In this document: one piece after another, positions 1 through 64,000 of the stretch
Layout: every line of letters starts with the position of its first letter
Position numbering within the stretch: position 1 is the first letter of the stretch
Position numbers and translations under genes: made by a program
Assembly: GCA_964596395.1 (NCBI GenBank)
Contig: CAZQSY010000003.1
Location: forward strand, 25,678 to 89,677
DNA: 64,000 nucleotides
DNA from: an uncultured Candidatus Saccharibacteria bacterium
GTDB taxonomy: Bacteria; Patescibacteriota; Minisyncoccia; Phycocordibacterales; UBA9973
Reading direction: 5' to 3'
The notes under the pieces: model-generated
Database searches by the model: none
Told to the model about the DNA's origin: nothing
What the model saw: the letters and a program-made list of their open reading frames with translations, nothing else

Positions 1-227
1 AATCAAATCGCGCACGCGGTTTTCCAAAATAAACGGAAAAAACACCCGCGTGGGGGTGCCATACTTCCTGACGATATCCATTATATTGTACTGGTAATGC
101 CCTTCTTTCACCACCAAGTCGCCATCCGGGCTCACGTCAAAATACTGGGTGTTGAATTCTTCCATTCCGAGCTTCCAGAACTTTTTTAAATTTTTTTGCC
201 GCTGTCTTTTCTTCTTGTTGTCCCCCA
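1..227 (-). CDS. PLP-dependent decarboxylase (Orn/DAP/Arg decarboxylase fold), N-terminal fragment continuing past window start
   Basis: Minus-strand ORF absent from the track; ATG is the complement of 225-227. Translation: MGDNKKKRQRQKNLKKFWKLGMEEFNTQYFDVSPDGDLVVKEGHYQYNIMDIVRKYGTPTRVFFPFILENRVRDLI... The 'YGTPtrVFfpfileNrvRdL' stretch resembles the conserved 'GTPlyVyd...l..N...l' N-terminus of fold-III PLP decarboxylases. Partial, and judged from a short fragment only. Confidence 0.3.
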
Positions 228-357
228 TCTCTAGTGAACCCCGCTTAAAGGGATAAAAACTTGACAGGGGCTAGTATAGCAAGCTTGTAGGAAATGTAAA
301 CCCCGTCGCGCGCCCTGTAAATACCGAAAGACACGGCGAGCCACGGGGTAAAGAGGT

Positions 358-696
358 CTAGATAGGTGCGTACATTTCGTTGCGAATCTTCTCGAGCTCG
401 ACGATGATTTTCGGGTCGGTTATTTTCTTAAACCTGGGAAAAGTCCGGCCATCTTTCGTCACCTCTTCGAAAAACATATCAAACGGTCGCGCCGTCCAAT
501 AATTCGCTACCCTCCCTTTATCCCACTCCCCTCGGTAAAGCGGCCGATACATGGCCAACTTTCCAGCATTTGGGTTGTCCGAGATGTCAATCTCACTATT
601 ATAAGCCACATTCAAAAACTCGTAAGCGTAATTATTGACCGGTCCGGCAGGGTCATGCTTGTAGTGGTAATAAAATCCTTTCAAATTATTTTCCAT
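358..696 (-). CDS. hypothetical protein (112 aa)
   Basis: Clean ORF of 112 aa with no motif I recognise. It lies in the same orientation as, and close to, the downstream tgt gene. Confidence 0.4.
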   Translation of the reverse strand: MENNLKGFYYHYKHDPAGPVNNYAYEFLNVAYNSEIDISDNPNAGKLAMYRPLYRGEWDKGRVANYWTARPFDMFFEEVTKDGRTFPRFKKITDPKIIVELEKIRNEMYAPI

Positions 697-720
697 ATAA
701 TTATTTTATCACCAAAATCT

Positions 721-2037
721 TTATTTTATGTACTGACCCAGAAAGTTTTCCTTAAATTTAAAAAATTTATCTTCAAATATGGATTGGCGGATTTTTTTAA
801 CCAGGTTCACGATAAAGTATAAATTGTGAATCGAGGCGAGGGTGCCGGCGAGCATCTCTTTGCCGTGAAAAAGGTGCGCGATGTATGCTTTTGTAAAATC
901 CTTACAGGTGTAACAGCCACAATCTCTTTCTATCGGCAAAAAATCATTTCTGTATTTTGTATTCATGATAATTATTTTCCCGTTCTTCGTGTAAATCGTG
1001 CCGTTGCGACCCAGACGAGTCGGCGCGACGCAATCAAAAAGGTCGACGCCGTTTTCAATTCCCATAAACAAATCCTCCGGCTCACCGATACCCAAAAGAT
1101 GCCGAGGTTTAGCCTCGGGAAGTATTTCGTTTACCCACTTTACGGCGCTCGACATGTCAACTTTCGCGAAAGACCCGCCAATGCCGAAACCGTCAAAATC
1201 CAAACTGCTGATAAACTTTGCCGATTTCTCGCGCAAAGATTTTTCCCGTCCGCCTTGGACGATGCCAAAAAGGGCGGGAGAAATATCCTCAGAGCGGGTT
1301 ATGAGCCCCGAGCGGGCATGGTTTTCGCGAAGCGAAAGAGCGAGGGGCGAATCCCTGAGGCCGTCTCGCTGGGACGGCCGAGGAAAGCGAGGAGGATATT
1401 TCTCCCGCCCTGCCAACCTCTTATGTTCCGCCAAACTTCTCTCTGCCCAGCGGTGGGTGCGCTCGAGCGCTTCTTCCTGATATTTCAAATCCTCCGTCGG
1501 CGAAGTACATTCATCGAATGCGAAAATTATGTCCGCGCCGAGATTGTGCTGAATCTCTATTGATTTCTCGGGTGTAATATAGTGAATGATTCCGTCTAAG
1601 TGCGATTTGAAAGAAACCCCGTCCTGCCCGATTTTTGCCAAACGCGGAGCGCCTGAATCATCAAAGCGCTCGGGAATAAGCAAAGACGGGTCGGTAATCT
1701 TGGTAATTTTTGAAATGTCTTTGCCGTAAGCCGCGCCCAGAGAAAAAACTTGAAATCCGCCCGAGTCGGTCATGGTCGGCCCCGGCCAATTCATGAACTT
1801 CCCTATTCCGCCAGCATTCCGCACAATTTCATCGCCCGGCTGAAGATACAAGTGATAAGTATTGCCGAGCACTACTTGCGTGCCGGCTTCCCTCACCTGC
1901 TCGGGGTTTAAGGACTTCACCGTGGCCTTGGTCCCCACCGCCACAAACGCCGGCGTCTCAATCACCCCGTGAGCAGTTTCAAGCATCCCCGCCCGGGCTA
2001 AACTATTTTTTAGTCTTTTCTCAATTTTGAATCGCAT
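721..2037 (-). CDS. tgt: queuine tRNA-ribosyltransferase
   Basis: N-terminus 'LETAHGVIETPAFVAVGTKATVK...VVLGNTYHLYLQPG', 'TDSGGFQVFSLG', and C-terminal Zn site 'CGCYTCKDFTKAYIAHLF...E' all match Tgt. The protein is 438 aa, so it carries an internal insertion relative to the typical ~375-aa enzyme. Confidence 0.9.
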   Translation of the reverse strand: MRFKIEKRLKNSLARAGMLETAHGVIETPAFVAVGTKATVKSLNPEQVREAGTQVVLGNTYHLYLQPGDEIVRNAGGIGKFMNWPGPTMTDSGGFQVFSLGAAYGKDISKITKITDPSLLIPERFDDSGAPRLAKIGQDGVSFKSHLDGIIHYITPEKSIEIQHNLGADIIFAFDECTSPTEDLKYQEEALERTHRWAERSLAEHKRLAGREKYPPRFPRPSQRDGLRDSPLALSLRENHARSGLITRSEDISPALFGIVQGGREKSLREKSAKFISSLDFDGFGIGGSFAKVDMSSAVKWVNEILPEAKPRHLLGIGEPEDLFMGIENGVDLFDCVAPTRLGRNGTIYTKNGKIIIMNTKYRNDFLPIERDCGCYTCKDFTKAYIAHLFHGKEMLAGTLASIHNLYFIVNLVKKIRQSIFEDKFFKFKENFLGQYIK

Positions 2038-2068
2038 AATTTGTGTATTTTACTGCTGTGGATAAACA

Positions 2069-2104
2069 TTGATTAAAAAATAATTATGGTGTATGATATA
2101 TAAT
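2069..2104 (+). promoter_or_regulatory. sigma70-like promoter (TTGATT-17-TATGAT, with an overlapping TATAAT)
   Basis: ttgatt at 2069-2074, 17-nt spacer, tatgat at 2092-2097 and tataat at 2099-2104. It points into the tgt / NYN intergenic region on the plus strand. Confidence 0.3.
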
Positions 2105-2149
2105 GTCTTAGGGTTTTATCCATAAACCTTAAGGGTATTACATCCAAGG

Positions 2150-2179
2150 GTAGCCCTCCGCAAGGAGGGCTACTTTTTT
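2150..2179 (+). terminator. intrinsic terminator (GTAGCCCTCC-gcaa-GGAGGGCTAC followed by T6)
   Basis: Perfect 10-bp stem with a 4-nt loop followed by tttttt. This is a strong terminator only on the plus strand, because on the minus strand the hairpin is followed by CCUUGG rather than a U-run. Together with the promoter at 2069 it delimits a ~70-nt plus-strand transcript. Confidence 0.45.
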
Positions 2180-2184
2180 GTTAT

Positions 2185-2769
2185 TTATTTACCTTCTTTG
2201 TGTCTTAGGTCTCTACCCCAGATATCTTCGGTTATACTCAACACGTCCGTATACCCATCTGCGCCCGTCCTTAACTCTTGTGACACATTGTTTTTAGAAG
2301 AGAAAACAAAAACTTTTTTGCCGCCGTTGCGCAAGTAATTGACAAGCGCCAAGAAATCAGAATCACCGGTAAAAAGAACAGCGGTGTCATAATTTTTGCA
2401 AAAATGGATGGCATCGATAGTCATTTCGACATCCATGTTGCCCTTTTCCAGCACCAAATCGCCCAAGTCGCTGTGCCCAACAATCCTTTTTAATTCTTTT
2501 TTTCTGACGACAAAACCCAGCCCCTTCTTTAGATATGTAAAGAATTTATGCTTCCCGTCTTGGCTTTGTTCCCTGGTCCCGTTTTTGGGATAAGCTGTAT
2601 AGTAAAATATTTTTATTTCCAAAGCTGAGAATTTTTCTTTCAAAAATATCTTGAGCTTCCCGTAATCAAACATTTTTCCTTTCGCCTTTTGCGCCTGCCA
2701 TAAGTTAGAAGCGTCAATAAACGCGTACACGATACCGCCTTTTTCAAAACTGTTTTCTCTTGGTTTCAT
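2185..2769 (-). CDS. NYN-domain / LabA-like (DUF88) predicted RNase
   Basis: 'IVYAFIDASNLW', 'AVLFTGDSDFLALVNYLRNGGKKVFVFS': a conserved acidic residue pattern typical of NYN/LabA proteins. Confidence 0.7.
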   Translation of the reverse strand: MKPRENSFEKGGIVYAFIDASNLWQAQKAKGKMFDYGKLKIFLKEKFSALEIKIFYYTAYPKNGTREQSQDGKHKFFTYLKKGLGFVVRKKELKRIVGHSDLGDLVLEKGNMDVEMTIDAIHFCKNYDTAVLFTGDSDFLALVNYLRNGGKKVFVFSSKNNVSQELRTGADGYTDVLSITEDIWGRDLRHKEGK

Positions 2770-2842
2770 AAATTATTTCAGTTTATTGTACATCTATTTT
2801 CTTTCATAATTTTAGAGAGATAGTTCAATATATTTTCACCAG

Positions 2843-3637
2843 TCAATCAATCTCCACCTGCACGAATTTTATCTCAAAAATATTCACCGGCGAGATGAGC
2901 AGGGCTTTTTGGAAAGCGTCGCGCGGGTCGGAGATTATTTTTTCCACCCTCGCCAAAACGTAAGGGGTAACGCCCGGCAAGACGACTTCAGCCCCTTCAG
3001 CCAGAGCAAAATCCCTCGGCAGAACCATTTCAAAATTTCCCCCGCCCCGGCCGACGACCTGCATAAAAACATCCCGACCCGAGACGACAACTTCCGTCTG
3101 CTCGCCGGGGGTAGAGTAAAGAACCACCTTTGAGGATTTGGCGAAGGTCTCGGCTACTTTTCCTATCGGTATGTTGCCGAAAGCAAAAACATTTTGCCCT
3201 GCTTTGACACCCGCTTCGGCTCCTGCGTCTATTATGAAAGCATCGTACAGCGACTGGTCGGGCCTGCCTAAAATTCCAGCCAACAGCATCTGCACCGTCT
3301 CGTTTTTTCTGCCCAAAATTTCCTTGAGTTTTATGTTTTCATCTAAGACCGTCTGATGTTCGGAAATGCCAGCGGCGGTCTCGTAAAGTTTTTGCTTCAG
3401 GGTCTCGTTTTCAAGTTCTAGGGATTTTTTCGAAGAAAAATAAACACCCAGGGAAGAAATTTTTTCTCCCGCGCCCCTTCCCAAGGCAAGCAACGGGCGA
3501 AAAACCGCGTGCGCCGCGACTGAAAGCCCGCGGCCGACACCGCCGCGGAAATATAAGAGTACTAGAACGAGCAGAACCAGCGCTGAATATTTGAGAATGT
3601 TTTTTTTCTTCGCCTTTTTATCTAGGAGGTAATTCAT
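2843..3637 (-). CDS. mreC: rod shape-determining protein MreC
   Basis: N-terminal TM segment, a coiled-coil stretch (LELENETLKQKLYE...IKLKEIL), then a Gly-rich beta domain. It lies immediately downstream of mreB and overlaps it by 20 nt. Confidence 0.7.
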   Translation of the reverse strand: MNYLLDKKAKKKNILKYSALVLLVLVLLYFRGGVGRGLSVAAHAVFRPLLALGRGAGEKISSLGVYFSSKKSLELENETLKQKLYETAAGISEHQTVLDENIKLKEILGRKNETVQMLLAGILGRPDQSLYDAFIIDAGAEAGVKAGQNVFAFGNIPIGKVAETFAKSSKVVLYSTPGEQTEVVVSGRDVFMQVVGRGGGNFEMVLPRDFALAEGAEVVLPGVTPYVLARVEKIISDPRDAFQKALLISPVNIFEIKFVQVEID

Positions 3638-4662
3638 CTTGATTCCCGATTAGCACTTCTTTATATGATTCAAGGTCGTCTAAAATAACGCCGGCTCCGC
3701 GGGCCACCGCAGAAAGCGGGTCGTCTACCACGTGCACCGGAATTTTCAGAATGTTTTGCAAAAATTCGCCCATGCCCGAAATAAGCGCGCCACCGCCGGT
3801 CAGAGTGATGCCTCCCCTCATCACGTCTGAAAGAATTTCGGGCGGAGTCGTTTCTAAAACGTCTTTCACTCCGTCTACCAGTTCCCGAACCGAGGCGGAA
3901 AAGGCCTCGCGTATGTCCCCATCGGTCACCGAGACCTCCCGCGGCAGGCCCGTCAGAATGTCGCGCCCGCGCACTTCGGTCTCGGTATACTGCCCCGGCA
4001 AGACAGAGCCAATCGCGATTTTCACCGTCTCGGCTGTGGTCTCGCCGACCAGTAATTTGAATTCGTTCCGCATGTACGCGATGATGTCGTTATTGAATCT
4101 GTCTCCGGCGATTTTCAAACTTTTTGATTTCACGATCCCGCCTAGCGAAATCACCGCGATGTCGGTAGTCCCGCCGCCGAAATCCACAATCATCGAGCCG
4201 ACCGGGTCTTTGATGGGCAAGCGTATACCGATGGCCGCGGCCATCGGCTCTTCAACTAGGTACACTTCTCGCGCGCCGGCCGAACGGGTCGCGTCGTACA
4301 CGGCGCGCGTCTCGACATTGGTAGTGCCACACGGTACGCCGACTAAGACGCGGGGGCGGGCAAGTTTTTTAGAAATTTTGTCGGCCTTACTGATAAGATA
4401 CGAAAGCATTTCTTCGGTTACTTCAAAATCTGAAATCACGCCCTCAACCAGCGGGCGCACCGCGCGGATGTGCCCCGGGGTCCGGCCGAGCATTTCTTTG
4501 GCTTTTTCGCCGACGGCCAGTATCTGGTTTGTCTTGATGTTTACCGCCACCACCGAGGGCTCGTTAATCACGATGCCGTGCCCTTTCAAATACACCAGCG
4601 TATTCGAAGTACCCAGGTCTATGCCGATGTCGTTTGAAATTAATTTGTAAATTTTTTCAAGC
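3618..4662 (-). CDS. mreB: rod shape-determining protein MreB (actin-like ATPase)
   Basis: 'IGIDLGTSNTLVYLKGHGIVINEPSVVAV', 'DFGGGTTDIAVISLGGIV', 'LTGGGALISGMGEFL'. The track ORF begins at 4727, but the likely start is the internal Met of 'MLEKIYKLISNDIGIDLGT' near 4662. That leaves only a short gap to the upstream gene proS, which ends at 4675. Confidence 0.9.
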
Positions 4663-4674
4663 ATAAAAAACCCG

Positions 4675-5976
4675 TCACTTGGCGGTCGGACTACCAAGCA
4701 AATCGAGCAATTCTTCCAGAGAAACAATTTTGCCTTTCTCTTCGTTCCGTTTTTTCAGCTCCACACCCCCCTCTTTCATGCTCCGTAGGGAGATAACTGC
4801 CCTGTACGGCATGCCCAACAAATCGGCGTCGGCGAATTTTTCCCCGGCCGAAATTTCTTCCCGGTCGTCAAAAAGCGCCTCTACCCCCCTCGCCCGCAAA
4901 GCGCCATAGACGCGCTCGGCTTCTTTTTTCACCGCTTCGCTCCCAGAAAGCGAGAGAAGGTGCACTTTAAACGGAGCGATCGATTCGGGCCAGATGATAC
5001 CCTTGTCGTCAGATAAAACCTCAACCACCGTGCCCATCAGGCGTCCCAAGCCGATGCCGTAGCTTCCCATTATTACCAATTTCTCTTCCCCTTTCTCATC
5101 CCGATATTTAAGGTCAAAAGGCGCCGAGAATTTCGTCCCGAGAGAAAAGATATTCCCGACTTCGATTGCCTTGCGCTCCGCCAGTTTTTCCCGCGCCAGA
5201 CCCAAATCCGCAAGTACTTCGTCGTTTGATACTTCCTGGTTCACGGCGATGTTTTTTTCTTCGTCTATATATATGGTGTCTTCTCCGGCCGAGGTCACCG
5301 TCTGGAACTCGTGCGAGAATTTTGAAAAAGTTCCGCCCGAAGCAAAGGTCAGGTACGTCAAATGCCCGATGCCGGCGCGCTTGAAAATATTCACGTAAGC
5401 GCCTTTTATTTTTTCGTAGAAAGCGTTGTGCTCTGCCTCGTCTCTGCAAAAAGAATACAGCGCCTTCCAGTAAAACTCCCTGCCCCGCATCATGCCCGAC
5501 TTGCTCCTTACCTCATTTCTGAAAATATTTTTAAAATCGTACGGATAAATCGGCAGGTCTTTGTAAGAGCTCACGTACTGTTTCAATATGTTCGAGTAGG
5601 CCTCTTCGTTGGTAAAAGACAAACCGACTTCCCCGCCGTTTTTTAATTTTGCCTTAAACCAAACGTCCACCACTTCGTCGCTCCAGCGGTTAGTTTTTTC
5701 CCAGATTTCTTTGTTCTGAAGCACCGCCGTGCGCATTTCCGCGCCACCGACGGCATCCATCTCTTCGCGAATTATATTTTCAATTTTGTTTAAAACCCGC
5801 AAGCCGAGAGGCAGGTACGAATAAACCCCCGCCATTTCCTTGCTTATATATCCCGCGCGAATCAGAAGCTCTGCGTTTTTAGACGTCTCGTCGGCCGGGG
5901 CTTCTTTTCTGGTTTTGGTAAAAAGTTGAGATTGTCTCATGTCCCCCATACTAACCGAAAAAACCCCTTCGGTCAA
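4675..5976 (-). CDS. proS: prolyl-tRNA synthetase, bacterial type lacking the editing (INS) domain
   Basis: 'MRQSQLFTKTRKEAPADETSKNAELLIRAGYI' matches the bacterial ProRS N-terminus. Class II motifs are present, there is a C-terminal anticodon-binding domain, and the length is 433 aa. Confidence 0.9.
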   Translation of the reverse strand: MTEGVFSVSMGDMRQSQLFTKTRKEAPADETSKNAELLIRAGYISKEMAGVYSYLPLGLRVLNKIENIIREEMDAVGGAEMRTAVLQNKEIWEKTNRWSDEVVDVWFKAKLKNGGEVGLSFTNEEAYSNILKQYVSSYKDLPIYPYDFKNIFRNEVRSKSGMMRGREFYWKALYSFCRDEAEHNAFYEKIKGAYVNIFKRAGIGHLTYLTFASGGTFSKFSHEFQTVTSAGEDTIYIDEEKNIAVNQEVSNDEVLADLGLAREKLAERKAIEVGNIFSLGTKFSAPFDLKYRDEKGEEKLVIMGSYGIGLGRLMGTVVEVLSDDKGIIWPESIAPFKVHLLSLSGSEAVKKEAERVYGALRARGVEALFDDREEISAGEKFADADLLGMPYRAVISLRSMKEGGVELKKRNEEKGKIVSLEELLDLLGSPTAK

Positions 5977-5990
5977 AGATTAATTCCGTG

Positions 5991-6019
5991 TTGCAAAAAC
6001 AGTTTTCTTCTGCTAGAAT
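5991..6019 (+). promoter_or_regulatory. sigma70-like promoter with extended -10 (TTGCAA-17-TGCTAGAAT)
   Basis: ttgcaa at 5991-5996, 17-nt spacer, tgc-tagaat at 6011-6019. An ATG at 6027 sits about 7 nt after the -10 element, so the rpsB transcript may be leaderless. Confidence 0.45.
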
Positions 6020-6026
6020 GCCTCGC

Positions 6027-6767
6027 ATGCAAAAAACCGAAAACACCGGCGCCGGGGCGGCGGCTGACATCGAGAAAATGTTCGAAGTGGGCGCGCATTA
6101 CGGCTACACGAGAGGCAGAAGGCACCCTTCAATCTCTCCTTATATATACGCCACCAAGAAAAACGGGGACATAATTGACTTAGAGAAAACATCCGCCCTG
6201 CTTCAAAACGCGGCGGAGTTCGTAAAACACCTCGGCTCGCAGAACAAGATAATGCTCTTGGTAGGAGCGAAGCCGGAAGCGAGAGATACGATAAAAAACG
6301 CGGCCGAAAAGCTTTCTATGCCTTTCGTCGCTCTGCGCTGGATAGGCGGAACCATTTCGAACTTCGGAGAAATAAAAAAGAGGATCGCCGAACTGGAAAA
6401 ATACAACAAAGATGTCGCCGAGGGCAATCTGGAAAAGTACACCAAAAAAGAAAGAGTGGTACTGGCCAAGAAAATGGAGAAGCTTACAAAATACTACTCG
6501 GGACTGCTTTCGCTCAAGAAAACCCCAGACGCGCTTTTCGTAATTGACGCAAAAGCCGAAAAAATCGCCGTTACCGAAGCGAGAGACGCCGGCGTGCCGG
6601 TGGTGGCGCTTCTTAATTCTGATTCAGACATAAAGGCCGTCGACTGGCCCATCGTGGCAAACGACGCGAGCGTGCCTTCAATCAAACTTTTCGTAAACGC
6701 GATTGTGTCGGCTTACGAGGAAGGAAAGATGTCTATACCGGAGCCGAAAATAGAAACAAAAAAATAA
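6027..6767 (+). CDS. rpsB: 30S ribosomal protein S2
   Basis: 'VGAHYGYTRGRRHPSISPYIYATKKNGDIIDLEKT', 'IMLLVGAKPEA', 'ALRWIGGTISNF', 'VIDAKAEKIAVTEARDAGVPVVALLNSDSD'. The track start at 5988 lies inside the promoter. A start at 6027 (or 6078) is more likely. Confidence 0.85.
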   Translation: MQKTENTGAGAAADIEKMFEVGAHYGYTRGRRHPSISPYIYATKKNGDIIDLEKTSALLQNAAEFVKHLGSQNKIMLLVGAKPEARDTIKNAAEKLSMPFVALRWIGGTISNFGEIKKRIAELEKYNKDVAEGNLEKYTKKERVVLAKKMEKLTKYYSGLLSLKKTPDALFVIDAKAEKIAVTEARDAGVPVVALLNSDSDIKAVDWPIVANDASVPSIKLFVNAIVSAYEEGKMSIPEPKIETKK

Positions 6768-6768
6768 A

Positions 6769-7548
6769 ATGCCGGGAGCAGTAACCACCAACTTGATAAA
6801 GGACTTGCGGGACGCGACGGGCGTCTCGGTGATGCAATGCAAGAACGCACTCGAAGAAGCCGGGGGTGACATGGAAAAAGCGCTCTCTATTTTGAAACGG
6901 GTCAGCGCCGACATAGCGCTCAAAAAAGCAGGCCGCGATGCCAAGGATGGCAGGGTCTCGGTAAAAAGCGACGGCAAAAAGTCAGTACTGGTGGCGCTCC
7001 ACTGTGAGACGGATTTCGTGGCCAAGAACGAGGATTTTGTGAAGCTTCTTGCTTCCCTATCCGATATTGCCTTTGAAGAAGGGCCTGAAAAAATGAAAGA
7101 AAAAGCCGAAGACATGATAAACCCGGTGATTCAGAAAACCGGCGAGAAAATAGAACTCGGGGACGTGTACGAAGTGAAAGGAGAAATATTGGGAAGCTAT
7201 GTGCACAACGACAAATCGGCGGTTATCGTGTCTCTTTCGGGAGGCAGCGCGGAACTGGCCAAAGACATAGCCATGCACATCACCGCCATGAAGCCCGAAT
7301 TTTTCTCGCGCGAAGAAATCACCGAAGAAGCCCGAAAGGCGGCAAACCAGATGTTCTCGAAAGAAGTCGAGGAATCCGGCAAACCCGAAGACATAAAGAA
7401 AAAAATCCTGGAAGGCAAGGTAAGTTCTTACTTTAAGGAAAAGACCCTGCCCGACCAGGCATTCATAAAAGACCCCGATACGACGATAGAAAAACTTCTC
7501 TCGGACAACAAAGCGAAAGTGCGGGAGGTGAAACGTTATACTATATGA
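6769..7548 (+). CDS. tsf: elongation factor Ts
   Basis: 'LIKDLRDATGVSVMQCKNALEEAGGDMEKALSILKR' is the UBA-like N-terminal domain of EF-Ts. The gene sits in the conserved rpsB-tsf arrangement. Confidence 0.9.
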   Translation: MPGAVTTNLIKDLRDATGVSVMQCKNALEEAGGDMEKALSILKRVSADIALKKAGRDAKDGRVSVKSDGKKSVLVALHCETDFVAKNEDFVKLLASLSDIAFEEGPEKMKEKAEDMINPVIQKTGEKIELGDVYEVKGEILGSYVHNDKSAVIVSLSGGSAELAKDIAMHITAMKPEFFSREEITEEARKAANQMFSKEVEESGKPEDIKKKILEGKVSSYFKEKTLPDQAFIKDPDTTIEKLLSDNKAKVREVKRYTI

Positions 7549-7976
7549 GCATAATAATGGCATTACCCACACCCCTGTATTTTCTTCTAGCTTCGCTTTT
7601 GGGAATGGTTTTCATGGTCAGCCGAAAAATCTTCCAGCTTAAAAACGGAGAAGCCGAATACGCGACGAATGCGGACACGATGGGCTTTGACCTTGAAAAA
7701 ATAAGGCATTTCGTCTGGCGAGGCGTCAGAAATCTGGGATACATCACCCTCTTCCTGTCCCTCCGTTTATTCATGAAAACGTCAAACTTTTTGAAAGTGA
7801 AAGGCAAGATGCTCTTGCAGAAGATAGAAGACAGATTCATGCGGGATGAAGAAAAGCTCATGGGCGGAATAGTTAAAAACAAAGAGGTCTCAAAATACCT
7901 GCGGATGATTTCGGATTACCGCGAGAAAATCCGCCGAATGAAGCATATAATAAAAGAGGAGGAGGGTATAAAATAA
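7545..7976 (+). CDS. hypothetical small membrane protein, 2 predicted TM segments
   Basis: Its start codon overlaps the tsf stop in an ATGA arrangement. Hydrophobic segments LYFLLASLLGMVFMV and GYITLFLSLRLF are followed by a Lys/Glu-rich tail. Confidence 0.4.
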   Translation: MSIIMALPTPLYFLLASLLGMVFMVSRKIFQLKNGEAEYATNADTMGFDLEKIRHFVWRGVRNLGYITLFLSLRLFMKTSNFLKVKGKMLLQKIEDRFMRDEEKLMGGIVKNKEVSKYLRMISDYREKIRRMKHIIKEEEGIK

Positions 7977-8004
7977 CCAAGAAGTTAACTCAGTAATTAG
8001 TTTT

Positions 8005-8078
8005 GCCGGTGTAGCTCAGGTGGTTAGAGCGCCACTTTTGTAAAGTGGATGTCGAGGGTTCGAATCCTTCCACCGGCT
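8005..8078 (+). tRNA. tRNA-Thr (anticodon TGT)
   Basis: GCCGGTG/CACCGGC acceptor stem, D-arm GCTC-AGGTGGTTA-GAGC, anticodon stem CCACT/AGTGG with loop TTTGTAA, T-arm GAGGG-TTCGAAT-CCTTC. Total 74 nt, and the 3' CCA is not encoded. Confidence 0.85.
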
Positions 8079-8081
8079 CAG

Positions 8082-8159
8082 TTGGTACCTGCCTGCCGGC
8101 AGGCAGGGAACAACGCTTTCGTAAAGCGAAGGTCCTCGGTTCGAATCCGACGAGCCAAG
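8082..8159 (+). tRNA. aberrant tRNA-like sequence (possible tRNA-Thr, anticodon CGT) with the D-arm replaced by the 20-bp REP-like palindrome
   Basis: Canonical T-arm GGTTCGAATCC at 8138-8148. Anticodon hairpin ACGCT-TTCGTAA-AGCGA with one mismatch. Acceptor stem TTGGTAC/GAGCCAA is 6 of 7 paired including a G-U wobble. The D-arm position is occupied by CCTGCCTGCCGGCAGGCAGG (8088-8107), and ~6 extra nt precede the anticodon stem. This is either a non-canonical tRNA or a tRNA pseudogene disrupted by the repeat. Confidence 0.35.
8088..8107. repeat. REP-1 palindrome copy 1 (CCTGCCTGCCGGCAGGCAGG, perfect 10+10)
   Basis: Perfect 20-bp palindrome. Related copies lie at 19597, 22765 and 50064. Confidence 0.8.
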
Positions 8160-8452
8160 CTCCAGCAAAATCTATAAATAAAATTGAAACGTTCAACACC
8201 TTTCCACCTCCACAATCACCCTCAAAAAGTGATATGAGTAACGCCTACGAAAATGATTACAAAGAAATCGTTCCCATACAGACAGCTAGCGTTCCTATCG
8301 GCAACTATCTGGCGACGGTAGCGGCGGTGGCAGCGGCGATAGTTCTCAGGTTTTTTCTAATCAGAAAAATAGGGCTAAAAAGAAAAAGGCGCTAACTGCG
8401 TCACTACAATATAAAGAGTGAACATCTTTTTATTGCCCGCACACGTGCGAAC

Positions 8453-9559
8453 GTGCTAAAATTAACAGCACGAATGTGCAGGCAATTTTTCAGGGCACAA
8501 AATTTTTTGCTTGTTCTCCTTTTGTCGGGGGTCTGGTTTATCTTTGCGGGAACAAGTATCCGCTCTTCCGCGCAAGAGACAAGCACGGTCAGCACCGACA
8601 CCGCTGAAATAATTCCGCAGGACGAGACGCCCGCAAGCGCGGAAGAAAATCCTCCTCCAGATGAGACGAGTGCCGTAAGCGGCGATAATGCTGAACCAAT
8701 CCCGCAAAATGAAACACCTGTGACTGTGGAAGAAAATCTTTCCCCCTCTAATGAGACAAACACAACAACAAGTGGTGTTGGTACCGAACCAATCCCGCAA
8801 AATGAAACACCTGTGACTGTGGAAGAAACCGCCGTAGAGAATCCGGAGGAAACAATTTCCCCGACAACTCTTCCGCCAGAAGAAAACCCGATACCGGAAA
8901 CACCCGAAGAAGAAGCCGGCGCGGCTGATGTCCCGGGAGAACTGCCTCCCGAATCACTGCCTCCCGAATCAGACACAAACATTGTCCCGGCAGAAGAAAC
9001 AACAGAGACAGGCGCTCCCGCGGATACCGGGGGTGAAGAAACAGCCGCACCGGCAACCGAAGATCTCGAAGGAATCTTCACCGAGGAAGAACCAGAAGCG
9101 GCGCTTCCTGAAGAACTGGCGGAAGAGGTCTTACCCGAAGCACTTGTCGAGGAGCCCCCTTTCATAGCTCCTCTCGTACAGAGATTAAAAGATAGAAGAT
9201 TAGACAGGGAAATAAAAATCGACAGCGGCGCTTCTCATAAATGCGAAGTTATTGATTTTAATCTTGATGTCTCGAACCAAGACCTGGCAGTAGCCGAAAT
9301 GATACTGGACGGCGATCGGGAAAATTTTTCAAAAGAAGAACTGGAAATCGGCAACTTGCCGCCCGGCATAGATATGACGTTTTTGGGAAGCGGAGGATAC
9401 AAGTACTCGCCGACTAAAGACGAAAATTCTCTATATCTGCAGGTAACCAAAGAAGAAAACACGCTCGAGGGAAATTTTAATCTGTCAATAATATACACCG
9501 GAACAAAGGAAAACAGCGACTCGATAACTTTGTGTCAAATAAATGTGATAAATCTTTGA
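8453..9559 (+). CDS. secreted acidic low-complexity protein with an internal tandem repeat and a C-terminal globular domain
   Basis: N-terminal hydrophobic signal/anchor (FLLVLLLSGVWFIFAGTSIRSSAQE). A long E/P/T-rich region contains the duplicated peptide EPIPQNETPVTVEE. The non-repetitive C-terminal ~130 aa favours this strand over the overlapping antisense ORF. Confidence 0.55.
   Translation: MLKLTARMCRQFFRAQNFLLVLLLSGVWFIFAGTSIRSSAQETSTVSTDTAEIIPQDETPASAEENPPPDETSAVSGDNAEPIPQNETPVTVEENLSPSNETNTTTSGVGTEPIPQNETPVTVEETAVENPEETISPTTLPPEENPIPETPEEEAGAADVPGELPPESLPPESDTNIVPAEETTETGAPADTGGEETAAPATEDLEGIFTEEEPEAALPEELAEEVLPEALVEEPPFIAPLVQRLKDRRLDREIKIDSGASHKCEVIDFNLDVSNQDLAVAEMILDGDRENFSKEELEIGNLPPGIDMTFLGSGGYKYSPTKDENSLYLQVTKEENTLEGNFNLSIIYTGTKENSDSITLCQINVINL
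8693..8735 (+). repeat. 43-bp perfect direct repeat, copy 1 (GAACCAATCCCGCAAAATGAAACACCTGTGACTGTGGAAGAAA)
   Basis: Identical to 8786-8828. It encodes the duplicated peptide EPIPQNETPVTVEE in the acidic protein. Confidence 0.9.
8786..8828 (+). repeat. 43-bp perfect direct repeat, copy 2
   Basis: Identical to 8693-8735. Confidence 0.9.
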
Positions 9560-9565
9560 GTAAAA

Positions 9566-11344
9566 ATGAAAGGTAAAAAAAAATTATTTCTGAAAATATT
9601 TCTACTCGTGATTTCTTTTTCCTGCCTTTTCCTGGTTCCGAAAAAATCCGAAGCAGTCATAGCGACCAGCGGCTCGGCACAGCTCAAGACCATAACCACT
9701 GGCGACACGCTGGTTTTTGATTCTTGGACGCCAACGGCAAACATACTGACAATAGTAATGATAGCTCAAAGAGACGAATCTATTTCCGCCACTATTTCCG
9801 GCAACAACTTGACTTGGACGCAAATCCGCGACAAGGATTGCGGACGCGCGCAGTGCGGCGTGGTGGTATGGAAAGGCACCGGGGCAAGTCCGTCTACCGG
9901 CACAACGACGGTTACCATAACCGGCAACTTAAAGCCCGTGTCCGGCATTATCCAGCAATTCAGCGGTGTTGACGCGACCACGCCGGTCGAGGCAGATAAT
10001 GTTGATTCGCATGGCTCGACCGACGACGACGACATGCTGGCCTCGGTGACAACAGTAACCTCGGGCGCTTGGGCGGTAGCCTTCGGCACAAGCCGGGGTA
10101 CAAACGCATTCACTACTCCCGGCGGAGAAAACACAATCAGCATAAACCAAATAGCCGGGTCTGGCGGTGATTTGATAAGGGCGCATATGTGGTATGAGGG
10201 GCCAGTATCCACACCCGCTTCAACCCAGCTCGGCGCATTAAACGACCTCTCGGGAGCATCCGACTGGGCTGAGGTCGTCATTTCGATAAAGCCCTCCCGT
10301 TTATTCACACAATCCGCGTACCGTTTTTTCGAAAACATCGATTCAGCCACTGCCACTACCCCGATGGTGGCGCAAGATACAGCGGCCACGCTCTCGGCCG
10401 CAGGAGACGCTTTTCGCCTTAAAATGCTCTTGCACTATGACGGTCCTGATTTTCCAGCCAATGGAGAAACCTGGAAACTTCAATTCGCCGAAAAATCCGG
10501 CACCTGTGACACGGGTTTTTCGGGAGAATCATATTCAGATGTTACTGCCGCCACCGTAATAGCTTACAAAGACAATTCCACTCCGGCTGACGGCAACAAC
10601 ACGGGTGCCGACGGCGACGACCCGACGCATAGCGGCCACACCATAGTGAACGAAAATTACGAGGAATCAAACAACTTCGCAAACGCCGGTTCATACATCC
10701 CCGACGGCGCGGACGCGAAATGGGATTTTTCGCTTAAAGACAACGGTGCCACCGCAAGCACGGCCTACTGTTTTCGTGTATTAACGTCGGGCGGCTCGCA
10801 GCTTAATACTTATTCGGTGATACCGCAAATCACGACTGCTTCTTCCAGCGCGCTTACTTTCAGCATTTCCGACAACTCGGTCGGCTTCGGCACGCTCTCT
10901 ACCAGTGCCGCGCGTTACGCCACAGGGGATTTGAGCGGAAGCGCATCTGAAACACCTGCCCACACAATTATTGCGTCCACTACCGCTTCGTCCGGATATG
11001 TAATTACCGTAAACGGCTCCACACTCGCCTGCTCCGCCTGCGGGGGCGCGACTGTAAGCGCAATCGGCGGCACAGCTACCGCGTCTTCGGCGGGTACGGA
11101 ACAATTTGGCATAAACTTAGTTTACTCCGGCGGCTCGGGAACGGCATCTTCCCCTTACAACGACCAAACATCCGCTTATACTTTCGCTTTTGACACGGCA
11201 AATTTTCCCGACCAAATAGCGTCATCTTCGGGCACATCTACCGATACCACTTATTCGGTGTATTATCTTGGAAACATATCCCCCACCACCGATGCCGGGA
11301 GTTACAGCACCACGCTTACTTATATAATCACAGCCACTTTTTAA
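9566..11344 (+). CDS. large secreted T/S/G/A-rich surface protein with a WxL-like C-terminal motif
   Basis: Signal peptide MKGKKKLFLKIFLLVISFSCLFLVPKKSEA. 592 aa of beta-rich, low-charge sequence. The C-terminus '...SYSTTLTYIITATF' is shared with the next gene ('...DYTDTLTFIATANF'). Confidence 0.5.
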   Translation: MKGKKKLFLKIFLLVISFSCLFLVPKKSEAVIATSGSAQLKTITTGDTLVFDSWTPTANILTIVMIAQRDESISATISGNNLTWTQIRDKDCGRAQCGVVVWKGTGASPSTGTTTVTITGNLKPVSGIIQQFSGVDATTPVEADNVDSHGSTDDDDMLASVTTVTSGAWAVAFGTSRGTNAFTTPGGENTISINQIAGSGGDLIRAHMWYEGPVSTPASTQLGALNDLSGASDWAEVVISIKPSRLFTQSAYRFFENIDSATATTPMVAQDTAATLSAAGDAFRLKMLLHYDGPDFPANGETWKLQFAEKSGTCDTGFSGESYSDVTAATVIAYKDNSTPADGNNTGADGDDPTHSGHTIVNENYEESNNFANAGSYIPDGADAKWDFSLKDNGATASTAYCFRVLTSGGSQLNTYSVIPQITTASSSALTFSISDNSVGFGTLSTSAARYATGDLSGSASETPAHTIIASTTASSGYVITVNGSTLACSACGGATVSAIGGTATASSAGTEQFGINLVYSGGSGTASSPYNDQTSAYTFAFDTANFPDQIASSSGTSTDTTYSVYYLGNISPTTDAGSYSTTLTYIITATF

Positions 11345-11481
11345 GTACTCAAAGTTATCCACAGCCCCGCAGACAAAAATACGTTTACGCTGTTATATAA
11401 TGATATATGTTGAAGCTCGCAAGGGTGCTCATAATCAAAAGTCGCTACTTTACTAATTTATAATTTTTATGTTGCTTTTTT

Positions 11482-12657
11482 ATGAATAAAAAATCGTTTA
11501 AGTTTTGGAAGTCGTTCGTCGGCACCTGGCTCATAGCAGGTCTTTTCCTACTGACCATCGCAGGGCTCTTACCAAATAAAGCGCAAGCCGCGACACTCCT
11601 CAACATGAGCGACACTCTAAGCACTCAAAAAGCGAGCACGGTGGCGAACCACACAATCGTCTTCCGCACTCCTACCGGCGCCGCTGAAAACACCGACACC
11701 ATAACACTCACCTTCTCGGCCGACTTTACCATGAACTCGGTCGCCTTCGGCGACTTTGACCTCGCGCACTCGGCCGGTAGCCAGTCCGACTGTGCCGCCC
11801 CAACATACACAAACGAAGAAACTCTGGCAGCTAGCGCCTCGGACACCGAATGGGGTGCGGCTCTTTCCGGCCAAGTCATAACCTTCACCGCCCCGACCGA
11901 CGGCGTAGGTGCGGCAGCAATCGCGACGAATGCCTGCGTACAGATACAAATCGGTACCAATGCCACCGCGGGCGCTACCGGCGACACCCAAATCACGAAC
12001 GGCGCCGCCGATGACGATGACACGGTAGCTATCGCCGGAACCTTCGGCGATTCGGGCACTATCACGGTAGATATAATTGATGACGACCAGGTAAGCGTCT
12101 CAGCTACCGTTAACCAATCCGTGACTTTCGATATAGACGTCGGTACGGCCGGGAATGAAAACACCGACACTCCTTACGATGTGGCTTTGGGAACAATTAC
12201 CGTAACAGATACGCGCGTCTCAGGAGCGACGGACTCGGTAAACAGAATAATGATGGACTTGGATACAAACGCCACCAGCGGCGCCACAGTAACAGTTAGA
12301 AATACCAACGGCGCCAACGGTCTTGTCTCTACGGCAGTGGGAGCCGACAACATAGGCAGTGCTGACGGCGCGATAGCCGACGGCACCGAAAATTATGGTC
12401 TGTGTGTTATATCCGTAACGCAAACCACCGGAACCCTTTCAAAAGCTTCTCCTTATAACTCTGGTTCCTGCGCGGCAGACACTGAAACAAACGATATACA
12501 AGGATTAACCACTACCGGAGAAAATATTGTGACTTCTACGGCTCCGCTTGCCGGAGGCCGGGCACAAGTAGCCGTAAACGCGGCAATCAGCGGAGTCACC
12601 GTGGCCCACTCGGATTATACTGATACGCTCACCTTTATCGCTACGGCGAACTTTTAA
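11482..12657 (+). CDS. secreted surface protein, paralogous C-terminal motif (WxL-like)
   Basis: Signal peptide ...LLTIAGLLPNKAQA. 'TITVTDTRVSGATDSV' resembles the v.DtRg..GWsL region of WxL domains. The C-terminus 'YTDTLTFIATANF' resembles the terminal 'LtWtL' WxL motif, with W replaced by F/Y. Confidence 0.5.
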   Translation: MNKKSFKFWKSFVGTWLIAGLFLLTIAGLLPNKAQAATLLNMSDTLSTQKASTVANHTIVFRTPTGAAENTDTITLTFSADFTMNSVAFGDFDLAHSAGSQSDCAAPTYTNEETLAASASDTEWGAALSGQVITFTAPTDGVGAAAIATNACVQIQIGTNATAGATGDTQITNGAADDDDTVAIAGTFGDSGTITVDIIDDDQVSVSATVNQSVTFDIDVGTAGNENTDTPYDVALGTITVTDTRVSGATDSVNRIMMDLDTNATSGATVTVRNTNGANGLVSTAVGADNIGSADGAIADGTENYGLCVISVTQTTGTLSKASPYNSGSCAADTETNDIQGLTTTGENIVTSTAPLAGGRAQVAVNAAISGVTVAHSDYTDTLTFIATANF

Positions 12658-12723
12658 CCGAAAAAGAATAATTAGAACCGGCAGAAGCTCCCGAAGCTCG
12701 ACAATATCGAGAAAGAACACATT

Positions 12724-13731
12724 ATGCGAAAACTTTTTTTCATAATATTCACCCTGGCGGCACTTTTTACGGCGGGTTCTGTATCGGCGCTTACCGTATC
12801 TCCCGTACGTATAGAAATCGCGGGCGACCCGGGAACGACCCTTTCGGGTGCAATAGAGCTTTTTAACGAACAAAATAACCAGGGAGAAAAAGTTTTCTAT
12901 ACTTCTTTTGAAAATTTTGAACCATCTGGCGACACGGGAGCTCCGCGCTTCATTGGGGCAAAAGACGGTCTGGCTACCTGGATAAAATCAGAGGGTAAAG
13001 TCGTTCTCGATTCGGGTGTACGAGTCACCGTCCCTTATTCTATCGATATACCCAAAGAAGCAGAGCCGGGCGGATATTTCGCGGCAATCTTTTTCGGCAC
13101 GCAAGACCCGGGGTCCCAAGGAGAGGGCCAGGTTTCGGTGGGCGGCAAAATCGGGGTACTCATGATGCTTCGGGTTACCGGCGACATAGAAGAAAATGCC
13201 GGACTTTTGGATTTTTCAGCCAAAGAAAAAAAGAGGTTTTTCACTTCCCTGCCCGTCACTTTTACCTATAGAATAAACAACGCGGGCGGAGACAGAATTA
13301 TGCCGAGCGGGGAAATAAAAATCAAAAACACTTTTCAATTTAAAACCGCCGAGCTTCCGGCCAATAAGAACTCGGGAAACATTTTACCGGGAAGCTCCAG
13401 AAAATACGAAGTAACCTGGGGAGAAGAAACGGCAGGGACCTCTGCCGAAGAAAACGCGGAAATTTCAAAGATAAAAAAATATTGGCAGGATTTCTTAGGG
13501 AAAACAAAAAACCAGCTGAAGGCGTTTCATTTTGGATGGTATAGGGCAGAACTAGACCTATCTTGGAGCGCCGAGAAACAAACCGCCAATGCTTCTTATA
13601 GTTTCTTCATTATACCTTGGCAGATTCTCTTGTTGGCCGGTATCGTTTTGCTCATACTGCTCAATCTGGGTGGAAGAATAATAAGAAGATACAACCGATG
13701 GATTATTGCTAAGGCAAGCGCGCAAAGATGA
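12724..13731 (+). CDS. cell-surface protein with signal peptide, two beta-sandwich-like domains and a C-terminal TM anchor (DUF916/DUF3324-like architecture)
   Basis: Signal peptide ...AGSVSALTVSPVRIEI..., where 'VSPV' resembles the start of DUF916. A C-terminal TM segment IIPWQILLLAGIVLLILLNLGG is followed by the basic tail RIIRRYNRW. Same strand as, and directly after, the two WxL-like genes. Confidence 0.4.
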   Translation: MRKLFFIIFTLAALFTAGSVSALTVSPVRIEIAGDPGTTLSGAIELFNEQNNQGEKVFYTSFENFEPSGDTGAPRFIGAKDGLATWIKSEGKVVLDSGVRVTVPYSIDIPKEAEPGGYFAAIFFGTQDPGSQGEGQVSVGGKIGVLMMLRVTGDIEENAGLLDFSAKEKKRFFTSLPVTFTYRINNAGGDRIMPSGEIKIKNTFQFKTAELPANKNSGNILPGSSRKYEVTWGEETAGTSAEENAEISKIKKYWQDFLGKTKNQLKAFHFGWYRAELDLSWSAEKQTANASYSFFIIPWQILLLAGIVLLILLNLGGRIIRRYNRWIIAKASAQR

Positions 13732-14250
13732 ATGAAGCCGAGAAAGCTCAAGCAAAACATATCGGCGGCAATTCTATGCTTAAGTTTGGGATTCTTCGCC
13801 TTTTCTCTCGTTAGCCGAGCGGATATAGACGTGCAAGTAACCGCTACTGTAGAGGGTTGCGGGGATGGCGCTATCGGGGCAGGAGAAGAATGTGATGGTG
13901 CAAACCTAAATGGCGCTTCATGTGTTTCGCAGGGATTTGACGGTGGCACCCTCTCCTGCGGAACTTTCTGTCTCTTTAATACCACCTCCTGTACTCTGGG
14001 CGGAGGAGGCGGAGGCGGGGGTATTCGCACGCCTATAAGAGAAACCGATACTGAGTCGCCAAAATGCGGCATCGCCGATTTTAACTGCGACACCAGGGTG
14101 GATATTCTCGACTTCAGCATTCTGCTCTATTATGAAAGTTCCGGCGCTGGAAGCACATTATATGAAGAACACGACCTTTCCGGCGACCAGAAAATAAATA
14201 TGGTCGATATATCTATAATGTTCTATTACTGGACCAACACCGAAGTATAA
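13732..14250 (+). CDS. secreted protein with a Cys-rich repeat (myxococcal CGDG...EECD type), a poly-Gly linker and a C-terminal dockerin domain
   Basis: Signal peptide. 'CGDGAIGAGEECDGANLNGASC' is the Cys-rich repeat. GGGGGGGG is the linker. Two 12-residue Ca-binding loops match the dockerin consensus D-x-[ND]-x-D-x-x-[VI]-[ND]-x-x-D: DFNCDTRVDILD (+FSILLYY) and DLSGDQKINMVD (+ISIMFYY). Confidence 0.6.
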   Translation: MKPRKLKQNISAAILCLSLGFFAFSLVSRADIDVQVTATVEGCGDGAIGAGEECDGANLNGASCVSQGFDGGTLSCGTFCLFNTTSCTLGGGGGGGGIRTPIRETDTESPKCGIADFNCDTRVDILDFSILLYYESSGAGSTLYEEHDLSGDQKINMVDISIMFYYWTNTEV

Positions 14251-14259
14251 AATTTTTAA

Positions 14260-15159
14260 ATGGTAAAAGACAAACACGCATTAAAATATAAAAAATGGCC
14301 AGCGGTGATTCTGATTCTGGCGGTTTTTGCGGTTTTTGGAAAGACGTTTGCCGAAAGTCCGTCCATCAACCAAATTTACCTAGAGGGTCCGGTTTCAGTT
14401 ATGGCTCCAGGGTCAGAATTTGCGGTAAGCGTTTACGCCCAAACAAAAAGCCCGATAAATGCCTTTGAGGTTGAACTCGAATATCCGAGAGAAAATCTAC
14501 GCTTTTTAAATTACGACAACGCCGGCTCGATTGCCGATATCTGGCAAACGGAACCATCCCCCGCGAAAGACGGAAAAATCAAAATGACGGGCGGAATCAT
14601 CGGAGCTTTTCGGGGAGAGGAAGGACTTGTAGCAAAATTACACTTCAGAGCCGTCAAAAGCGGCCTAGCTCGATTCTCCGTTGTTAAAAAAAATTTCTAC
14701 TTGGCTGACGGTAGGGGTACGGAGGTAGAAGCTGCGACAAATAATTTCTCTGTGAACATCGCGGGGGGAGCAAGTGTACCGTTCTTATTCCTTCCTCCGC
14801 CTCCAAAAGACAACACTCCGCCCAATCTTTATTTGGAAGTAGTCAAGAATCCGCCCGGCAGTCCCCCCTTGGTAACATTTTACGCCGCCGATAAAGAATC
14901 GGGCATAAAAAACACGGAAATGCGTTTCAAAAATTGGCTCAACTTCACGGAATGGCAAAAAGTCAAAAGTCCCGCCCTGTACCCTTCCGGGGCATGGTAT
15001 CTTGAAATCAAGGCCACAAACGGAGCCGGAAAAGAAACGACAGAAAACTTCTTATCTATTGAGAATCTGACTTTAAAAATAGCCAAGGTATTCTTCGCCT
15101 CCACAATCTTGGCCGTCTTGGTGAATGCGTTGTATAATAAATTTAGGCGGAAAAAATAA
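14260..15159 (+). CDS. membrane-anchored cohesin-domain protein
   Basis: N-terminal TM/signal (WPAVILILAVFAVFG). A cohesin-like segment '...EFAVSVYAQTKSPINAFEVELEYPRENLRFLNYDNAGSIADIWQ...DGKIKMTGG...GLVAKLHFRAVKSGLARFSV' matches the cohesin pattern (source strands, then 'v.l.yDp..L..v....G.l', then 'g.i.f.g', then 'tl..i.Fk.'). C-terminal TM IAKVFFASTILAVLVNALY. Confidence 0.55.
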   Translation: MVKDKHALKYKKWPAVILILAVFAVFGKTFAESPSINQIYLEGPVSVMAPGSEFAVSVYAQTKSPINAFEVELEYPRENLRFLNYDNAGSIADIWQTEPSPAKDGKIKMTGGIIGAFRGEEGLVAKLHFRAVKSGLARFSVVKKNFYLADGRGTEVEAATNNFSVNIAGGASVPFLFLPPPPKDNTPPNLYLEVVKNPPGSPPLVTFYAADKESGIKNTEMRFKNWLNFTEWQKVKSPALYPSGAWYLEIKATNGAGKETTENFLSIENLTLKIAKVFFASTILAVLVNALYNKFRRKK

Positions 15160-15163
15160 ACAC

Positions 15164-17173
15164 ATGAAACGCTTCACTTTTTTTATTGTTTCTCTTGTTT
15201 TTCTGGCTCTGCCGGGGATAAGCAAAGCGGCAACTTTGTTGCTTTCTCCGCAAGTCGGCAATTTTTCTGTCGGCTCCACTTTCAATGTCTCAATACTTTT
15301 AGATACCAAGGGTCAATCGGTAAACGCCCTGGAAGTTTCGCTTTCCTTTCCCCCCGACATGCTCCAAGTTATATCGCCGTCAACCGGCCGCTCCATAATA
15401 GAGGTCTGGACGGCTAGTCCGAAATTTGACAACAAAAGCGGCAAAATAGAACTCAGGGGCGGCATCCCGGGGGGCATAAGTGCTTCGAGCGCCCTCGTTT
15501 CTACCGTAACTTTCAGGGTTAAGTCCGTAGGAGAAAGCGCGATTAAGTTCTTAGATAACTCAAAGGTGCTACTCAACGACGGCCTAGGCACCAATGTTTT
15601 GAATCAGACGGTAAATGGGGTCTACGGTTTTAATCTTCCGCCTCCAGCCGGTCCAACTGTGGTTTCAGACACTAATCCCGACCAGGCAACATGGTATTCA
15701 AGCAAAACGGTCTCTTTAAAATTCATAAGCCAAGGTGGGGGCACGGAAGACGGATACAGTTACATACTCTCAGACAATCCCACCACTATCCCAGACGACA
15801 TAAGCGAAGGTAAGAAAAATTCAGTTTCCTACACGAACCTCACCGACGGTACGCATTATTTCCACGTCAAAGCCATGCGGGCGGGAAGCTGGGGAGGAAC
15901 GACTCATTTCGCGATTAAAATTGATTCTACTCCGCCGGCTGATTTCAAAATTGACATCGCCCCTTCAGCCCGCACCTCCACCCGCCAGCCGATTATCCAA
16001 TTCTTGACGACCGATACCCTGTCGGGAATCGAGAGTTATGATTTAAAAATAGTACCCTTGTCCGCCTATGGAAACAAAACCAGCGCCGGCGAATTTTTCA
16101 TTGAAGCAGAAAGCCCTTATTTCCCGCAAACCCTATCCGTCGGCAATTACGACGTGATTGTCCGCGCTTATGACAAATCCGGCAATTTCAGGGAGGTGAC
16201 AAAACGCCTGCAGGTGGTAGCTCCCGTTTTCTCTTTTATCTCCGCCGACGGAATAAAAATCTGGAGCATTTTAATCCCGTGGATTTATGTTTGGATTTTC
16301 CTTTTCTTGTGTATCATCGCCTTGGCGTACCTGGCTCACCGCACTAGACGCTGGCGGCACACGGTGCACTCCGCGCAAACCGAAGGCAAATTGCCGGAAG
16401 ACGTGCAAAGAGAACTCGAAGAGCTCAAGAAATACAGGGAAAAATACGGCACAGCTGTTTTGGTGCTGGCTTTGATTTTATCTTTGACACTCATCTTCCC
16501 CGGCCTGACCGAGGCCCAGACCCCCCAAATCGCTCCGCCACTCATCCAAAGCATTTCTAAAAATATTTCCAACGAAGAAATATTTTACGTCGGCGGAAAA
16601 ACGGATTTTGCCGACGAGAAGGTAATCATCTATCTGCAAAACCTGCAAACCGGCGAAACCTTCAGCCAATACATCGAAAGCGACAGTAAAGGCGACTGGT
16701 TCTATCGGCATGGCGGCTTTCTGTCTCCAGGAAACTATCTTTTGTGGACGCAGGGAAAAATAGGCGAAGAACTCTCCCCTCCCAGCCCTCAAGCCAAAAT
16801 GACGGTGAGCAGGACAGCGGTAGAATTCGGTAGCGGTCGACTTAGCTACGAGATGATTTACCTACTGATAGTGATTTTGCTCTCGGTGTGCCTGTTGGGG
16901 TTGGGTATTTATATAATTTTCCATCTCTATCACGGAAAGAAAAAGCACGCTGAACTAAAAAAGGACATCATGGAAGCAGAAGAATCTATAAAGCGGGGTT
17001 TTGCGGTGCTAAAAAGAGACATAGAAGCCGAACTCAGACTCATAAACAAAATGAAGTTATCATCCGCTATGTCTGCTGAAGAGAAGATTAGAGAAAACCA
17101 GCTTTTGTCAGACCTGGAAAACATCCAGCAAAAAATCGGCCAAGAAATCTGGGAAATTAGCGAAGAGGCCTAG
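15164..17173 (+). CDS. multi-domain membrane protein: signal peptide, cohesin domain, Ig/FN3-like domains, 3 TM segments, C-terminal coiled coil
   Basis: Likely start is MKRF at 15164. Cohesin-like 'FNVSILLDTKGQSVNALEVSLSFPPDMLQVISPSTGRSIIEVWTASPKFDNKSGKIELRGG...ALVSTVTFRVKSVGESAIKF'. 'DGTHYFHVKA' marks the Ig-like domains. TM helices lie at approximately residues 385-410, 450-470 and 555-580. C-terminal EELKKYREKYG and KDIMEAEESIKRGFAVLKRDIEAEL are coiled coil. Confidence 0.55.
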   Translation: MKRFTFFIVSLVFLALPGISKAATLLLSPQVGNFSVGSTFNVSILLDTKGQSVNALEVSLSFPPDMLQVISPSTGRSIIEVWTASPKFDNKSGKIELRGGIPGGISASSALVSTVTFRVKSVGESAIKFLDNSKVLLNDGLGTNVLNQTVNGVYGFNLPPPAGPTVVSDTNPDQATWYSSKTVSLKFISQGGGTEDGYSYILSDNPTTIPDDISEGKKNSVSYTNLTDGTHYFHVKAMRAGSWGGTTHFAIKIDSTPPADFKIDIAPSARTSTRQPIIQFLTTDTLSGIESYDLKIVPLSAYGNKTSAGEFFIEAESPYFPQTLSVGNYDVIVRAYDKSGNFREVTKRLQVVAPVFSFISADGIKIWSILIPWIYVWIFLFLCIIALAYLAHRTRRWRHTVHSAQTEGKLPEDVQRELEELKKYREKYGTAVLVLALILSLTLIFPGLTEAQTPQIAPPLIQSISKNISNEEIFYVGGKTDFADEKVIIYLQNLQTGETFSQYIESDSKGDWFYRHGGFLSPGNYLLWTQGKIGEELSPPSPQAKMTVSRTAVEFGSGRLSYEMIYLLIVILLSVCLLGLGIYIIFHLYHGKKKHAELKKDIMEAEESIKRGFAVLKRDIEAELRLINKMKLSSAMSAEEKIRENQLLSDLENIQQKIGQEIWEISEEA

Positions 17174-17874
17174 GGTTTTGAAACGCTTTCGCTTCCCTTC
17201 TCCTCTGTCGCGCCTTCTTCGAGCTTAAAGGATTTCTTTATCCGTGAATCAAGCTCTTCAATATCGCGGAAGCCGGTCAAAACATCGTCCTCGATAACAA
17301 GCGCCGGCAATTCCGTATCCTTGATTTTGTAAATCTGGAGCATCGAGCGCACCGCCGAAAGGTCTATATTGAAATCAAAAGAATAAACGCGCAGGTCGCT
17401 ATATTTCTCGCGCAAGGCAGAGAGCACCAAACCTTCTTTCTCGCAGTCAGAGCACCTGTTCTTATCGGTGTAAAAATAAAGTATAAAAGCCGTTTTCTTG
17501 CCGCAACGCTCCGAAATTCTCTTGGAAAGCAGGTAATCTTTTATCTCTAACAGAGAGTAATATTTCTTTAAATACATAACTTCATCAGTCATACCAAGAT
17601 TTTTTTCACTCCATTCCAGTTTCTGCCCGAGCTCCGAGAGCTCCTGGGACAAAACAGAGTGGGAAATATTCTTACAGGAAAGCTCCGACAAGAGCGAATA
17701 CTGCGCCTCAGAGGAAAGAATGTCTATGGCGATATTGTCTTGTATCGATTTGAGCTGCTTCACCTTTCTGTCGCTGAGATAGCCGCTCAGGTAACTAGCC
17801 GATAAAAAAATACCGGCGGTAAACAAAAAAACTATTAAATATTTTTTCCAGTCAATGTTGTGTTCTGGGTGCAT
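17170..17874 (-). CDS. membrane-anchored thioredoxin-fold-like protein with a CxxC motif (hypothetical)
   Basis: N-terminal TM (LIVFLFTAGIFLSASYL). 'TAFILYFYTDKNRCSDCEK' is a CxxC motif in a beta-alpha context reminiscent of thioredoxin/DsbA. The assignment is weak. Confidence 0.3.
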   Translation of the reverse strand: MHPEHNIDWKKYLIVFLFTAGIFLSASYLSGYLSDRKVKQLKSIQDNIAIDILSSEAQYSLLSELSCKNISHSVLSQELSELGQKLEWSEKNLGMTDEVMYLKKYYSLLEIKDYLLSKRISERCGKKTAFILYFYTDKNRCSDCEKEGLVLSALREKYSDLRVYSFDFNIDLSAVRSMLQIYKIKDTELPALVIEDDVLTGFRDIEELDSRIKKSFKLEEGATEEKGSESVSKP

Positions 17875-17901
17875 GTTTTTTTCGTTTAAAACCGCCCTGG
17901 G

Positions 17902-19149
17902 TTACCTCCAGGACGGGCTTCTGGAAAGGAGTGTATTGTATACCGCCTTAATGAGCCAAAACGGACCAAAAATACTGAAAACAAAAAAATAATAAAATAT
18001 ACTCGAGGGAAAGGCCCACCGGCCTTCTACCATTCTTTTACCTAAAGTCACCGAAATGACCACCAGCGCATACAAAAGAAGAGACACGAAAAAGGCGGAT
18101 TTGGTATTTATGAAAAATGGGTCAAAGCGGGTTATGCCGGATAAGAAATAACCGAAACCGGCCGTCTTCCACTGTAAAATTTTTGAAAACAGGAAACTGC
18201 CTAAATTGTAGGCAGTCGTTCCTAAAATAAAACCTACGGAAAAAATAGAAATAATACCGGCCGGCACGGTAAAAAAAGAAAAGTTTCCGTATTTCCTGTT
18301 GAAAAGCATGTCCCGGTAATCAATCGTGTTGTTAATGAAACCGTAAATCCAGCGCAATCTTTGCTTAAAAAGTTTCCTTACTGTGGATGGCGTATTGGTG
18401 TAAACGTAGGCATCGTTGCATTGCTCTATGCGATAGCGGTGCCTCTGCATCCGGTAAGCGATTTCCATGTCTTCGGTGGTGTGAGCATGCCGGTACAAGC
18501 CCAGGTCGTCAAAAACTTTCCTGCGGAAAATAGTCAGGGGGCCGGGCGTCACATGAATAGCTCCGAGGAAGGATTGTACCTTTTTCACAAAAACCGACAT
18601 ATTATATTCAGCTTTCTGCGCCTTCTGCACCAAACTCCGGCTGTCGCCCGACAAGATTGAAGGCGTTACCGCCATGACTCCTGGGTCTTTTTCAAAATAA
18701 CTCATTATGCGCGCCAGGGCCTCCGGGTCGGCTACCGAGTCAGCATCCAAACAGCCCACAAACTCGGTATCTGAACGAAGGATACCGTAATTCAAAGCGG
18801 TGTACTTCCCGCCGTTTTCTTTGCGGAAAATCTGCACATTTTTGCGGCCGGAAAATCTAGAAATCCTCTCCCAGGTGCTGTCGGTAGAGCCGTCGTCTAT
18901 TAAAAAAATTTTCAGCTTATCCTTCGGATAGCGAAGTCCGAGCAGCGAACAGACGGTGCGATAGACCGTTTGTTCTTCATTCCAACAAGGAACGATAACA
19001 GTAACCGATGGATACTTGCCCAGTTTTATCTGGCTGTTTCTCCTCACTATTTTTTTGCGGTTTTCTAAAAAGGTAATCAAAAAGAATACCTGCACGTAAA
19101 CAGACAAAAAAACCAATATGTAAAAAAGCGCGCTTGAAATTGAAGCCAT
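17902..19149 (-). CDS. family-2 glycosyltransferase, processive type (chitin/cellulose/NodC-like synthase) with flanking TM helices
   Basis: 'VTVIVPCWNEE', 'LIDDGSTD', 'GCLDADSV' (DxD motif), 'QRLRWIYG' (the Q-x-x-RW motif of processive GT2 enzymes). N- and C-terminal TM segments. Confidence 0.8.
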   Translation of the reverse strand: MASISSALFYILVFLSVYVQVFFLITFLENRKKIVRRNSQIKLGKYPSVTVIVPCWNEEQTVYRTVCSLLGLRYPKDKLKIFLIDDGSTDSTWERISRFSGRKNVQIFRKENGGKYTALNYGILRSDTEFVGCLDADSVADPEALARIMSYFEKDPGVMAVTPSILSGDSRSLVQKAQKAEYNMSVFVKKVQSFLGAIHVTPGPLTIFRRKVFDDLGLYRHAHTTEDMEIAYRMQRHRYRIEQCNDAYVYTNTPSTVRKLFKQRLRWIYGFINNTIDYRDMLFNRKYGNFSFFTVPAGIISIFSVGFILGTTAYNLGSFLFSKILQWKTAGFGYFLSGITRFDPFFINTKSAFFVSLLLYALVVISVTLGKRMVEGRWAFPSSIFYYFFVFSIFGPFWLIKAVYNTLLSRSPSWR

Positions 19150-19202
19150 GTTTTACCGGCAAAACCGCGCAAAAACCGCGGGATTCCTTATATTATAGCA
19201 TA

Positions 19203-19240
19203 AAAATCAAAACTCCGCCACCTTTTTCAGGCCGGCGGAG
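19203..19240 (-). terminator. intrinsic terminator downstream of the DUF378 gene
   Basis: On the minus strand, the hairpin CTCCGCC-(14 nt)-GGCGGAG is followed by UUUUGAUUUUU. Confidence 0.4.
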
Positions 19241-19267
19241 CTTTGAAAAACGCTGAGTATTCTTTAA

Positions 19268-19564
19268 CTACATACTGCTTCCTTGCCCGCCGTCTTGCTT
19301 TGGCTCACAAACCCCGTCTTTGCATTTTTCACACCCGCAACCAAATATCGTCATCACACCCGCCACACCGACAAGCAAATAAACCAGCGCTTCAACAAGC
19401 GGAACCGAACCGAGCAGCATACCGACTATGTTCCATCCGCTGTAACTTCCAAGGAACATACCGAGGCCAACTAGACCCCAGTTTACGGCACCTACGACAA
19501 CCAGCACCTTGACCAAAACGCTCACGGTGCAACCCCACTTGCCGCAGCAATATCCTTTACACAT
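19268..19564 (-). CDS. DUF378-family small membrane protein with Cys-rich termini
   Basis: 'VVGAVNWGLVGLGMF...WNIVGMLLG' matches the DUF378 pattern. Cys clusters MCKGYCCGKWGC and CGCEKCKDGVC lie at the termini. Confidence 0.55.
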   Translation of the reverse strand: MCKGYCCGKWGCTVSVLVKVLVVVGAVNWGLVGLGMFLGSYSGWNIVGMLLGSVPLVEALVYLLVGVAGVMTIFGCGCEKCKDGVCEPKQDGGQGSSM

Positions 19565-19596
19565 AGTTTTTTGTTTTTAATTATTTATAATTTTCA

Positions 19597-19616
19597 ACCT
19601 GCCTGCCGACAGGCAG
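19597..19616. repeat. REP-1 palindrome copy 2 (CCTGCCTGCCGACAGGCAGG, 1 substitution)
   Basis: Intergenic, about 100 bp upstream of the RAYT-like transposase gene. Confidence 0.75.
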
Positions 19617-19663
19617 GGACCCTTCACGGTACATATTATACCACGACTTCGTTTTCTTTAGTT

Positions 19664-19690
19664 AAAATGAGCAAGGACTCCCCTTGCTCA
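19664..19690 (+). repeat. 27-bp hairpin repeat, left copy (AAAATGAGCAAGGACTCCCCTTGCTCA; 9-bp stem, 5-nt loop)
   Basis: Identical to 20394-20420, in direct orientation, flanking the Y1 transposase gene. Confidence 0.85.
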
Positions 19691-19719
19691 AGATGGGAGT
19701 AAAATTATATAATTGAAGG

Positions 19720-20394
19720 ATGTATAGAAAAACCCCATTTGCAGAAAATGAGCATTATCACATCTATGACAGAGGAGTGGAAAAGCGCAAAATTTTTCTT
19801 TCAAAAAAAGATTATCAGCGCTTTGTGGCCCTCCTGTACATTATGAATCAGGACGAGTCGTTCAGAATGGACAATTTTTTGCGCGAAGAAGAAAACAAGC
19901 TAGGCAATATATTCAACGAAGAAAGGAGCAAAACCCTGGTCGCCGTTTTAGGTTATTGCCTAATGCCAAACCATTTTCATTTGATTCTATATGAAAAGAG
20001 GGAAGGGGGTATAAGTAAATTTATGGCCAAACTTTTAACCGCTTACTCAATGTACTTCAACACAAAATATGAAAGAAGCGGCCCGCTCTTTACCCGACCT
20101 TTCAGGTCAGAATATATAGATAACGAACCGCAATTTATGTATATATTCTCGTATGTGCACTTGAATCCTCTTTCAGTCTTAGACAGAAAGTGGAAAGAAA
20201 ATGGCATAAAAAACAGAGACGAAGCGGAGAAATTTCTGGAAAATTATGATTACTCCAGTTATCAGGACTTCCTTAGTGCAGAAAGAGTAGAATCAAAAAT
20301 CGTTGACTTTTCTCTTGTGCCGAAATATATAAAAAACATGAGAATGGATTTAGACACGCAAGAAAAAAACCTGAGCATAAATGACGAGAGGTGA
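19720..20394 (+). CDS. HuH Y1 transposase of the IS200-like / REP-associated tyrosine transposase (RAYT, PF01797-like) family
   Basis: 'YHIYDRGVEKRKIFLSKKDYQRFVALL' matches the 'YHVtqRG..r..IF.ddeD...fl.lL' pattern. 'GYCLMPNHFHLIL' is the HuH motif. 'FMYIFSYVHLNPL' places the catalytic Tyr in the Y-x-x-x-NP context. At 224 aa it is longer than classic IS200 TnpA. Confidence 0.7.
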   Translation: MYRKTPFAENEHYHIYDRGVEKRKIFLSKKDYQRFVALLYIMNQDESFRMDNFLREEENKLGNIFNEERSKTLVAVLGYCLMPNHFHLILYEKREGGISKFMAKLLTAYSMYFNTKYERSGPLFTRPFRSEYIDNEPQFMYIFSYVHLNPLSVLDRKWKENGIKNRDEAEKFLENYDYSSYQDFLSAERVESKIVDFSLVPKYIKNMRMDLDTQEKNLSINDER

Positions 20395-20420
20395 AAATGA
20401 GCAAGGACTCCCCTTGCTCA
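20394..20420 (+). repeat. 27-bp hairpin repeat, right copy
   Basis: Identical to 19664-19690. Confidence 0.85.
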
Positions 20421-20432
20421 TTTTGTACGCTT

Positions 20433-21614
20433 TTAGTCAAAGTAATTCTTCAGCCGGGCGATTTTTTCGTGCTGGCGCAGTTTCTCATGCACTTTTGCCT
20501 CAATCTGGCGGATGCGTTCGCGAGTCACGCCAAATCTTTCCCCGACATTCTCTAACGTGTGCTGAATACCGTCTTTCAGGCCGTAGCGCATTTCTAAAAT
20601 TTCCCGCTCCTTGTCTGAAAGCTCAGCGAGTACTTCGCGAATCTGGTCAGAAAGAATTCTCCTAGACGACTCCTGGTCGGGACGCAGGATTTTGTCGTCC
20701 GGAATGAAGTTTTCCAGAGTGGACTTGTCGTCATCATCCCCTACCGGCTGTTCCAAGGATATAGTATCCTGGCTGATGCTTTCAATGGTGTGAATTTTCT
20801 CCACCGGCACGCCCATTTCGGTGGCAATCTCTTCGGCCAGGGGCTCCCGGCCCAAATCCTGCGAAAGTTTTCTGTAAACCTGTTTGTATTTGGAAATCGT
20901 TTCCACCATGTGCACCGGTATGCGGATGGTTCTGGACTGGTCGGCCAGCGCGCGGGTTATAGATTGTCGAATCCACCAAGTGGCATAAGTCGAAAACTTG
21001 TAGCCCTTGGTCCAGTCGAATTTTTCCACTGCCTTAAACAGGCCCAGATTGCCTTCTTGGATAAGGTCAAGGAGTGAAAGGTTGGCGGAGCGGCCGACAT
21101 ATTTCTTGGCAATAGACACAACTAAGCGCAGGTTTGCCCTAGCCAGCAGATTTTTCGCCTCCACATCCCCCGCTTCTATGCGCTTAGCAAGTTCTTTTTC
21201 GTCCACCGCGTGAATAAGCGAATACTGCCCGATTTCCTTCAGATACATCTGTATCGAATCATGCGTAGAGGATTTAGAGAGTTCTTTGTCTAGGGTATCT
21301 TCTTCAAGGTTGAGCAAATTCCCGCCTTCGAGCACGTCCACCCCGGCCGCAGAAAACTTCTCGTACAGCTCATCCAAAAAGAGAATATTGTTCTCTATAT
21401 CCGGAAAGGTCTTTAATATTTCGTCGTAAGTAACGAACCCCCTCTTTCTGCCTTTCTCTAAGAGAATCAAGGACAACCTGCTAAATTCGTCGGCCTTCTT
21501 AGCGGAAACGGACGGCCTGAGGGATTTTGTTTTCTTCGCCTCTTTCTTTTTTGAAATTTTTTTCTTCGTTTTTTTTCTGCCGGACTTCAATTTTTTGCTC
21601 GTTTTTTTCTTCAT
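20433..21614 (-). CDS. rpoD: RNA polymerase primary sigma factor (sigma-70)
   Basis: Lys-rich N-terminus. '[16 protein letters not shown]' is region 1.2. '[39 protein letters not shown]' is region 2. '[23 protein letters not shown]' is region 4. Confidence 0.9.
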
Positions 21615-21628
21615 TGTGTTTATTTTTT

Positions 21629-23488
21629 TTAAACGACCGTTTTTAATTCTTGTATCTTTTTGTTTATCTCGTTTATTTCCCGCAAAATTTTCTCCGCTCC
21701 TTCTTTCTCTGCCCTTGATTCCATTCCGTGCAGCGCGTTCATTTTGGATGCAAGCGTCTCCCTCAAATGTTCTAAAACAAAATTCCGCGCGAGCTCGTCA
21801 AAATCTTTTCTGATGTCGACATCCCCTCCATAAAAAACCTCCGCTTCAAAAATTAAATCACCTTCGTTCTCCTGCGTACCCGAAAAAATTTCTTCTGCCT
21901 TGCATCCTAGCATATCCGAAATTTTATCAAGCACCTCCTCTACATTTATGGCCGGTTCGGGTAATTTTTTTTGCCACAAAATTATTCCCAAAATCCTTTG
22001 CTTGATATAGTCCTTTCTGGAGGGAAAATTTTTCGTTTCTCCGGTTCCGCTCCTTCCCCCCGTTTCGGCCGAAGAACCTTTTTCTTTTTCCAACCCGGCT
22101 AAATCCTCACGCAAAGCGCTTTCGCTGATTCCCGACAAGTCAGCGATTTTTTTGATGAACACGTCTCTTTCGATACGGCTCGGAAGTTCCAGAACGTACG
22201 GCAATACTTTTTCCCTTATTCCCCGGCCGGCCTTACGCGCATCTTTCCCGCTTTCCTTAAGTACCGCCCGCAAAACGAATTCTATTATGTGACAAGAATC
22301 GCGCACGGCTTTCTTCCAAGCATCCGGCCCTAATTTAGAAATGACGTCTGCCGGGTCCATACCTTCGGGTATAGAGGCAATTTTCACATCCATCCCCAAA
22401 GATAGCGCGATTCTGCCGGCCCGCATAGCGGCACCAAAACCGGCCTTATCCGCATCAAAGGAAAGAATAATATTCTGCGAAAGCCGCCCCAGAAGCCCTA
22501 GTCCCGAAACAGACTTTTCTCGGGAACGTTCTTCTTCCGAGGAAATTTTTGAAATCGTGGATTCCGACAAGGCAGTGCCCGAAGTGGCCACGGTATTTCT
22601 GAAGCCCGCCTGATGTGAAAGCAGCAAGTCCATCTGTCCTTCGACCATAATCGAGAAATTATTTCTGCGTATTGAATCCTTGGCTTTGTCTAAACCGTAC
22701 AAAACCGAGGACTTGTTGAAAATCGGCGTTTCCGGACTGTTCAGATATTTGGCCTGACTTATCACCTGCCTGCCGCCTGCCTGTCCGGTAGACAGGGCAG
22801 GCAGGTCGTCTTTAAAAATCCTGCCCGAAAAAGCTATTACTCGGCCGCTCGAATCGGAAATCGGGAAAACAATTCGCCCGCGAAACCTGTCGTAAAAACC
22901 CGAGCCGTTGTCAGCTTTTTTGATAAGCCCCGCTTGCTCCATTTCTTTCTCAGAAAAACCGAGGGTCTTCAGATGAGAAAAAAGCGCCCGCCATTCTTCC
23001 TGCGCCCAACCCAGTTTGAATTCCTTTATAGTGGAGTCCTTAAGTCCTCTATCTCTCAAGTATTTAAGCGCCTCTTCGTTTTGCCAAAGATTTTTTTCAA
23101 AGAACCCGGCCGATTCCAAAACCGCACGGTATAGTCTATCTTTTTCGCCTTCTTTTTCCTGATTCCATTCACGAAGAGATATGCCGGCACGGTCAGCGAG
23201 CACTTTGAGCGCTCCCCGAAAATCAAGCCCCTCAAACTCTTCCACAAAAGAAAATATATCCCCCTTCGCCCCGCAGCCGAAACAATAGTAGCTCCCGCGG
23301 TCGGGCGACACGAAGAAAGAAGGAGTTTTTTCGCTGTGAAAGGGACACCTTGCTTTTAGGTTCTTGCCCGCTTTTTCCAATTTCAGATATGAAGAAACCA
23401 CTTCTTCTATAGAGAGCCTCTCCTTGATTTGTTCCGCAGGAGAAATCATCGCTTTTTTTGTTTGGCGAAAAAAATTTCCGTCAGCCAC
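21629..23488 (-). CDS. dnaG: DNA primase
   Basis: CHC2 zinc finger '[30 protein letters not shown]'. TOPRIM motifs '[10 protein letters not shown]' and '[11 protein letters not shown]'. '[11 protein letters not shown]' is also present. There is a 16-aa insertion encoded by the REP-like palindrome (see findings). Confidence 0.9.
22765..22805. repeat. REP-1 palindrome copy 3, expanded imperfect variant (CCTGCCTGCCGCCTGCCTGTCCGGTAGACAGGGCAGGCAGG), in-frame inside dnaG
   Basis: Read on the minus strand it encodes [16 protein letters not shown] within DnaG. Confidence 0.75.
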
Positions 23489-23512
23489 ACTCGGAAAATT
23501 TCTTCCACTTTC

Positions 23513-26500
23513 TTAATTTTTTTGCTTCTTAAATCCCGTTCCGGCGGGGATTAGTCGGCCGATTATTACGTTCTCTTTAAGACCGCGCAACGAGTCAATC
23601 CCACCCTTGACGGCATTTTCTATCAAGACGCGGTTAGTGTTCTGGAATGACGCAGCCGAGAGCCAGCTCTTGGTGCGCAAAGAAACTTCAGTGATGCCGA
23701 GCACGATTGTTTCTGCCTTCGCTTCTTTCTCACCCAAGGCCAGTACTCTCCTGTTTTCTTCTATAAGTTCGGTATTTTCCACTACATCGCCGGCCGAAAA
23801 GGTGGTCTCCCCCGCGTCTTTGATTTTCCTTCTGGAAAACATTTGACGGATTATTATTTCCGTATGCTTGCGGGCAATCGACGCGCTTTGTAATTCATAA
23901 ACCTTGTTTATTTCGCGGGCGATGTATTCCTCAACCATTTCTTTAGTGCCGCTCTTGAACATCTCGGTAATATCCGCCGAGCCGTCGGTCAGAAGCTCTC
24001 CTTTTTTGACTTTTTGCCCGACTTTTACTATCGGAGTCCTGCGGAAAGGAACCGTGTATTCTATCTCCTTCGATTTCTTGTCTCCCTCTTCCGGGTCTGA
24101 AAGAACTTTGATTATTTTTTCCTTTTCATCTTTGTCCTTTATCTCAAAAACCTCTCCATTCGTCTTGGAAATTACGGCCGGATTCTTTGGAATTCTTCTT
24201 TCAAAGATTTCTTCCACGCGGGGTAAACCAGTGGTGATGTCGGTACCGGCCACGCCTCCGGCGTGGAAGGTGCGCAGGGTAAGCTGAGTTCCCGGCTCGC
24301 CGATGGCCTGAGCCGCGACAATACCAACCGCCTCGCCCATATCTACCAGACGGTTGCGGCCCAAATCGAGCCCGTAGCACATCTGGCATATTCCGTGAAC
24401 AGTTTTACAAGTAAGGGGCGAACGCACAAAGACCTCTTCAAAACCAGCTCCCTCTATGTTGGCCGCTTCTTCCTTGGTTATAAGGAAGCCCCTCTTGTAC
24501 ACAACCTTGCCGTCTTTATCTTTCAAATCCGAAGCTAGGATGCGTCCGCGGATATTCTTGGAAAGCGGTATTTCTATCCCGGAAATATTTTCCCGCGTCA
24601 CCATTTTTCCTTCCTTGGTGCCGCAGTCCTCCTCGGTTATCACAACGTCTTGCGCGACATCCACCAACCGGCGGGTAAGGTATCCGGCCTTGGCAGTGTT
24701 CAAGGCGGTGTCGGAAGCGCCTTTTCTGGCGCCGTGAGTAGTGACGAAATACTCTATCGGAGAAAGCCCTTCCTTGTATGAAGGTATAACCGGAAATTCC
24801 AAAGTTTTACCCTGGTTGTTTTGAATCAGGCCTTTCATTCCGGTCACCTGCATCAGCTGACCCATGCTGCCTCTGGCTCCCGACGTTAAAAGGTCGAAAG
24901 CCGAACCGTTTTTATCTAAGGTTTTCGGGAGAATTTTCTCCATGTCTTTCTTGGCCTGGGTCCAGATTTCTATTATTTTCTGATACCTTTCTTCTTCCGA
25001 CAAAAGACCTTCCTTCCATTGAGATATTATTTCTTCCTCTCTTTTTCGGCTATCCGCGACTATTTTCTCCTTTTCCGCCGGCACGTTCACGTTATCGAGT
25101 CCCCAGGTAGTCCCAGAAAAAGTAGAATACTTGAAGCCAAACTGCTTTATTTTGTCCAGAACCGGAGGAGTGTTATCCACTCCGTAATACATAATTAATT
25201 CATCTACTAAGGAAGACAATCTCTTCTGGTTCATCTCGTCACCGATGTAAGCAAAATCGGAAGGCAGAATACTGTTGAACAAAAGCTTGCCCACAGAGGT
25301 TTCAAAAAGTTCTCCGGAAAATTTCTTGTATTTCACCGTATCGGTGGCCAAAACCTTAATTTTGGCGCGGATAGAGAGAACCCCGTATTCGTAGGCCGTG
25401 ATAGCGGCATTCGGGCTGGAAAAATATTTCCCTTCGCCTTTCTCGCCGTCCACCGCTTTCGTCATCCAATAAACGCCTAGTACTATGTCTCTCGAGGGGT
25501 GCACAATCGGGTCGCCGTTTTGTGGCTTGAGCAGATTTTTGTTGGCCGCCATTAATTCCCGCGCTTCGGACTGCGCTTCATCCAAAAGCGGCACGTATAC
25601 GGCCATCTGGTCGCCGTCAAAGTCAGCATTGAAAGCCGTGCACACCAGCGGATGCACCCGAACAGCGTTGCCTTCTATAAGCACCGGGTTAAAGGCCTGA
25701 ATGCCTAATCGGTGCAAAGTCGGCGCGCGGTTTAGGAGCACGTACTTTCCCTGAATCACTTCTTCCAGCATCGCCCACACTTCCGGAGTGCGTTCTTCTA
25801 TCAATTTATTCGCCCCGCGGATGTTGAAGGCGAGTTCCGCCTGCAAAATTTTCGAAATTACGAAAGGCCGGAAAAGCTCCAAAGCCATGTGTTTCGGCAA
25901 GCCGCACTGGTTGAGATTCAGTTCCGGGCCGACCACAATGACGGACCTGCCTGAATAGTCCACCCGTTTACCGAGCAGATTCTGCCGGAAAAGGCCCTGC
26001 TTTGATTTCAAATTATCCGAAAGGGATTTCAGCGGGCGCTTCTGCGACTGGCTCATGGCCGCGCTTTCGTTTTGCTTCGCGATAGAGTTGTCTATCAGCG
26101 CGTCCACGGCCTCTTGGATGATTCTTTTTTCGTTTCGCAAAATTACATCCGGCGCGTTTATTTCCTTCAGTTTCTTCAGCCGGTTGTTGCGGTTGATTAC
26201 TCGGCGGTACAGATCGTTCAAGTCAGAGGTCGCGTGCCGTCCGCCGTCAAGCGCCACCATCGGGCGAAGCACCGGCGGTATAACCGGAATCACGGTGAGA
26301 AACATCCATTCCGGCCGAATGTCGGCGTAAATCATTGATCGTATCAGGGAAAGCCGTTTTTGCAGTTTCTCTTTTTCAACTGCGCTCGATTTTTCAAGCA
26401 TCTTCTCGGTATGCGCTTTCAGCTTATTCAGATCGAGATTCTTGAAAATCGAATATATCGCCTCGGCTCCGATGTTTGCTTCGAAACAAGTGCCGTACTT

Positions 26501-27109
26501 CAGCGAATAATGATGGAAGGAAATTTCGTTCAACACTTTCCCTTCGTAGATTTCCTGTATTTCTTTCTTGCTGTTGGTGAAAAGATTTTTCAGTTTCTCC
26601 TTGGTGTCGGCGTCGGCGGAAGTTTTCAGCTTGGTCTTGTATTCCTTTTCCAAATTCTGCAGAACGGATTCTTTTTCTTCTTCGTGGACTTTGGTGATTA
26701 TATAGCCGGCGAAGTAAATGACTTTTTCTAGGTCGGTAACGGAAATGTTTAAAAGGGTGCTCATCCTCGAAGGCACGCCTCGCAAAAACCAAATATGGGC
26801 CACGGGGGTAGAGAGTTCTATGTGACCCATGCGCTCCCGGCGGACGATGGAACGAGTAACTTCCACTCCGCACTTCTCGCAGATGATATCCTTGTAGCGA
26901 ATACGGCGGTATTTTCCGCAGTAGCATTCATAGTCCTTTTCCGGCCCGAATATTTTCTCGTCAAACAATCCGCCGCGCTCGCTTCGGCCGGTGCGGTAAT
27001 TAATCGTCTCCGGCTTGGTCACTTCTCCGTATGACCACTCTTTTATTTTCTCGGGGGAAGCGAGTCTAAGCGTGATGTAATCAAAATCAGTTTTGTTTAA
27101 AGTTTTCAT
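23513..27109 (-). CDS. rpoC: DNA-directed RNA polymerase subunit beta'
   Basis: Zn-binding 'CYCGKYRRIRYKDIICEKCGVEV', catalytic 'NADFDGDQMAV', 1198 aa. It follows rpoB on the same strand. Confidence 0.95.
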   Translation of the reverse strand: MKTLNKTDFDYITLRLASPEKIKEWSYGEVTKPETINYRTGRSERGGLFDEKIFGPEKDYECYCGKYRRIRYKDIICEKCGVEVTRSIVRRERMGHIELSTPVAHIWFLRGVPSRMSTLLNISVTDLEKVIYFAGYIITKVHEEEKESVLQNLEKEYKTKLKTSADADTKEKLKNLFTNSKKEIQEIYEGKVLNEISFHHYSLKYGTCFEANIGAEAIYSIFKNLDLNKLKAHTEKMLEKSSAVEKEKLQKRLSLIRSMIYADIRPEWMFLTVIPVIPPVLRPMVALDGGRHATSDLNDLYRRVINRNNRLKKLKEINAPDVILRNEKRIIQEAVDALIDNSIAKQNESAAMSQSQKRPLKSLSDNLKSKQGLFRQNLLGKRVDYSGRSVIVVGPELNLNQCGLPKHMALELFRPFVISKILQAELAFNIRGANKLIEERTPEVWAMLEEVIQGKYVLLNRAPTLHRLGIQAFNPVLIEGNAVRVHPLVCTAFNADFDGDQMAVYVPLLDEAQSEARELMAANKNLLKPQNGDPIVHPSRDIVLGVYWMTKAVDGEKGEGKYFSSPNAAITAYEYGVLSIRAKIKVLATDTVKYKKFSGELFETSVGKLLFNSILPSDFAYIGDEMNQKRLSSLVDELIMYYGVDNTPPVLDKIKQFGFKYSTFSGTTWGLDNVNVPAEKEKIVADSRKREEEIISQWKEGLLSEEERYQKIIEIWTQAKKDMEKILPKTLDKNGSAFDLLTSGARGSMGQLMQVTGMKGLIQNNQGKTLEFPVIPSYKEGLSPIEYFVTTHGARKGASDTALNTAKAGYLTRRLVDVAQDVVITEEDCGTKEGKMVTRENISGIEIPLSKNIRGRILASDLKDKDGKVVYKRGFLITKEEAANIEGAGFEEVFVRSPLTCKTVHGICQMCYGLDLGRNRLVDMGEAVGIVAAQAIGEPGTQLTLRTFHAGGVAGTDITTGLPRVEEIFERRIPKNPAVISKTNGEVFEIKDKDEKEKIIKVLSDPEEGDKKSKEIEYTVPFRRTPIVKVGQKVKKGELLTDGSADITEMFKSGTKEMVEEYIAREINKVYELQSASIARKHTEIIIRQMFSRRKIKDAGETTFSAGDVVENTELIEENRRVLALGEKEAKAETIVLGITEVSLRTKSWLSAASFQNTNRVLIENAVKGGIDSLRGLKENVIIGRLIPAGTGFKKQKN

Positions 27110-27113
27110 ATTT

Positions 27114-30100
27114 TTACTCTTTTTCGCTAAACTTTTCTAAGTTTACATCGAGCGCTAGCCCCCTCAGGTAATTAAGCAGCACGTTGAAAGAGGCCGGAGA
27201 ATTCGGCGGCTTGATTGCTTCATTTTTGATAATGGAGTCAAAGGTAGAAGACCTTCCCATAATGTCGTCCGATTTTATGGTAAGCATTTCCCGCAGAGTG
27301 TAAGCGGCGCCATACCCTTCCAGTGCCCACACTTCCATTTCTCCGAACCGCTGGCCTCCGCCCTGCGCTTTTCCGCCGAGCGGCTGCTGGGTTATCAGAG
27401 AGTAAGGTCCGATGGAGCGCATATGAATCTTGTCTTCCACCATGTGATGAAGTTTAAGCATGTACATATAGCCCACCGCCACGTCCTGCTCAAACGGCTC
27501 GCCGGTACGTCCGTCAAAAAGCTGCAGTTTGCCGTTTTCGGGAAGACCGGCCTTTTTCAGTTCTTCTTTGATTTCTTCGTGGCTCGCGCCCATAAAAGGA
27601 GGAACGACGGCCTGGTATCCCAGAGAGTTCGCGGCCATGCCTAAATGCATTTCAAGTATTTGCCCCAAGTTCATGCGGGAGGGAACGCCCAAGGGCGAAA
27701 GAATTATGTCTACGGGGGTGCCGTCGGCCGAGTACGGCATGTCTTCTTCCGGTAGAATTCTGGAGATGACTCCTTTGTTTCCGTGCCGGCCGGAAAGTTT
27801 GTCGCCCACGGAAACATTCCGTACCTGCGCCACTTCAATCACAATTTTCTTTATGATTCCAGCTTCCAGCGCGTGTCCCAAATCGCGGGAGAAAATTTTC
27901 ACGCCGATAATACGCCCGCGTTTGCCGTGCTCTACGCGCAAGGATGTGTCTTTCACATCTCTGGCTTTTTCCGCGAAAATCGAACGCAGTAATCTTTCTT
28001 CCGGCGTAAGTTCCGTCTCGCCTTTCGGGGTAATCTTGCCCACCAGGATATCGTTTTCCCTCACTTCCGCTCCTATCCGCACGATGCCGTCTTCGTCCAA
28101 ATCCTTCAGTTTAAGCTCCCCGACATTCGGAATATCTCTGGTAGTAACCTCCGGTCCCAGTTTTGTGTCTCGCACCAGGCAGGTAAACTCTTCAATATAA
28201 ATTGAGGTGAATTTGCTTTTCTTCACCAAACGCTCGGAGATTATTATGGCATCCTCATAGTTGTATCCAGACCAGGAAAGAAAAGCGACGAACACGTTTT
28301 GTCCGACCGAAATCTGTCCTCCGGTCGAGCTGGTAGTATCTGCCAACACGTCACCCTTTTTGACTTTCTGTCCCACGGACACAATCGGGCGCTGGTGAAA
28401 ACCGGCAAAGTTGTTGTTGCGCAGGAAATTTACTAGTGGATAAGTTTTTTCTGAATTGCCATTGACTGTGATTTTCCTGGCATCCAGATAGGCAACCACG
28501 CCGTCTTCTTCGTTTATTACCATCCGTCCGCTGGCGCGGGAAGCCAATGCCTCAACGCCGGTAGAGACAAGCGGGGCCTCCGGCAACACGCACGGCACCG
28601 CCTGCTTTTGCATATTGCTTCCCATGAGCGCGCGGTTGGCATCGTCATGGTCTAGGAAAGGAATCATAGAAGTCGCGATGGAAAAGGCCTGGTTCGGAGC
28701 GACATCTATGAAATCAACTTCTTCCCTGCTTATTGTGCCTGGTTCGGTTTTTATGCGGGCCGCGACTTTCTCGGCTGTGATTTTCCCGTCTCTATCGTAT
28801 GGCGTAACAGCGTGAGCAATCACGTACTTTTCTTCTTCAAGGGCGTTTAAGTACACCACCTCGCCGGTTATTTTTCCGTTTTTTACTTTCACATACGGGG
28901 TCTCGATTATGCCGAAATCGTTTATCTTCGCGTAAGTGGAAAGGTGAAGTATCAAACCGATGTTCGGACCTTCTGGGGTGTGTATCGGGCAAACCCTGCC
29001 GTAGTGCGAAGGATGCACGTCGCGCACTTCGAGCCCGGCCCGCTCGCGGGTCAGCCCGCCGGGGCCCAAGGCCGAGAGTGTGCGCAGATGCTCAAGTTCA
29101 GCCAAAATATTTTCCTGCAGCATGAACTGCGAAAGCTGGTTGGTGGTGAAAAATTCCTTGATGCGAGCCTGCAGAGGCCTTTGGTTTATGATGTGAATCG
29201 GCATGGCCGTATCCGCGTCTATGATAGACATCCTGTCCTGGATATTTCTCTTGATTTGCATCATGCCGGTGCGGAACTTTTGCTGCAGCATCTCGCCCAC
29301 GAAACGCACCCTCCTTTGCCCCAAGTGGTCTATGTCGTCCGAACCGGCTCCGGGAGTATTGTTAAGGGTGATTATGTTTGAAACGACCAATAGCATGTCT
29401 TCTTTTGAAATAGTCCGTCTGGTCAAATCCTTTTCATCCACCGTTTTGTCAAAGCGCTTGTTGAATCTGTATCTGCCAACCGGAGAAAGGTCATATCTTT
29501 CTTGGGTAAACAGAGAATCCACGAATTCCTTCGCGTTCTCGGCGGTAGCCAAATCCCCGTCGCGCAAGCGCTTGTATATCTCGACATAAGCGTCGCTTAC
29601 TGATTTAGAAGGGTCTTTCGCCAAGCATGCTTCAAGAACATCCTTGTGCGGAAAATTTTTATCCAATGCTTCGAGTATCGCCTCGTTCGTTTCGTAACCC
29701 ATGACACGCAAAAGCGCCGTGACGGGAAACTTTCTTTTCTTGTCGATGCGCACGTATATGCCCCCGTCCGATTCTGATTCTATTTCTATCCAAACCCCGC
29801 GGGCCGGAATAATTTTCGCGCCGAAAAACCTCCTGCCCTTGTTTTCAGATTCAGTGAAGAAAACGCCGAAACTCCTAGCAAGCTGCGGCACTATGATGCG
29901 CTCTACCCCGTTGATGATAAACGTGCCGTGCGGCGTCATGAGCGGCAACTCGGTCATGAATATTTCCTGCTCTTTCACCGTACCCAAAATTTTATTCGCG
30001 AGCTTTACTCTTGCCTTCAAAAGGCCCTGATATGAGAGCTTGTTCACCTTCGCCTCATTCTCGGTGGCATTCGGTTCGGAAAGCGAAAAAGACAGAAACT

Positions 30101-30281
30101 CCATTTCGAACTTTCTGCCTGAATAATCCGCAATCGGGGAAAACTCTTTAAAAACTTCTTTGACGCCTTCTTCAACCAGCCATTTGAAAGACCGGGTTTG
30201 GGCTTCCAGAAGGTCGGGAAATTTTATGAGAGGGTCTTTATGGCGAGAAAAATACTTCTTAGGAAGATTAAGTGTTTGCAT
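27114..30281 (-). CDS. rpoB: DNA-directed RNA polymerase subunit beta
   Basis: 'GRHGNKGVISRILP', 'FGEMEVWALEGYGAAYTLREMLTIKSDD', 1055 aa. Confidence 0.95.
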   Translation of the reverse strand: MQTLNLPKKYFSRHKDPLIKFPDLLEAQTRSFKWLVEEGVKEVFKEFSPIADYSGRKFEMEFLSFSLSEPNATENEAKVNKLSYQGLLKARVKLANKILGTVKEQEIFMTELPLMTPHGTFIINGVERIIVPQLARSFGVFFTESENKGRRFFGAKIIPARGVWIEIESESDGGIYVRIDKKRKFPVTALLRVMGYETNEAILEALDKNFPHKDVLEACLAKDPSKSVSDAYVEIYKRLRDGDLATAENAKEFVDSLFTQERYDLSPVGRYRFNKRFDKTVDEKDLTRRTISKEDMLLVVSNIITLNNTPGAGSDDIDHLGQRRVRFVGEMLQQKFRTGMMQIKRNIQDRMSIIDADTAMPIHIINQRPLQARIKEFFTTNQLSQFMLQENILAELEHLRTLSALGPGGLTRERAGLEVRDVHPSHYGRVCPIHTPEGPNIGLILHLSTYAKINDFGIIETPYVKVKNGKITGEVVYLNALEEEKYVIAHAVTPYDRDGKITAEKVAARIKTEPGTISREEVDFIDVAPNQAFSIATSMIPFLDHDDANRALMGSNMQKQAVPCVLPEAPLVSTGVEALASRASGRMVINEEDGVVAYLDARKITVNGNSEKTYPLVNFLRNNNFAGFHQRPIVSVGQKVKKGDVLADTTSSTGGQISVGQNVFVAFLSWSGYNYEDAIIISERLVKKSKFTSIYIEEFTCLVRDTKLGPEVTTRDIPNVGELKLKDLDEDGIVRIGAEVRENDILVGKITPKGETELTPEERLLRSIFAEKARDVKDTSLRVEHGKRGRIIGVKIFSRDLGHALEAGIIKKIVIEVAQVRNVSVGDKLSGRHGNKGVISRILPEEDMPYSADGTPVDIILSPLGVPSRMNLGQILEMHLGMAANSLGYQAVVPPFMGASHEEIKEELKKAGLPENGKLQLFDGRTGEPFEQDVAVGYMYMLKLHHMVEDKIHMRSIGPYSLITQQPLGGKAQGGGQRFGEMEVWALEGYGAAYTLREMLTIKSDDIMGRSSTFDSIIKNEAIKPPNSPASFNVLLNYLRGLALDVNLEKFSEKE

Positions 30282-30375
30282 CGGGTGCTCAAAACTAATT
30301 TAGCCTCCCTGGAGGCCTGTTAATTTATAAGGAGATGCACCCGAAACTCAATCAATCTCGTATCTCCGAGTATAC

Positions 30376-31056
30376 TCATTTCGTCTTTTTTGTCAAATTT
30401 GTTCTTCCCTTTTTCCACCCCTCGATTTTTTTGTGATTGCCGGAAAGAAGAACCTTCGGGACGCGGTAGTTTTTTCCTTTGTGCTTTAGAATTTCAGGGC
30501 GGGTGTAGACCTCGCTCGAAGAAATCCGCTCTTCTTCGAGAGATTCATGTTTGCCCAGCACGCCGGGAATCTGGCGGGCGATGCAATCGATTAAAACCAT
30601 GGCCGGCAATTCCCCGCCGGTAAGCACGTAGTCGCCGATTGAAATTTTCTTGGTTTTGAAAATTTTATCAACCCTCGCGTCAACACCTTCGTACCGGCCG
30701 CAAATCATAATTATGTCGGTATACTTCCTGGAAAATTTTTTAGCCAGAACGGTCGTAAATCTGGGAGCGCTCCAAACAAAATTCAGAACCAAAATTTTAT
30801 TTTTGGGTTTGGAGATTTTTCCGAGCACGAAATCCAGGGTTTTTATCAAGGGTTCCGCCCGCATTACCATACCCGGTCCCCCGCCGTACGGCCGGTCGTC
30901 GACCGGACGGTAATTATTCTTTGGGGCTTTGATAAAATCGCGCGGATTGTAAAATTTCACCGACACGAGTTTCTTCTCCACGGCCCGTCCTAAAATCGAC
31001 TCTCCCAGATAAGAATCAAAGGCCTCGGGAAAAATTGTGATTATGTGAAAGCGCAT
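30376..31056 (-). CDS. trmD: tRNA (guanine37-N1)-methyltransferase
   Basis: 'MRFHIITIFPEAFDSYLGESILGRA', 'VDDRPYGGGPGMVMRAEPL', 'MICGRYEGVDARV'. The start is probably at MRFHII (31056), not the track's 31065. Confidence 0.85.
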   Translation of the reverse strand: MRFHIITIFPEAFDSYLGESILGRAVEKKLVSVKFYNPRDFIKAPKNNYRPVDDRPYGGGPGMVMRAEPLIKTLDFVLGKISKPKNKILVLNFVWSAPRFTTVLAKKFSRKYTDIIMICGRYEGVDARVDKIFKTKKISIGDYVLTGGELPAMVLIDCIARQIPGVLGKHESLEEERISSSEVYTRPEILKHKGKNYRVPKVLLSGNHKKIEGWKKGRTNLTKKTK

Positions 31057-31060
31057 AAAA

Positions 31061-31095
31061 AACAAACCCCGTCGCTCGCAAGCGACAGGGTTGTT
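31061..31095. repeat. hairpin containing the 13-mer CCCCGTCGCTCGC (shared with the 53540 palindrome)
   Basis: AACAAACCCCGTCGCTCGCAAGCGACAGGGTTGTT forms a ~15-bp imperfect stem. On the minus strand it is followed by a U-run (terminator-like), and it sits between the KH-protein gene and trmD. Confidence 0.5.
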
Positions 31096-31102
31096 TATAG
31101 AA

Positions 31103-31441
31103 CTATATTCCCTTCAAATCTTCCATGGCCTGGTCGACGGTCTTGGTCGCTTGGCTCGGGCCCATCGGCCTCTCCGCCCGCATGCCGCCCTCCGGCTCGT
31201 TAATCTTCAGATTCACCCGAGCATTGTTCTTCATGCCGATGATGCGAAGAAGGGTGCGAATGGCTTTTGCCGTGTTGCCCATTCTTCCGATAATTTTCCC
31301 CATGTCCGCCGGGTTTACGGTGAGGGTTATGAGAACACCCATTTCATCTACCGTGCGTTCAATCTTCACATCGTTCGGGTTATCTACTAATGCCTTTACT
31401 ACGTATTCCAGAAATACCTTGTCAGCGTCCTGTTCATGCAT
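31103..31441 (-). CDS. KH-domain RNA-binding protein (YlqC/UPF0109-like)
   Basis: 'IIGRMGNTAKAIRTLLRIIG' is the GxxG KH motif. It sits in the conserved position between rpsP and trmD. Confidence 0.7.
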   Translation of the reverse strand: MHEQDADKVFLEYVVKALVDNPNDVKIERTVDEMGVLITLTVNPADMGKIIGRMGNTAKAIRTLLRIIGMKNNARVNLKINEPEGGMRAERPMGPSQATKTVDQAMEDLKGI

Positions 31442-31583
31442 AACGCAAAAAATACTTTTAAAGTTTTTAATGTTCCGCAGCGTTCCGACCCAAAGTTATT
31501 TGGCGCTGCTTGCGAGTAATTATATACAACTCGCCAGACGAGGGCAAGCGCTTGGAATTTTTTTGGGGATTTTTAGAGAAAAA

Positions 31584-31898
31584 TTATTTTTTAGCCGCCA
31601 GTTCTTTTCTTTTCTGCGTGGGCTTTTTCCTCGGTAAAACGTTCAGCTTTTTTCCTTCGATAATCCCCTTGCTCACCATGAAATTATGCATAGTGTCCGA
31701 AAGCTTGGCGCCTTTAGAGAGCCAGTATTTTATTTTCTCGGACTGAAAAGACGTTTCTCCGGATTTCGGGTTATAAGTTCCCACCACTTCCAAGAATTTT
31801 CCGCTTTTGGTGCTGTTTTTTGAATCAGTCAAGACCACCCGGAAAGAAGGGTCGTTTTTCCTGCCGATTCTCTGTAATCTGATTTTTAGCATAGGCAC
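31584..31898 (-). CDS. rpsP: 30S ribosomal protein S16
   Basis: 'MLKIRLQRIGRKNDPSFRVVLTDSKNSTKSGKFLEVVGTYNP' compares well with the bS16 N-terminus ([25 protein letters not shown]...G.FIE.VG.YNP). The start is probably at MLKIRL (31892). Confidence 0.85.
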   Translation of the reverse strand: MPMLKIRLQRIGRKNDPSFRVVLTDSKNSTKSGKFLEVVGTYNPKSGETSFQSEKIKYWLSKGAKLSDTMHNFMVSKGIIEGKKLNVLPRKKPTQKRKELAAKK

Positions 31899-31979
31899 AT
31901 ACTAACACAAGCGACAAAAAAGGCAAACTGCCGAGCGTTCCGCCTGACGCAGGCAAAACCATATGTTATATTATCTTAA

Positions 31980-33911
31980 ATGGCCAGAAAAAACGCACCC
32001 AATAAAACCGCGACCGGAATCATGTATGTCACCTCTAAAGGAACCGGCTACGTGAAAATCCCCGAACAAAAAGAAGACGTGGAAGTCGATTCCGCACGCT
32101 TAAACACGGCGTTAAACGGCGATACTGTTCTGGTTTCCTTGTATTCCAGGAGCGGCAAACGCCCGGCCGGTGAAGTCCTAAAAATAATTTTGCGCGCCAA
32201 AACCGGCTTCTCGGGCGTACTGCGAAAGGAAAACGGTCTCTACTTTTTAAGGCCGGACGATACAAAGATGTACGCCGATATATTAATCTCCCAAGAAGGC
32301 CTCGCAGGTGCCCGGGCCGGAGAAAAAGTCTACGTCGAGATGACTTCCTGGCGAGACCCTAAACAGAACCCGACGGGGAAAATAATAAAAATCCTGGGCG
32401 TGCCCGGCGACAATGATACCGAAATGAAAGCCATAGCGATGGAAAAAGGATTCGACGACAAACTGCCGAAAGCGGCGCAAAACGAAGCCAAAAAAGCAGA
32501 AAAACTCTCGGGTAGCAGGAGTGACTTGTCGGAAAGGAGGGACTTCCGAAAAATTCTAACCTTTACCATAGACCCTGAAAATGCCAAGGACTTTGACGAC
32601 GCGATATCGATAAAAGAAGCGGGCGCCGGCAAATGGGAGGTAGGGGTGCATATCGCGGACGTCACGCATTACGTGAAAGAAGGAAGCGAGCTGGATAAAG
32701 AGGCGCTCAAAAGAGGCACTTCAGTCTACCTGGTAGACAGAACCATACCAATGCTTCCGGAAATCCTTTCAAACGACGTGTGTTCGCTCGTCCCAAACCA
32801 AGACCGGCTCACCATGAGCGCGGTTTTCGTCCTAGATAAAAACGCGCGCGTGCTCGATGAATGGTACGGCAAAACGGTAATCCGCTCCCAAAAAAGATTT
32901 ACCTATGAAGAAGCAGAAGACGCGATAAAAAACTCTTCTGCGGTCTATCACGGGGAGCTTTCCATTTTGAACGAACTGGCAAAAAAGATGAGGAAGGAGA
33001 GATTCAGGAAAGGCGCCATTTCTCTCGACCAGGAGGAAGTAAAATTTATTCTGGATGAAAAAGGAACGCCGATAAAAATTTCAAAAAAAATGCGCGGGGA
33101 TTCCAGCCGGATGATAGAAGAATTCATGCTCCTGGCAAATCAAAAAGTGGCCGGGAAAATTTCTCTGGCTTCCGGCGAATCGGGCCAGGCGAAAGAAGTG
33201 TTCGTCTACCGGGTGCACGACAAACCAAGTAAAGAAAAAATGAATGAGCTTTGCCTGTTTCTCTCGGGAATGGGATACAAAGTTCCGATGAAAAACGGAA
33301 TCGTCCCGGCGAACGTAATCAACAGTTTACTCGAAGAACTTGCCGGTAAAAACGAAGAAGATGCCGTTCAGCGAGCGGTGGTTCGTTCCATGGCTAAAGC
33401 TGTTTACTCCACCAAAAACATCGGGCACTATGGCCTGGCTTTCAAACATTACGCGCATTTCACTTCGCCAATCCGCAGGTATCCCGACATGATTGCGCAC
33501 CGGCTCCTGTACGATTATCTGCAGGGTAAAAAAACCGGCCGGGAAAAAATTCGCGCCTATCAGGAAATCGCGGAAAGGTGCTCGGAGCGGGAAAAACAGG
33601 CAGGCGAAGCGGAAAGGGCTTCCATAAAATACAAACAGGCGGAATACATGTTCCCGCGTGTGGGGAAAATTTTCGGGGGAATCGTCTCGGGCGTTACAGA
33701 GTGGGGCATCTATGTCGAAGAAAAAGACACGAAGTGCGAAGGCCTGGTGAGAGTGCGGGACATGGCCGACGATTTTTACGCTTTTAACGAGAAAAAATCT
33801 GAAATGGTCGGACAGAAAAAAGGCAAGAAATACCGCCTGGGCACCGAGGTGAAAGTAAAAGTGAAGAACGTTGATTTGGAAAGGAAAAACATCGACTACG
33901 TGCTGATATGA
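31980..33911 (+). CDS. rnr: ribonuclease R / RNase II-family 3'-5' exoribonuclease
   Basis: N-terminal cold-shock-like OB folds. The RNB catalytic region 'LTFTIDPENAKDFDDAISIKEAG...WEVGVHIADVTHYV' and 'HYGLAFKHYAHFTSPIRRYPDMIAHR' is present. A C-terminal S1 domain follows. Confidence 0.85.
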   Translation: MARKNAPNKTATGIMYVTSKGTGYVKIPEQKEDVEVDSARLNTALNGDTVLVSLYSRSGKRPAGEVLKIILRAKTGFSGVLRKENGLYFLRPDDTKMYADILISQEGLAGARAGEKVYVEMTSWRDPKQNPTGKIIKILGVPGDNDTEMKAIAMEKGFDDKLPKAAQNEAKKAEKLSGSRSDLSERRDFRKILTFTIDPENAKDFDDAISIKEAGAGKWEVGVHIADVTHYVKEGSELDKEALKRGTSVYLVDRTIPMLPEILSNDVCSLVPNQDRLTMSAVFVLDKNARVLDEWYGKTVIRSQKRFTYEEAEDAIKNSSAVYHGELSILNELAKKMRKERFRKGAISLDQEEVKFILDEKGTPIKISKKMRGDSSRMIEEFMLLANQKVAGKISLASGESGQAKEVFVYRVHDKPSKEKMNELCLFLSGMGYKVPMKNGIVPANVINSLLEELAGKNEEDAVQRAVVRSMAKAVYSTKNIGHYGLAFKHYAHFTSPIRRYPDMIAHRLLYDYLQGKKTGREKIRAYQEIAERCSEREKQAGEAERASIKYKQAEYMFPRVGKIFGGIVSGVTEWGIYVEEKDTKCEGLVRVRDMADDFYAFNEKKSEMVGQKKGKKYRLGTEVKVKVKNVDLERKNIDYVLI

Positions 33912-35803
33912 GAAAAACAAGAGAAAAATTAAGGACTGCCGGTTGGACGATTTTTTCAGTTGGTCTGGGGGTACTGCTGGCTCATTTGGGTTCCGTCAGC
34001 GCCGGATATCAAAAAATAATTCCGGCAGCGGAAAACGTGGCGTTCGTCTCACCCGACACTAAAATCACAGACAGCGGTGAATCTTCTTCCCAGTATTTCT
34101 ATTTCACCAAAAACCCCAAACAACATCCGAGGGTATCTGCCCCTTCATACCTGGTCGGGGATTTGGATACCGGCGAAGTGATACTTTCAAACGGAAACGA
34201 CAAAACCTTCCCCATAGCGTCGGTAACCAAGCTTATGACCGCGCTAGTTGCTTCAAACTGGGCGGAAGAAAAAGACGCGGCTCTGGTTTCTAAGAAAGCG
34301 CTGGCCACTTACGGACGGAACGGCGGTCTGCGCGCCGGAGAAAAAGTAAAAGTGTCCGACCTACTGTATCCCCTGCTTCTGGAATCGAGCAACGACGCGG
34401 GAGAAGTGCTGGCCGAACATTTCAAGAGAGAGGACTTCGTCAGAGAAATGAATCTAAAAGCCATAGAGCTCGGCATGCTCAAAACCGAGTTTGAAGACCC
34501 GAGCGGCCTCTCCGCCAAAAACCAATCGACAGTTTTGGATTTATTCAAGCTGGCTTCGCACATAAACAAAGAATTGCCTGAACTGCTTCAAGTCACAACC
34601 AAAAGAAGCTATTTCACCGATAAACACAAATGGTTTTCAAACAATCAATTTCTGTCAGAAGAAGGATACTTGGGAGGCAAGAGCGGCTACACCGTCCCGG
34701 CCGGGCAAACGGTCGTTTCACTTTTTTCGGTTCCTTTGTCTGAAGAAGGCGCGCGGAATGTAGCTATAACCCTGCTCCAAAGCAAAGACCGCAAAAAAGA
34801 CGTTGAGAATATCCTGAAGTATTTGAATAAAAACATTTATTACGGCACTGAAGCCGATGCCGACACACTCTGGGTAAAGCGTAAAAGCGATATCGTGAAC
34901 GGCTCTTACGACCAAGATTTCGTCACTCTGGTTTTTGGCGGAGACATAATGCTTGACCGCGGAGTGCGAAATTCAGTAAACAAAAATTTCGGCGGCGACT
35001 ATTCTTCGCTGTTCGAAAACCTTCTTTCCTTAAAGAGAGCCGATATTTCTTTCGCCAACCTCGAAGGCCCGGCATCCGGGGAAGGCACCGACCAACGCAA
35101 CTTGTATTCTTTCAGAATGGACCCTGGGGTGATACCGGCGCTTAAGGGAGGAGGCATATCAATTGTCTCCGCCGCCAACAATCACGTCGGGGATTGGGGC
35201 CGCGACGCCTACACCGATACTTTAAAACGGCTTCAGGAAAATGAAATTCTTTACGCCGGCGGCGGAATGAGCGCGGCAGAAGCGGAACAGCCCGCGGTAA
35301 TTGAAAAATACGGAATGAAAATCGGATTCTTGGGATTTTCCGACGTCGGGCCGAATTGGATGAAGGCAGAGGAAGATAAGGCTGGAATTCTGCTCGCCAG
35401 CAATCCGCGATTCGAAGAAATCATAAAAAGCGCCGCCAGGCAGGTTGACTACCTCGTCGTTTCTTTCCATTTCGGAGAAGAGTACAAAGAAAAACACAAC
35501 GAACGGCAGGAAAATCTGGCGCATCGCGCCGTAGACGCCGGCGCAAAAATCGTGGTCGGCCACCACCCGCACGTGGCGCAAGACGTCGAAGTGTATCGGG
35601 ACGGCTTTATCGCCTACTCGCTCGGCAATTTCATTTTTGACCAGGGATTTTCAGAAAAAACGATGCAGGGCATGCTGCTAGAGGCAAAACTCTGGAAGAA
35701 CGGAGATATGACTGTGCGCAAAAACACCGTGAAGCTCAACAAATTCTTCCAGCCCGAAAGAGTGATAAACGGCAAGGAGGAGAGAATAAAGTTTGAGGAG
35801 TGA
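33908..35803 (+). CDS. fusion protein: N-terminal S11 D-alanyl-D-alanine carboxypeptidase (PBP5-like) plus C-terminal CapA/PGA_cap-like metallophosphoesterase
   Basis: Signal/TM (WTIFSVGLGVLLAHLGSVSAG). SxxK 'IASVTKLMT' and SxN 'LESSNDA' are the S11 motifs. The second half, 'LVFGGDIMLDRGV...ANLEGP...VSAANNHVGDWG...VVSFHFGEEY...VVGHHPHVAQ...GNFIFDQ', matches the CapA-type calcineurin-like phosphoesterase pattern. Confidence 0.65.
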   Translation: MRKTREKLRTAGWTIFSVGLGVLLAHLGSVSAGYQKIIPAAENVAFVSPDTKITDSGESSSQYFYFTKNPKQHPRVSAPSYLVGDLDTGEVILSNGNDKTFPIASVTKLMTALVASNWAEEKDAALVSKKALATYGRNGGLRAGEKVKVSDLLYPLLLESSNDAGEVLAEHFKREDFVREMNLKAIELGMLKTEFEDPSGLSAKNQSTVLDLFKLASHINKELPELLQVTTKRSYFTDKHKWFSNNQFLSEEGYLGGKSGYTVPAGQTVVSLFSVPLSEEGARNVAITLLQSKDRKKDVENILKYLNKNIYYGTEADADTLWVKRKSDIVNGSYDQDFVTLVFGGDIMLDRGVRNSVNKNFGGDYSSLFENLLSLKRADISFANLEGPASGEGTDQRNLYSFRMDPGVIPALKGGGISIVSAANNHVGDWGRDAYTDTLKRLQENEILYAGGGMSAAEAEQPAVIEKYGMKIGFLGFSDVGPNWMKAEEDKAGILLASNPRFEEIIKSAARQVDYLVVSFHFGEEYKEKHNERQENLAHRAVDAGAKIVVGHHPHVAQDVEVYRDGFIAYSLGNFIFDQGFSEKTMQGMLLEAKLWKNGDMTVRKNTVKLNKFFQPERVINGKEERIKFEE

Positions 35804-35807
35804 AAAA

Positions 35808-36596
35808 TTATTTCTTATATTCTTTTAGAACATCAAGGATCTCTTTGAGTATGGGAGCGCTGTTGCTTGCTATGAAAATCCTATTGGTATCGTCGGTCTC
35901 GGGATTGCCGTCAAAATCTGTAATCAACGCCCCGGCTTCCCGGCAAATCAGCTTGCCAGCCGAGAAATCATAAAGCTCCGCATTGTTATTGATAACCGCT
36001 TCGGCTTTTCCTGAAGCAAGCATGCAAAAATCAAAAGTGGGAGACCAATTATGCATTACCCTTTTTGTTTCTTTCGCATATAAATCAATAGTTACCTGTT
36101 GAGCTTTATTGGTAAAATAATTCTTGTAATCGTTGTTACAACAAATAGTAGCCCGCTTTATATCTGTCTCGCCGCTTACTTTCAGTTTCCTGCCATCGCA
36201 ATACGCGCCCTTGCCTTTCTCCGCGCAATAGATGTTGTCAATAACCGGGCTGTAAATTACTCCCGCGATTATTTCTTTCCCGAAAAGCAAGCCGATGGAA
36301 ACGGAGAAATTCGGAATCCCAAGCACAAAATTGTTTGTTCCGTCAAGCGGGTCAATGACAAAGGTATACTCTGAACCGTTGTCCGCGCTTCCCTCTTCTT
36401 CCGAATAGATGCTGTAATCGGGAAAATCTTTTTTAAGGGCGTAAATTATCGCCTCTTCCGATTCCAGGTCGGCCTTCGTTTTAAAATCGGCCGCATTCGT
36501 TTTCTGCGAAACCTCCAAGCTTTGGCCGAAATATTTGTTCAGTATCAGGCCTCCCACTTTCGCGGCTTCAATCATATTTTTCAAGGTTTTGCCCAT
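35808..36596 (-). CDS. inositol monophosphatase family protein (SuhB/IMPase-like)
   Basis: 'FVIDPLDGTNNFVLGIP' is the metal-binding motif of the IMPase/FBPase family. 'WSPTFDFCMLASGKAEAVI' is the second conserved stretch. Confidence 0.75.
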   Translation of the reverse strand: MGKTLKNMIEAAKVGGLILNKYFGQSLEVSQKTNAADFKTKADLESEEAIIYALKKDFPDYSIYSEEEGSADNGSEYTFVIDPLDGTNNFVLGIPNFSVSIGLLFGKEIIAGVIYSPVIDNIYCAEKGKGAYCDGRKLKVSGETDIKRATICCNNDYKNYFTNKAQQVTIDLYAKETKRVMHNWSPTFDFCMLASGKAEAVINNNAELYDFSAGKLICREAGALITDFDGNPETDDTNRIFIASNSAPILKEILDVLKEYKK

Positions 36597-36619
36597 GGCT
36601 ATAATTTTAAATTTTTAAC

Positions 36620-38764
36620 CTATTTCGCTATCGCTTCGGCTTCTTCGAGCTTTACTGAAAGAATTTTAGAGGCGCCGTCGGCTCCGATAGTAACGCCGTA
36701 TAAAATCCCGGCGCGAGACATCGTCTCGCGGTTGTGCGTCACCACCACCAGCTGGGAGTTTTTCGAAAGCAGTTCTAGCATGTCGCCGTATTTGCGCGAG
36801 TTGGCTTCGTCAAGCGCCGCATCTGTCTCATCAAGCACCAAGAAAGGCGGAGGGTTCACGTACGACATGGCAAAAAGTACGGCAATCGAAGTAAGCGACC
36901 TCTCCCCGCCCGAAAGGGCATCAAGCTCCCGCACCTTTTTGTGCGGCAGCGACACTTCTATTGCGAGCCCTTCTTCCGTTTCTTCCTCCTCTTCTTCTTC
37001 AAGCGCCTCCGTTTCCTCTTCGCTTTTTACCTTCCTTCTTTCCTGCGCCACCACCGACAGCAAAGCAGTCCCGCCCCCGAACATCAGCGCGAAAAAGTTC
37101 TGAAATTCCTTGTTGATTCTTTCAATCCCTTTCCTGAATTCAACGTCGATTTTTTCCTTCAACTCGGCAATCAATGAATTGATGGATTCTACGCTCTTTT
37201 CCAGGTCCAAGAGCTCTTTCGCCAAAAACTCGTCCCTTTCTGAAACCTCTTTAAATTCTTTGGCAACTTCTTCCCCTCCCCCGGCGCCCATGTCTTCAAG
37301 CCGAATTTTTATGCGCTCGATTTTTTTCCGCGCTTCTTCCTGTAAAACACGGTCAACTTTTTCATCTTCTTCTTCCTCCGAAGAAGGTTCTTTTTTGAAG
37401 CGAAGTATTTCTTCCCCGACCAGCACCACCCCTTCTTTTATTTCGTTTTCCAGAAAAAGCGCTTCTTTGGATAAATTATCCTCGCGCGCCCGCAGGAACT
37501 GGAGGGCAGAATTGAGTTCCTGTTCTTTAACTTTCAAAGAAAACTTCTCTTTTTCCAAAAGGTGCATCGACTCCATCTCTTTGTTTACTTCCCGCTTCAA
37601 GAGTTCCGTCTTTTCCAAAATCCTTTTTTCTTCGGACTTACCGTTTTCCAGCTCGGCCAGTAATTTGTCTCTCGAATTTTTAAGTTCGGCTACTTCGCGC
37701 TCTTCGTTTTGTTTCTTTTCAATCTGCTCCGGTGTGGTTTCTGCCAGGATGCTGCCGCACATGGGGCACTTCCCCGACACCTTCACCCTGTTTTCTTTTG
37801 CTTCCAGCATGCCCTCTATCCTGCCCAATTGCCTGCCTTTCTCGGCGCCTTCCGCCCGCAATCTGATTATTTCCTGTTCCAGCGTTTTAATTTCTCCGAT
37901 TTTCGCGCTGCCCTGCGGTGAAATATTCCCTTCTCTTTCCGCCAGCGAAATTTTAGAGGAAATTTTTTTTATCTCCTCCTCTAATCTGCTTTTTTCCCGG
38001 CTTATCGCCTTCCCTTCTTTTTTCAAATATGAACTTTCCTTCCTGAAATATTCAAAATAGAGCACTTTCAGTTCTTCCTGAATCTCTTTCGCCTTATCCA
38101 GCTTTTCCATCTGCTTCTTTAAAAAATTAAGATGCGGGGCGTTCTCTCGCCGAAGCATCGACACCTCTTTCATATTCTCTTCGGTTTTCAAAAGTTTCCG
38201 CTCCGATTCCCTTATCCGGTAGCGGTAAATTTTTAGGCCTAAAGCGTCCTCCACCATCTCGCGGCGCTCTCTGGGATTCGCGTTCAAAATCCTGTCCGCC
38301 TCGCCCTGGGAAATTATGTGGTGTCCCGACGAGCCGATATTCACCGAAGCAAGCAAACTGTTCACGTCTTTCAAACGCACACCTTCCCCGTTCAAAAGAT
38401 ATTCATTCAGCCCGTCCGAAAATACCTCGCGCCCGATAGAAACGGTCTCGTAATTCAAATTTACTTTCTCGCCCTCCTCGTTTGACAGCTGAAAAACTTT
38501 GTCGGAGTTGTTGAAATATATTGAAACCGCCGCGCGCGAACTTTTCGGCAAATTTTTGGAGCCCTTAAAAATCATGTCCGCGCCACTCCCGCCGCGCATC
38601 GACTTCATTGATTGTTCGCCCAAGACAAAGCGAATCGCTTCTACCACGTTTGATTTGCCCGAGCCGTTCGGGCCGACAATCGCCACAATCGGTTTCCCAA
38701 ACTCCAAAACCGTCTTTCGGGAGAATGATTTAAAACCGTTCAGTTCAAGATGTTTGAGCCGCAT
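36620..38764 (-). CDS. smc: SMC-family ATPase, miniaturised (714 aa) with a CPxC motif at the coiled-coil apex instead of a hinge domain
   Basis: N-terminus 'LELNGFKSFSRKT...IVGPNGSGKSNVVEAIRFVLGEQSMKSMRGGSGADMIF' is the SMC Walker A head. C-terminus 'LSGGERSLTSIAVLFAMSYVNPPPFLVLDETDAALDEANSRKYGDML...VVTHNRETM' is the signature, Walker B and D-loop. The middle is all coiled coil with 'KCPMCGS' near residue 330 and no globular GGxG hinge. It lies immediately downstream of rnc, in the conserved rnc-smc order. Confidence 0.7.
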   Translation of the reverse strand: MRLKHLELNGFKSFSRKTVLEFGKPIVAIVGPNGSGKSNVVEAIRFVLGEQSMKSMRGGSGADMIFKGSKNLPKSSRAAVSIYFNNSDKVFQLSNEEGEKVNLNYETVSIGREVFSDGLNEYLLNGEGVRLKDVNSLLASVNIGSSGHHIISQGEADRILNANPRERREMVEDALGLKIYRYRIRESERKLLKTEENMKEVSMLRRENAPHLNFLKKQMEKLDKAKEIQEELKVLYFEYFRKESSYLKKEGKAISREKSRLEEEIKKISSKISLAEREGNISPQGSAKIGEIKTLEQEIIRLRAEGAEKGRQLGRIEGMLEAKENRVKVSGKCPMCGSILAETTPEQIEKKQNEEREVAELKNSRDKLLAELENGKSEEKRILEKTELLKREVNKEMESMHLLEKEKFSLKVKEQELNSALQFLRAREDNLSKEALFLENEIKEGVVLVGEEILRFKKEPSSEEEEDEKVDRVLQEEARKKIERIKIRLEDMGAGGGEEVAKEFKEVSERDEFLAKELLDLEKSVESINSLIAELKEKIDVEFRKGIERINKEFQNFFALMFGGGTALLSVVAQERRKVKSEEETEALEEEEEEETEEGLAIEVSLPHKKVRELDALSGGERSLTSIAVLFAMSYVNPPPFLVLDETDAALDEANSRKYGDMLELLSKNSQLVVVTHNRETMSRAGILYGVTIGADGASKILSVKLEEAEAIAK

Positions 38765-38767
38765 TTT

Positions 38768-39472
38768 TTATTCAGTCCAGTTCTTCAGCTTTAGCGCCGC
38801 TTCGGCCGCTTTTTGTTCGGCCTCCTGTTTCGATTTCCCCCTCCCTTCGGTCACCAGTTCGGAACCAAAGAAAATTCCGACCGTAAAGTGCTTGTCATGG
38901 TCGGGACCGGTCTCGCGCAAAATTTTATAGGACGGAGTAACGCCGATAATTTCCTGCACCTTCTCCTGCACCAAGCTCTTGGCATCCCGCCAAAGTTTCC
39001 TGGAAACAATTTCTTCCGTTCTGGGAAGCAAAGTCGAAGCGATAAATTTTTTTGCCGTTTCGTATCCCTGGTCTAGATAAACCGCCCCGATATAGGCCTC
39101 GAAAGTATTGGCCAGGATATACTGCCGCGCCTTGCCGTTGTCTTTGGATTCCCCTTTTGAAAGTAAAAGATAATCGTTCATGCCGATTTTCGCGGCAATT
39201 TCTGAAATTATAATGGCGTTCACCAGCGCCGAACGAATAGCAGTGAGCTCCCCTTCGGTATGCGAAGGATACTTCCGGTAAAGAAAATCAGTCACGATAA
39301 GCTCCAAAATCGCGTCGCCAAGAAACTCCAGGCGTTCGTTGTGCGATAACTTGGAAGCCGGATTTTCATTGATATACGAACGGTGTATGAACGCCTGTTT
39401 TAGCAGTCCTTTGTCTTTGAAAATTATTTTTGTTTTTTTCTCAAACTCGGAAAAGTTTTTTGTTTTATCCAT
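38768..39472 (-). CDS. rnc: ribonuclease III
   Basis: '[20 protein letters not shown]' is the signature. A C-terminal dsRBD follows. Confidence 0.9.
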
Positions 39473-40403
39473 TTCGTTTAAAATTACCTTTGGCTAAAAT
39501 CTCAACGGCCCTGCTTATAAGGGGAATTATGTCGCCGTAAATGCGCAACTCGGGAATCTCCGAGAGCTGAAACCATTTGGCGTCATCCAGCCCTCCGGAA
39601 GTTCCTAGAGATAAATCCTTGTACTCGGCCTCGCCCAGAAAATAAGTGACTCTCTTTAAAACTTTGCCGGTTTCCGGATGAGTGGCCACATATTCGTTTT
39701 CGCCGAGTTTTTCCTTGATTACAATATCCAGGCCAATTTCTTCTTTTATTTCCCTAATAGTGCCTTCTTCCACGTTTTCGTTTTCTTCAATGCGTCCCTT
39801 AGAAAGTGTCCAATACCCGAACACGTCGTGCACTAAAGCAATTAAGACACTATCGTTGTGCCGCGCGTAGACCAGCGCTCCACCGAGTTTCTCTTTGCGC
39901 ATTTGAGAAGTATCCGCGACCTCTTCCGTTTTGTTTTTTTTGCTGACCTGCTCTTTGCCGGGCTCGCCGATTTCCTTGTACACGGCACCCAGCACTCCGT
40001 TCACAAATTTGCTGGAATTCTCGCCCCCGAAGGTTTTGGCCAGTTCTATCGCTTCGTTAATGGCCACCTTCGGCGGCACTTCCTTGCGGTCTCCAAAAAG
40101 AAGTTCCGTCAGCCCGATGCGCAGGATATTCCTGTCTACGACAGAAATCTTATCCAGGGGCCATTCCGGGGCGGCTTTCTCTATTATTTCATCTACCACA
40201 GAACGTTTTTTGAGAACCCGTTCGGCTAGAAAAAAAACGAACGAATCGTCTTCGAGCCCGGGTGCGAACTCCCGCATGTTTCTCTTTATCGCTTCTTTAA
40301 CCTTTTCTTCATCGAAAGAGCCGGGATGTCCGGTTTCAGACATAAAATCCCGTTCAAAGAGGGCTTGGAGCACTATTGACCTTGAAAGGTGCCGATTCGC
40401 CAT
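39465..40403 (-). CDS. nusB: NusB-Nudix fusion protein
   Basis: N-terminal half '[14 protein letters not shown]...[28 protein letters not shown]' is a near-verbatim NusB signature. C-terminal half carries the Nudix box '[23 protein letters not shown]' (Gx5Ex7REUxEExGU). Confidence 0.7.
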
Positions 40404-40466
40404 GAGTTAGATTCTAGTGTCTGGGTTATAGCTTCTAGAACCTAGACACCAGCAGCTAGCCGTTAA

Positions 40467-40697
40467 TTACTTCCCTGCTTCTGCTTTCTTCGCTTTTTCC
40501 TTTTTCTGCTTCTTTTCCGCTTTTTTCACCAGGTCAAGAACTTTTTTACCTCGGTAAAAACCGCACGAAGCGCAAACAGTATGGCCTTTCTTTGCCGCCC
40601 CGCAATTGTCGCATTTGGCAAAAACCGCCTGCGCAAGCGCGTGGTGCGAGCGACGGTTTCCGGTATGCGACCTAGTGCTTCTCATTCGTACTACCAT
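40467..40697 (-). CDS. rpmF: 50S ribosomal protein L32 (zinc-ribbon form)
   Basis: 'RSTRSHTGNRRSHHAL' plus 'CDNCGAAKKGHTVCASCGFYRGKKV' (4 Cys), followed by a Lys-rich tail. Confidence 0.65.
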   Translation of the reverse strand: MVVRMRSTRSHTGNRRSHHALAQAVFAKCDNCGAAKKGHTVCASCGFYRGKKVLDLVKKAEKKQKKEKAKKAEAGK

Positions 40698-40719
40698 AAT
40701 GGGGATAATACTAGCATCT

Positions 40720-40747
40720 TTGACAAAAAAAACAAGTTTGCTATTAT
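40720..40747 (+). promoter_or_regulatory. sigma70-like promoter for the thrS leader (TTGACA-16-TATTAT)
   Basis: ttgaca at 40720-40725 and tattat at 40742-40747. Confidence 0.5.
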
Positions 40748-40753
40748 TTTTAC

Positions 40754-40960
40754 GGTAGAGATTGTCGCGCCTACCAAACGCGAGCCACCTTCCGCCAGCC
40801 GGCGGAAGCGAACCTCAAAAAGCTAATCTACCGAAAACGAGAGTCCCCCGCTTAGACGGAGGAAAACCAGGTGGAACCGCGAGGAGATTTCGTAGCTTCC
40901 CCGTCCTGGCAAGAATGCGACCCGTCGCATTTTTACCAGAACGGGGATTTTTAATTTCAA
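40754..40960 (+). promoter_or_regulatory. T-box riboswitch leader (Thr-specific, ACC specifier) with terminator, upstream of thrS
   Basis: Stem I GTAGAGATT...AATCTAC, with a specifier loop containing ACC followed by A (cgcgcctACCAaacgcg). The T-box consensus AACCAGGUGGAACCGCG (40865-40884) matches AA..GGGUGGNACCGCG. The terminator hairpin CCCCGTCCTGG...CCAGAACGGGG plus AUUUUU (40899-40955) overlaps the antiterminator 3' half. Confidence 0.6.
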
Positions 40961-40964
40961 AAAC

Positions 40965-42758
40965 ATGGACAAAGAAAAATTGCAAGGCATAAGGCATTCG
41001 CTGGCGCATCTTCTGGCGGCCGCAGTATTGGAATTGCATCCGGACGCCAAGAACACCATCGGCCCGGCTATTGAAGACGGGTTTTATTACGATTTTGAAT
41101 TCTCTGCCCCTGTTTCCGACAAAGACCTCCCGAAGATAGAAAAGAAGATGAAGGAAATCCTGAAATCCTGGAAAGAATTTTTGAGCGAAGAGAAAAGCGA
41201 GGTAGAAGCAAAAGAATACTTCAAGAACAATATTTATAAACAAGAACTCATCGATGAGATAAAAACAAAAGGAGAAAAAATAACTTTCTACACCTGCGGA
41301 GGATTCACCGACCTGTGCCGGGGCGGGCATGCCGAAAATCCGAGCAAAGATATAGACCCCGACTCTTTCAAGCTCGACCGCGTGGCCGGGGCCTACTGGC
41401 GCGGGAATGAAAAAAATAAAATGCTAACGCGTATTTACGGTCTTGCTTTTGCGACAAAAGAAGAATTAGATGATTATATAAATCAACGGGAAGAAGCGAA
41501 AAAAAGAGACCATCGAAAGCTTGGTAAGGAATTAGACCTATTCCATGTTAACGACATAGTGGGATTAGGGCTTCCCTTATGGCATCCAAAGGGAGCACTT
41601 TTGTGGAGAATTGTTGAAGAATTTTGGTATAAAGAACATTTAAAGAATGGCTATGATTTGGTTAGATCTCCCCATATAGGAAATAAAATACTTTGGGAGA
41701 AGTCCGGTCACTGGGGTTTTTATAATAAATCTATGTATCCACCAATAGAAGTCGGTCAAACACTAGAAGAAAAACAACAAAATAAGAAAGTGGAAATTTC
41801 TGAAGAATATTTATTAAAACCAATGAATTGTCCTTTTCACATAGAAATTTTCAAAAATAATCCAAAATCTTATAGAGATCTTCCTCTACGTTTGGCTGAA
41901 TGTGGAACTGTTTATAGATTTGAAAAAAAGGGTGAATTATCTGGACTTACCAGAGTAAGAGGATTTACTCAAGACGATGCTCATATTATCTGCAGAAAAG
42001 AACAAGTTGAAGAAGAACTGAAAAAAGTAATAAATTTTATACTTTTTATTTATAAATCTTTCGGCTTTGATATAGAAACTGTAAAAGTTTTTCTTTCTTT
42101 ACGAGATCCAGAAAATAAGGAAAAATATGCAGGTAATGACAGTGGCTGGAATTTTACGGAAGAAGTATTGAGAAAAATTGCTATTGAAGAAAAATTAGAC
42201 TTCAAAGAAGAAAAGGGAGAGGCAGCTTTTTATGGACCTAAATTAGATTTCAAAATTAAAGATACATTAGGAAGATTATGGCAATGTTCTACGTTACAAT
42301 TTGATTTTAATTTACCGGAAAGATTCGACATAACTTTTACAAATCAAAAAGGAGAACAAGAAAGAGCTTATATGCTTCATCGTGCATTATTCGGTTCTTA
42401 TGAAAGATTCCTTGGTCTTCTGATAGAACATTATGCCGGGGCTTTTCCATTATGGTTATCACCTATACAGGTTAAAGTTATTCCCGTACGAGAAAATCAT
42501 AACGAATATGCTAAAAAGATTTTTGAATTATTGAAAGAAAATGGAATTCGCACCGAACTTGATGACAAAGAGGAAAATCTCGGTACCAAAGTTCGCGATG
42601 CCAAAAATAACAAGCTTCCTTACTGGATAGTTATTGGTGATAAAGAAATATCAGCTGAAAAGGTAAATCTAGAATCTCGCGACAAAGGTCAACTTGGTCA
42701 AATGTCAAAAGAAGAACTCCTCGCCAAATTTGTCGAAGAAATAAAAAACAAGAAGTAA
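40965..42758 (+). CDS. thrS: threonyl-tRNA synthetase (short form lacking the N-terminal TGS domain)
   Basis: It starts directly in the second additional domain (HSLAHLLAAAV). Class II motifs and the Zn ligands are present ('CPFHIEIF', 'HRALFGSYERFLGLLIEHYAGAFPLWLSP'). C-terminal anticodon-binding domain. Confidence 0.9.
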   Translation: MDKEKLQGIRHSLAHLLAAAVLELHPDAKNTIGPAIEDGFYYDFEFSAPVSDKDLPKIEKKMKEILKSWKEFLSEEKSEVEAKEYFKNNIYKQELIDEIKTKGEKITFYTCGGFTDLCRGGHAENPSKDIDPDSFKLDRVAGAYWRGNEKNKMLTRIYGLAFATKEELDDYINQREEAKKRDHRKLGKELDLFHVNDIVGLGLPLWHPKGALLWRIVEEFWYKEHLKNGYDLVRSPHIGNKILWEKSGHWGFYNKSMYPPIEVGQTLEEKQQNKKVEISEEYLLKPMNCPFHIEIFKNNPKSYRDLPLRLAECGTVYRFEKKGELSGLTRVRGFTQDDAHIICRKEQVEEELKKVINFILFIYKSFGFDIETVKVFLSLRDPENKEKYAGNDSGWNFTEEVLRKIAIEEKLDFKEEKGEAAFYGPKLDFKIKDTLGRLWQCSTLQFDFNLPERFDITFTNQKGEQERAYMLHRALFGSYERFLGLLIEHYAGAFPLWLSPIQVKVIPVRENHNEYAKKIFELLKENGIRTELDDKEENLGTKVRDAKNNKLPYWIVIGDKEISAEKVNLESRDKGQLGQMSKEELLAKFVEEIKNKK

Positions 42759-42759
42759 A

Positions 42760-44898
<2,139 letters not shown>

Positions 44899-45012
44899 TT
44901 AGTTAAAATAAATCAAAAAATAAAGGCAAAAATCACTTTCTGCTTGTACATAGTATAACAAAAACCAGCGCAAAAAACCAGCTTACCCCGTCGGTAGGCG
45001 GGGTCAAAATTT

Positions 45013-45235
45013 GAATAAAAAAATCCCCGAACGACACTGTGTGCCGTCCGGGGAGGACCGGACCTGGGGTGGCTATTTCTTATCGCCACCCCCAAGGTCT
45101 GGCCAATCCTTGGGTTCATCGAAGGGCCGCATAGGCCCTCCTTTCTTTTAGTTGCCGCTATCCGCGGTAGGACTCCCTTCTTGACTTTCAAAGGGAGAAA
45201 ATTGTGCTCAATAAATTGAATCCAATTTTCTCCCC
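45013..45235 (-). ncRNA. candidate structured RNA / regulatory leader upstream of gyrB with alternative antiterminator and terminator hairpins
   Basis: On the minus strand there is a series of perfect hairpins: GAGAAAATT/AATTTTCTC, GGGCC/GGCCC, CCCAAGG/CCTTGGG, GGTGGC/GCCACC. Then GTCCGG-TCCTCC-CCGGAC overlaps the terminator CCCCGGACGG...CGTTCGGGG plus U-run (45013-45052). No coding potential. Identity unknown. Confidence 0.3.
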
Positions 45236-45275
45236 TCAAAAAGAAAGATAAAGAACAAATTGAAAGAACTAAAAC

Positions 45276-45313
45276 AAAAACCAGCCCGTTTTCTAGAGGG
45301 CTGGTTTTTGTTT
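45276..45313. terminator. bidirectional intrinsic terminator (A5-CCAGCCC-gttttctaga-GGGCTGG-T5)
   Basis: Perfect 7-bp GC-rich stem flanked by an A-run and a T-run. On the minus strand it lies downstream of pheT. Confidence 0.55.
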
Positions 45314-45484
45314 TGTAAGTTTCTTTTTTGTGGAGATTATTTACAACGCAAGAATCAGACCTCTAGACCTTTTCGGCCAGACCTTAATAAAGAGGCGGTT
45401 ATTAATATATGCGTGTAAAACTTTATTCACAGTTTTTATGTATATCAAACTTGTTTACCCAAGTAAAGTGCCACCTGTGGATAA

Positions 45485-45553
45485 CCCGCACACTTACTTT
45501 TTTGATGCGCCCTGGGCGCATTGTAATCAATATCAAGAAAGTAAGTGTGCGGG
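45485..45553. repeat. 16-bp perfect inverted repeat (CCCGCACACTTACTTT...AAAGTAAGTGTGCGGG) enclosing an inner 8-bp palindrome (ATGCGCCC tg GGGCGCAT), 4 nt past the pheT stop
   Basis: Read directly from the sequence. It forms a long stem-loop in the pheT 3' UTR. Confidence 0.7.
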
Positions 45554-45557
45554 ATAA

Positions 45558-47450
45558 CTACCTCACCCGCCAGCCAGAGTTTTCCTCAAGCTTTGCTTTA
45601 ATTTTTTCCATCACGGCGTTGACTTCTTGGTCGGTAAGCGTGCGTTCGTACGATTGAAATACCAGCCGAAAGGCATAAGAGGTCTTATCCCCTTTTGTGA
45701 AAGAATCAAAAAGCGTCGGGCCTTTGATTACCATTTCTCCCGTATTTTCTTTGATAACTTTTTCTACTTTTGAAACTTCCACTCCTGACGGCACCCACAG
45801 CGCGATATCGCGAGCGATGAAAGGAAACAAAGACCAGGGCCTAAAAGCCGAACCCGTATGCTTTTCTGAATGGTCTGGTTGAGCCCGCTCTTCCAAAGAA
45901 TCTTGCGCGGGCGACCCGAGGACCTGAAGAAAAGCATCGGGTGAGGCGTCCTTACAAAATTCATCAAGCGTCATTTCTTTTATTCCCTTTTTATCGCCAT
46001 AAGCGACGCGTGCCTCTTCTTTGTCTTTCAAAAACACAGTTCCGATTTCAAAAATTTTAATTTCCTCCGCATCCAGAAGCGGAGCATTGAGCATGTTCAG
46101 CTTCAGACTCTCTTTCAGTCCGTCCGCCAAATTCGTCCGCAAATGTTTTTTGTCCGAGGCCGAAGCTAGCACTTCAACATCACCCTTATCTCTGAAAACA
46201 TAAGTCATCACTTCCGAGTACCCTTCTTCAAGCAGTTTGTTTCTTGCCCAACAAATCTTGGCGTAAGTATTATTTGCTTTCGGCTCGAATTCTATCTTCG
46301 GGATTTCTCCTTTTACCCTGTCGTACCCCAAAATCCTCCCAATTTCTTCTGCCATGTCTTCTTCAATCACCAAATCAAGCCGGAGAGGAGGGACGATAAT
46401 TTCAAACAAAACCCCCTCTGCCCCCTTATCAGGGGAAACTATTTTGTAAGGAAAATTATATCTCTTCAAGATTCCTTCGATCTCTTCCTTGGAAACTTCC
46501 AACCCCAGAATTTTTGAAATCTTTTCCGCGCTGAAAGTAAGTTTGTGTTCCGGCTGTTTCTTGGGATAAACATCCACGATATCCTCGAAAACCGCCCCGG
46601 GGCACATTTCGTAAATCAGAGCCGAGAGTTCTCGCATTCCATATTCGGCAAGCTCGGGAGACAAGTCGTTTTCGAAACGCTTGCGGGCGTCAGTAAAAAT
46701 GTTTTGCGTTTGCGCCGTCTTGCGCACCGATACCGGGTCAAAATTCGCTACTTCCAAAATTACATCCGAGGTACTTTCATCAACCTCGGCAATTTTTCCG
46801 CCTTTGATGCCGGCCAGCGCCAACACTCTTTCACCATCGGCAATCACCATGTTGGCGGGGCCGAGCTTTAATTCTTTGTTGTCTAGAGTTGTCATATCCT
46901 CCCCTTCCCGCGCCTGGCGCACTACCAATTTTTCTTTTACTTTTTTCAAATCAAAAACGTGCGTGGGCTGGCCGCAATTAAACATCACTAAATTCGCGGC
47001 ATCTACCATATTGTTTATGCTCCGCTGACCTATAGCTTCAAGATGCGCTTTTACCCAGTCGGGCGAAGGGCCGACTTTCACTCCCCTCACAATCCGCCCC
47101 ATGTACCGGCGGCATTTATCGCTCGCGATTTCTATCTTCAAGCCGGTCGGCCTGGATTCGGGCAATTTGTATTTCGGCGTCGGGTCGTTAAATTTTATAT
47201 CAAGCAGCGAAGCGAGCTCGCGCGCCACGCCCAAGTGAGAAAGCAAATCATGCGCCCGGTTCGGCAGAATGTTTATGTCAAAAATCACGTCGCCATCTTC
47301 TCTTTTTTCAACGCTTTCAACTTCGCACAAGTGATAAGTGAAAACATCCCGTAGTTTATCCACGTCGGGAACTCCCGCCTGTCCCCGATTATTCAGGAGG
47401 GCGGGCAGGTCCGGTATATACCATTTGAGCCAATTGTAGGAGATTTTCAT
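45558..47450 (-). CDS. pheT: phenylalanyl-tRNA synthetase beta subunit (short form)
   Basis: B3/4 and B5 domains plus the C-terminal class-II-like core. 630 aa. It follows pheS with a 3-nt gap. Confidence 0.9.
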   Translation of the reverse strand: MKISYNWLKWYIPDLPALLNNRGQAGVPDVDKLRDVFTYHLCEVESVEKREDGDVIFDINILPNRAHDLLSHLGVARELASLLDIKFNDPTPKYKLPESRPTGLKIEIASDKCRRYMGRIVRGVKVGPSPDWVKAHLEAIGQRSINNMVDAANLVMFNCGQPTHVFDLKKVKEKLVVRQAREGEDMTTLDNKELKLGPANMVIADGERVLALAGIKGGKIAEVDESTSDVILEVANFDPVSVRKTAQTQNIFTDARKRFENDLSPELAEYGMRELSALIYEMCPGAVFEDIVDVYPKKQPEHKLTFSAEKISKILGLEVSKEEIEGILKRYNFPYKIVSPDKGAEGVLFEIIVPPLRLDLVIEEDMAEEIGRILGYDRVKGEIPKIEFEPKANNTYAKICWARNKLLEEGYSEVMTYVFRDKGDVEVLASASDKKHLRTNLADGLKESLKLNMLNAPLLDAEEIKIFEIGTVFLKDKEEARVAYGDKKGIKEMTLDEFCKDASPDAFLQVLGSPAQDSLEERAQPDHSEKHTGSAFRPWSLFPFIARDIALWVPSGVEVSKVEKVIKENTGEMVIKGPTLFDSFTKGDKTSYAFRLVFQSYERTLTDQEVNAVMEKIKAKLEENSGWRVR

Positions 47451-47453
47451 AAA

Positions 47454-48170
47454 TTAAAATTGGTTCAACCGCAAATCGCCCTGGTAAAAAAGCCGTATGT
47501 CGGGAACGCCGAATTTTACTATGGTTAATCTATCTAAGCCGAAACCGAAAGCGAAACCCTGCCACTTGGCCGGGTCAAGACCGCAGTTCCTGATTACGTT
47601 CGGGTGAATCATGCCCGCGCCCAAGAGTTCCATCCACTTGCCGTTATGCTTCACATCAACTTCAAAACCGGGTTCCACGAACGGAAAGAAGCTGGGCCGA
47701 AGGCGTATTTCGGCGTCTTCGCCCAAAAATTTTTTGAAAAATTCGGTCAGAACCCATTTCATGTTCGCCACGCTCACGTCTTCGCCCACCATAAATCCTT
47801 CGAGCTGAAAGAACTGCATTTCATGGCCGGCATCGGTGGCCTCGTTGCGAAAAACTTTTCCCGGGACGACAACGGCAAACGGCGGATTCTTGCCTTCCTT
47901 CACGATTTTTTCCATGTAGCGAATCTGAACGTTCGAAGTGTGCGTGCGCAAGACATGTCCCGGTCTGTCTTTTATAAAAAAAGTGTCCTGCATATCGCGA
48001 GCCGGATGGTCCTTAGGGAAATTAAGCGCCTCAAAATTGTGCCAGTCGTCTTCAAGTTCTGGCCCGGTCGCCACCTCAAAACCAAGGCCGGAAAAAATTC
48101 CAACGGCCTCGTTGATTACCATCGAAATCGGATGCTCCCTACCGTGAAGTTCTTGATCTTTTTCGGTCAT
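47454..48170 (-). CDS. pheS: phenylalanyl-tRNA synthetase alpha subunit, N-terminally reduced (238 aa)
   Basis: 'GLGFEVATGPELEDDWHNFEALNFPKDHPARDMQDTFFI' is motif 1. 'FRNEATDAGHEMQFFQLEG' is motif 2. 'GFAFGFGLDRLTIV' is motif 3. It lacks the ~90-aa N-terminal coiled coil of canonical PheS. Confidence 0.85.
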   Translation of the reverse strand: MTEKDQELHGREHPISMVINEAVGIFSGLGFEVATGPELEDDWHNFEALNFPKDHPARDMQDTFFIKDRPGHVLRTHTSNVQIRYMEKIVKEGKNPPFAVVVPGKVFRNEATDAGHEMQFFQLEGFMVGEDVSVANMKWVLTEFFKKFLGEDAEIRLRPSFFPFVEPGFEVDVKHNGKWMELLGAGMIHPNVIRNCGLDPAKWQGFAFGFGLDRLTIVKFGVPDIRLFYQGDLRLNQF

Positions 48171-48176
48171 TTCTTG

Positions 48177-48383
48177 CTAATTGGGAGACCAGGTTAGTTC
48201 GTAGTCGAAACCTTCCAGATGTTTTAAAGTGTAAACGCCCTTAACGCCATCAACCATAAAAGTACTTGTTTTGTACGTATGTGCCCTGTCAAAAAGATAT
48301 TCGTGCTCTTTTAAATAGCCCAGCCCCTTTTCTGATTTCCCATCATTCTTAACGCTTCTATCGCCTATTTTTTCCCAATCCAT
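48177..48383 (-). CDS. hypothetical small protein (68 aa) immediately upstream of pheS
   Basis: ORF with a 6-nt gap to pheS and no recognisable motif. Confidence 0.3.
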   Translation of the reverse strand: MDWEKIGDRSVKNDGKSEKGLGYLKEHEYLFDRAHTYKTSTFMVDGVKGVYTLKHLEGFDYELTWSPN

Positions 48384-48440
48384 AAATTTTAAAATTATTA
48401 AAACAAATAATGCATTTATTATACAAAAAACGGAAAATTT

Positions 48441-48449
48441 TGCTAGAAT
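48441..48449 (+). promoter_or_regulatory. extended -10 element TGCTAGAAT placed 6 nt upstream of a small ORF (leaderless arrangement)
   Basis: The element is identical to the rpsB promoter -10 (tgctagaat). The ATG at 48456 sits at the predicted transcription start site. Confidence 0.35.
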
Positions 48450-48455
48450 GAGGGA

Positions 48456-48551
48456 ATGGAGAAAAACTACCGGCTTTTGATTCTTCTGGCGATTGTGTTG
48501 CTTTCAATAGGCCTCTATCTCGGCTGGCTCGACAACGGGCCGGGGTTCTAA
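48456..48551 (+). CDS. putative 31-aa hydrophobic micropeptide MEKNYRLLILLAIVLLSIGLYLGWLDNGPGF
   Basis: Below the ORF-track size cutoff. A single TM helix follows a leaderless-type promoter. Speculative. Confidence 0.25.
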   Translation: MEKNYRLLILLAIVLLSIGLYLGWLDNGPGF

Positions 48552-48616
48552 CCTTCGAGATATCATTATTTTGTTATAAACTTTGCGATAGCAAAGATAA
48601 TAACAAGAGAAGGTGG

Positions 48617-49093
48617 TCATTTATATCCTTTTGCCAGCTTAAAGGTCTTCACGCTATCCTTCAGTTTTATCTTTTCCAAATAATCCAGAAACTCTTGCGG
48701 TAGAGGCGAAGGTCCGACCCAGACACTTTTTTGTATCATTGTGTATTTAAATTTTTTCAGGTGCCAACGCAACCATTCCCTCTCAGCTTTCTTAGCTTCA
48801 GGCACATCAAACATAAGCATGAGGTTTTTGGGCGCGTTTTTCTCAAACATAAAATCAAATTGTCGTAAGGAATCAATTTTCCTCCTAATGTAATCTCTGC
48901 CCCTTCTGGTCACACACAAACCTTCGTCACTCTCTCCCACTAATCCATCTTTGACTAGATTTGACATGGTGGCACGCAAAGAATTGGATGGGTACTTCCT
49001 AAATTTTGGCAAACCAAGGAAGTTCACGCGCATTCCCTTATAGTTAAGAGAATCCCTGCTAAGTTCCTTCAAAATATCCAGAATGATTGTCAT
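48617..49093 (-). CDS. PaaX-like winged-helix transcriptional regulator (short)
   Basis: N-terminal wHTH-like 'LRATMSNLVKDGLV'. C-terminal 'LMLMFDVPEAKKAEREWLRWHLKKFKYTMIQKSVWVGPSP' resembles the PaaX C-terminal pattern (W.G.W.lv.ydvPe..r..LR..L...G...L..SVW..P). Confidence 0.4.
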   Translation of the reverse strand: MTIILDILKELSRDSLNYKGMRVNFLGLPKFRKYPSNSLRATMSNLVKDGLVGESDEGLCVTRRGRDYIRRKIDSLRQFDFMFEKNAPKNLMLMFDVPEAKKAEREWLRWHLKKFKYTMIQKSVWVGPSPLPQEFLDYLEKIKLKDSVKTFKLAKGYK

Positions 49094-49191
49094 GTTTTTA
49101 TAGTATATTAAATTGTTAGAAATTCTGCTATAGCAGAAAATATAACAATATAGACGACGTGGTCGAGTGAATGAAAGTTATAAAAAAAGAA

Positions 49192-50010
49192 CTAAGCGAT
49201 AAGTTCTCTGATAATATCGGCTTTGTGCACAACGTCGTTATACCCTATACGCATAGTTTTTATTATATGTTCCCTAGTATTGTCTAAGGTACCCGAAAAT
49301 AACCTTACACCGGGCTTTATAATTAAAATATTTTTATCTTTATAGTTATGTCTCGTCTCCCGAGTATAAGACCACACTTTTTCCCTGACGTATTTTCCCA
49401 AAAACAAGGAAAAAAATCGCAGAAGATTTTTAGAGAAGAAATCATGATGTGAATTATCAAAAGCAATAATTACTTCGGCTCCCTCCTGTTTTGCCTTCTT
49501 GATATTCACATCCAAGGGAGCCTCAATGGCGCCGTCTATATAAAGGTTTCTTTTTATTCTCACTAATTTGTTGTAAACAACGGGAGCGGCGTTTGAGGCC
49601 CGCAATGCTTCAAATATATCTACGTCATCCTTGTTGCTCACGTACTCTATCTTCTTATTATTAACGTTCGTCACGGAAACAAAAAACTTTATTTTTGACT
49701 CTTTAACCGACCGAGTATCAAGGGGGTCCTGTTTCTTGAAAATTTCGTCTATCAGATAATCAATATCCATAATTTCTCCCAACCTCCAGAATGAAACAAA
49801 TTTTTTCGAAGGGAGAAGATTCTGCCAAATATTTTTTATTGAACCGTATTGCCTGGCGACGTAATACGCGAGCGTACCGGTACTGCCGGAACTGCCTACG
49901 ACCATGTACGGGTCGGTGAAATTCAATTTTTCCACGAGCGCTAAAATAGCACCGGTAAAATAGGCGCAGGACATACCTCCTTCCGAACCGATAATGGCAA
50001 CTTTCTTCAT
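49192..50010 (-). CDS. patatin-like phospholipase
   Basis: Oxyanion 'VAIIGSEGGMSCAYFTG' (GxGxxG). Nucleophile elbow 'GSSGS' (GxSxG). Catalytic Asp region 'YIDGAI'. The likely start is MKKVAII at 50010, whose ATG overlaps the helicase TGA stop in an ATGA arrangement. The track start is 50043. Confidence 0.8.
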   Translation of the reverse strand: MKKVAIIGSEGGMSCAYFTGAILALVEKLNFTDPYMVVGSSGSTGTLAYYVARQYGSIKNIWQNLLPSKKFVSFWRLGEIMDIDYLIDEIFKKQDPLDTRSVKESKIKFFVSVTNVNNKKIEYVSNKDDVDIFEALRASNAAPVVYNKLVRIKRNLYIDGAIEAPLDVNIKKAKQEGAEVIIAFDNSHHDFFSKNLLRFFSLFLGKYVREKVWSYTRETRHNYKDKNILIIKPGVRLFSGTLDNTREHIIKTMRIGYNDVVHKADIIRELIA

Positions 50011-53000
50011 GCGGTTTTGTAGATTCTCTTCATCATCTCGCAATATTCACAGGAATTTGTCACCTGTCTGCCGGCAGGCAGGAAAGATTTATAATCGCAA
50101 GGCCTGTCGAGCCATTTGCCCGTCTTGACTAAGGTTTCATAATCTTTTATGTCCTGCAGAAGCAGGTCAAACCGGTCTCGCCCGATGGTGGTGCTGTAAA
50201 CGCTTTCTTTCCCGTCTTTGGCTTCCAAAAATTCCAGACGGGATTCATTCACACTCACTCGGCCTTTCGAGCTACGCTCTAGAAGAAAAGAATACATCGC
50301 GAGCTGGCGCATGTAATCGCTCATGCGGCCTCTCGCCCCGTCTGTAAAGGCGGGGTCTTCATTTATTTTCTCAATATCCGACTTTTTGCGCACACTGCCC
50401 GTCTTGAAATCGGTCACCCGCACATCCCTCTCGCCTAATTTCTCGACCAAATCTATCTTTCCGTAAATACTCAAGCGGGGAAACTCCGCGGCTCGCACGG
50501 ACACGCTTTTCTCGGTTTCCCTGTCGGGGTTTATCTCGGCGAATCTTTCTTTCACCCACCTCGAAATTATTCTAAGCAAACCCTTCTCGCCTTGCGCGAT
50601 TTCCTCCAAATCTTTTCCAGAAGGCGGTTTTCTGAATTTTAGAATCTTTTCCATAGCCGCGTGCACTCTGGACCCGAATTCAAGGGTCTCATTTTTCGGC
50701 TCGGGCAGTTTGAGCAGATTGCGGAAATACCATTTTCTGGGACATTCAAAAAAATTATTCAGGAGCGAGACCGAAACATTCACCTCGGCGTATTCTTTCG
50801 AAACCATCTCTAGAAGTTTAGGGATTGTATCTTGGACGTCGTTTTTCTCGCCAGAGGCGACATAATTTTTCGGGTCGTCCGATAAAATTTTCTCTTCAGT
50901 TTCGCTGAAGGTTAATTTTTCAAAAACACTGTCTGCTTGCCCCGCGTTGGCGGCGGCAAGCTCTGATACGATTTTGGCCAACTCCTGCTCCCGACCCGAA
51001 TAAGAGAACCTGGGGTAAGAAAGTCGGCAAAATCTCTTGGCTCTGGTGATGGCCACGTAGAGTTCTCTCTTGGCCGCCGCTTCGTCTTTTTCTTCCACCT
51101 TCAGGGCAACTGATTCGGGCAATCTGAAATTCCGCCGCCGGCCTTTCATGAGCGAACCTTCGTCTAAGTGGGCAACCCAGACAAAATCAAATTCCAAACC
51201 CTTCGAAGCGTGCAGGGTTATGACTTTTACTCCTTCGTCGCTTTTAAACGAGGCGAGCGGAAAATCCTCTCCGTATTCGCGCAACCTTTCAATGAAAGCG
51301 ATAAATCCCGGGAGAGAATTCTTTTCCTGGCGGTTTTCCTTTTCCGCAAACGAAAGAGCGAGATGCAAGACGCTGCGGACTACTTCTATTCTCTCCAAAA
51401 GTTCCGTGTGGCCCTTGGCGGTCTTCAACAAAACCTCGTCGCCGACTTTTTGCACAAATTCCTGCATATCTAGCGAAGACGAAAAAGAAACCAACCGGAG
51501 CAATTTTTCTCCCCATTCTTTTATCTCCCGGGTTCCGCTCGAACCGAACAAGTCCTCTCTTTGGCCGGCCATATCCTGCAAGCTTACTGTCTTGCCTCTT
51601 TCTTGGTACAGATACGAGTGCGCGGCGAGACGGGGTATCCCCGATACCGGGTCTAAGATGCTTTCGGCGAGCGGTACGGGGTCGTGAATATTCGCGCAAA
51701 TTTTGAAAACTCGAAGCAAAGCAGAAAATTCCGCCGTTGCAAAAAGCGACAGGCCCCGCGCCCCGGCCACTTTTATGCCCAAACCTCCGAGAACCCGCAT
51801 GGCCTCGCGGGCCTGCGTATTCTTCGGCACCAAGATGGCGCAATCGCTTTCTTTCACTTCCTTGCTCAGCAGTTTTTCTTTGAGCTCAATTCCGCAAGCG
51901 ATAACCTCGTCGCGCGGATAGTCGCATTCAAAAAGCTTCAGGTTGTGATTTTCTTTGAGGGTAGCGACCAATTTTTCCTCTGAGAAAGAACTCGACAGAA
52001 GCTTATCGGCGGCAGCGAGTATTTTTTGAGTGGAGCGATAATTCTGGGTCAGAAATATAACTTTTGCTTTGCCGAAAATGTCTTTGAATTCTTCAAAATA
52101 AGAGAACTTCGCCCCGCCGAAAGCGTAGATGAGCTGACGGTCGTCGCCGACGGCAAAAATGTTGGGCTTTTCTACTTTCTGCCAAATCGTTTTCAGCAGA
52201 GCGTTTTGCGCGCCACTCGAATCCTGATGTTCGTCAACCAAAACATACAAATATCTTACCTGTATTTCGGCCCGGGCATTTTCGGATTCTTCTAAAATTT
52301 GGAGCGCGTATTTTATCTGGTCGTCATAATCCAAGAGCCCCTTTTCTTGCTTAAGCTTTTCGTACATATCGTAGAAGGACACGATTTCTTTGGTGCGCTC
52401 CAGACCTTCTATCTTTTCCAAATATTCTTTTTTCATTTTTCCTTTCGTTTCTCCCCGGCTCGAAATGCTCTCGGGGTCGTTTTGTATCGCCTGGATTTCT
52501 TTTTCAATTTCATCCAGAAAATCCCGTGGCGACAATCTTTCGCGCTTCAAAAGCGAGACAAGCGAGCGCAGTTCTTTGAAATGCCTGCCGATGTCGCCCC
52601 TGGGACGGAGGTACTGCCATTCGTTCTGGCGCAAAATCTGGTCGCATAAAGATACGGCCTCGGTATCCTCTAAAATTCGCGGAGCAAAAGGCAGAGAAAG
52701 AACGTGAAAAAATTCATCAATGATTTTCCCGCAAAAACTGTGAAAAGTAAGCACTTCTACCCGCCCGCCTTCTTCGCCTATATACTTCTGTAATCGCTCG
52801 CGCATGGCGCGAACGGCCGAATTGGTGAAAGTAAGACATAAGATAGAATCTGCGCCGACATCCGTTTTTTTTAAAATATTGCCTATGCGCAAGGCCAAAA
52901 TCTGGGTCTTGCCCGTACCTGGCCCGGCCACCACCATGACCGGACCGTCTATCGTGTCTACCGCCTCTTTTTGAGCGGGATTTAATTTGCGATATTCGTC

Positions 53001-53060
53001 GTCAAATAATCCGGGAGCCATCGTGCCCCTATTATACCCCGCCTTTTGTTTCAGCGACAT
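50007..53060 (-). CDS. UvrD/PcrA-like SF1 helicase fused to a C-terminal PD-(D/E)xK (RecB/Cas4/AddB-type) nuclease with 4 Cys (Fe-S cluster-type)
   Basis: Helicase motif I 'VVAGPGTGKTQIL', 'CLTFTNSAVRAMRERL', motif II 'VLVDEHQDSSG', plus later helicase motifs. C-terminal 'CPRKWYF', then 'IYGKIDLVEKL' and 'VTDFKTGS' (DYKTG-like), then 'RPCDYKSFLPAGRQVTNSCEYC'. A REP-1 copy encodes LPAGRQV between the Cys residues. Confidence 0.8.
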   Translation of the reverse strand: MSLKQKAGYNRGTMAPGLFDDEYRKLNPAQKEAVDTIDGPVMVVAGPGTGKTQILALRIGNILKKTDVGADSILCLTFTNSAVRAMRERLQKYIGEEGGRVEVLTFHSFCGKIIDEFFHVLSLPFAPRILEDTEAVSLCDQILRQNEWQYLRPRGDIGRHFKELRSLVSLLKRERLSPRDFLDEIEKEIQAIQNDPESISSRGETKGKMKKEYLEKIEGLERTKEIVSFYDMYEKLKQEKGLLDYDDQIKYALQILEESENARAEIQVRYLYVLVDEHQDSSGAQNALLKTIWQKVEKPNIFAVGDDRQLIYAFGGAKFSYFEEFKDIFGKAKVIFLTQNYRSTQKILAAADKLLSSSFSEEKLVATLKENHNLKLFECDYPRDEVIACGIELKEKLLSKEVKESDCAILVPKNTQAREAMRVLGGLGIKVAGARGLSLFATAEFSALLRVFKICANIHDPVPLAESILDPVSGIPRLAAHSYLYQERGKTVSLQDMAGQREDLFGSSGTREIKEWGEKLLRLVSFSSSLDMQEFVQKVGDEVLLKTAKGHTELLERIEVVRSVLHLALSFAEKENRQEKNSLPGFIAFIERLREYGEDFPLASFKSDEGVKVITLHASKGLEFDFVWVAHLDEGSLMKGRRRNFRLPESVALKVEEKDEAAAKRELYVAITRAKRFCRLSYPRFSYSGREQELAKIVSELAAANAGQADSVFEKLTFSETEEKILSDDPKNYVASGEKNDVQDTIPKLLEMVSKEYAEVNVSVSLLNNFFECPRKWYFRNLLKLPEPKNETLEFGSRVHAAMEKILKFRKPPSGKDLEEIAQGEKGLLRIISRWVKERFAEINPDRETEKSVSVRAAEFPRLSIYGKIDLVEKLGERDVRVTDFKTGSVRKKSDIEKINEDPAFTDGARGRMSDYMRQLAMYSFLLERSSKGRVSVNESRLEFLEAKDGKESVYSTTIGRDRFDLLLQDIKDYETLVKTGKWLDRPCDYKSFLPAGRQVTNSCEYCEMMKRIYKTA
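50064..50083. repeat. REP-1 palindrome copy 4 (CCTGTCTGCCGGCAGGCAGG, 1 substitution), in-frame in the helicase-nuclease C-terminus
   Basis: It encodes LPAGRQ on the minus strand within the Cys-cluster linker. Confidence 0.75.
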
Positions 53061-53063
53061 TTC

Positions 53064-53462
53064 TTATTCCGAGGTGTTGCCGTCAAACTCTTCGGCGTCT
53101 TTTTCCGCTTCCGCCTTGGTCGCATGCACCGTGCCGTCTTTGTGGTGGGCCGGCGAATAGACTGTGTAAAACTTCAAGTCCTCGGTGTCGGAAGTGTTGA
53201 TGATGTTGTGCTCGGCTCCCGCCGGCACAATTATCGCCGAACCGTCCCGCAATTCGTAAAAATTCCCGCTCAGCGCGCACCTGCCCTCGCCTTTCTCGAA
53301 ACGGAAAAACTGGTCGTTCCCAGGATGCGTCTCCATCCCGATTTCTTCGTGGGGTTTAAGGCACATCAAGACAAGCTGGCTGTGTTTAGAGGTGTACAGC
53401 ACCTTGCGGAAATTTTTGTTCTCCAGAGTTTCTTTTTCTATATTCGTGTTAAAACCTTTCAT
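53064..53462 (-). CDS. cupin-domain protein
   Basis: 'GMETHPGNDQFFRFEKGEG' and 'GSAIIVPAGAEHNI' are the two cupin metal-site motifs (G(X)5HXH...E / ...H). There is a 3-nt gap to the helicase-nuclease gene. Confidence 0.65.
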   Translation of the reverse strand: MKGFNTNIEKETLENKNFRKVLYTSKHSQLVLMCLKPHEEIGMETHPGNDQFFRFEKGEGRCALSGNFYELRDGSAIIVPAGAEHNIINTSDTEDLKFYTVYSPAHHKDGTVHATKAEAEKDAEEFDGNTSE

Positions 53463-53539
53463 GGTCTTCTTTTTTAAAAATTAGATTATCGACCTTTTCC
53501 AAAACCTATTTAATTGTATCATGTATGCAGAGATGTCAA

Positions 53540-53591
53540 CCCCGTCGCTCGCCCTGTCATTCGCGAATGACGGGGCTCGCGAGCGACGGGG
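53540..53591. repeat. 52-bp nested palindrome: outer 13-bp arms CCCCGTCGCTCGC/GCGAGCGACGGGG enclosing a 26-bp near-perfect palindrome GCCCTGTCATTCG|CGAATGACGGGGC
   Basis: Read directly from the sequence, intergenic between the 53724 gene and the cupin gene. It shares its 13-mer with the hairpin at 31067. Confidence 0.8.
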
Positions 53592-53723
53592 TCAAGAGCG
53601 CGGCAGAAAACGCTATTTGCTTTTTGTTTGTCGTTCATTTTAACTTTCCTCAAAATATTCCATAGCCCGTGAAGCTCGTGATGCTCCGCGAGCTACCGCG
53701 CTTGTTCTTGCGCGCCATCGGCA

Positions 53724-54272
53724 CTAATCATACATCCACCAAAATAAGCGATCACGCATGAAATTCCACGTTTGATCAGGATATTTAAAATGCATTAAGT
53801 ATTCCTGAACTATCTTGGGCGCTGCGGCGACGACCAGCCACGCGATAAGACGTTTTGCCGTAAACTTGTAATCCTTGTACCACTTATTCACTATCCCGCC
53901 GATCAAATAGAAATTTTCAAAAATATTCGGCGCAAGGAAAAATATTGGCTTCCAGTTGGTGACTTCAAAGATAGCAAAACCCATAAATCGCCACCAGAAC
54001 AGCACTGACGCCGTATTGCGCGCTAACCCATCTTGCCAGCGTCTCGATACCCACCAAAGGAGAAAAAGATAATAAGTATCAAAAAACTTATCATAATTGT
54101 GGTAAAGAGAATCGCGAATGGGACCACCCGACCACTGCTCTAAAATCATCACATCCGATATGTCCCCGAGTACCGCCAATAAAAAACCAAACATCGGCCA
54201 ACGCAAAATCGTCAGCGGGAGACCAAGTCTGATGATCAAAATAGCGATTACCGCAATAGTATCTGGTGACAT
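53724..54272 (-). CDS. hypothetical Trp-rich integral membrane protein
   Basis: 4-5 hydrophobic segments and no recognised motif. Confidence 0.45.
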   Translation of the reverse strand: MSPDTIAVIAILIIRLGLPLTILRWPMFGFLLAVLGDISDVMILEQWSGGPIRDSLYHNYDKFFDTYYLFLLWWVSRRWQDGLARNTASVLFWWRFMGFAIFEVTNWKPIFFLAPNIFENFYLIGGIVNKWYKDYKFTAKRLIAWLVVAAAPKIVQEYLMHFKYPDQTWNFMRDRLFWWMYD

Positions 54273-54525
54273 AAAACTATGCTAGATTTTAATATAGTGT
54301 CTCAACTCTTGCAAACTAATGCACGGGGTATCATTTTTGCAACGAACACTTGATACTTAGTATCAAGTGTTCACAAAATTATTTTATGACTAATGTTTGA
54401 TACCAAGTGTAGGTGGACATAAAATTTATTCCACCGGGCAATTATTCTTCCCCATTAATTGATTAAGCGCGCAATAAAAACCCTTTTGGTTTCGGGAATT
54501 TTGGGGAGCTTTGAATTCCGAATTC

Positions 54526-54613
54526 TGGCGGAACCGGAGGGATTCGAACCCTCGAGACCTTTCAGCCTACGCGCTTTCCAAGCGCGCGCACTCGACCACT
54601 ATGCGACGGTTCC
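54526..54613 (-). tRNA. tRNA-Ser (anticodon GGA), CCA encoded
   Basis: On the minus strand: acceptor GGAACCG/CGGTTCC, D-stem GCAT/GTGC, anticodon stem CGCGC/GCGCG with loop TTGGAAA, a 16-nt variable arm (type II), T-arm GAGGG-TTCGAAT-CCCTC, discriminator G plus CCA. 88 nt. Confidence 0.85.
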
Positions 54614-54733
54614 GTAATTACTAATTTACCTTATTTAAATAAAAAGAAAAGCGCGGGCCAACGCCTTCATTTGCTGTAAATAAGCTGTTCGGGATTTGAA
54701 AAAAATAAAAAACCTGCTAAATTTATCTTCATC

Positions 54734-56098
54734 ATGAAAAAAATACATTATTTTGCGCTTGCTTTTTTGCTGATCATGTTGCCTGCCCTGCTTTTTGCCT
54801 CCACCGAAGGAGGGTCAGAAGGGTCAGCGCATGGAAACGTGCAGACAATCCTGTGGATGGGAGTGATAATTTTCTTTGCGATGCTTGGCCGGCTAATCGA
54901 AAAAGCCAAACAACCCTCAGTATTGGGCGAACTTCTTATAGGCATAGTATTAGGTAATCTGGGGCTTCTAGGCATCAGCGTTTTTGAGCCAATAAAGACC
55001 GATGCGTATATTTCGTTTTTGGCGGAACTCGGAGTAATCATTCTCCTTTTCCAGGTGGGGCTTGAATCAAATCTGGAAACAATGAAGAAGGTCGGAATGA
55101 AGGCATTCACTGTGGCAGTGGTAGGCGTCGTTGCCCCTTTCGTACTTGGGACTTGGGTGGTGGGCCCGATGCTTCTGCCGGGGCTTTCCTTTAATTCTTA
55201 TCTTTTTTTAGGCGCAGCGCTAACGGCCACTTCGGTGGGCATCACCGCTAGGGTATTCAAGGACTTCGGAAAATTGCAAACAAAAGAAGCACAGATTGTG
55301 CTTGGCGCGGCAGTGATAGACGACGTGCTCGGCCTTGTTATTTTGGCAGTGGTATCCGCGATGGTCACTATCGGGGCGGTAAGCGCGGGGGTTATCAGCT
55401 GGATAGTGGCGAAAGCGGTACTGTTCCTAGTCGGCTCTATATTAATAGGTAAACTTTTTGCTCCAACTCTGGGAAAAATATTTTCCAAAATCAATACCGG
55501 AGTCGGGGCCAAAGTCACACTGGCAATAGTTTTTGCCTTATTTTATTCAGCGGTGGCTGGAGCGATAGGACTCGCGCCGATTGTGGGAGCTTTCGCGGCA
55601 GGACTAATTCTTGACCCAGTGCACTTCAGCTACTTTAAAAAGCCAAAAATTTCAGAGGATCTGGAAGAACACGCCAGAGCACTCGAAGGAGAACGTCGCT
55701 CCAAACTCCTAGAAGCCGCGAAACATCATGAAGAAAAACATGTCGAAGACCTGCTTGAGCCGATCGGTCACTTCCTGGCACCCGTTTTCTTCGTGTTCAC
55801 CGGCATCAGCGTAAATCTTGAAACCCTCTTTAATCCTAAAATCCTTCTGGTAGCTTTGGGTATCGCGGCTGTAGCTTTCTTCGGCAAATACATCACCGGG
55901 TTCTTCTCGGGTAAAGGGCTTAATAAAAATATCGTCGGCTTCGGTATGGTACCGCGCGGCGAAGTGGGACTGATATTCGCCACCATCGGAATGGGTCTGG
56001 GCGTCCTTACCGAAGAGCTGTTTTCGGTAATCGTAATAATGGTCGTGCTTACGACCGTGTTCACGCCGCCGATACTGGCGCATTTTTTGAGAAAGTAA
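54734..56098 (+). CDS. monovalent cation:proton antiporter-2 (CPA2, Kef/NapA-type) family transporter
   Basis: About 12 TM segments. Typical 'ELGVIILLFQVGLE' and 'GMVPRGEVGLIFATIG' motifs of Na+/H+ exchanger-family proteins. Confidence 0.8.
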   Translation: MKKIHYFALAFLLIMLPALLFASTEGGSEGSAHGNVQTILWMGVIIFFAMLGRLIEKAKQPSVLGELLIGIVLGNLGLLGISVFEPIKTDAYISFLAELGVIILLFQVGLESNLETMKKVGMKAFTVAVVGVVAPFVLGTWVVGPMLLPGLSFNSYLFLGAALTATSVGITARVFKDFGKLQTKEAQIVLGAAVIDDVLGLVILAVVSAMVTIGAVSAGVISWIVAKAVLFLVGSILIGKLFAPTLGKIFSKINTGVGAKVTLAIVFALFYSAVAGAIGLAPIVGAFAAGLILDPVHFSYFKKPKISEDLEEHARALEGERRSKLLEAAKHHEEKHVEDLLEPIGHFLAPVFFVFTGISVNLETLFNPKILLVALGIAAVAFFGKYITGFFSGKGLNKNIVGFGMVPRGEVGLIFATIGMGLGVLTEELFSVIVIMVVLTTVFTPPILAHFLRK

Positions 56099-56106
56099 AA
56101 GAATAA

Positions 56107-56649
56107 CTACTTGTTACCCTTCCATGATAAGGGAAGGGTTGTGAGAAATTTGTGTTCCAGCGAGAAAAATTTTTCCGAAGCGAGCCACTTGCCTATGAGC
56201 GGGCTTAGGGTAAGGGCAAAGCCCAAGTTGCCGGCAAGGTGGAGAAGAGTGAAAGGAATTTGCAGCATAAACGCGGTATAAATACTCTGCCCGAAAAGCG
56301 GGGCGAGCAGTACGCCGGTCGCGAGGTCGAACAAAATCGTGGCGAAGAAGGTGAACTTCGCGAAATTCCAAATTGACGCTTTTTCTTTATTTTTGAAATA
56401 CAAAGACGAGGCCGCACCCACTAGGCCATAGGCAATGCCTACTGTCCACGTCCAATAGCCGTAGTTTGTGAGAAGGTCGTACAAAAAAATCGAGAGGAAC
56501 CCGAAAGCGAAAGAAAATAGGGCGTTATGCTTCTTACCAAGAGGCATCAGCGAAGCCATCAAGGGCTCGACATTCGGCGCGCGCAGGGGCAGAAGGCGAA
56601 AAAGAAGACAGCCGAGGAAAATCGTGAAAATTTTAAACTTGTTCTGCAT
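56107..56649 (-). CDS. hypothetical integral membrane protein (5-6 TM, possibly a transporter substrate-binding-type small subunit)
   Basis: Hydrophobic profile only. Confidence 0.4.
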   Translation of the reverse strand: MQNKFKIFTIFLGCLLFRLLPLRAPNVEPLMASLMPLGKKHNALFSFAFGFLSIFLYDLLTNYGYWTWTVGIAYGLVGAASSLYFKNKEKASIWNFAKFTFFATILFDLATGVLLAPLFGQSIYTAFMLQIPFTLLHLAGNLGFALTLSPLIGKWLASEKFFSLEHKFLTTLPLSWKGNK

Positions 56650-56650
56650 A

Positions 56651-58837
<2,187 letters not shown>

Positions 58838-61800
58838 TTACGGCAGACCTACCTCCGCGCCAACCGTATAGAAAGTAGACGGAGAACTTTGATTGTTGTA
58901 AGAAGTTTTGAGCCAATCAGCCGAACGTCCGACATTAGAAATGCGCACTTCATCAAGCTTTCCGGTATACGGTTCACCGGTGCCATTGGTCGCGCCGTTG
59001 TAAGTACTCATATAGATTGTATTTGGGGTTCCTGTAAGCGGAGCAGTAGTTGAAGTACACGATGAAGTACACTGTACTCCATCTATGTAAAGTTTGTTGT
59101 TGCTTCCGACACGGGTAAAGGCGATATGATGCCACACAGAATTTGAAGGAACGGCAGTTGAACCGATAATATTTGTGCCGGCAGATTGTTTTATTCTGAG
59201 TCTTCCCGAAGAGTCAAGAACAACCTGGGTAGCGTTACCGCTCGAAGAAACCTTAACTGTGAATATAGATTCCTGGTTTCCACTCGCTGATGGTTTGTTT
59301 AACCAAAATTCCATGGTCTGATCTGTGTTCAAAGCAGGCAAACTTGTAGCTGAGGTTTTTGATATATTTGCGCTACCGGGGAAATTTGCTCCGCCGTCAA
59401 ACTGGCCGGTAGTAGCCGTAACACTGCCATTAATTGTACCGTTATTCAAGCTAGAAGTTGAGTCAAGCGCGCCTAGTGTTACACCGTCGGGCAAGTGCCA
59501 CACGCCTTTGTAATTCGCATCCCACACCGCTGTTTTGCTCGACTGGTCGGTTGTAATACTTGCATCCCCGTAACCCATATAGAAAACTGTGTCTGCCGTA
59601 GCCGAGACCATCGGCACTTTCACCCAATACGCCACCTCGCCGGTTGCGGCCACGTACTTTTCCGTCTCCCAGGCAAGCTTCGTTGTTAAATTAGCATCGG
59701 AGTAGAAACCTATGTCGTAACCGTTCGCATTTTTTACTTTTCCGGTTGGCGGAATGTTGGAAAGATAAGGATAAGTCCCCGAGACCAGCACCGGAAAGTT
59801 CGTCTGGTTTGAACCTTGCACCTGCAGATAACTGATAGTAATTGCCCGCGCGTATCTGGAAGCAGGCGGAGCTGTGTTGAAAGTAGCCGTTACACTTTTA
59901 TCTGAAGTCATAGACAAAACGCACGAGCCCGTGCCGGTGCAAGCGCCCGACCAACCGACAAAACTTGAGTTTGCGCCCGCCAAAGCGGTGAGGGTGACGC
60001 TTGTGCCGTCGGTGAAGCTCGCAAAACAGGTAGGACTGCACGAAATTCCCGAAGGGCTTGAAGAAACTGTACCCGAGCCGGTACCGGCCAGAGAAACAGT
60101 TAGTGAACGAGAAACCGGCGGAGGAGCGGCCCCGGGCTTGAGCGGAACGGCTACCATGGCCCACCTTTCAGGGGGGGTAATGCTTGGATTCGCAGTCCAA
60201 GACATTGAAGTAGAGGTGGAACCCGGCTTGTCTGACCCTGCGATGAGCACATTGTTGTCGCCTGTGTTGGAAATCTTGTTATACCGCTCTGTTTGCCCTA
60301 CGGCTTTGGTCAGGGTCTGAGTAGCAGAGGCGCTTGTCTTTACTCCTACTACATCAACTACCAATTCCCCGCTCTGACTGGTTACGCTAATAGAAGGATT
60401 TGTTCCCGCTCTGCCGTCAACAACTGCCGTTCCTAGAGGTGTCGTTTGATTAACGCCGGAATAAGAAACAACACCCGCTGCCGCCCTGGTACTGACAGAA
60501 AAAGGAATATATACATTATTAAGCCCGGAAGGCGGGCTCAACATGTACCACAGTTCAGTGTAAATTCGCGCTCCGGAAACCGCGTCTTTGTGTTTTGCTA
60601 TAAGAGTCATCGGTTGTCCCGCGTAAGTCATTCCGGTTCCAGACACTTGGGGAGCATTAGTGCTCCACATACTGACCCCAACTACAAGAATTCTATTTGA
60701 GCCGGCACCGACGGTGTGAGGGATAGTAAGACTTCCCGCTGCGGTTCCTCCCGTGGTACCGTCTGACGACGCATCAAAAGCAATCTGCGCCGAAAGGTTG
60801 AAAGTTGCCATCACGGCCTGGTCGGAAGTCATAGAAAGAACGCACGAACCCGTACCAGTACAGGCGCCCGACCATCCAGCAAAGCTTGAATTGGCATCGG
60901 GTGTGGCGGTGAGGGTAACACTCGCGCCGTCTGAGAAACCCGCGCTGCAAATAGAACCACAGGAAATTCCCGACGGGCTAGAGGTAACCGTGCCGATTCC
61001 TCCGCCAGCCGGGGTTACGGTCAAAACGCGGCTTCCGGGCGGAGGTGTCGGACTTCCTGACATAATTTCCACCGTTCTCGCTTTCCATCCGCTTATGAAA
61101 GGGTCCATCGAAACGTCGGCACTTCCCCAAGAAGAAACCCCTTCGCCGGTGTCGTGTCCGGCTGCGCTTCCTGCCGCAGAAGCGTAAGTCCTGTTTATCA
61201 TACCCAAGGGGGGATTGTATACCGGCGCGCTTCCTCCGCGGTGGCCGGCGAAGCTGGCCACCCAGGAAGAACCGCTGGTATTGTTGAGGGACAGCGCCGG
61301 GTAAGTGATTATTGAACCGTATCCCCAAGAACTCGCGTTCGCGCCTATGGGGGTCGTAGAGCTGTTCCCGCGATAAATGTGCACCAGCGTTTCGGTGGCA
61401 TTTGTAGAAGTTACACTTCCTATACTACCGTCAGAGTCGATTATGTAAGCGAGACGGCTGGAATTGGTATCAGAACCCTCGGAAGTGCCGATTTCTGTCC
61501 AACCGGCAGGGGTCTGCGGCTTGACCGTACTGGCTCCGTCGCGATAAGCAAAAAGAATCAAGAGGTCGCCGGCTTGATGCACGGGCACCAATACCGTATC
61601 TCCCCCGGCATCGTTAGCCGCCACGAAAGTTACATTGCTGTTTGAAGTACTGCCGAAGTTTGCTCCCACACTCATGTTACCGGCTAAGGTAAGATTGCAA
61701 GCGCCGGTGCCGGTGCACGCGCCGGACCAGCCGTTAAAGACAGAACTCGCGTCCGGAGAAGCCGACAGAGTTACCATGTCTCCTTCGGTGAAATTGAACG

Positions 61801-62446
61801 TACAAGAAGCGCCGCAATCAATGCCGGCCGGAGACGAGGTCACGGTCCCGCCGCCAGTTCCACCCTTGCTCACTGTAAGCACCGATTCACCCGGTAGAGG
61901 AGGGTCGCCGACCCCCGTACCGCCGACAGAAACCTGAAGCTCGCGCTCGACATTTCCAGAAACCACGGAACCGCACGAGCCGTTTTCTTTATTGTATCCC
62001 TTAGAGTTTATGAAAACCTCCGGAGGAGTTGATTTATCCACCGTTACTCTGGCACATCCGTCACCGCCATTTCCCAAACCAGAAATTATGAAAGACCAAA
62101 AGGGATAACCCCCCGACAGGCCCATCGTATCCCCCAAGCAGGTTACCGTGCCCGTGCCGCCGGTCTGCACAAAAGAATTTTTCCCGGCCTTGTCGTTAAG
62201 CAAAGCGCATTCAACGCCGACATCGGCGGCAAAAAAAGCGTCGTTGGTTTCCACCCCCGAGGTGCCGAACTTTACTTCTTTGACGGCAATATTCATCACC
62301 CCCATGGTGATGGCCAAGAGCATTGAAGAAAGCACAATGGCGTAAAGTAAAACAAAACCGGTATCGCGCGTATTTTCTTTTTTTGTTTTCAGAAAGTTTA
62401 ACATTGTTTTATACCGAATCATTCCGCGGCGTTTTATTCCGTCCAA
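58838..62446 (-). CDS. giant (1202 aa) surface protein: pilin-like hydrophobic N-terminus, three InlB-B-repeat-like Cys-containing domains, DUF2341-like and LamG (concanavalin-like lectin) C-terminal domains
   Basis: N-terminus '...TRDTGFVLLYAIVLSSMLLAITMGV' resembles a minor-pilin (GspK-like, no Glu5) segment. Three repeats of '...F.GWSGACTGTGSCVLSMTSD..V.ATF'. C-terminal 'GKLDEVRISNVGRSADWLKTSYNNQ' is typical of the LamG_3 end. The start overlaps the upstream pilin gene by 13 nt. Confidence 0.65.
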   Translation of the reverse strand: MDGIKRRGMIRYKTMLNFLKTKKENTRDTGFVLLYAIVLSSMLLAITMGVMNIAVKEVKFGTSGVETNDAFFAADVGVECALLNDKAGKNSFVQTGGTGTVTCLGDTMGLSGGYPFWSFIISGLGNGGDGCARVTVDKSTPPEVFINSKGYNKENGSCGSVVSGNVERELQVSVGGTGVGDPPLPGESVLTVSKGGTGGGTVTSSPAGIDCGASCTFNFTEGDMVTLSASPDASSVFNGWSGACTGTGACNLTLAGNMSVGANFGSTSNSNVTFVAANDAGGDTVLVPVHQAGDLLILFAYRDGASTVKPQTPAGWTEIGTSEGSDTNSSRLAYIIDSDGSIGSVTSTNATETLVHIYRGNSSTTPIGANASSWGYGSIITYPALSLNNTSGSSWVASFAGHRGGSAPVYNPPLGMINRTYASAAGSAAGHDTGEGVSSWGSADVSMDPFISGWKARTVEIMSGSPTPPPGSRVLTVTPAGGGIGTVTSSPSGISCGSICSAGFSDGASVTLTATPDANSSFAGWSGACTGTGSCVLSMTSDQAVMATFNLSAQIAFDASSDGTTGGTAAGSLTIPHTVGAGSNRILVVGVSMWSTNAPQVSGTGMTYAGQPMTLIAKHKDAVSGARIYTELWYMLSPPSGLNNVYIPFSVSTRAAAGVVSYSGVNQTTPLGTAVVDGRAGTNPSISVTSQSGELVVDVVGVKTSASATQTLTKAVGQTERYNKISNTGDNNVLIAGSDKPGSTSTSMSWTANPSITPPERWAMVAVPLKPGAAPPPVSRSLTVSLAGTGSGTVSSSPSGISCSPTCFASFTDGTSVTLTALAGANSSFVGWSGACTGTGSCVLSMTSDKSVTATFNTAPPASRYARAITISYLQVQGSNQTNFPVLVSGTYPYLSNIPPTGKVKNANGYDIGFYSDANLTTKLAWETEKYVAATGEVAYWVKVPMVSATADTVFYMGYGDASITTDQSSKTAVWDANYKGVWHLPDGVTLGALDSTSSLNNGTINGSVTATTGQFDGGANFPGSANISKTSATSLPALNTDQTMEFWLNKPSASGNQESIFTVKVSSSGNATQVVLDSSGRLRIKQSAGTNIIGSTAVPSNSVWHHIAFTRVGSNNKLYIDGVQCTSSCTSTTAPLTGTPNTIYMSTYNGATNGTGEPYTGKLDEVRISNVGRSADWLKTSYNNQSSPSTFYTVGAEVGLP

Positions 62447-62919
62447 TTAAAAAGCATCTCTGAAAAAGTAACGCTAAGAGAACTGCCGGCTCGGGAATAC
62501 GAAACGGTTGAGGAAATCTCAACCTCGTCCGGCCTGCTCGGAAAAACCGTCATCGTGATTGTCCTCGTAAAATTGGAAACAGTACTGGGATAACTTACGC
62601 CGGCCGAACCGAGAGCCGTGAAATCATTCCAGGTTTTACCGGTAAACGAAGAATAGAAAATATAATTGTCCCTCAAGTTTCTTGCATACTCTATGCCTTC
62701 TTGGGCAAGATAAGTGGCTGAAATTTTGGCCTGGGCCCGGTCTATGTCAGAGATCCCGCTCCCGAGAACCGACATCAAAGCCACTACCGATACTGAAAAG
62801 ATTGCGATAGCTATAAGCGTCTCTATTAGAGTAAACCCCGGTGCTCCCCGCGGTTTTATTTTTGTTTTGCCTGATTTGTTTTTGAAAAATATTTTTCGCA
62901 TAATTTTTCTACGGCGCAT
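62434..62919 (-). CDS. type IV pilin / pseudopilin (prepilin-type N-terminal cleavage/methylation domain)
   Basis: '...KPRGAPG|FTLIETLIAIAIFSVSVVALMSVL' is the canonical G|FTLIE class-III signal with Glu5. Confidence 0.75.
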   Translation of the reverse strand: MRRRKIMRKIFFKNKSGKTKIKPRGAPGFTLIETLIAIAIFSVSVVALMSVLGSGISDIDRAQAKISATYLAQEGIEYARNLRDNYIFYSSFTGKTWNDFTALGSAGVSYPSTVSNFTRTITMTVFPSRPDEVEISSTVSYSRAGSSLSVTFSEMLFNWTE

Positions 62920-63478
62920 CCACTGAACGCTGTGAGACAGAAGTCCTAAGAAAAAAAGGCGTATTCACCTCGCGGTAACTTATCGTACCCAAAAGTTCTA
63001 TGGTGATGTACGGCTGAGAGGTATCCGACAGTTCCGCGCCCGATACGATGAAGCGCGAAGACGGGTCTACTATTATCTCTGGCGGTGTAAGCGATATGAA
63101 AGGTCCGCCGGCCACCGATTTCTTCACATTGAGGTCTTCTATTAGATATTTTATCCTGTCCCCGGCATCTGATTTAAAAGAAACCCCCTTGCCGGAGATA
63201 CAGCTCTTCGGCTCTATCGCGCTGGTATTGCCGTCGTCTATGCAATGGTAGCCGTAGCCGGTGCGCAAGTTTCGGGATATATCTTCCATAGCAAAAGAGA
63301 GGCTATCTACCACCGAGCGCATGTCGTCGGATTTCTGGTGTAAGACATTCGCGTTGAGCAGAGCAGTCGTGCCCACCAAAATAACCACCAGAAAAACAGA
63401 AATGGCTATCATGGTCTCTACTATAGTGTAGCCACTGTTTTTCCCGCTCTGCAGTTTTTTTCCTTTTATTGTTTGCAT
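62909..63478 (-). CDS. type IV pilin / pseudopilin
   Basis: '...SGKNSG|YTIVETMIAISVFLVVILVGT' is the prepilin motif with Glu5. It overlaps the next pilin gene by 11 nt. Confidence 0.75.
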   Translation of the reverse strand: MQTIKGKKLQSGKNSGYTIVETMIAISVFLVVILVGTTALLNANVLHQKSDDMRSVVDSLSFAMEDISRNLRTGYGYHCIDDGNTSAIEPKSCISGKGVSFKSDAGDRIKYLIEDLNVKKSVAGGPFISLTPPEIIVDPSSRFIVSGAELSDTSQPYITIELLGTISYREVNTPFFLRTSVSQRSVDAP

Positions 63479-63487
63479 AAGGCCGTT

Positions 63488-64000
63488 CTAATCTATCTGC
63501 ACCCTGCCGGAAGGGTACACCCTGATGCTCGCGCCGAGTCCTTCTGGAGAAGCGACGCTAATGCGCACGTAATTTACTTCGCAGAAAATACCGGGGCTCG
63601 AGCTAATCAGGGCGCCGGAATCGGGACGCCGGAAAACTATGCTCAGATTGTCTACGATGCCGGGGCATCCCGAACCGAGCACTTCGAGCATGGTTACGGC
63701 ATTTCCTTTGGTTATGGTTATTTCCTCCAAACATTCGTTCGTGCTTCCCGCGGACCCCGGACAGCTAGTGGTAACGGTATAATCCCCCAATTGGTCAAGG
63801 TCGGCGAAGTAAACAAATTTTTGGCCGTCTCCCGGATTTTCGGTGCTGAAAATAATCCCGTAGGAAGGGCGCCAGTTGGCGCTCAAACTGCGGGCCGGCA
63901 GCAGGCCAGAAGACGCGTTTTTGTGCGCTTCCACAATCTTTAAAGCAATGTCGTTCGCCAACACCTTTATGTCTACCTTCGCCTGAAAGGCCTGGTAATT
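63488..64000 (-). CDS. pilus-cluster protein, C-terminal part only (ORF continues beyond window end)
   Basis: The reading frame stays open upstream of the track's GTG start (...NYQAFQAKVDIKVLANDIAL...) through to position 64000. It lies in the same operon orientation as the pilins. Confidence 0.35.
   Translation of the reverse strand, partial: NYQAFQAKVDIKVLANDIALKIVEAHKNASSGLLPARSLSANWRPSYGIIFSTENPGDGQKFVYFADLDQLGDYTVTTSCPGSAGSTNECLEEITITKGNAVTMLEVLGSGCPGIVDNLSIVFRRPDSGALISSSPGIFCEVNYVRISVASPEGLGASIRVYPSGRVQID

Follow-up and report, generated by a model that had tools for sequence, protein, structure and literature searches.

A RAYT-like Y1 nuclease gene framed by matching hairpins beside rpoD in Patescibacteria: a probable REPtron-like unit

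The RAYT/REP partnership is the best example of a transposase that has become resident in its host, inherited vertically and accompanied by short repeats that form a population of their own. To our knowledge, nearly all characterised systems of this kind come from Proteobacteria and Cyanobacteria, and no DNA partner is known for the largest RAYT group. A stretch of patescibacterial DNA of 64 kb, hereafter the window, contains a small Y1-type transposase gene that lies between two identical hairpins, with a different palindrome, REP-1, close by. The question raised by this locus is which of these hairpins the enzyme acts on, and whether gene and hairpins together form a mobile element, a resident enzyme with its own repeats, or a set of neighbours that are unrelated to one another. 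The features on which the answer depends are these:

19268-19564, minus strand: gene for a DUF378 small membrane protein, the divergent upstream neighbour and a synteny anchor
19598-19617, no strand assigned: REP-1 palindrome, CCTGCCTGCCGACAGGCAGG, 46 nt left of the upstream hairpin, folding at -10 kcal/mol
19664-19690, plus strand: upstream hairpin copy, an exact repeat; the hairpin proper occupies 19668-19690 and reads TGAGCAAGG-ACTCC-CCTTGCTCA
19684-19689, plus strand: putative weak -35-like hexamer, TTGCTC, in the 3' arm of the upstream hairpin and 18 nt 5' of the -10 box
19708-19713, plus strand: TATAAT -10 box, 6 nt 5' of the ATG, matching the family consensus
19720-20394, plus strand: Y1 HUH gene (RAYT-like), 224 aa, flanked by the two hairpin copies
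19972-19980, plus strand: HUH motif H85-F-H87, within N84-H85-F86-H87-L-I-L at 19969-19989
20152-20154, plus strand: catalytic Tyr145, within Y145-V-H-L-N-P at 20152-20169
20394-20424, plus strand: downstream hairpin copy; the 27-mer occupies 20394-20420 and the 13-bp stem reads AAAATGAGCAAGG-ACTCC-CCTTGCTCATTTT
20433-21614, minus strand: rpoD (sigma-70), with Pfam Sigma70 domains, the convergent neighbour and a synteny anchor

The 224-aa protein is a Y1 HUH enzyme of RAYT type with the class-2 Y---NP motif. The first-pass annotation had proposed as much from its HuH and Tyr motifs in a RAYT arrangement, and the open reading frame, both motifs, the Y1_Tnp score and the match to the 4ER8 fold all agree with that proposal. 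The protein reaches 34.6 bits with Pfam Y1_Tnp (cut-off 23), which is its sole Pfam domain at E <= 0.1, no HTH domain being found, and H85, H87 and Y145 are invariant in alignment A1 and at least 90% conserved in alignment A2. Since a sequence search of the PDB returned only ISDra2, and that marginally (E ~ 0.1), a fold search was required. The AF2 model built from a deeper alignment (pLDDT 95), which replaced a discarded one from a shallow alignment (pLDDT 61), includes a structured C-terminal extension, and its top Foldseek match is 4ER8_A (E = 1.4e-6), the E. coli RAYT in complex with REP; the TnpA proteins of IS608 and ISDra2 rank behind. At the region matching the GTAG-reading motif of RAYTs the protein has L-F-T-R-P-F, with F-T instead of W-Q/E. 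It is worth noting that NCBIfam NF047646 (REP_Tyr_transpos) reaches 39.2 bits, below its cut-off of 80, and that this score counts against a REPtron reading of the locus, as do the lack of a GTAG foot and the replacement of WQ/WE by F-T. Neither the protein nor the hairpin was found in viral contigs, a plasmid search gave only proteins of 24-29% identity annotated as 'transposase', and literature searches found no paper tying RAYT or Y1 proteins to Parcubacteria.

The 64-kb window contains exactly two copies of the 27-mer AAAATGAGCAAGGACTCCCCTTGCTCA, at 19664-19690 and 20394-20420, both on the plus strand, which bears out the earlier description of identical direct copies around the gene. The upstream copy ends 29 nt 5' of the ATG, and the downstream copy begins at the final base of the TGA stop codon. 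No third copy was found in the 64 kb at up to 3 mismatches (zero in 100 shuffles), the only inverted repeat spanning the Y1 gene in the window's inverted-repeat list is the hairpin itself, and Rfam returned a single chance-level sRNA match (E = 0.24). The hairpin proper comprises 23 nt, with a 9-bp stem and a 5-nt loop (DNA fold -9.8 kcal/mol, z = -3.5), and both loops at the locus read ACTCC on the coding strand; in the downstream copy the stem reaches 13 bp through AAAA/TTTT (-13.4 kcal/mol, z = -6.5). The 27-bp unit as first described holds as an exact 27-mer in the window, but elsewhere the 23-nt hairpin alone is conserved, the 5' AAAA lying outside the family-wide unit.

The position of the downstream copy, between the convergent stop codons of the Y1 gene and rpoD, and its 13-bp stem flanked by A4/T4 give it the shape of a bidirectional terminator, and the upstream copy is followed by TTTT on the minus strand, where it was scored terminator-like by a scan. 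Both observations would be expected if the hairpins were ordinary intrinsic terminators, or the result of a local duplication, and had nothing to do with the enzyme. The arrangement in related genomes makes this explanation very improbable. Nearly all of 82 distinct related genes (27-77% protein identity; orthologues 58-77%) have one hairpin ~28 nt 5' of the ATG and a second at the stop codon. Perfect hairpins are present on both sides in 49 of the 72 distinct genes with room on both, upstream only in 10 and downstream only in 7, and when one or two mismatches are allowed the upstream hairpin is found in ~78 of the 82 loci. The outer stem varies between genomes, yet both copies within one genome match; the inner stem is the same in both copies at 45 of 49 loci, as against a mean of 21.5 and a maximum of 30 for shuffled partners. 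Pairing is kept in stem variants that include TGAGCAAGG, CCAGCAAGG, GAGCGAGG, AATCGAGG, TGCACAAGG and ATATCAAGG. A 27%-identical paralogue has another hairpin in the same positions, TTGTGCATAC-cca/tgg-GTATGCACAA, and a 40%-identical paralogue has CAGCGGT-tga/tca-ACCGCTG, which recurs in three other loci. Terminators are not sequence-conserved, whereas here ~80 loci from different organisms have the same loop and inner stem on either side of the gene; moreover, the two copies co-vary within a genome, the hairpin switches with the paralogue, it keeps with Y1 and not with rpoD where an ORF separates the two (e.g. L002), and it occurs in frame inside genes. Flanking orthologues and switching in distant paralogues, the hairpin is most likely the partner of the Y1 protein, as judged from sequence comparison.

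Only the 5-nt loop gives a hairpin its orientation, and this loop is freely inverted, even from one orthologous copy to another. The direct arrangement had at first been called unusual, and it turns out to be the majority state of the family: loops point in the same direction on the coding strand in 33 of 49 loci, and one or both are flipped in 13 of 49. The contrast originally drawn with the dissimilar hairpins of IS200 also falls away, as the left and right hairpins of IS608-type elements resemble each other and lie on the same strand, and direct hairpins alone therefore do not set the locus apart.

The upstream hairpin probably overlaps the promoter of the gene that it precedes. Of 57 regions upstream of related genes that were aligned, 42-55 show T-A-T-A-A-T at positions -12 to -7, and a TATAAT only 6 nt 5' of the ATG would give a leaderless or near-leaderless transcript. 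The -35 position, deduced from this -10 box and from the 24-30 nt spacing between hairpin and ATG, both of which are conserved, would coincide with TTGCTC, a hexamer that a consensus scan missed because only 3 of its 6 bases match. REP-1 has three copies in the window, the other two at 8088 and 50063, and the copy near the gene fills the gap where relatives carry a DsbA-like gene. It is missing beside the Y1 gene in the other loci examined, and its two matches elsewhere among them (L117, L145) both lie in loci without a Y1 match. REP-1 was rejected as a substrate of the enzyme because it is not associated with the Y1 gene elsewhere; the palindrome noted beside the locus in the first-pass annotation is indeed there, but as an incidental neighbour outside the system.

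Same-strand hairpins around a single Y1 gene amount to an IS608-type layout, and the locus might on this ground be an autonomous minimal insertion sequence of the IS200/IS605 type, its hairpins serving as left and right subterminal ends and the whole ~730-bp unit moving by peel-and-paste. Some features of its distribution would suit such an element. At least four genomic contexts recur around the gene-plus-hairpins unit; the GC content of the unit is 0.37-0.39 and that of its neighbours 0.43-0.51; and one genome (L138) carries a lone hairpin at the context-B position, where a different gene replaces Y1, the only suggestive empty site, while another (L148) has neither hairpin nor gene at that position. 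Nevertheless, each locus has a single Y1 gene, the window contains no further copy, and synteny with rpoD is kept across lineages, the usual setting (context A), GT2-DUF378-DsbA-[Y1]-rpoD-dnaG, recurring in ~26 related loci. Y1 divergence, 28% on average, is congruent with that of RpoD and DnaG: mean p-distances are 0.28 for Y1, 0.14 for RpoD and 0.39 for DnaG, and in a Mantel test Y1 and RpoD distances correlate at r = 0.76, a value that 0 of 2000 permutations reached. On this comparison of sequences the Y1 gene is inherited vertically, its divergence being congruent with that of RpoD and slower than that of DnaG. Further points against an insertion sequence are that the motif is Y---NP and not Y---Q and the length 224 aa and not ~150 (PMC6006769 Table 1), that the hairpin stands alone at many sites, genes included, that the loop of either end can be flipped, and that no conserved cleavage sequences lie outside the hairpins. 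We consider a whole-unit mobile element quite improbable.

The first-pass annotation had called for a search for further copies and had allowed that the hairpin might occur only here. In the window it does occur only at the two flanks of the gene; relatives, by contrast, carry dispersed copies away from it. Ninety-three exact copies are present in 48 Patescibacteria assemblies, and the majority are distant from any Y1 gene. No assembly has more than 7, far under the numbers of classical REPs, which counts against a REPtron reading, as does the confinement of the hairpin to the two flanks within the window. Of the 93, 62 fall between genes or at a gene edge, in DNA that is 88% coding, and about a quarter to a third lie inside genes, as estimated from crude ORF calls. 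For example, related MAGs often carry it in frame within essential genes, namely those for LeuRS, RsmA, Obg, UvrD and GyrB. Comparison of filled with empty orthologues at LeuRS, RsmA, Obg and a DUF protein gives a net gain of 6 aa each, consistently 18 nt, with boundaries that are ambiguous at the available divergence. Nothing is conserved in the sequence flanking the 93 copies, neither a tetranucleotide nor a GT[AG]G foot, and there are no REPIN doublets among the copies. Next to 240 hairpins we found 45 partial arm duplications whose breakpoints spread from the stem into the loop, and the cleavage site is not deducible from these 'stutters', which show no sharp breakpoint. Third hairpins near Y1 bracket single unrelated genes (deformylase-like, YkuD-like, methyltransferase, EamA-like and NUDIX-like). 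Integron-like capture of cassettes was considered and dropped, as any intergenic repeat in a compact genome will enclose single genes and as an array structure was not seen.

Exact 23-nt hairpins also occur at orthologous sites across species, in three genomes for LeuRS and four for a methyltransferase, although the flanking coding sequence has diverged, and the cause could be a role of the hairpin in the host rather than mobility. Such conservation would suit a fully domesticated hairpin-binding host protein, engaged in regulation, termination or the processing of stalled forks, with the hairpins as conserved immobile cis-elements; so would the terminator-like A/T tracts that many dispersed copies bear, the slow and vertical evolution of the Y1 gene, and the overlap of the upstream hairpin with the predicted promoter. 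A fully domesticated protein is nonetheless unlikely, given that the catalytic HUH and Tyr residues are strictly retained, that the hairpin is present or absent at one and the same site among orthologues of LeuRS, RsmA, Obg and the DUF protein, and that each paralogue-specific hairpin family is itself dispersed, which fits copying better than fixed operators.

We therefore favour, at a probability of roughly 60%, a REPtron-like unit in which a single-copy, vertically inherited gene for a RAYT-type Y1 HUH nuclease is bracketed by two 'home' hairpins. As a combination of enzyme and hairpin it is an undescribed RAYT/hairpin variant, with subclass-2.1 motifs, no GTAG foot, a conserved loop and low copy number. 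In such a unit the protein would bind the folded hairpin on single-stranded DNA, recognising it probably through the conserved loop ACTMC and the closing RGG/CCY pairs and not through a GTAG foot. Tyr145 would then cut and rejoin single-stranded DNA at the hairpin, and this cutting and rejoining may copy, move or homogenise hairpin copies, intragenic ones included. The upstream home copy, overlapping the gene's own -35 region, would insulate the gene from read-in and permit autoregulation, and the downstream home copy would double as a terminator common to the convergent rpoD. In IS200, likewise, an upstream hairpin blocks read-in transcription.

The locus and its ~80 relatives offer a clean and compact RAYT-like case in the CPR (Parcubacteria, ultra-small bacteria), in which a tiny perfect hairpin co-varies with the enzyme, frames its gene at fixed distances and appears to overlap both the promoter and the terminator of that gene. 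Oligonucleotides and a single 224-aa protein make it possible to test whether loop or foot is recognised, where cleavage occurs, and whether repeats are costly or beneficial to a minimal genome. In annotation, the 'transposase' calls beside rpoD in Parcubacteria would mark neither mobile elements nor assembly breakpoints. More tentatively, the hairpin may be the first DNA partner to be assigned to the largest TnpA_Y1/RAYT group (subclass 2.1, Bertels group 1) and may represent a new class of REP, a loop-read 23-nt hairpin kept at few copies in streamlined CPR genomes, with in-frame 6-aa inserts and loop flipping in situ. The enzyme would in that case be a slow, host-tolerated editor of single-stranded DNA, and a comparison of filled with empty sites would directly reveal its activity.

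Among known systems, the E. coli RAYT/REPtron (TnpA_Y1 subclass 2.2) shares the most with this locus: a single-copy Y1 HUH gene with the Y---NP motif, a cognate hairpin on both sides of the gene that is also dispersed in the genome (here, in relatives), co-diversification of hairpin and protein, vertical inheritance, and the best fold match. The Y---NP motif itself marks class 2 of TnpA_Y1 (PMC6006769 Table 1). REPs of E. coli have a 5' GT[AG]G foot, a guide read by W94/Q95/R104-type residues (criteria: PMC6006769), whereas the locus hairpin is without it and has as its conserved part the loop ACTMC and the closing pairs; correspondingly, the 224-aa protein has F-T where the E. coli RAYT has the GTAG-reading W-Q/E. 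The locus stem is a perfect 9 bp with no bulge, unlike that of the E. coli REP, and the family consists mostly of single copies with like loop orientation, a few to tens in number, where E. coli REPs form inverted doublets and run to hundreds.

Subclass 2.1 of TnpA_Y1 (Bertels group 1; 'TIRYT') shares its motifs with the 224-aa protein, a membership assigned by motif alone: NH[YF]H, Y[IV]HLNP and a C-proximal SS, at a length near 238 aa and at low copy number (PMC6006769 Table 1). Members of that subclass are reported to be without nearby REP-like sequences and to have a C-terminal HTH (DnaA_C-like: Bac_DnaA_C/HTH_23/HTH_28-like), and some, the TIRYTs, have terminal inverted repeats GGGG[AT][CG]A[CG] (PMC6006769, Quentin et al. 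2018); the locus, unlike these, has clear flanking hairpins, no Pfam HTH and no GGGG[AT][CG]A[CG] repeats. With IS200/IS608 it has in common one small Y1 gene between two same-strand subterminal hairpins. IS200 transposases, however, combine a Y---Q motif with a core-only protein of ~150 aa (subclass 1.1; PMC6006769 Table 1), and neither these traits nor the many near-identical copies and horizontal spread of such elements are true of the locus. Finally, Rickettsia palindromic elements (RPEs) and intragenic REPs resemble the dispersed hairpins in being short in-frame palindromes that add a small peptide to conserved genes. RPEs are 100-150 bp long and, as far as we know, have no known cognate enzyme; the unit at this locus, in contrast, is 23 nt long and adds ~18 nt (6 aa) net, and its candidate enzyme is encoded between two of its copies.

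The gene for the predicted Y1 transposase (Y1 gene) is bracketed by two copies of the 27-mer AAAATGAGCAAGGACTCCCCTTGCTCA, which occurs exactly twice in the window and on the same strand, as the first-pass annotation had described. The features of the locus are as follows.

19664-19690, + strand: upstream copy of the 27-mer, an exact repeat ending 29 nt 5' of the ATG
19684-19689, + strand: candidate -35 region TTGCTC, within the 3' arm of the upstream hairpin, placed from the TATAAT position
19708-19713, + strand: TATAAT box, conserved in aligned upstream regions, leaving 6 nt before the ATG
19720-20394, + strand: Y1 gene, ORF of 224 aa
20394-20420, + strand: downstream copy of the 27-mer, an exact repeat starting at the last base of the stop codon

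Modelled as single strands of DNA, the two copies are far more stable folds than shuffled sequences are, with stems of 9 bp that in copy 2 reach 13 bp via AAAA/TTTT. No further copy with up to three mismatches was found in the 64-kb window, nor did 100 shuffles yield any. The same annotation had read the ORF as a Y1/RAYT-type (REP-associated tyrosine transposase) protein with HUH and Tyr motifs, and this was borne out: the protein carries N84-H-F-H87 and Y145-V-H-L-N-P, and matches Pfam Y1_Tnp at 34.6 bits (cut-off 23), while its match to the curated NCBIfam RAYT equivalog is weak and below threshold (39 bits against a cut-off of 80). More than 2,000 relatives were found at E <= 0.001, the best 120 of which are all about 225 aa long, 68-76% identical and from Parcubacteria/Nomurabacteria-type MAGs; a profile search returned 556 cluster representatives at E <= 1e-30. 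In alignments, the HUH and Tyr residues do not vary among close relatives, and at 33-47% identity their conservation is still 90% or more. An AlphaFold model built on a deeper alignment is confident (pLDDT 95), and its top match among solved structures is 4ER8_A, the E. coli RAYT with its REP hairpin (E = 1.4e-6, TM 0.64 for the target), followed by the IS608 and ISDra2 transposases.

The pairing of gene and hairpin extends across the family. In 80 fetched metagenomic loci, together with several contigs obtained by exact protein look-up, almost every locus carries a hairpin matching xxxxC(A/G)AGG-ACT(A/C)C-CCT(T/C)Gxxxx, one copy ending 24-30 nt before the ATG and the other at the stop codon or in its immediate vicinity. 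For 72 distinct genes both flanks could be read: 49 have perfect hairpins at both ends, 10 have one only upstream, 7 only downstream and 6 at neither end; with 1-2 mismatches allowed, the upstream hairpin is found in about 78 of 82 loci. The direct layout, first thought unusual, is common to the family. Loop and inner stem are conserved, and the outer stem is organism-specific (TGAGC, CCAGC, TCAGC, AATC, TGCAC, TTCGC, AATATC) with pairing always kept. Both copies of a locus share the same stem variant in 45 of 49 cases, against a mean of 21.5 and a maximum of 30 when partners are shuffled. Homologues at 44-47% identity retain the TGAGCAAGG hairpin, and more distant paralogues have their own hairpins at the same two positions, TTGTGCATAC-cca/tgg-GTATGCACAA at 27% identity and CAGCGGT-tga/tca-ACCGCTG at 40%; one Kaiserbacteria MAG encodes two paralogues with a separate hairpin for each. 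Such paralogue-specific hairpins are what one would expect if each enzyme has a DNA site of its own. The hairpin family that flanks the 40%-identical paralogue, CAGCGGT-tNa-ACCGCTG (L098:2151, 2372 and 2859; L025:6882; L089:6848; L127:1004), is also present in loci of other genomes; with its enzyme it makes up a second such pair within this group of bacteria.

Could the whole unit move as an IS200-like element? Same-strand ends and several genomic contexts would fit. About 26 loci share the window's order of GT2, DUF378, (DsbA-like), Y1, rpoD, dnaG and rpoC (context A); a further two contexts were each seen about nine times, and others are rarer. We nevertheless consider such movement quite unlikely. 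The Y1 gene is single-copy, occurring once in each locus and once in the window, and its evolution is slow and congruent with that of its neighbours; across 11 complete context-A loci, Mantel correlations of Y1 distances are r = 0.76 with RpoD and r = 0.72 with DnaG, and mean p-distances are 0.28 for Y1, 0.39 for DnaG and 0.14 for RpoD, so that Y1 evolves more slowly than DnaG. The Y---NP motif and the existence of solo hairpins also speak against an IS200-like element. In its behaviour the Y1 gene resembles a resident rather than an insertion sequence. Neither the hairpin nor the Y1 protein was found in IMG/VR viral contigs. In context B, another recurrent neighbourhood, the gene next to Y1 has a counterpart in locus L138 (7700-8000) that ends in a solo hairpin, AAAAAACTGAGCAAGG-GTAGT-CCTTGCTCAGTTTTTT, at its 3' side, with a small SHOCT-like gene at the expected Y1 place; the site may be empty or may have been vacated.

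Beyond the locus, the hairpins are dispersed in related genomes. In 409 kb of metagenomic loci they are confined to about 1.1 kb around the Y1 gene, and third copies each bracket a single unrelated gene. When each GTDB species was represented by one genome and scanned with TGAGCAAGGACTNCCCTTGCTCA, 93 copies were found in 48 assemblies, no assembly having more than 7 exact ones, and the majority of these copies are distant from any Y1 gene. All but one carry labels of Patescibacteria lineages or of unclassified bacteria; the remaining one is a contig of 1 kb under the label Nanoarchaeia, and its flanks are a close match to locus L111. Although the scanned DNA is 88% coding, 62 of the 93 copies are intergenic or at a gene edge, and many are terminator-like, with A/T tracts lengthening the stem. 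That the hairpins are plain terminators with no relation to the enzyme is nonetheless highly improbable, being contradicted by the family-wide pairing with the gene and by this dispersal. In locus L002, where an extra ORF separates Y1 from rpoD, the hairpin remains beside Y1 and so is not simply an rpoD terminator.

By a crude ORF call the other 31 copies fall within long ORFs, a few being artefacts that arise at either end of the Y1 gene itself (such as L136, L152 and L166); after their removal, roughly a quarter of copies lie in frame in real genes, encoding EQG(E/L)(S/P)LL or SK(G/D)(S/Y)PCS. The genes are listed by locus and position.

L093:5864, L122:6566, L164:5301: LeuRS, three genomes, same site
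L101:1248, L156:3884: UvrD-like helicase, two genomes
L118:7025, L158:27, L162:2020, L164:1889: SAM-dependent methyltransferase, four genomes
L130:1873: RsmA
L154:3207, L147:4893: Obg-like GTPase
L120:7924: GyrB
A DHODH-like protein also carries the hairpin in frame

Orthologues lacking the hairpin are a net 6 aa (18 nt) shorter at four independent sites, and in LeuRS the insert's own Cys takes the place of the second Cys of a CxxC knuckle. Between orthologous filled sites of the methyltransferase and UvrD the loop can be flipped (ACTAC vs GGAGT). Exact hairpins at orthologous sites would suit a protein that has been fully domesticated and binds hairpins as fixed cis-elements, but the filled/empty polymorphism and the retained catalytic residues make that account rather unlikely. 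Sequence outside the stem is unconserved across the 93 copies, so that a GTAG-type foot is absent. About one-fifth of hairpins are accompanied by 1-3 partial copies of one arm, the 5' arm upstream and the 3' arm, such as (A)CTTGCTCA, downstream, which sometimes build nested, longer imperfect palindromes (L009:2055-2090, L064:3935-3975, L125:2120-2200, L069:3935-3985, L011:2840-2895 and others); their breakpoints are unsharp, spread from stem into loop, and hence no cut site can be deduced from them.

The best explanation, to which we give a probability of roughly 0.6, is a RAYT-type enzyme with cognate hairpins whose gene is fixed between two home copies. The anatomy of the locus and how widely it is conserved, the co-variation of the two copies, the dispersal of the hairpin in relatives, the intact catalytic residues and the fold were all observed; hairpin binding, cleavage, mobilisation and autoregulation are inferred. 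The enzyme would bind its own hairpin on single-stranded DNA, Tyr145 would cut and rejoin there, and hairpin copies would thereby be duplicated or homogenised, the Y1 gene itself staying immobile between its home copies. Counted from the ATG, positions -12 to -7 spell TATAAT in 42-55 of the 57 upstream regions; because in the window the box lies only 6 nt from the ATG, the predicted transcript has little or no leader. A T-rich stretch follows the upstream hairpin, and this geometry suggests that the hairpin may shield the Y1 gene from read-in and provide a site for autoregulation, and that the downstream hairpin would terminate Y1 and rpoD transcripts alike. A consensus scan for terminators called copy 1 alone, on the minus strand, leaving copy 2 uncalled.

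As to which hairpin the enzyme acts on, a question raised at first pass, the evidence points to the 23-nt hairpin within the 27-mer; the other candidate, the GC-rich palindrome REP-1 (19598-19617), was rejected, having no association with the Y1 gene in other loci. REP-1 has two more copies in the window, at 8088 and 50063. The first (8088-8107) directly follows a tRNA-Thr(UGU) (8005-8079) and precedes, within 8080-8165, what resembles a second tRNA-Thr from its anticodon arm (CGT) through the T arm to the 3' acceptor; its 5' half is missing and ARAGORN does not call it, and this gene may have been disrupted or truncated at the palindrome. In relatives, DUF378 and Y1 are separated by a gene for a DsbA/thioredoxin-like protein of about 230-250 aa, which is missing from the window (19565-19663); the gap there is about 150 nt, REP-1 included, which suggests a deletion of that gene. 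In dnaG (21629-23488, - strand), an in-frame insert of about 14 aa at 22745-22810, absent from most orthologues, is encoded by the GC-rich, REP-1-like palindrome CCTGCCTGCCCTGTCTACCGGACAGGCAGGCGGCAGGCAGG, so that the genome's second palindrome family also sits within a gene. Elsewhere in the window, an inverted repeat of 30 nt whose arms are separated by 25 nt (45477-45561) holds DnaA-box-like sequences of the GTGGATAAC / GTTATCCCGCAC type and could be part of a replication origin, and two direct repeats of 198 nt (59876-60073 and 60797-60994) are 72% identical and 921 nt apart.

Within the literature collection that was searched, no paper links RAYT or Y1 proteins to Parcubacteria. Under the scheme of Quentin et al. 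2018 (PMC6006769, Table 1), the motifs NHFH, Y[IV]HLNP and SS and the protein's length fit subclass 2.1 (Bertels group 1), a putative placement based on motifs. Subclass 2.1 ranks second in size among all subclasses and first once IS200 is set aside, and its authors report that neither automatic nor manual search revealed REP-like sequences near its genes (PMC6006769); for group 1, flanking 16-mer counts are raised only slightly (Bertels et al. 2017, PMC5581495). The subclass is described with a C-terminal HTH domain (PMC6006769), whereas Pfam detected none in the Y1 protein. Against the RAYT family at large, the Y1 system falls short of the curated equivalog score and lacks the GTAG foot and WQ, but it has the core, the fold, the flanking repeats and the single copy of that family, and the Y1 gene with its hairpins would work like a REPtron, a RAYT gene with flanking REPs.

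Follow-up and report, generated by a model that had tools for sequence, protein, structure and literature searches.

How does an essential replication enzyme come to carry repetitive, palindromic DNA within its coding sequence? The DNA primase gene (dnaG) of an uncultured Candidatus Saccharibacteria bacterium, an ultra-small member of the Patescibacteria, raises this question. We analyzed it in a window of 64,000 nt (CAZQSY010000003.1, assembly GCA_964596395.1, positions 25,678-89,677). The initial annotation described an in-frame palindromic insert in DnaG at 22765-22805, and both its sequence and its translation are as described. The insert is real, is read in frame and is built from a dispersed repeat, and most relatives, like the solved structures, have only a short loop at its site.

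The composite palindrome in dnaG

The window encodes a DnaG-type bacterial primase, as Pfam domains, invariant residues and model superposition all agree. Pfam places Zn_ribbon_DnaG at residues 19-106, DNAG_N at 129-270 and Toprim at 280-383, and DnaB_bind was also matched. All family-invariant residues are kept, and the AF2 model superposes on the RNA-polymerase domains of DnaG structures (target-normalised TM-score of 0.86 for 4EDG). The window's own DnaG is absent from the protein database, where the best match is 62% identical. The GTG at 23488 opens the ORF, but translation probably starts 13 codons farther downstream, at an ATG; the family consensus begins MNSPVQKIKERL. The features of the gene, assigned from the ORF list and Pfam, the codon view of the relatives' alignment, fold energies with z-scores, and dissection against the 20-nt repeat E, are as follows.

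21629-23488, minus strand: dnaG (DNA primase), ORF of 619 aa
22754-22804, minus strand: 17 inserted codons, L229-Q245, in place of the lineage's canonical GKS
22765-22805, no strand: 41-nt composite palindrome, in frame in dnaG, CCTGCCTGCCGCCTGCCTGTCCGGTAGACAGGGCAGGCAGG
22765-22775, no strand: left 11 nt of the outer E, CCTGCCTGCCG
22776-22796, no strand: inner 21-nt variant E2, CCTGCCTGTCCGGTAGACAGG on the plus strand and CCTGTCTACCGGACAGGCAGG on the coding strand
22797-22805, no strand: right 9 nt of the outer E, GCAGGCAGG

E is a perfect palindrome of 20 nt, CCTGCCTGCCGGCAGGCAGG, and therefore has no orientation. In dnaG it is interrupted at its center by the 21-nt E2, so that what had been read as a single "expanded" copy of one repeat (REP-1) is actually one copy nested in the middle of another. 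The outer arms of the composite are 11 nt long and perfectly complementary (22764-22774 and 22796-22806), and they enclose a 14-nt inner inverted repeat. The predicted hairpin is stable both as RNA (-30.8 kcal/mol, z = -3.5) and as DNA (-16.9 kcal/mol, z = -3.8). The repeat pattern in the window is not due to chance: the core CCTGCCTG..CAGGCAGG has four matches in the window and none in 100 shuffles.

The insert had been placed between the zinc-binding domain and Toprim. It does not sit in an inter-domain linker, however: it falls in a loop that belongs to the RNA-polymerase (catalytic) domain, within the N-terminal subdomain and immediately before the conserved KYLNSPET. The extra residues are encoded by the palindrome, but they had been counted as 16; in fact 17 replace GKS, and the net gain over close relatives is 14 aa (42 nt). 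The two Asp at the insert site belong to the lineage's canonical xDDGKSAKY. In solved DnaG structures from B. subtilis, S. aureus and P. aeruginosa, the same loop has only 4-6 residues (GRAL-GSQQ-PKYMNSPET in B. subtilis). Residues 227-253 of the AF2 model have pLDDT < 50 and lack secondary structure, and the insert is thus predicted to form a disordered surface loop.

Loop inserts among related primases

We aligned the window's DnaG with 120 relatives that are ~60% identical to it. The short loop xDDGKSAKY is found in 91 of the 120 relatives (91 of 121 sequences with the query); in the remaining 29 the loop holds inserts of various kinds, most of them able to form hairpins. Three of these 29 inserts derive from E. 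In L001, a perfect 22-nt palindrome, ACCTGCCTGCCGGCAGGCAGGT, occupies a codon position identical to the window's; L002 has a decayed copy at the window's insert site; and L003 has a 21-nt copy two codons upstream, along with two further in-frame copies elsewhere in dnaG. Other long-loop relatives carry strong hairpins unrelated to E (-23.9 kcal/mol in L006 and -35.5 kcal/mol in L007) or a second dispersed element. Long loops devoid of palindromic DNA, which the initial annotation had named as evidence against its claim, did not appear in a way that damages it. A second DnaG-specific insert, ISSEEERSR, forms no hairpin (z = 0.35).

Inserts of the E type, seven residues long (SLPAGRQ, ATPTGRQ, PCLPAGR, GKRLPAG and others), are present in ~17 of the 121 aligned DnaGs and fall in four loops (consensus positions 163, 181, 211-216 and 346), all of which lie between secondary-structure elements of the AF2 model. 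The lineage's inserts at these loops are nearly always multiples of 7 codons. The alignment shows that these four loops have repeatedly gained such inserts. That one DnaG loop is hit again and again could also mean that the primase, or its mRNA, profits from the inserts.

The inserts turn over rapidly within the lineage. Carriers are 82-93% identical to sisters with a canonical loop and 66-73% identical to carriers of the same insert, and insert-bearing DnaGs are scattered on the neighbor-joining tree. We used nearest-neighbor identities because the tree is star-like and poorly resolved. Since loop indels recur in unrelated lineages, they are unreliable phylogenetic characters; the loop is, however, usable as a recombination marker among Patescibacteria. 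The insert DNA common to the window and L001 is identical at 29 of 30 nt, compared with 62% across the gene, and its third codon positions match at 10 of 10 sites where 45% is expected. In a stretch of ~45 codons that spans the loop, L004 and L128 reach an identity of 0.90-0.97, compared with 0.71 gene-wide, and this tract may be due to recombination. What follows the palindrome within the insert (..AGT CAG) is common to alleles of the E type and of the B type, where B (CCTTCGACAAGCTCAGGGCA..) is a second element of 20-22 nt. The history of the site therefore includes replacement or conversion steps. An exact-flank pattern scan of metagenome contigs returned no same-species allele, with or without the insert, and the insertion event is therefore inferred from relatives that are only ~60% identical.

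Dispersal of E and comparison with known repeats

The proposal that the insert derives from a repeat is borne out within the window, where E occurs (with at most one mismatch) at three positions besides dnaG, making four sites in 64 kb. These copies, and the transposase unit next to one of them, are listed here.

8088-8107, no strand: perfect E copy in the D-loop region of a degenerate tRNA-Thr(CGT)-like sequence that adjoins tRNA-Thr(TGT)
19598-19617, no strand: intergenic E copy with one mismatch, ~50 nt upstream of the first hairpin of the Y1 unit (stem from 19668)
19664-20424, plus strand: Y1 (HUH) IS200/RAYT-like transposase unit, gene at 19720-20394
19664-19690 and 20394-20424, no strand: two identical hairpins that bracket the Y1 gene
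50063-50082, no strand: E copy with one mismatch, in frame (FLPAGRQV), ~20 codons before the stop of the following ORF
50007-53060, minus strand: UvrD-helicase / PD-(D/E)XK nuclease ORF, holding the in-frame E copy

Beyond the window, E is present at at least 120 genome loci with unrelated flanks, in ~8-10 phylum-level groups. The identical 20-mer is found in Patescibacteria, Bacteroidota, Omnitrophota, Planctomycetota, several proteobacterial groups and viral contigs; its cultured carriers include Winogradskyella, Flagellimonas, Flavivirga and Longitalea. E occurs in 35 viral stretches, whereas three composition-matched control palindromes had 0 viral matches each; reference plasmids and GenBank phages gave only partial, noisy matches. 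In other genomes, 81 of 91 copies (~89%) lie outside long ORFs, and in-frame copies were found in GatB, FtsK, a sugar dehydratase, HsdS and a PMT glycosyltransferase. Identity of E across phyla could signal a maintained function instead of purely selfish DNA.

Copies of E are single or nested and were not seen as spaced inverted pairs. The nesting point is fixed, both for E in E (L025, L049) and for E2 in E (the window and the Bacteroidales locus L059), and the 21-mer E2 family is also present in L101, L221 (twice) and L067. Among 125 copies, no flank is conserved beyond an A at -1 (43%) and a T at +1 (39%). Nor is there a target-site duplication of constant length: adjacent direct repeats measure 0 nt in 68 of 123 cases, 1 nt in 39 and 7 nt in 4, and the 7-nt cases fall in local tandem repeats. 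A search of the 3.5 kb around E for an enriched protein family found none; the largest protein cluster covers 6 of 155 loci, and one example from it resembles a generic signaling protein. Deleting E restored a tRNA at L037 only, the others being 5' tRNA fragments or degenerate copies. E does not fit an intrinsic terminator, which is a GC-rich hairpin with a T-run behind it where a transcription unit ends: no consistent T-run was seen by eye in the 125 flanks, and the dnaG copy lies within an ORF.

The Y1 transposase is the sole candidate hairpin-handling enzyme in the window. It matches Pfam Y1_Tnp (E = 2.3e-8), has the HFH and YVHLNP motifs, and matches NCBIfam REP_Tyr_transpos at E = 5.9e-10, which is below the curated cut-off. 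Its cognate hairpins (xAAGG-N3-5-CCTTx) are a family distinct from E, and at least 22 of 36 Y1 homologue loci checked have their own xAAGG-N-CCTTx hairpin on both sides. E, even with up to 3 mismatches, is absent from 339 kb covering 80 Y1 homologue loci, and a Y1 homologue lies near 1 of 120 E loci. We therefore reject the inference from adjacency that this neighboring enzyme mobilizes E.

REP and REPIN sequences are dispersed, mainly extragenic palindromes of 20-40 nt (Di Nocera et al. 2013, PMC3733652; Bertels & Rainey 2011, PMC3116915). Some are intragenic, many of these in genes for replication and repair, where they arguably occupy loops or linkers, and REPs have a conserved unpaired GTAG or CGTC tag at one end (PMC3733652). 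E resembles them as a short dispersed palindrome with four sites in 64 kb and 81 of 91 copies extragenic, and a Y1 transposase of the RAYT-like type is encoded in the window. Unlike them, it has no GTAG or CGTC tag and is single or nested, where REPs often form inverted doublets; nor is it the hairpin on either side of the Y1 gene. Moreover, REP families are usually lineage-specific, and E is not. Two compensatory double substitutions leave one hairpin register intact, and it is speculation, drawn from these two changes, that CCTG acts as a "tag" within E in a shifted hairpin register. E also differs from MITEs, which have terminal inverted repeats and a target-site duplication of fixed length, although it could equal two abutted 10-nt inverted repeats.

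Rickettsia palindromic elements (RPE) were reportedly found by Ogata et al. (2000/2002) inserted in frame in protein-coding genes. They are about 100-150 bp long and confined to Rickettsia. PMC3733652 mentions these elements. Like RPE, E is a palindrome, here proposed to be selfish, in ORFs, including those of housekeeping genes, that keeps the frame and adds a peptide at a permissive place; unlike RPE, it is 20-21 nt long, lies outside genes in most cases and recurs unchanged in sequence in many phyla. Cyanobacteria have small dispersed repeats (SDR) of ~21-27 nt, with sequence families defined in Nostoc/Anabaena, which Elhai et al. (2008, Genome Res 18:1484) reportedly describe as nested, without a transposase and probably mobile. 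E is like SDR in size and self-nesting; going by that description, SDR have different sequences and are described only in cyanobacteria, whereas E is a perfect palindrome across phyla and viral contigs. Finally, HIP1 (GCGATCGC) is an 8-nt palindrome that is over-represented in coding and non-coding cyanobacterial DNA and is not known to have an established function (PMC5861425, PMC4390886). HIP1 shares with E the form of a short palindrome in coding and non-coding DNA, but it is 8 nt long, hyper-abundant and embedded by codon choice, while E is 20 nt long, has a low copy number and adds codons. A literature search returned nothing on the sequences or peptides of E or B, and its top results held no link of RAYT or REP elements with Patescibacteria. 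The hairpin matches no Rfam family.

Proposed origin of the insert and its alternatives

We propose, with a probability of about 0.75, that the 41-nt block is REP-like selfish repeat DNA in a permissive loop and not a feature of the primase. As part of this best explanation, E would belong to a REP-like family of miniature, non-autonomous palindromes. New copies would be scattered widely over the genome, with single-stranded hairpin loops as the probable landing sites and the centers of existing copies among them. Selection would purge copies in essential genes unless the frame is kept and the loop is permissive, and a hotspot would therefore arise. Insert alleles may pass between lineages by short-patch homologous recombination through conserved flanks, and the 14 extra residues would be tolerated, not useful. 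Our best guess for the mover, at roughly three chances in ten, is a trans-acting single-strand (HUH/Y1-type) transposase. The central claim of the initial annotation, that an essential primase has a loop encoded by a dispersed palindromic repeat, is supported. The consequence for the primase is modest, namely that 14 repeat-encoded residues are tolerated beside a conserved motif of the catalytic domain in a streamlined, essential replication enzyme. Annotation and structural modeling should allow for such inserts.

The presence of E across phyla and its self-nesting at a fixed point, with no recognizable mobilizing gene, go beyond known REP, MITE and RPE biology and could point to a new way in which very short DNA is moved or written. 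Tentatively, E, E2 and B might form a class of ultra-small elements that has not been described before and spans phyla, made up of perfect or near-perfect hairpins of 20-22 nt, gene-less and without a fixed target duplication, although we lean against this. Such elements would insert at hairpin loops, that is, the centers of their own copies and the D-arms of tRNA-gene fragments. They would persist in frame within essential proteins (DnaG, GatB, FtsK), might pass from one lineage to another with viral DNA or through short-patch recombination, and would be moved or written by some as yet unlinked enzyme.

It is improbable that a larger loop was selected for the behavior of the primase, for example for contact with the template, the zinc domain or the helicase, with the palindromic DNA as mere raw material. 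Conserved residues of the catalytic domain, basic and aromatic, do follow directly on the loop, loops at this site are enlarged in the 29 relatives described above, and the same insert reappears in distant lineages. However, the inserted peptides are mutually unrelated (LPAGRQ, PSTSSGQ, SAQGGSASGG, VPTPKGVGTPT and NRQDLLRKQVLPV) and differ between proteins that are 92-94% identical. The insert is also disordered in the model, and the same peptides occur in unrelated proteins while E lies mostly in non-coding DNA.

Alternatively, the palindrome may be no inserted mobile element but a local product of replication, built up through template switching or hairpin-primed slippage. Its nested form may be seen as a tandem duplication of each arm (CCTGCCTGCCG twice and GCAGGCAGG twice), and E flanks are enriched for short repeats, with direct repeats of at least 7 nt at 15.9% (about 4-5% locally) and inverted repeats of at least 7 nt at 9.1% (3-4% locally). 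Growth in place is nonetheless unlikely given that the same 20-mer has unrelated flanks at the four window sites and the many genome loci, that the inner copy is a distinct 21-nt variant which recurs elsewhere alone, and that the same composite is present in the Bacteroidales genome L059.

Could the hairpin instead act as nucleic acid, in dnaG mRNA or DNA, with the protein insert as a side effect? It might pause translation, affect RNA processing or stability, serve as an operator bound by a protein, or be a signal for replication or recombination. In E. coli, dnaG expression is held low by signals in its operon. The great stability of the hairpin as RNA, the identity of the 20-mer across phyla and the two compensatory double substitutions would suit such a function. 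But copies of E do not keep to one position with respect to genes and are not followed by a T-run as judged by eye, E occurs in many unrelated contexts including pseudo-tRNAs, and most relatives lack a hairpin at the loop, in addition to the missing Rfam match. We regard this function as very unlikely.

A chimeric join or hairpin artefact absent from the genome is largely refuted and almost certainly not the source of the insert, even though assemblers can be misled by palindromes and the window comes from a metagenome-assembled contig: the frame of an essential gene is intact across the insert, L001 and L002 from independent metagenomes have homologous inserts at the same codon, E is also found in isolate genomes and one complete chromosome, decayed and compensated copies exist, and an independent Logan assembly of run SRR15237813, produced by another assembler, matches the window with 100% identity across 12,675 nt, the insert included.

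An in-frame palindrome in the primase gene

The initial annotation had described a palindromic insertion read in frame through the DNA primase gene. The sequence, the DnaG ORF and the coding-strand codons bear out this description, and our codon reading of the insert matches the earlier one:

21629-23488, minus strand: dnaG ORF of 619 amino acids containing the composite block, called by Pfam as DnaG primase (zinc ribbon 19-106, DNAG_N 129-270, Toprim 280-383, plus the DnaB-binding region)
22765-22805: composite block, a 41-nt palindrome, CCTGCCTGCCGCCTGCCTGTCCGGTAGACAGGGCAGGCAGG
Coding-strand codons at the insert (22 residues): GAC GAC CTG CCT GCC CTG TCT ACC GGA CAG GCA GGC GGC AGG CAG GTG ATA AGT CAG GCC AAA TAT

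The outer arms of the block, 11 nt each, are perfectly complementary (22764-22774 / 22796-22806), and a 14-nt inverted repeat lies inside it. Its basic unit, E, is a 20-nt perfect palindrome (CCTGCCTGCCGGCAGGCAGG), here interrupted (11 + 9 nt) by E2, a 21-nt variant (coding strand CCTGTCTACCGGACAGGCAGG). The core pattern has four matches in the window and none in 100 shuffles. The best-supported explanation is that a REP-like miniature palindrome, one copy nested in another, inserted in frame and is tolerated in a permissive DnaG loop; overall, the earlier finding is real and its interpretation correct. At the start of the gene (23449-23488), the listed ORF begins at GTG and the family consensus starts at an ATG 13 codons downstream, so the N-terminus as listed is probably too long.

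Position and turnover of the DnaG loop

The GR..F.GR and KYLNSPET motifs are 4-6 residues apart in solved primases (B. subtilis 5GUJ, S. aureus 4E2K, P. aeruginosa 5VAZ). An AlphaFold2 model of the window DnaG (120 homologues as input, mean pLDDT 78.8) superposes on DnaG RNA-polymerase domains (4EDG, target-normalised TM-score 0.86), with residues 227-253 at pLDDT below 50 and devoid of secondary structure. Together, the solved structures and the model rule out an inter-domain linker, which is where the insert had initially been placed, and indicate a loop excursion within the N-terminal subdomain of the catalytic domain, immediately ahead of the conserved motif. A second insert peculiar to this protein, ISSEEERSR (residues ~309-327, window 22495-22555), falls within the Toprim region, again at pLDDT below 50. 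Its DNA showed no hairpin-forming tendency in the fold test (z = 0.35), and its origin therefore probably differs from that of the palindromic insert.

A search of 5.8 billion sequences gave best matches of 57-63% identity on its BLASTP measure, and the named ones are labelled Paceibacterota, Nomurabacteria or Patescibacteria. In an alignment of the query and 120 relatives, 91 of the 121 sequences have the short loop form xDDGKSAKY, and the query and 29 relatives carry insertions at exactly that place. Here L229-Q245 (17 residues) replaces the GKS of the lineage, so that the loop is longer by 14 residues (42 nt). Among the insert-bearing relatives whose DNA was retrieved, L001 contains a perfect 22-nt palindrome, ACCTGCCTGCCGGCAGGCAGGT, at the identical codon position, followed by GTG ACA AGT CAG where the window has GTG ATA AGT CAG. 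The insert DNA common to both is identical at 29 of 30 positions versus 62% gene-wide (P about 1e-5), and its third codon positions match at 10 of 10 versus 45% expected (P about 3e-4). The copy at the L002 loop has decayed, and in L003 a copy of 21 nt lies two codons upstream of the window position, with two more in-frame copies elsewhere in the gene.

Other elements occupy the same loop. Unrelated strong hairpins are found in L006 (-23.9 kcal/mol) and L007 (-35.5 kcal/mol), and PSTSSGQ-type peptides derive from the motif of B, a second dispersed hairpin element (CCTTCGACAAGCTCAGGGCA..), in L004, L128, L129 and L130 and less closely in L005; L136 is an additional dnaG locus with B at the loop. 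Across the DnaG family, 7-residue E-type inserts (SLPAGRQ, ATPTGRQ, DLPVGRQ, PCLPAGR, GKRLPAG) are found at four sites (consensus positions 163, 181, 211-216 and 346), all of them loops between secondary-structure elements in the AlphaFold2 model. A third palindrome family, TCCGCC..GGCGGA (e.g. TTCCGCCGGAGGCGGATCCGCCTCCGGCGGAA), is intergenic upstream of a Y1 gene (L137) and also encodes the L006 loop insert, SAQGGSASGG.

By pairwise identity, the nearest neighbours of insert-bearing proteins are canonical-loop proteins.

Insert-bearing DnaG proteins and canonical-loop relatives
P0009 (insert) and P0059 (canonical): 92.6% identity
P0050 (insert) and P0071 (canonical): 91.3% identity
P0092 (insert) and P0112 (canonical): 91.5% identity
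P0040 (insert) and P0046 (canonical): 81.9% identity

Proteins with the same insert are much less alike (P0009-P0040, 66.3%; P0050-P0013, 73.4%), and P0020 and P0054 have different loops despite 93.9% identity. Because carriers are closest to canonical-loop proteins and distant from one another, gains, losses or replacements at this loop must be frequent. Identity between L004 and L128 reaches 0.90-0.97 over ~45 codons centred on the loop, the highest in the gene, versus 0.71 gene-wide; another pair sharing an insert type has only 0.72-0.83 around the loop. The peak in this single pair, L004 and L128, suggests that short recombination tracts carry the insert between lineages. Selection would generate the hotspot, and recombination and a tendency of elements to land in existing hairpins could reinforce it. 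That the loop is itself adaptive we consider unlikely.

Copies, nesting and spread of E

Besides the dnaG block, the window contains three copies of E:

8088: in a degenerate tRNA-Thr(CGT)-like sequence
19598: intergenic
50063-50082: in frame as FLPAGRQV near the C-terminus (~20 codons from the stop) of a UvrD-helicase / PD-(D/E)XK nuclease ORF (50007-53060, minus strand)

The end of this ORF and the beginning of the following, patatin-like gene (49192-50043) overlap. The tRNA-like sequence (8076-8164) directly follows tRNA-Thr(TGT), lacks a 5' acceptor strand, has a perfect E in its D-loop and received no ARAGORN or Rfam call. Five or six copies of E lie within partial or degenerate tRNA genes, at the point where the D-loop meets the 3' D-stem, and 5' tRNA-gene fragments contain E at L022, L037, L044, L106 and L113. 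An intergenic stretch at 53526-53605 holds nested GC-rich palindromes of a different family (GCGAGCGACGGGG... / CCCTGTCATTCGCGAATGACGGGG).

Exact matching against one genome per species placed E at no fewer than 120 loci, versus about one match expected by chance. By record title, carriers among the matches listed include many Patescibacteria classes, Omnitrophota, Bacteroidota, Planctomycetota, Gamma- and delta-proteobacteria, Bdellovibrionales, Thermodesulfovibrio and Chloroflexi. Cultured Bacteroidota isolates (Winogradskyella echinorum, Flagellimonas yonaguniensis, Longitalea luteola, Flavivirga) and one complete chromosome, a Flagellimonas MAG, also have E, and the flanks differ at every locus among the listed copies. 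In IMG/VR viral contigs, E occurs in 35 stretches, with at least six copies on one 29.5-kb contig, and three composition-matched control palindromes gave no viral matches. In GC-rich phage-like contigs (L211 / L240, L231, L238, L239), E is intergenic between tandem heptamer repeats (GGTGAGA / CCTCTAA) or forms the core of longer repeats; matches in reference plasmids and GenBank phages were only partial and noisy. B is dispersed much like E, across phyla, in many unrelated loci and in 33 viral stretches (L248-L280), with a conserved 11-nt loop and a variable stem.

Copies of E are mostly extragenic, only 10 of 91 lying within long ORFs; Pfam-confirmed hosts include GatB, FtsK, a sugar 4,6-dehydratase (nested copy), HsdS and a PMT-type glycosyltransferase. 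E is stop-free in all three frames (LPAGRQ, CLPAGR, PACRQAG) and, being palindromic, on both strands. E2 stands alone at L101, L221 (twice) and L067. The E2-in-E composite recurs in a Bacteroidales locus, L059, and in L025 and L049 one E interrupts another at this very split point; nesting is thus position-specific and recurrent rather than a local accident. A palindrome grown in place in dnaG is improbable. No fixed target duplication was found: of 123 copies, 68 had adjacent direct repeats of 0 nt, 39 of 1 nt and 4 of 7 nt. Relative to random local positions, the flanks are ~3-10x enriched in short direct and inverted repeats, and several copies are at the centre of a larger hairpin.

The dnaG insert folds more stably than shuffled sequence as RNA (-30.8 kcal/mol, z = -3.5) and as DNA (-16.9 kcal/mol, z = -3.8). 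Double substitutions in L003 (G8A/C17T) and L059 (T7A/A18T) both keep the hairpin register CCTG + CCTGCC-GGCA-GGCAGG, and these two cases are a lead, not a result, towards compensatory preservation. A regulatory hairpin acting at the nucleic-acid level is a quite improbable account of the dnaG block. An artefact, with the block absent from the real genome, is very unlikely, since the reading frame is preserved, other metagenomes carry homologous inserts, and decayed as well as compensated copies exist. Over window 13720-26394, insert included, a Logan contig (run SRR15237813) matches at 100% identity; as it may come from the same reads, it checks the assembler rather than the sequencing.

Known repeat families and a candidate enzyme

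As a primase feature, the insert adds a new case to a phenomenon already known. E resembles, in size and nesting, the small dispersed repeats reported for cyanobacteria by Elhai in 2008. Its way of working in dnaG is that of Rickettsia RPEs and of the intragenic REPs of Di Nocera et al. (PMC3733652), who place many of these in genes for replication and repair, probably within loops. Unlike REPs, E has no tag, no flanking cognate RAYT and no doublets, and it lacks the fixed target duplication of MITEs. A literature search found neither the E nor the B sequence in any paper covered and, among the best matches, no link between RAYT or REP elements and Patescibacteria. E is unusual: it is 20 nt long, keeps an identical sequence across phyla and in viral contigs, nests in itself and has no partner gene, and this unexplained behaviour is why the dnaG locus merits follow-up.

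Comparison of genes around E loci revealed no enriched protein family. The window encodes one candidate enzyme:

19720-20394, plus strand: Y1 (HUH) transposase gene, IS200- or RAYT-like (Pfam Y1_Tnp, E = 2.3e-8)

The protein has HFH and YVHLNP motifs and matches the NCBIfam REP-associated tyrosine transposase below the curated cut-off (E = 5.9e-10). E was absent from 339 kb around 80 Y1 homologues, and a homologue was near just one of the E loci, so these data show no link to E. In the Y1 unit (19664-20424), two identical hairpins, AAAATGAGCAAGG-ACTCC-CCTTGCTCA, flank the gene. Listed homologues, from many Paceibacteria, are 68-77% identical, a conservation exceeding that of DnaG. At least 22 of 36 homologue loci checked have their own xAAGG-N3-5-CCTTx hairpin on both sides; these hairpins covary, and the downstream one is a REPIN-like doublet at some loci. 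In this the Y1 family with its cognate hairpins behaves in a RAYT-like way. In the window the gene has DUF378 and rpoD as its neighbours; relatives L002, L005 and L006 have a DsbA gene at that place.

Follow-up and report, generated by a model that had tools for sequence, protein, structure and literature searches.

The window that we analysed, a 64-kb stretch of DNA from a member of the Parcubacteria with a tiny genome, carries an smc gene on its minus strand (36620..38764, with the stop codon at 36620-36622). The ORF list and translation showed that this gene encodes an intact protein of 714 amino acids, about 60% of the normal SMC length, as a preliminary description of this DNA had estimated. 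In an alignment, the N terminus (MRLKHLELNGFKSF) and the C terminus both pair end to end with the head of B. subtilis Smc, and the 714-aa protein is therefore not truncated. Its assignment as a hinge-less, half-length SMC draws on Pfam, TIGR02168, an alignment with 5XG3 and Foldseek.

Directly upstream of smc lies rnc, encoding RNase III (38768..39472, minus strand; Pfam and sequence), with 3 nt between its stop codon and the smc ATG. The start of rnc is overlapped by a nusB-NUDIX fusion gene (39465..40403, minus strand; Pfam NusB, 2.1e-32, and NUDIX, 1.1e-12), the first member of a nusB-rnc-smc array. Of 79 related loci, 73 have rnc next to smc and 74 contain nusB. The conserved nusB-rnc-smc order supports SMC orthology rather than a repair or defence paralogue. 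The order in B. subtilis is rncS-smc-ftsY (PMC5344682, strain and plasmid table), so the position directly after rnc, likened beforehand to that in Firmicutes, was borne out; the upstream context is that of Bacillus, and ftsY is absent from the downstream position. An inositol-monophosphatase-family gene (35808..36596, minus strand; Pfam Inositol_P, 2.6e-53) begins 23 nt downstream of smc and probably belongs to the same operon. It is not conserved in related genomes, and one related locus (L001) has Maf there.

All parts of the protein described below are encoded on the minus strand. The N-terminal half of the ATPase head (aa 1-175; 38240..38764), delimited by motif positions, invariant columns and the B. 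subtilis Smc alignment, contains the Walker A motif GPNGSGKS (aa 31-38; 38651-38674; motif search), the SMC-type arginine R57 and the Q-loop SQG (aa 152-154), the last two placed by motif position. It is followed by the N-terminal coiled-coil strand (aa 176-329; 37778..38239), which was modelled by AF2 as helices 178-279 and 284-329 with a break at aa 280-283. This strand includes a strongly conserved SMC neck (ALGLKIY.Y.I.ESERKL...) with invariant residues, and the TIGR02168 match is colinear with the protein over residues 2-282. An apex cassette of ~37 aa (aa 322-358, AKENRVKVSGKCPMCGSILAETTPEQIEKKQNEEREV; 37691..37801), recognized from the translation, the junction alignment and region-wise distances, spans the tip of the coiled coil. 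Within it is the hook turn (aa 330-344; 37733..37777), a non-helical loop with a small beta-bridge according to DSSP of the AF2 models, and within the turn lies CPMC (C333-P334-M335-C336; 37757..37768; translation), the putative half of an intermolecular Cys4 zinc site.

The C-terminal coiled-coil strand (aa 345-505; 37250..37732), assigned from AF2 and the B. subtilis Smc alignment, includes the SMC joint region. The AF2 helices of the C-terminal half are 345-449, 451-457, 463-467, 472-492 and 497-562; the joint region has helix breaks at about aa 450-471 and at 493-496, and LEDMGAGGGEEVAKEFKEVSERDEFL is homologous to the joint loop of B. subtilis Smc. The C-terminal half of the head (aa 506-714; 36623..37249; alignment, motifs and invariant columns) contains the signature LSGGE (aa 617-621; 36902-36916) and the Walker B motif FLVLDE (aa 641-646; 36827-36844) with its catalytic E646 retained, both located by motif search, as well as the D-loop and H677, placed by motif position. 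It also carries an acidic, length-variable loop specific to the family (aa 575-598, ERRKVKSEEETEALEEEEEEETEE; 36971..37042; translation), which is opposite a gap in the B. subtilis Smc alignment and has a pLDDT of <50 over residues 575-595.

The head, neck and joint are of SMC type

The preliminary description had called the protein an SMC orthologue, and both the gene order and the sequence of the head, neck and joint upheld this. The Walker A, Q-loop, LSGGE and Walker B motifs were all invariant in a 48-sequence alignment. Pfam SMC_N matched residues 3-699 (1.4e-56), and TIGR02168 scored 491.7 bits, which is below its curated cutoff of 567.35, its match being split into two stretches confined to the heads and proximal arms. 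In a sequence search, the B. subtilis Smc head 5XG3 was matched with an E value of 1.6e-74, compared with 5e-12 for the best Rad50, and identity to the B. subtilis Smc head was ~40% over the aligned parts. The top Foldseek match of the full-length model was 5XEI, which comprises the Smc head, coiled coil and joint (9.5e-22). The models for the Rad50/SbcC head (NF041034, 54.4 bits against a cutoff of 1000; TIGR00618, 30.7 against 478.5), for the archaeal ASRP family (NF045487, 54.1 against 300) and for RecN (TIGR00634, 48.6 against 407.85) all scored below their cutoffs.

We compared the protein with the Smc of the B. subtilis Smc-ScpAB complex. The two share the ATPase head motifs, the SMC arginine, the neck, the joint, an intramolecular antiparallel coiled coil and the position after rnc. 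B. subtilis Smc has a hinge and strands of ~344 aa, whereas this protein is hinge-less, has strands of ~160 aa and is ~470 residues shorter; it also carries the acidic loop in the C-terminal head, which B. subtilis Smc lacks, and scores under the TIGR02168 cutoff. The B. subtilis complex includes the partners ScpA and ScpB. As stated at the outset for the vicinity of the gene, neither scpA nor scpB was present in the 64-kb window, nor did we find them in a 10-kb extension or in ~1.5 Mb of related loci, which together amount to ~2-3% of each genome. These searches used jackhmmer with PDB-verified seeds, along with profiles made from metagenome sequences, 65 of ScpA and 79 of ScpB. The profiles gave nothing better than E = 0.2, with the metagenome ScpB loci being Firmicutes-like only and uninformative on a Parcubacteria ScpB.

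Among the window ORFs of ≥98 aa and some shorter ones, Pfam and NCBIfam identified no second SMC, SbcCD, RecN or MukEF. A second full-length SMC elsewhere had been named beforehand as a finding that would turn this protein into a paralogue; neither the window, nor the 10-kb extension, nor the flanks of the related loci contained another SMC-superfamily ORF, and no Mre11/SbcD was present in the window or the related loci. The four window ORFs of 1000-1200 aa encode RpoB, RpoC, an AddA-like helicase-nuclease and a surface protein. A census of the 79 loci revealed only housekeeping families next to smc and no conserved unidentified partner; the small ORFs that recur downstream are transposase, RNase HII, Maf, PaaX-like, deacetylase and secreted proteins. 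Extension of the contig on the 3' side reached type IV pilus genes, and the 5' side added nothing new.

The apex of the coiled coil

The hinge is absent from this protein. PF06470 (SMC_hinge) did not match it, and eight distantly related members of the family also gave no match at a threshold as loose as E ≤ 1. In AF2 models of both the full-length protein and the apex only, all of them monomers, long helices are joined at the apex by just 15 non-helical residues (330-344), which form a turn with CPMC inside it; the apex-only model had a pLDDT of 90.3. The lack of a globular hinge had been anticipated from the sequence, and a cryptic hinge fold around CPMC, named beforehand as the finding that would speak against this, was looked for with a negative result.

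C333 and C336, in KCPMCG, are the sole cysteines of the 714-aa protein. Measured between sequence anchors, the N-terminal strand is ~155 aa long and the C-terminal strand ~167 aa, and these near-equal lengths place the CPMC motif at the coiled-coil apex. The earlier placement of a Rad50-type CPxC at the centre of the coiled coil was thus correct. The motif is conserved at this position: CxxCG, as G[KR]CPxCG, was present at the apex in all of the closest database homologues (120 of 120), 19 of 78 species-representative loci with the smc gene have it as well, and C333, P334, C336 and G337 were invariant in the 48-sequence alignment. Across 150 cluster representatives of the family, CxxC was confined to the apex and occurred nowhere else.

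The apex resembles the zinc hook of Rad50. When a profile of the apex alone was searched, its best two PDB matches were the P. furiosus Rad50 zinc hooks 1L8D (1.3e-4) and 6ZFF (2.9e-4), and the alignment to the P. furiosus hook covered ~94 positions. The single query sequence again had 1L8D as its best PDB match (0.023). The Pfam family matched by most apex fragments was PF04423 (Rad50_zn_hook; 14 of 20, best E = 7.4e-4), with all matches under the gathering score and none from the query's own apex fragment. None of 1000 full shuffles attained the score of the real profile, and changing Cys to Ala lowered that score from 27.1 to 18.0 bits, a loss of ~9 bits. In the shuffle control most of the profile similarity was carried by a 10-residue motif; the flanks added ~9 bits (p ~0.02), and the native flanks outscored 98% of flank shuffles. 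The extended motif, G-[KR]-C-P-x-C-G-x-E-[IL], fits the Rad50 hook beyond the two cysteines.

A Foldseek search with the apex model returned generic coiled-coil hairpins at E > 0.01, with Rad50 hooks at ranks 10, 23 and 28. Since so many generic hairpins were returned, the structural match is consistent with a hook without being specific for one, and we dropped Foldseek as structural proof of a hook.

Known Rad50/SbcC hooks (1L8D, 6ZFF, 5GOX; PF04423) share with this protein the sequence G-K-C-P-x-C-G-x-E-L at the tip of an antiparallel coiled coil, with two cysteines per chain. They differ in having their own type of head and an Mre11/SbcD partner; here the head is of SMC type and the PF04423 likeness is sub-threshold.

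Apex modules across the family

The protein is not a one-off. It is a member of a very large, Parcubacteria-wide family of hinge-less SMCs of ~700-780 aa with hosts among the Patescibacteria/Parcubacteria, and in a search of 1.8 billion proteins the best 150 cluster representatives were all short forms. Most members of the family have no apex cysteine and carry a conserved, amphipathic two-helix insert of ~75-80 aa there instead. We found no hinge similarity in this insert, and with PF06470 also failing to match at E ≤ 1, a cryptic or degenerate hinge in the insert-type relatives was ruled out. The hook did not directly supplant a hinge. In the query's clade, the ~37-aa hook cassette took the place of the two-helix insert, the rest of the protein showing no change that we could detect.

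Genomes of the hook and insert types are equidistant in four neighbour genes and in all regions of the SMC save the apex, so that the exchanged segment has sharp boundaries within otherwise equidistant proteins. Neighbor-joining trees of the SMC without its apex, of the four neighbour genes and of the concatenation all interleaved both apex types, with very short internal branches. Distances within the query's clade are compatible with a single origin of the apex switch. In a separate clade, a CxxC of a different flavour (CxYCGQ) arose, which favours repeated invention. We counted this second flavour, together with the equidistance outside the apex, in favour of functional equivalence of the apex modules.

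These observations led us to a broader proposal, which we put forward tentatively and at less than even odds: that the dimerisation apex of the Parcubacteria SMC is a cassette open to free exchange. In this view the whole class would have lost both its hinge and half the length of each arm, and a Cys2 zinc hook would have been invented or acquired at least twice, replacing the two-helix module without compensation elsewhere in the protein.

In the preliminary description, the protein was called a natural SMC/Rad50 chimera. This stands insofar as an SMC head is joined to a Rad50-type apex motif, and needs qualifying on two further points: the protein is no isolated case but belongs to a large family, and the likeness that would indicate recombination with Rad50/SbcC is borne mostly by the motif. 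Because that likeness lies mostly in 10 residues, convergence would be equally possible. We regard as unlikely the idea that recombination with a Rad50/SbcC (or LmuB/ASRP) gene brought in the cassette and so produced a true chimera, as opposed to convergence de novo. The ~94-position alignment of the apex profile to the P. furiosus hook, the ranking of the native flanks above 98% of their shuffles and the sharp boundaries of the exchanged segment are all points in its favour, but the motif core holds most of the score, and the separate CxxC flavour of the other clade indicates that invention de novo evidently comes easily. We identified no donor gene, and CPxCG is a generic rubredoxin-type knuckle.

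The proposed miniaturised SMC and its alternatives

The reading that we favour, with a probability of roughly 0.7, is that this is a miniaturised condensin-type SMC orthologue with a complete, catalytically competent head, neck and joint, arms of ~160 residues and a Rad50-type CPxCG knuckle replacing the hinge. Its arms would be ~24 nm long, half the length of those of B. subtilis Smc, with the knuckle at the tip where the hinge would be. Two protomers, each contributing two cysteines, would form one tetrahedral Zn2+ site, and this shared site would hold the apex together as a constitutive dimer whose arms are aligned into a rod, as they are in Rad50. At the other end, the ring would be closed when the heads engage in an ATP-dependent manner, presumably together with a kleisin, and the closed ring could then entrap DNA and extrude loops. 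This SMC would presumably act in chromosome segregation.

We consider it improbable that the CxxC only staples or caps the hairpin turn, as a structural knuckle, a redox-active disulfide or a metal site with non-Cys ligands, leaving dimerisation to arm-arm contacts, the heads or a kleisin, or to no apical contact at all. Such a role would agree with the closed, beta-bridged turn that the monomer models show without a partner, with the non-specific Foldseek result for the apex, with the sub-threshold Pfam hook matches and with the fact that most relatives do without an apex cysteine. Yet a lone Cys pair makes no stable zinc site, there is no other conserved Cys or His nearby, and the motif fits the Rad50 hook beyond its cysteines. 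Moreover, the module that the hook replaced is conserved and amphipathic, as an interaction module would be, and all of the studied SMC-superfamily proteins with an apical CPxCG dimerise by it (PMC10586767, PMC9389158).

Very unlikely, in our estimation, is a DNA-repair SMC-like paralogue of the Rad50/SbcC or RecN type, with a canonical SMC elsewhere in the genome. The hook is a hallmark of Rad50/SbcC, a length of 714 aa is closer to RecN and the small Rad50s, and an AddA-like helicase-nuclease is encoded within the window. Against this, the head is far closer to SMC than to Rad50, SbcC or RecN, the SMC-specific neck and joint are kept, and neither Mre11/SbcD nor a second SMC-superfamily ORF was found in the window, its extension or the related loci. 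In addition, the rnc-smc position is held in nearly all related genomes, and the best 150 cluster representatives recovered from the 1.8 billion proteins are without exception short forms.

A Lamassu LmuB-like or other SMC-like anti-phage defence ATPase, to which the PADLOC match to mad3 (200.8 bits), the full-length LmuB match (94 bits), the LmuB structures among the apex Foldseek matches and the published LmuB size and motif (~650 aa, short coiled coils of ~20 nm, and CPxCG in many members; PMC10586767) might point, was rejected as the least probable reading on score (492 bits for the SMC model against 94 for LmuB), on Walker B (E646 is kept, whereas LmuB generally has E changed to Q) and on gene context (LmuB lies in defence islands with LmuA and LmuC partners, whereas no LmuA, LmuC or other defence neighbour is present here and a housekeeping order is kept across ~75 genomes).

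The miniaturised-SMC reading has a close counterpart in the laboratory. A B. subtilis Smc engineered to carry the P. furiosus Rad50 zinc hook in place of its hinge supported normal growth (Burmann et al. 2017, PMC5344682). That protein, Smc(Zh), likewise consists of an SMC head and arms capped by a CPxCG hook; the protein described here is natural and conserved in many genomes, and its hook sits in native flanks rather than being transplanted. In another respect it resembles the archaeal ASRP proteins (ClsN/coalescin and Sph1/2; PMC9389158), which are also ~600-700 aa long, organise chromosomes and have a zinc-hook motif in place of a hinge. These are archaeal, form a family separate from SMC and coexist with or replace canonical SMC, whereas this protein is a direct bacterial SMC orthologue.

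Arm length in the family is ~160 aa per strand (interquartile range of the mean strand length, 157.5-160.5 aa; n = 127). Published figures for Smc arms give 163 aa as a minor mode in nature and 91 aa as the functional period, and subtracting two periods from the 344-aa arm leaves 162 aa. The natural ~160-aa arms match both the minor mode and the periodicity, the same periodic rule that governs the arm-length tolerance of Smc(Zh). The shortest functional arm window of engineered B. subtilis Smc is 253-267 aa, and the present arms are two periods shorter than those of any functional engineered variant (PMC5344682). Their fit to that periodicity would extend the rule to a far shorter regime.

In the openly searchable literature, we found neither a natural bacterial SMC reported to have a zinc hook nor any account of SMCs lacking a hinge in CPR/Patescibacteria. 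The field defines SMC by its hinge and Rad50 by its zinc hook (PMC10586767), and in current models the hinge actively takes part in binding DNA, in letting it enter and leave, and in the selective bypass of obstacles (PMC12647877, PMC9467508). A conserved, hinge-less SMC orthologue with half-length arms and a zinc hook would be a natural test of the need for a hinge, and would show the core task of SMC to be possible without one. If the apex is indeed an exchangeable cassette, nature has already run the Smc(Zh) and mini-Smc experiment, and the hinge fold, the hinge DNA gate and arms of ~50 nm would all be dispensable for core SMC function. The complexes might then use a non-canonical kleisin or none, a possibility raised because no ScpAB has been seen so far. 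At 714 aa, the protein offers a compact natural subject for structural and single-molecule work, and close pairs of hook- and insert-type proteins, different only at the apex, provide a ready comparative system for the contribution of the dimerisation module. Proteins of this type are labelled merely "AAA family ATPase" in databases, and SMC is therefore under-called in Patescibacteria genomes.

A short SMC ortholog directly after rnc

The smc gene at 36620..38764 (minus strand) is an intact open reading frame encoding a protein of 714 aa. In alignment, its first residues, MRLKHLELNGFKSF, reach the very start of the B. subtilis Smc head and its last residues, …LYGVTIGADGASKILSVKLEEAEAIAK, the very end, so the gene has been neither cut short nor joined to another. 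Walker A (residues 31-38), the Q-loop (152-154), the LSGGE signature (617-621) and the Walker B sequence FLVLDE (641-646) are all present, as are a D-loop and the H-loop histidine, and every one of these ATPase motifs is invariant in a 48-sequence alignment. Pfam SMC_N covers residues 3-699 (1.4e-56). The bacterial SMC model TIGR02168 (NCBIfam) gave 491.7 bits, compared with 31 to 54 bits for the Rad50, RecN, SbcC and archaeal ASRP models; the score lies below the curated cutoff (567) because the distal arms and hinge are missing. The top PDB matches were the Smc heads of B. subtilis (1.6e-74) and Geobacillus (5.3e-65), with the best Rad50 at 5e-12. The full-length AlphaFold2 model was mediocre (pLDDT 69.6, from a shallow alignment of 48 sequences), and its best Foldseek match was the Pyrococcus Smc structure 5XEI, which comprises head, coiled coil and joint (9.5e-22).

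The stop codon of rnc, which lies directly upstream on the same strand, is 3 nt from the smc ATG. The start of rnc is in turn overlapped by a 312-aa fusion of NusB to a C-terminal NUDIX hydrolase domain (39465-40403, minus strand). Scanning one genome per GTDB species yielded 80 loci, with titles naming Nomurabacteria, Paceibacterota, Minisyncoccia, Vogelbacteria, Yonathbacteria or Parcubacteria (lineage Patescibacteria, Parcubacteria); 78 of these loci have an smc ORF. When the separately fetched locus L001 was added to these 78, 73 of the 79 loci had Rnc and 74 had NusB. With the NusB-NUDIX protein adjoining rnc in 74 of 79 related Parcubacteria loci, the fusion is a conserved trait of the lineage rather than an artifact of annotation. 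The order nusB(-NUDIX)-rnc-smc also occurs on an 813-kb contig, and the recurrent neighbors were all housekeeping genes (RNase R, ThrRS, S16, a KH protein, TrmD and GyrB). In B. subtilis the arrangement is rncS-smc-ftsY (strain and plasmid table, PMC5344682). The conserved nusB-rnc-smc context supports orthology and, together with the TIGR02168 and SMC_N matches, bears out the preliminary description, which had recognized SMC head motifs in a gene directly after rnc. We consider it very likely that the protein is an SMC ortholog.

Public records annotate these short SMCs as "AAA family ATPase." Reading the protein as a defense ATPase was rejected, since the PADLOC models mad3 (201 bits) and LmuB (94 bits) matched far more weakly than the SMC model. 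LmuB, listed as a small hook-bearing Rad50 relative, usually lacks the Walker B glutamate (PMC10586767), whereas the query protein keeps it.

Two insertions distinguish the head from that of B. subtilis Smc. The first, FQLSNEEGEKVNL, adds about 10 residues to the N-terminal head (aa ~91-103; window ~38456-38494, minus strand) and is conserved in the family. The second, ERRKVKSEEETEALEEEEEEETEE (aa 575-598; window 36971-37042, minus strand), is a strongly acidic loop of variable length in the C-terminal ATPase head, directly preceding the strand that runs to the signature motif. It is modeled at pLDDT <50 and is found in all members of the short-SMC family; it may act as a DNA mimic or have a regulatory role.

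The coiled-coil apex

TIGR02168 positions 1-272 are colinear with query residues 2-282, and the C-terminal ~300 residues with the final ~310 residues of full-length SMCs, so that residues ~283-409 stand where a canonical SMC has about 600. Judged by this colinearity, the hinge and the distal half of each arm are absent. Pfam SMC_hinge had no match in the query protein and, at E≤1, none in eight divergent members of the family. In the full-length model, helices span residues 178-279, 284-329 and 345-449 and onward, and residues 330-344 form a nonhelical turn with a small beta-bridge. A confident model of the apex only (aa 251-430, 36-sequence alignment, pLDDT 90.3) agrees, with a 15-residue turn carrying CPMC between two long helical stretches. 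Both models thus place CPMC at the center of the coiled coil with no globular hinge, as first described, and neither contains a cryptic hinge fold around it. The protein almost certainly lacks a hinge.

Its only two cysteines, C333 and C336, lie within this turn in the sequence KCPMCG. A profile of 20 apex-region sequences had as its top two matches the P. furiosus hook structures 1L8D (1.3e-4) and 6ZFF (2.9e-4), aligning over ~94 positions with GKCPxCGxEL in register. Pfam Rad50_zn_hook was the family most often matched by the individual apex fragments (14 of 20, best 7.4e-4), with all matches below the gathering score and none from the query's own fragment. The real 1L8D segment scored 27.1 bits, and none of 1,000 full shuffles exceeded 13.8 bits. 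When the 10-residue core was kept and the flanks were shuffled, the score was 17.9 ± 3.8 bits, with 17 of 1,000 attaining the real score, and replacing the cysteines with alanine gave 18.0 bits; the motif therefore supplies most of the signal and the flanks little. Foldseek searches with the apex model returned only generic coiled-coil hairpins at E>0.01, a result that is consistent but not discriminating; among them were the Rad50 hooks 1L8D (target-normalized TM 0.76, rmsd 3.9 Å), 5GOX and 7ZQY, and also LmuB. The evidence that the apex carries a Rad50-type hook motif is good, and the sequences appear equally compatible with common descent and with convergence. The CPxCG motif probably acts as an intermolecular zinc hook; zinc binding and dimerization are inferred, and the models are of monomers.

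Using strict sequence anchors, the strands of hook-type proteins had medians of 153 aa (N) and 162 aa (C), and the interquartile range of mean strand length was 157.5 to 160.5 aa (n = 127; query, 155 and 167). Looser head boundaries from the literature gave an arm of ~160-165 aa, or ~24 nm. Bürmann et al. found that the function of engineered Smc arms has a 91-aa period, with 344 aa in the wild type (PMC5344682), and 344 minus 2 × 91 is 162 aa, near the hook-type strand length. Hinge-less proteins would have gone uncounted in their work because arms were placed between head and hinge alignments. The same study reported normal growth of B. subtilis when the P. furiosus zinc hook replaced the Smc hinge. 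Given this growth and the periodicity, the query protein looks like a natural counterpart of that engineered construct with arms two periods shorter. The match in arm length is suggestive, not proof.

A 2023 review of the SMC field gives the rule that SMCs combine a hinge with a kleisin and Rad50 combines a zinc hook with Mre11 (PMC10586767). On its sequence, the query protein would be an SMC descendant, predicted to work in an SMC-like manner, that lacks the hinge expected of its family and has borrowed or reinvented the Rad50 solution. The archaeal ASRPs (ClsN and Sph), which are SMC related and share the hook, form a separate archaeal family of their own (PMC9389158). The freely searchable full-text literature held no report of a natural bacterial SMC ortholog with a zinc hook, nor of hinge-less SMCs in Patescibacteria. 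Overall, we give a probability of about 0.7 to the reading that this is an SMC ortholog without a hinge and with a Rad50-type hook at its apex.

Different apex modules within a hinge-less family

The closest 120 homologs in a database of 5.8 billion proteins (703-752 aa, 63-66% identical) came from Patescibacteria (Nomurabacteria and Paceibacterota), and all 120 had CxxCG at the apex. C333, P334, C336 and G337 do not vary in the alignment, and neither do R311, L313, G314, R315, E317, G318 and E321, which shortly precede them. When 1.84 billion cluster representatives were searched exhaustively with HMMER, there were 29,179 matches. The best 150 were all short (643-797 aa, save two sequences of 524 and 584 aa that look like fragments), and only 7 had a central CxxC, with none having a CxxC outside the apex; the others were mostly 730-780 aa, many of them free of cysteine. 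In the cysteine-free forms the apex is occupied by a conserved two-helix module (…IS.EE…IDEA…I..IL..IK..L..F…), homologous across the family, and a variable linker. This module, of ~45 aa, is present in most Parcubacteria short SMCs (loci L022-L062 and others, alignment A4), resembles neither a hinge nor any natural domain in the PDB, and is presumably a novel dimerization module. The entire family is therefore hinge-less, with the hook confined to a subclade. Of the earlier idea of an SMC/Rad50 chimera, the pairing of an SMC head with a Rad50-type motif stands; the protein is not an isolated case.

Among the 78 smc loci, 19 had G[KR]CPxCG, 2 a CxYCGQ variant and 57 the insert, and the nusB-rnc-smc order occurred with both apex types. 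A neighbor-joining tree of 227 short SMCs, built with the apex removed, placed the query's hook group inside a 42-leaf clade that has very short internal branches and also contains insert-type sequences. Within this clade, trees of SMC without the apex, of four neighboring genes and of all five concatenated mixed both types, with hook monophyly in 0 of 60 bootstraps each. Region-wise p-distances were more informative. Hook-hook and hook-insert distances matched in Rnc (0.182 and 0.184), NusB (0.261 and 0.255), RNase R (0.223 and 0.243) and ThrRS (0.419 and 0.429), and in all SMC regions off the apex, including the N-head (0.175 and 0.169) and C-head (0.187 and 0.197). The sole segment to differ was the apex-adjacent one, aa 345-380 (0.484 and 0.713). 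The two types share sequence up to RKLGRIEGM[IL]E (aa 311-321) and again from ELKNSQ (aa ~359-365), with a hook cassette of ~37 residues (window 37691-37801) in place of ~75-80 residues. Distances were ordered hook-hook < hook-insert ≤ insert-insert in 4 of 6 markers. For the query's clade, this is compatible with a single hook origin inside an insert-type grade while the lineages radiated rapidly. Further CxxC groups lay elsewhere amid insert-type lineages (tree sequences and loci P0131/L063/L079, P0143/P0189, P0209/P0210 and P0173) and carried another motif, C-x-[YTVA]-C-[GAK]-Q. Because this other flavor sits in a different major clade, the hook has at least two origins. The best indirect case for both apex modules serving one purpose, holding the arm tips together, is that these two different modules occupy the same locus in otherwise equivalent proteins.

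Partners and other genes

Neither ScpA nor ScpB turned up in the window (all ORFs ≥98 aa scanned, in line with what was first noted), in a 10-kb extension or in ~1.5 Mb of related loci, using PDB-verified seeds and profiles from 65 ScpA and 79 ScpB sequences. This absence is weak evidence, since with ~2-3% of each genome sampled about two operons were expected by chance (P(0) ~0.13). The same regions contained no other SMC-superfamily ORF, likewise weak evidence against a second, canonical SMC elsewhere in the genome, and the survey of neighbors in related loci found no conserved partner of a novel family beside smc.

Directly downstream of smc, on the opposite strand, nine related genomes have a Y1 (REP-associated-type) transposase-like gene (L023 12137-12832 and eight others); the window has a similar, IS200/Y1-transposase-like ORF at 19720-20394 (plus strand). 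An AddA-like helicase-nuclease of 1,017 aa (50007-53060, minus strand) joins a UvrD helicase to a C-terminal PD-(D/E)XK nuclease, with no AddB- or RecC-like partner visible nearby. A small PaaX_M/Cas2-like protein (48617-49093, minus strand) adjoins a patatin-like phospholipase in the lowest-GC part of the window (48-50 kb, GC 0.394), and other members of its PaaX_M family occur in several related loci (L001, L006 and L011). At 33908-35803 (plus strand), a D-Ala-D-Ala carboxypeptidase (Peptidase_S11) and a PGA_cap capsule-synthesis (metallophosphatase-like) domain are fused in one 631-aa ORF; in L001 the PGA_cap part has a gene of its own (364 aa).

Eight consecutive plus-strand ORFs of 116 to 682 aa (8045-17173), six of them without any Pfam match, may form a lineage-specific surface or secreted gene block. 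The 682-aa ORF had only a sub-cutoff Y_Y_Y match, a 172-aa ORF has a dockerin domain, and a 592-aa ORF lies in the highest-GC stretch of that part of the window (10-12 kb, GC 0.53). A 1,202-aa surface protein with InlB B-repeats and LamG (58838-63964, minus strand) stands beside several pilin-like genes with the N_methyl motif, and a complete type IV pilus cluster (PilM, PilB, PilT, PilC and prepilin peptidase; L003 1-10000) follows just past the window end.
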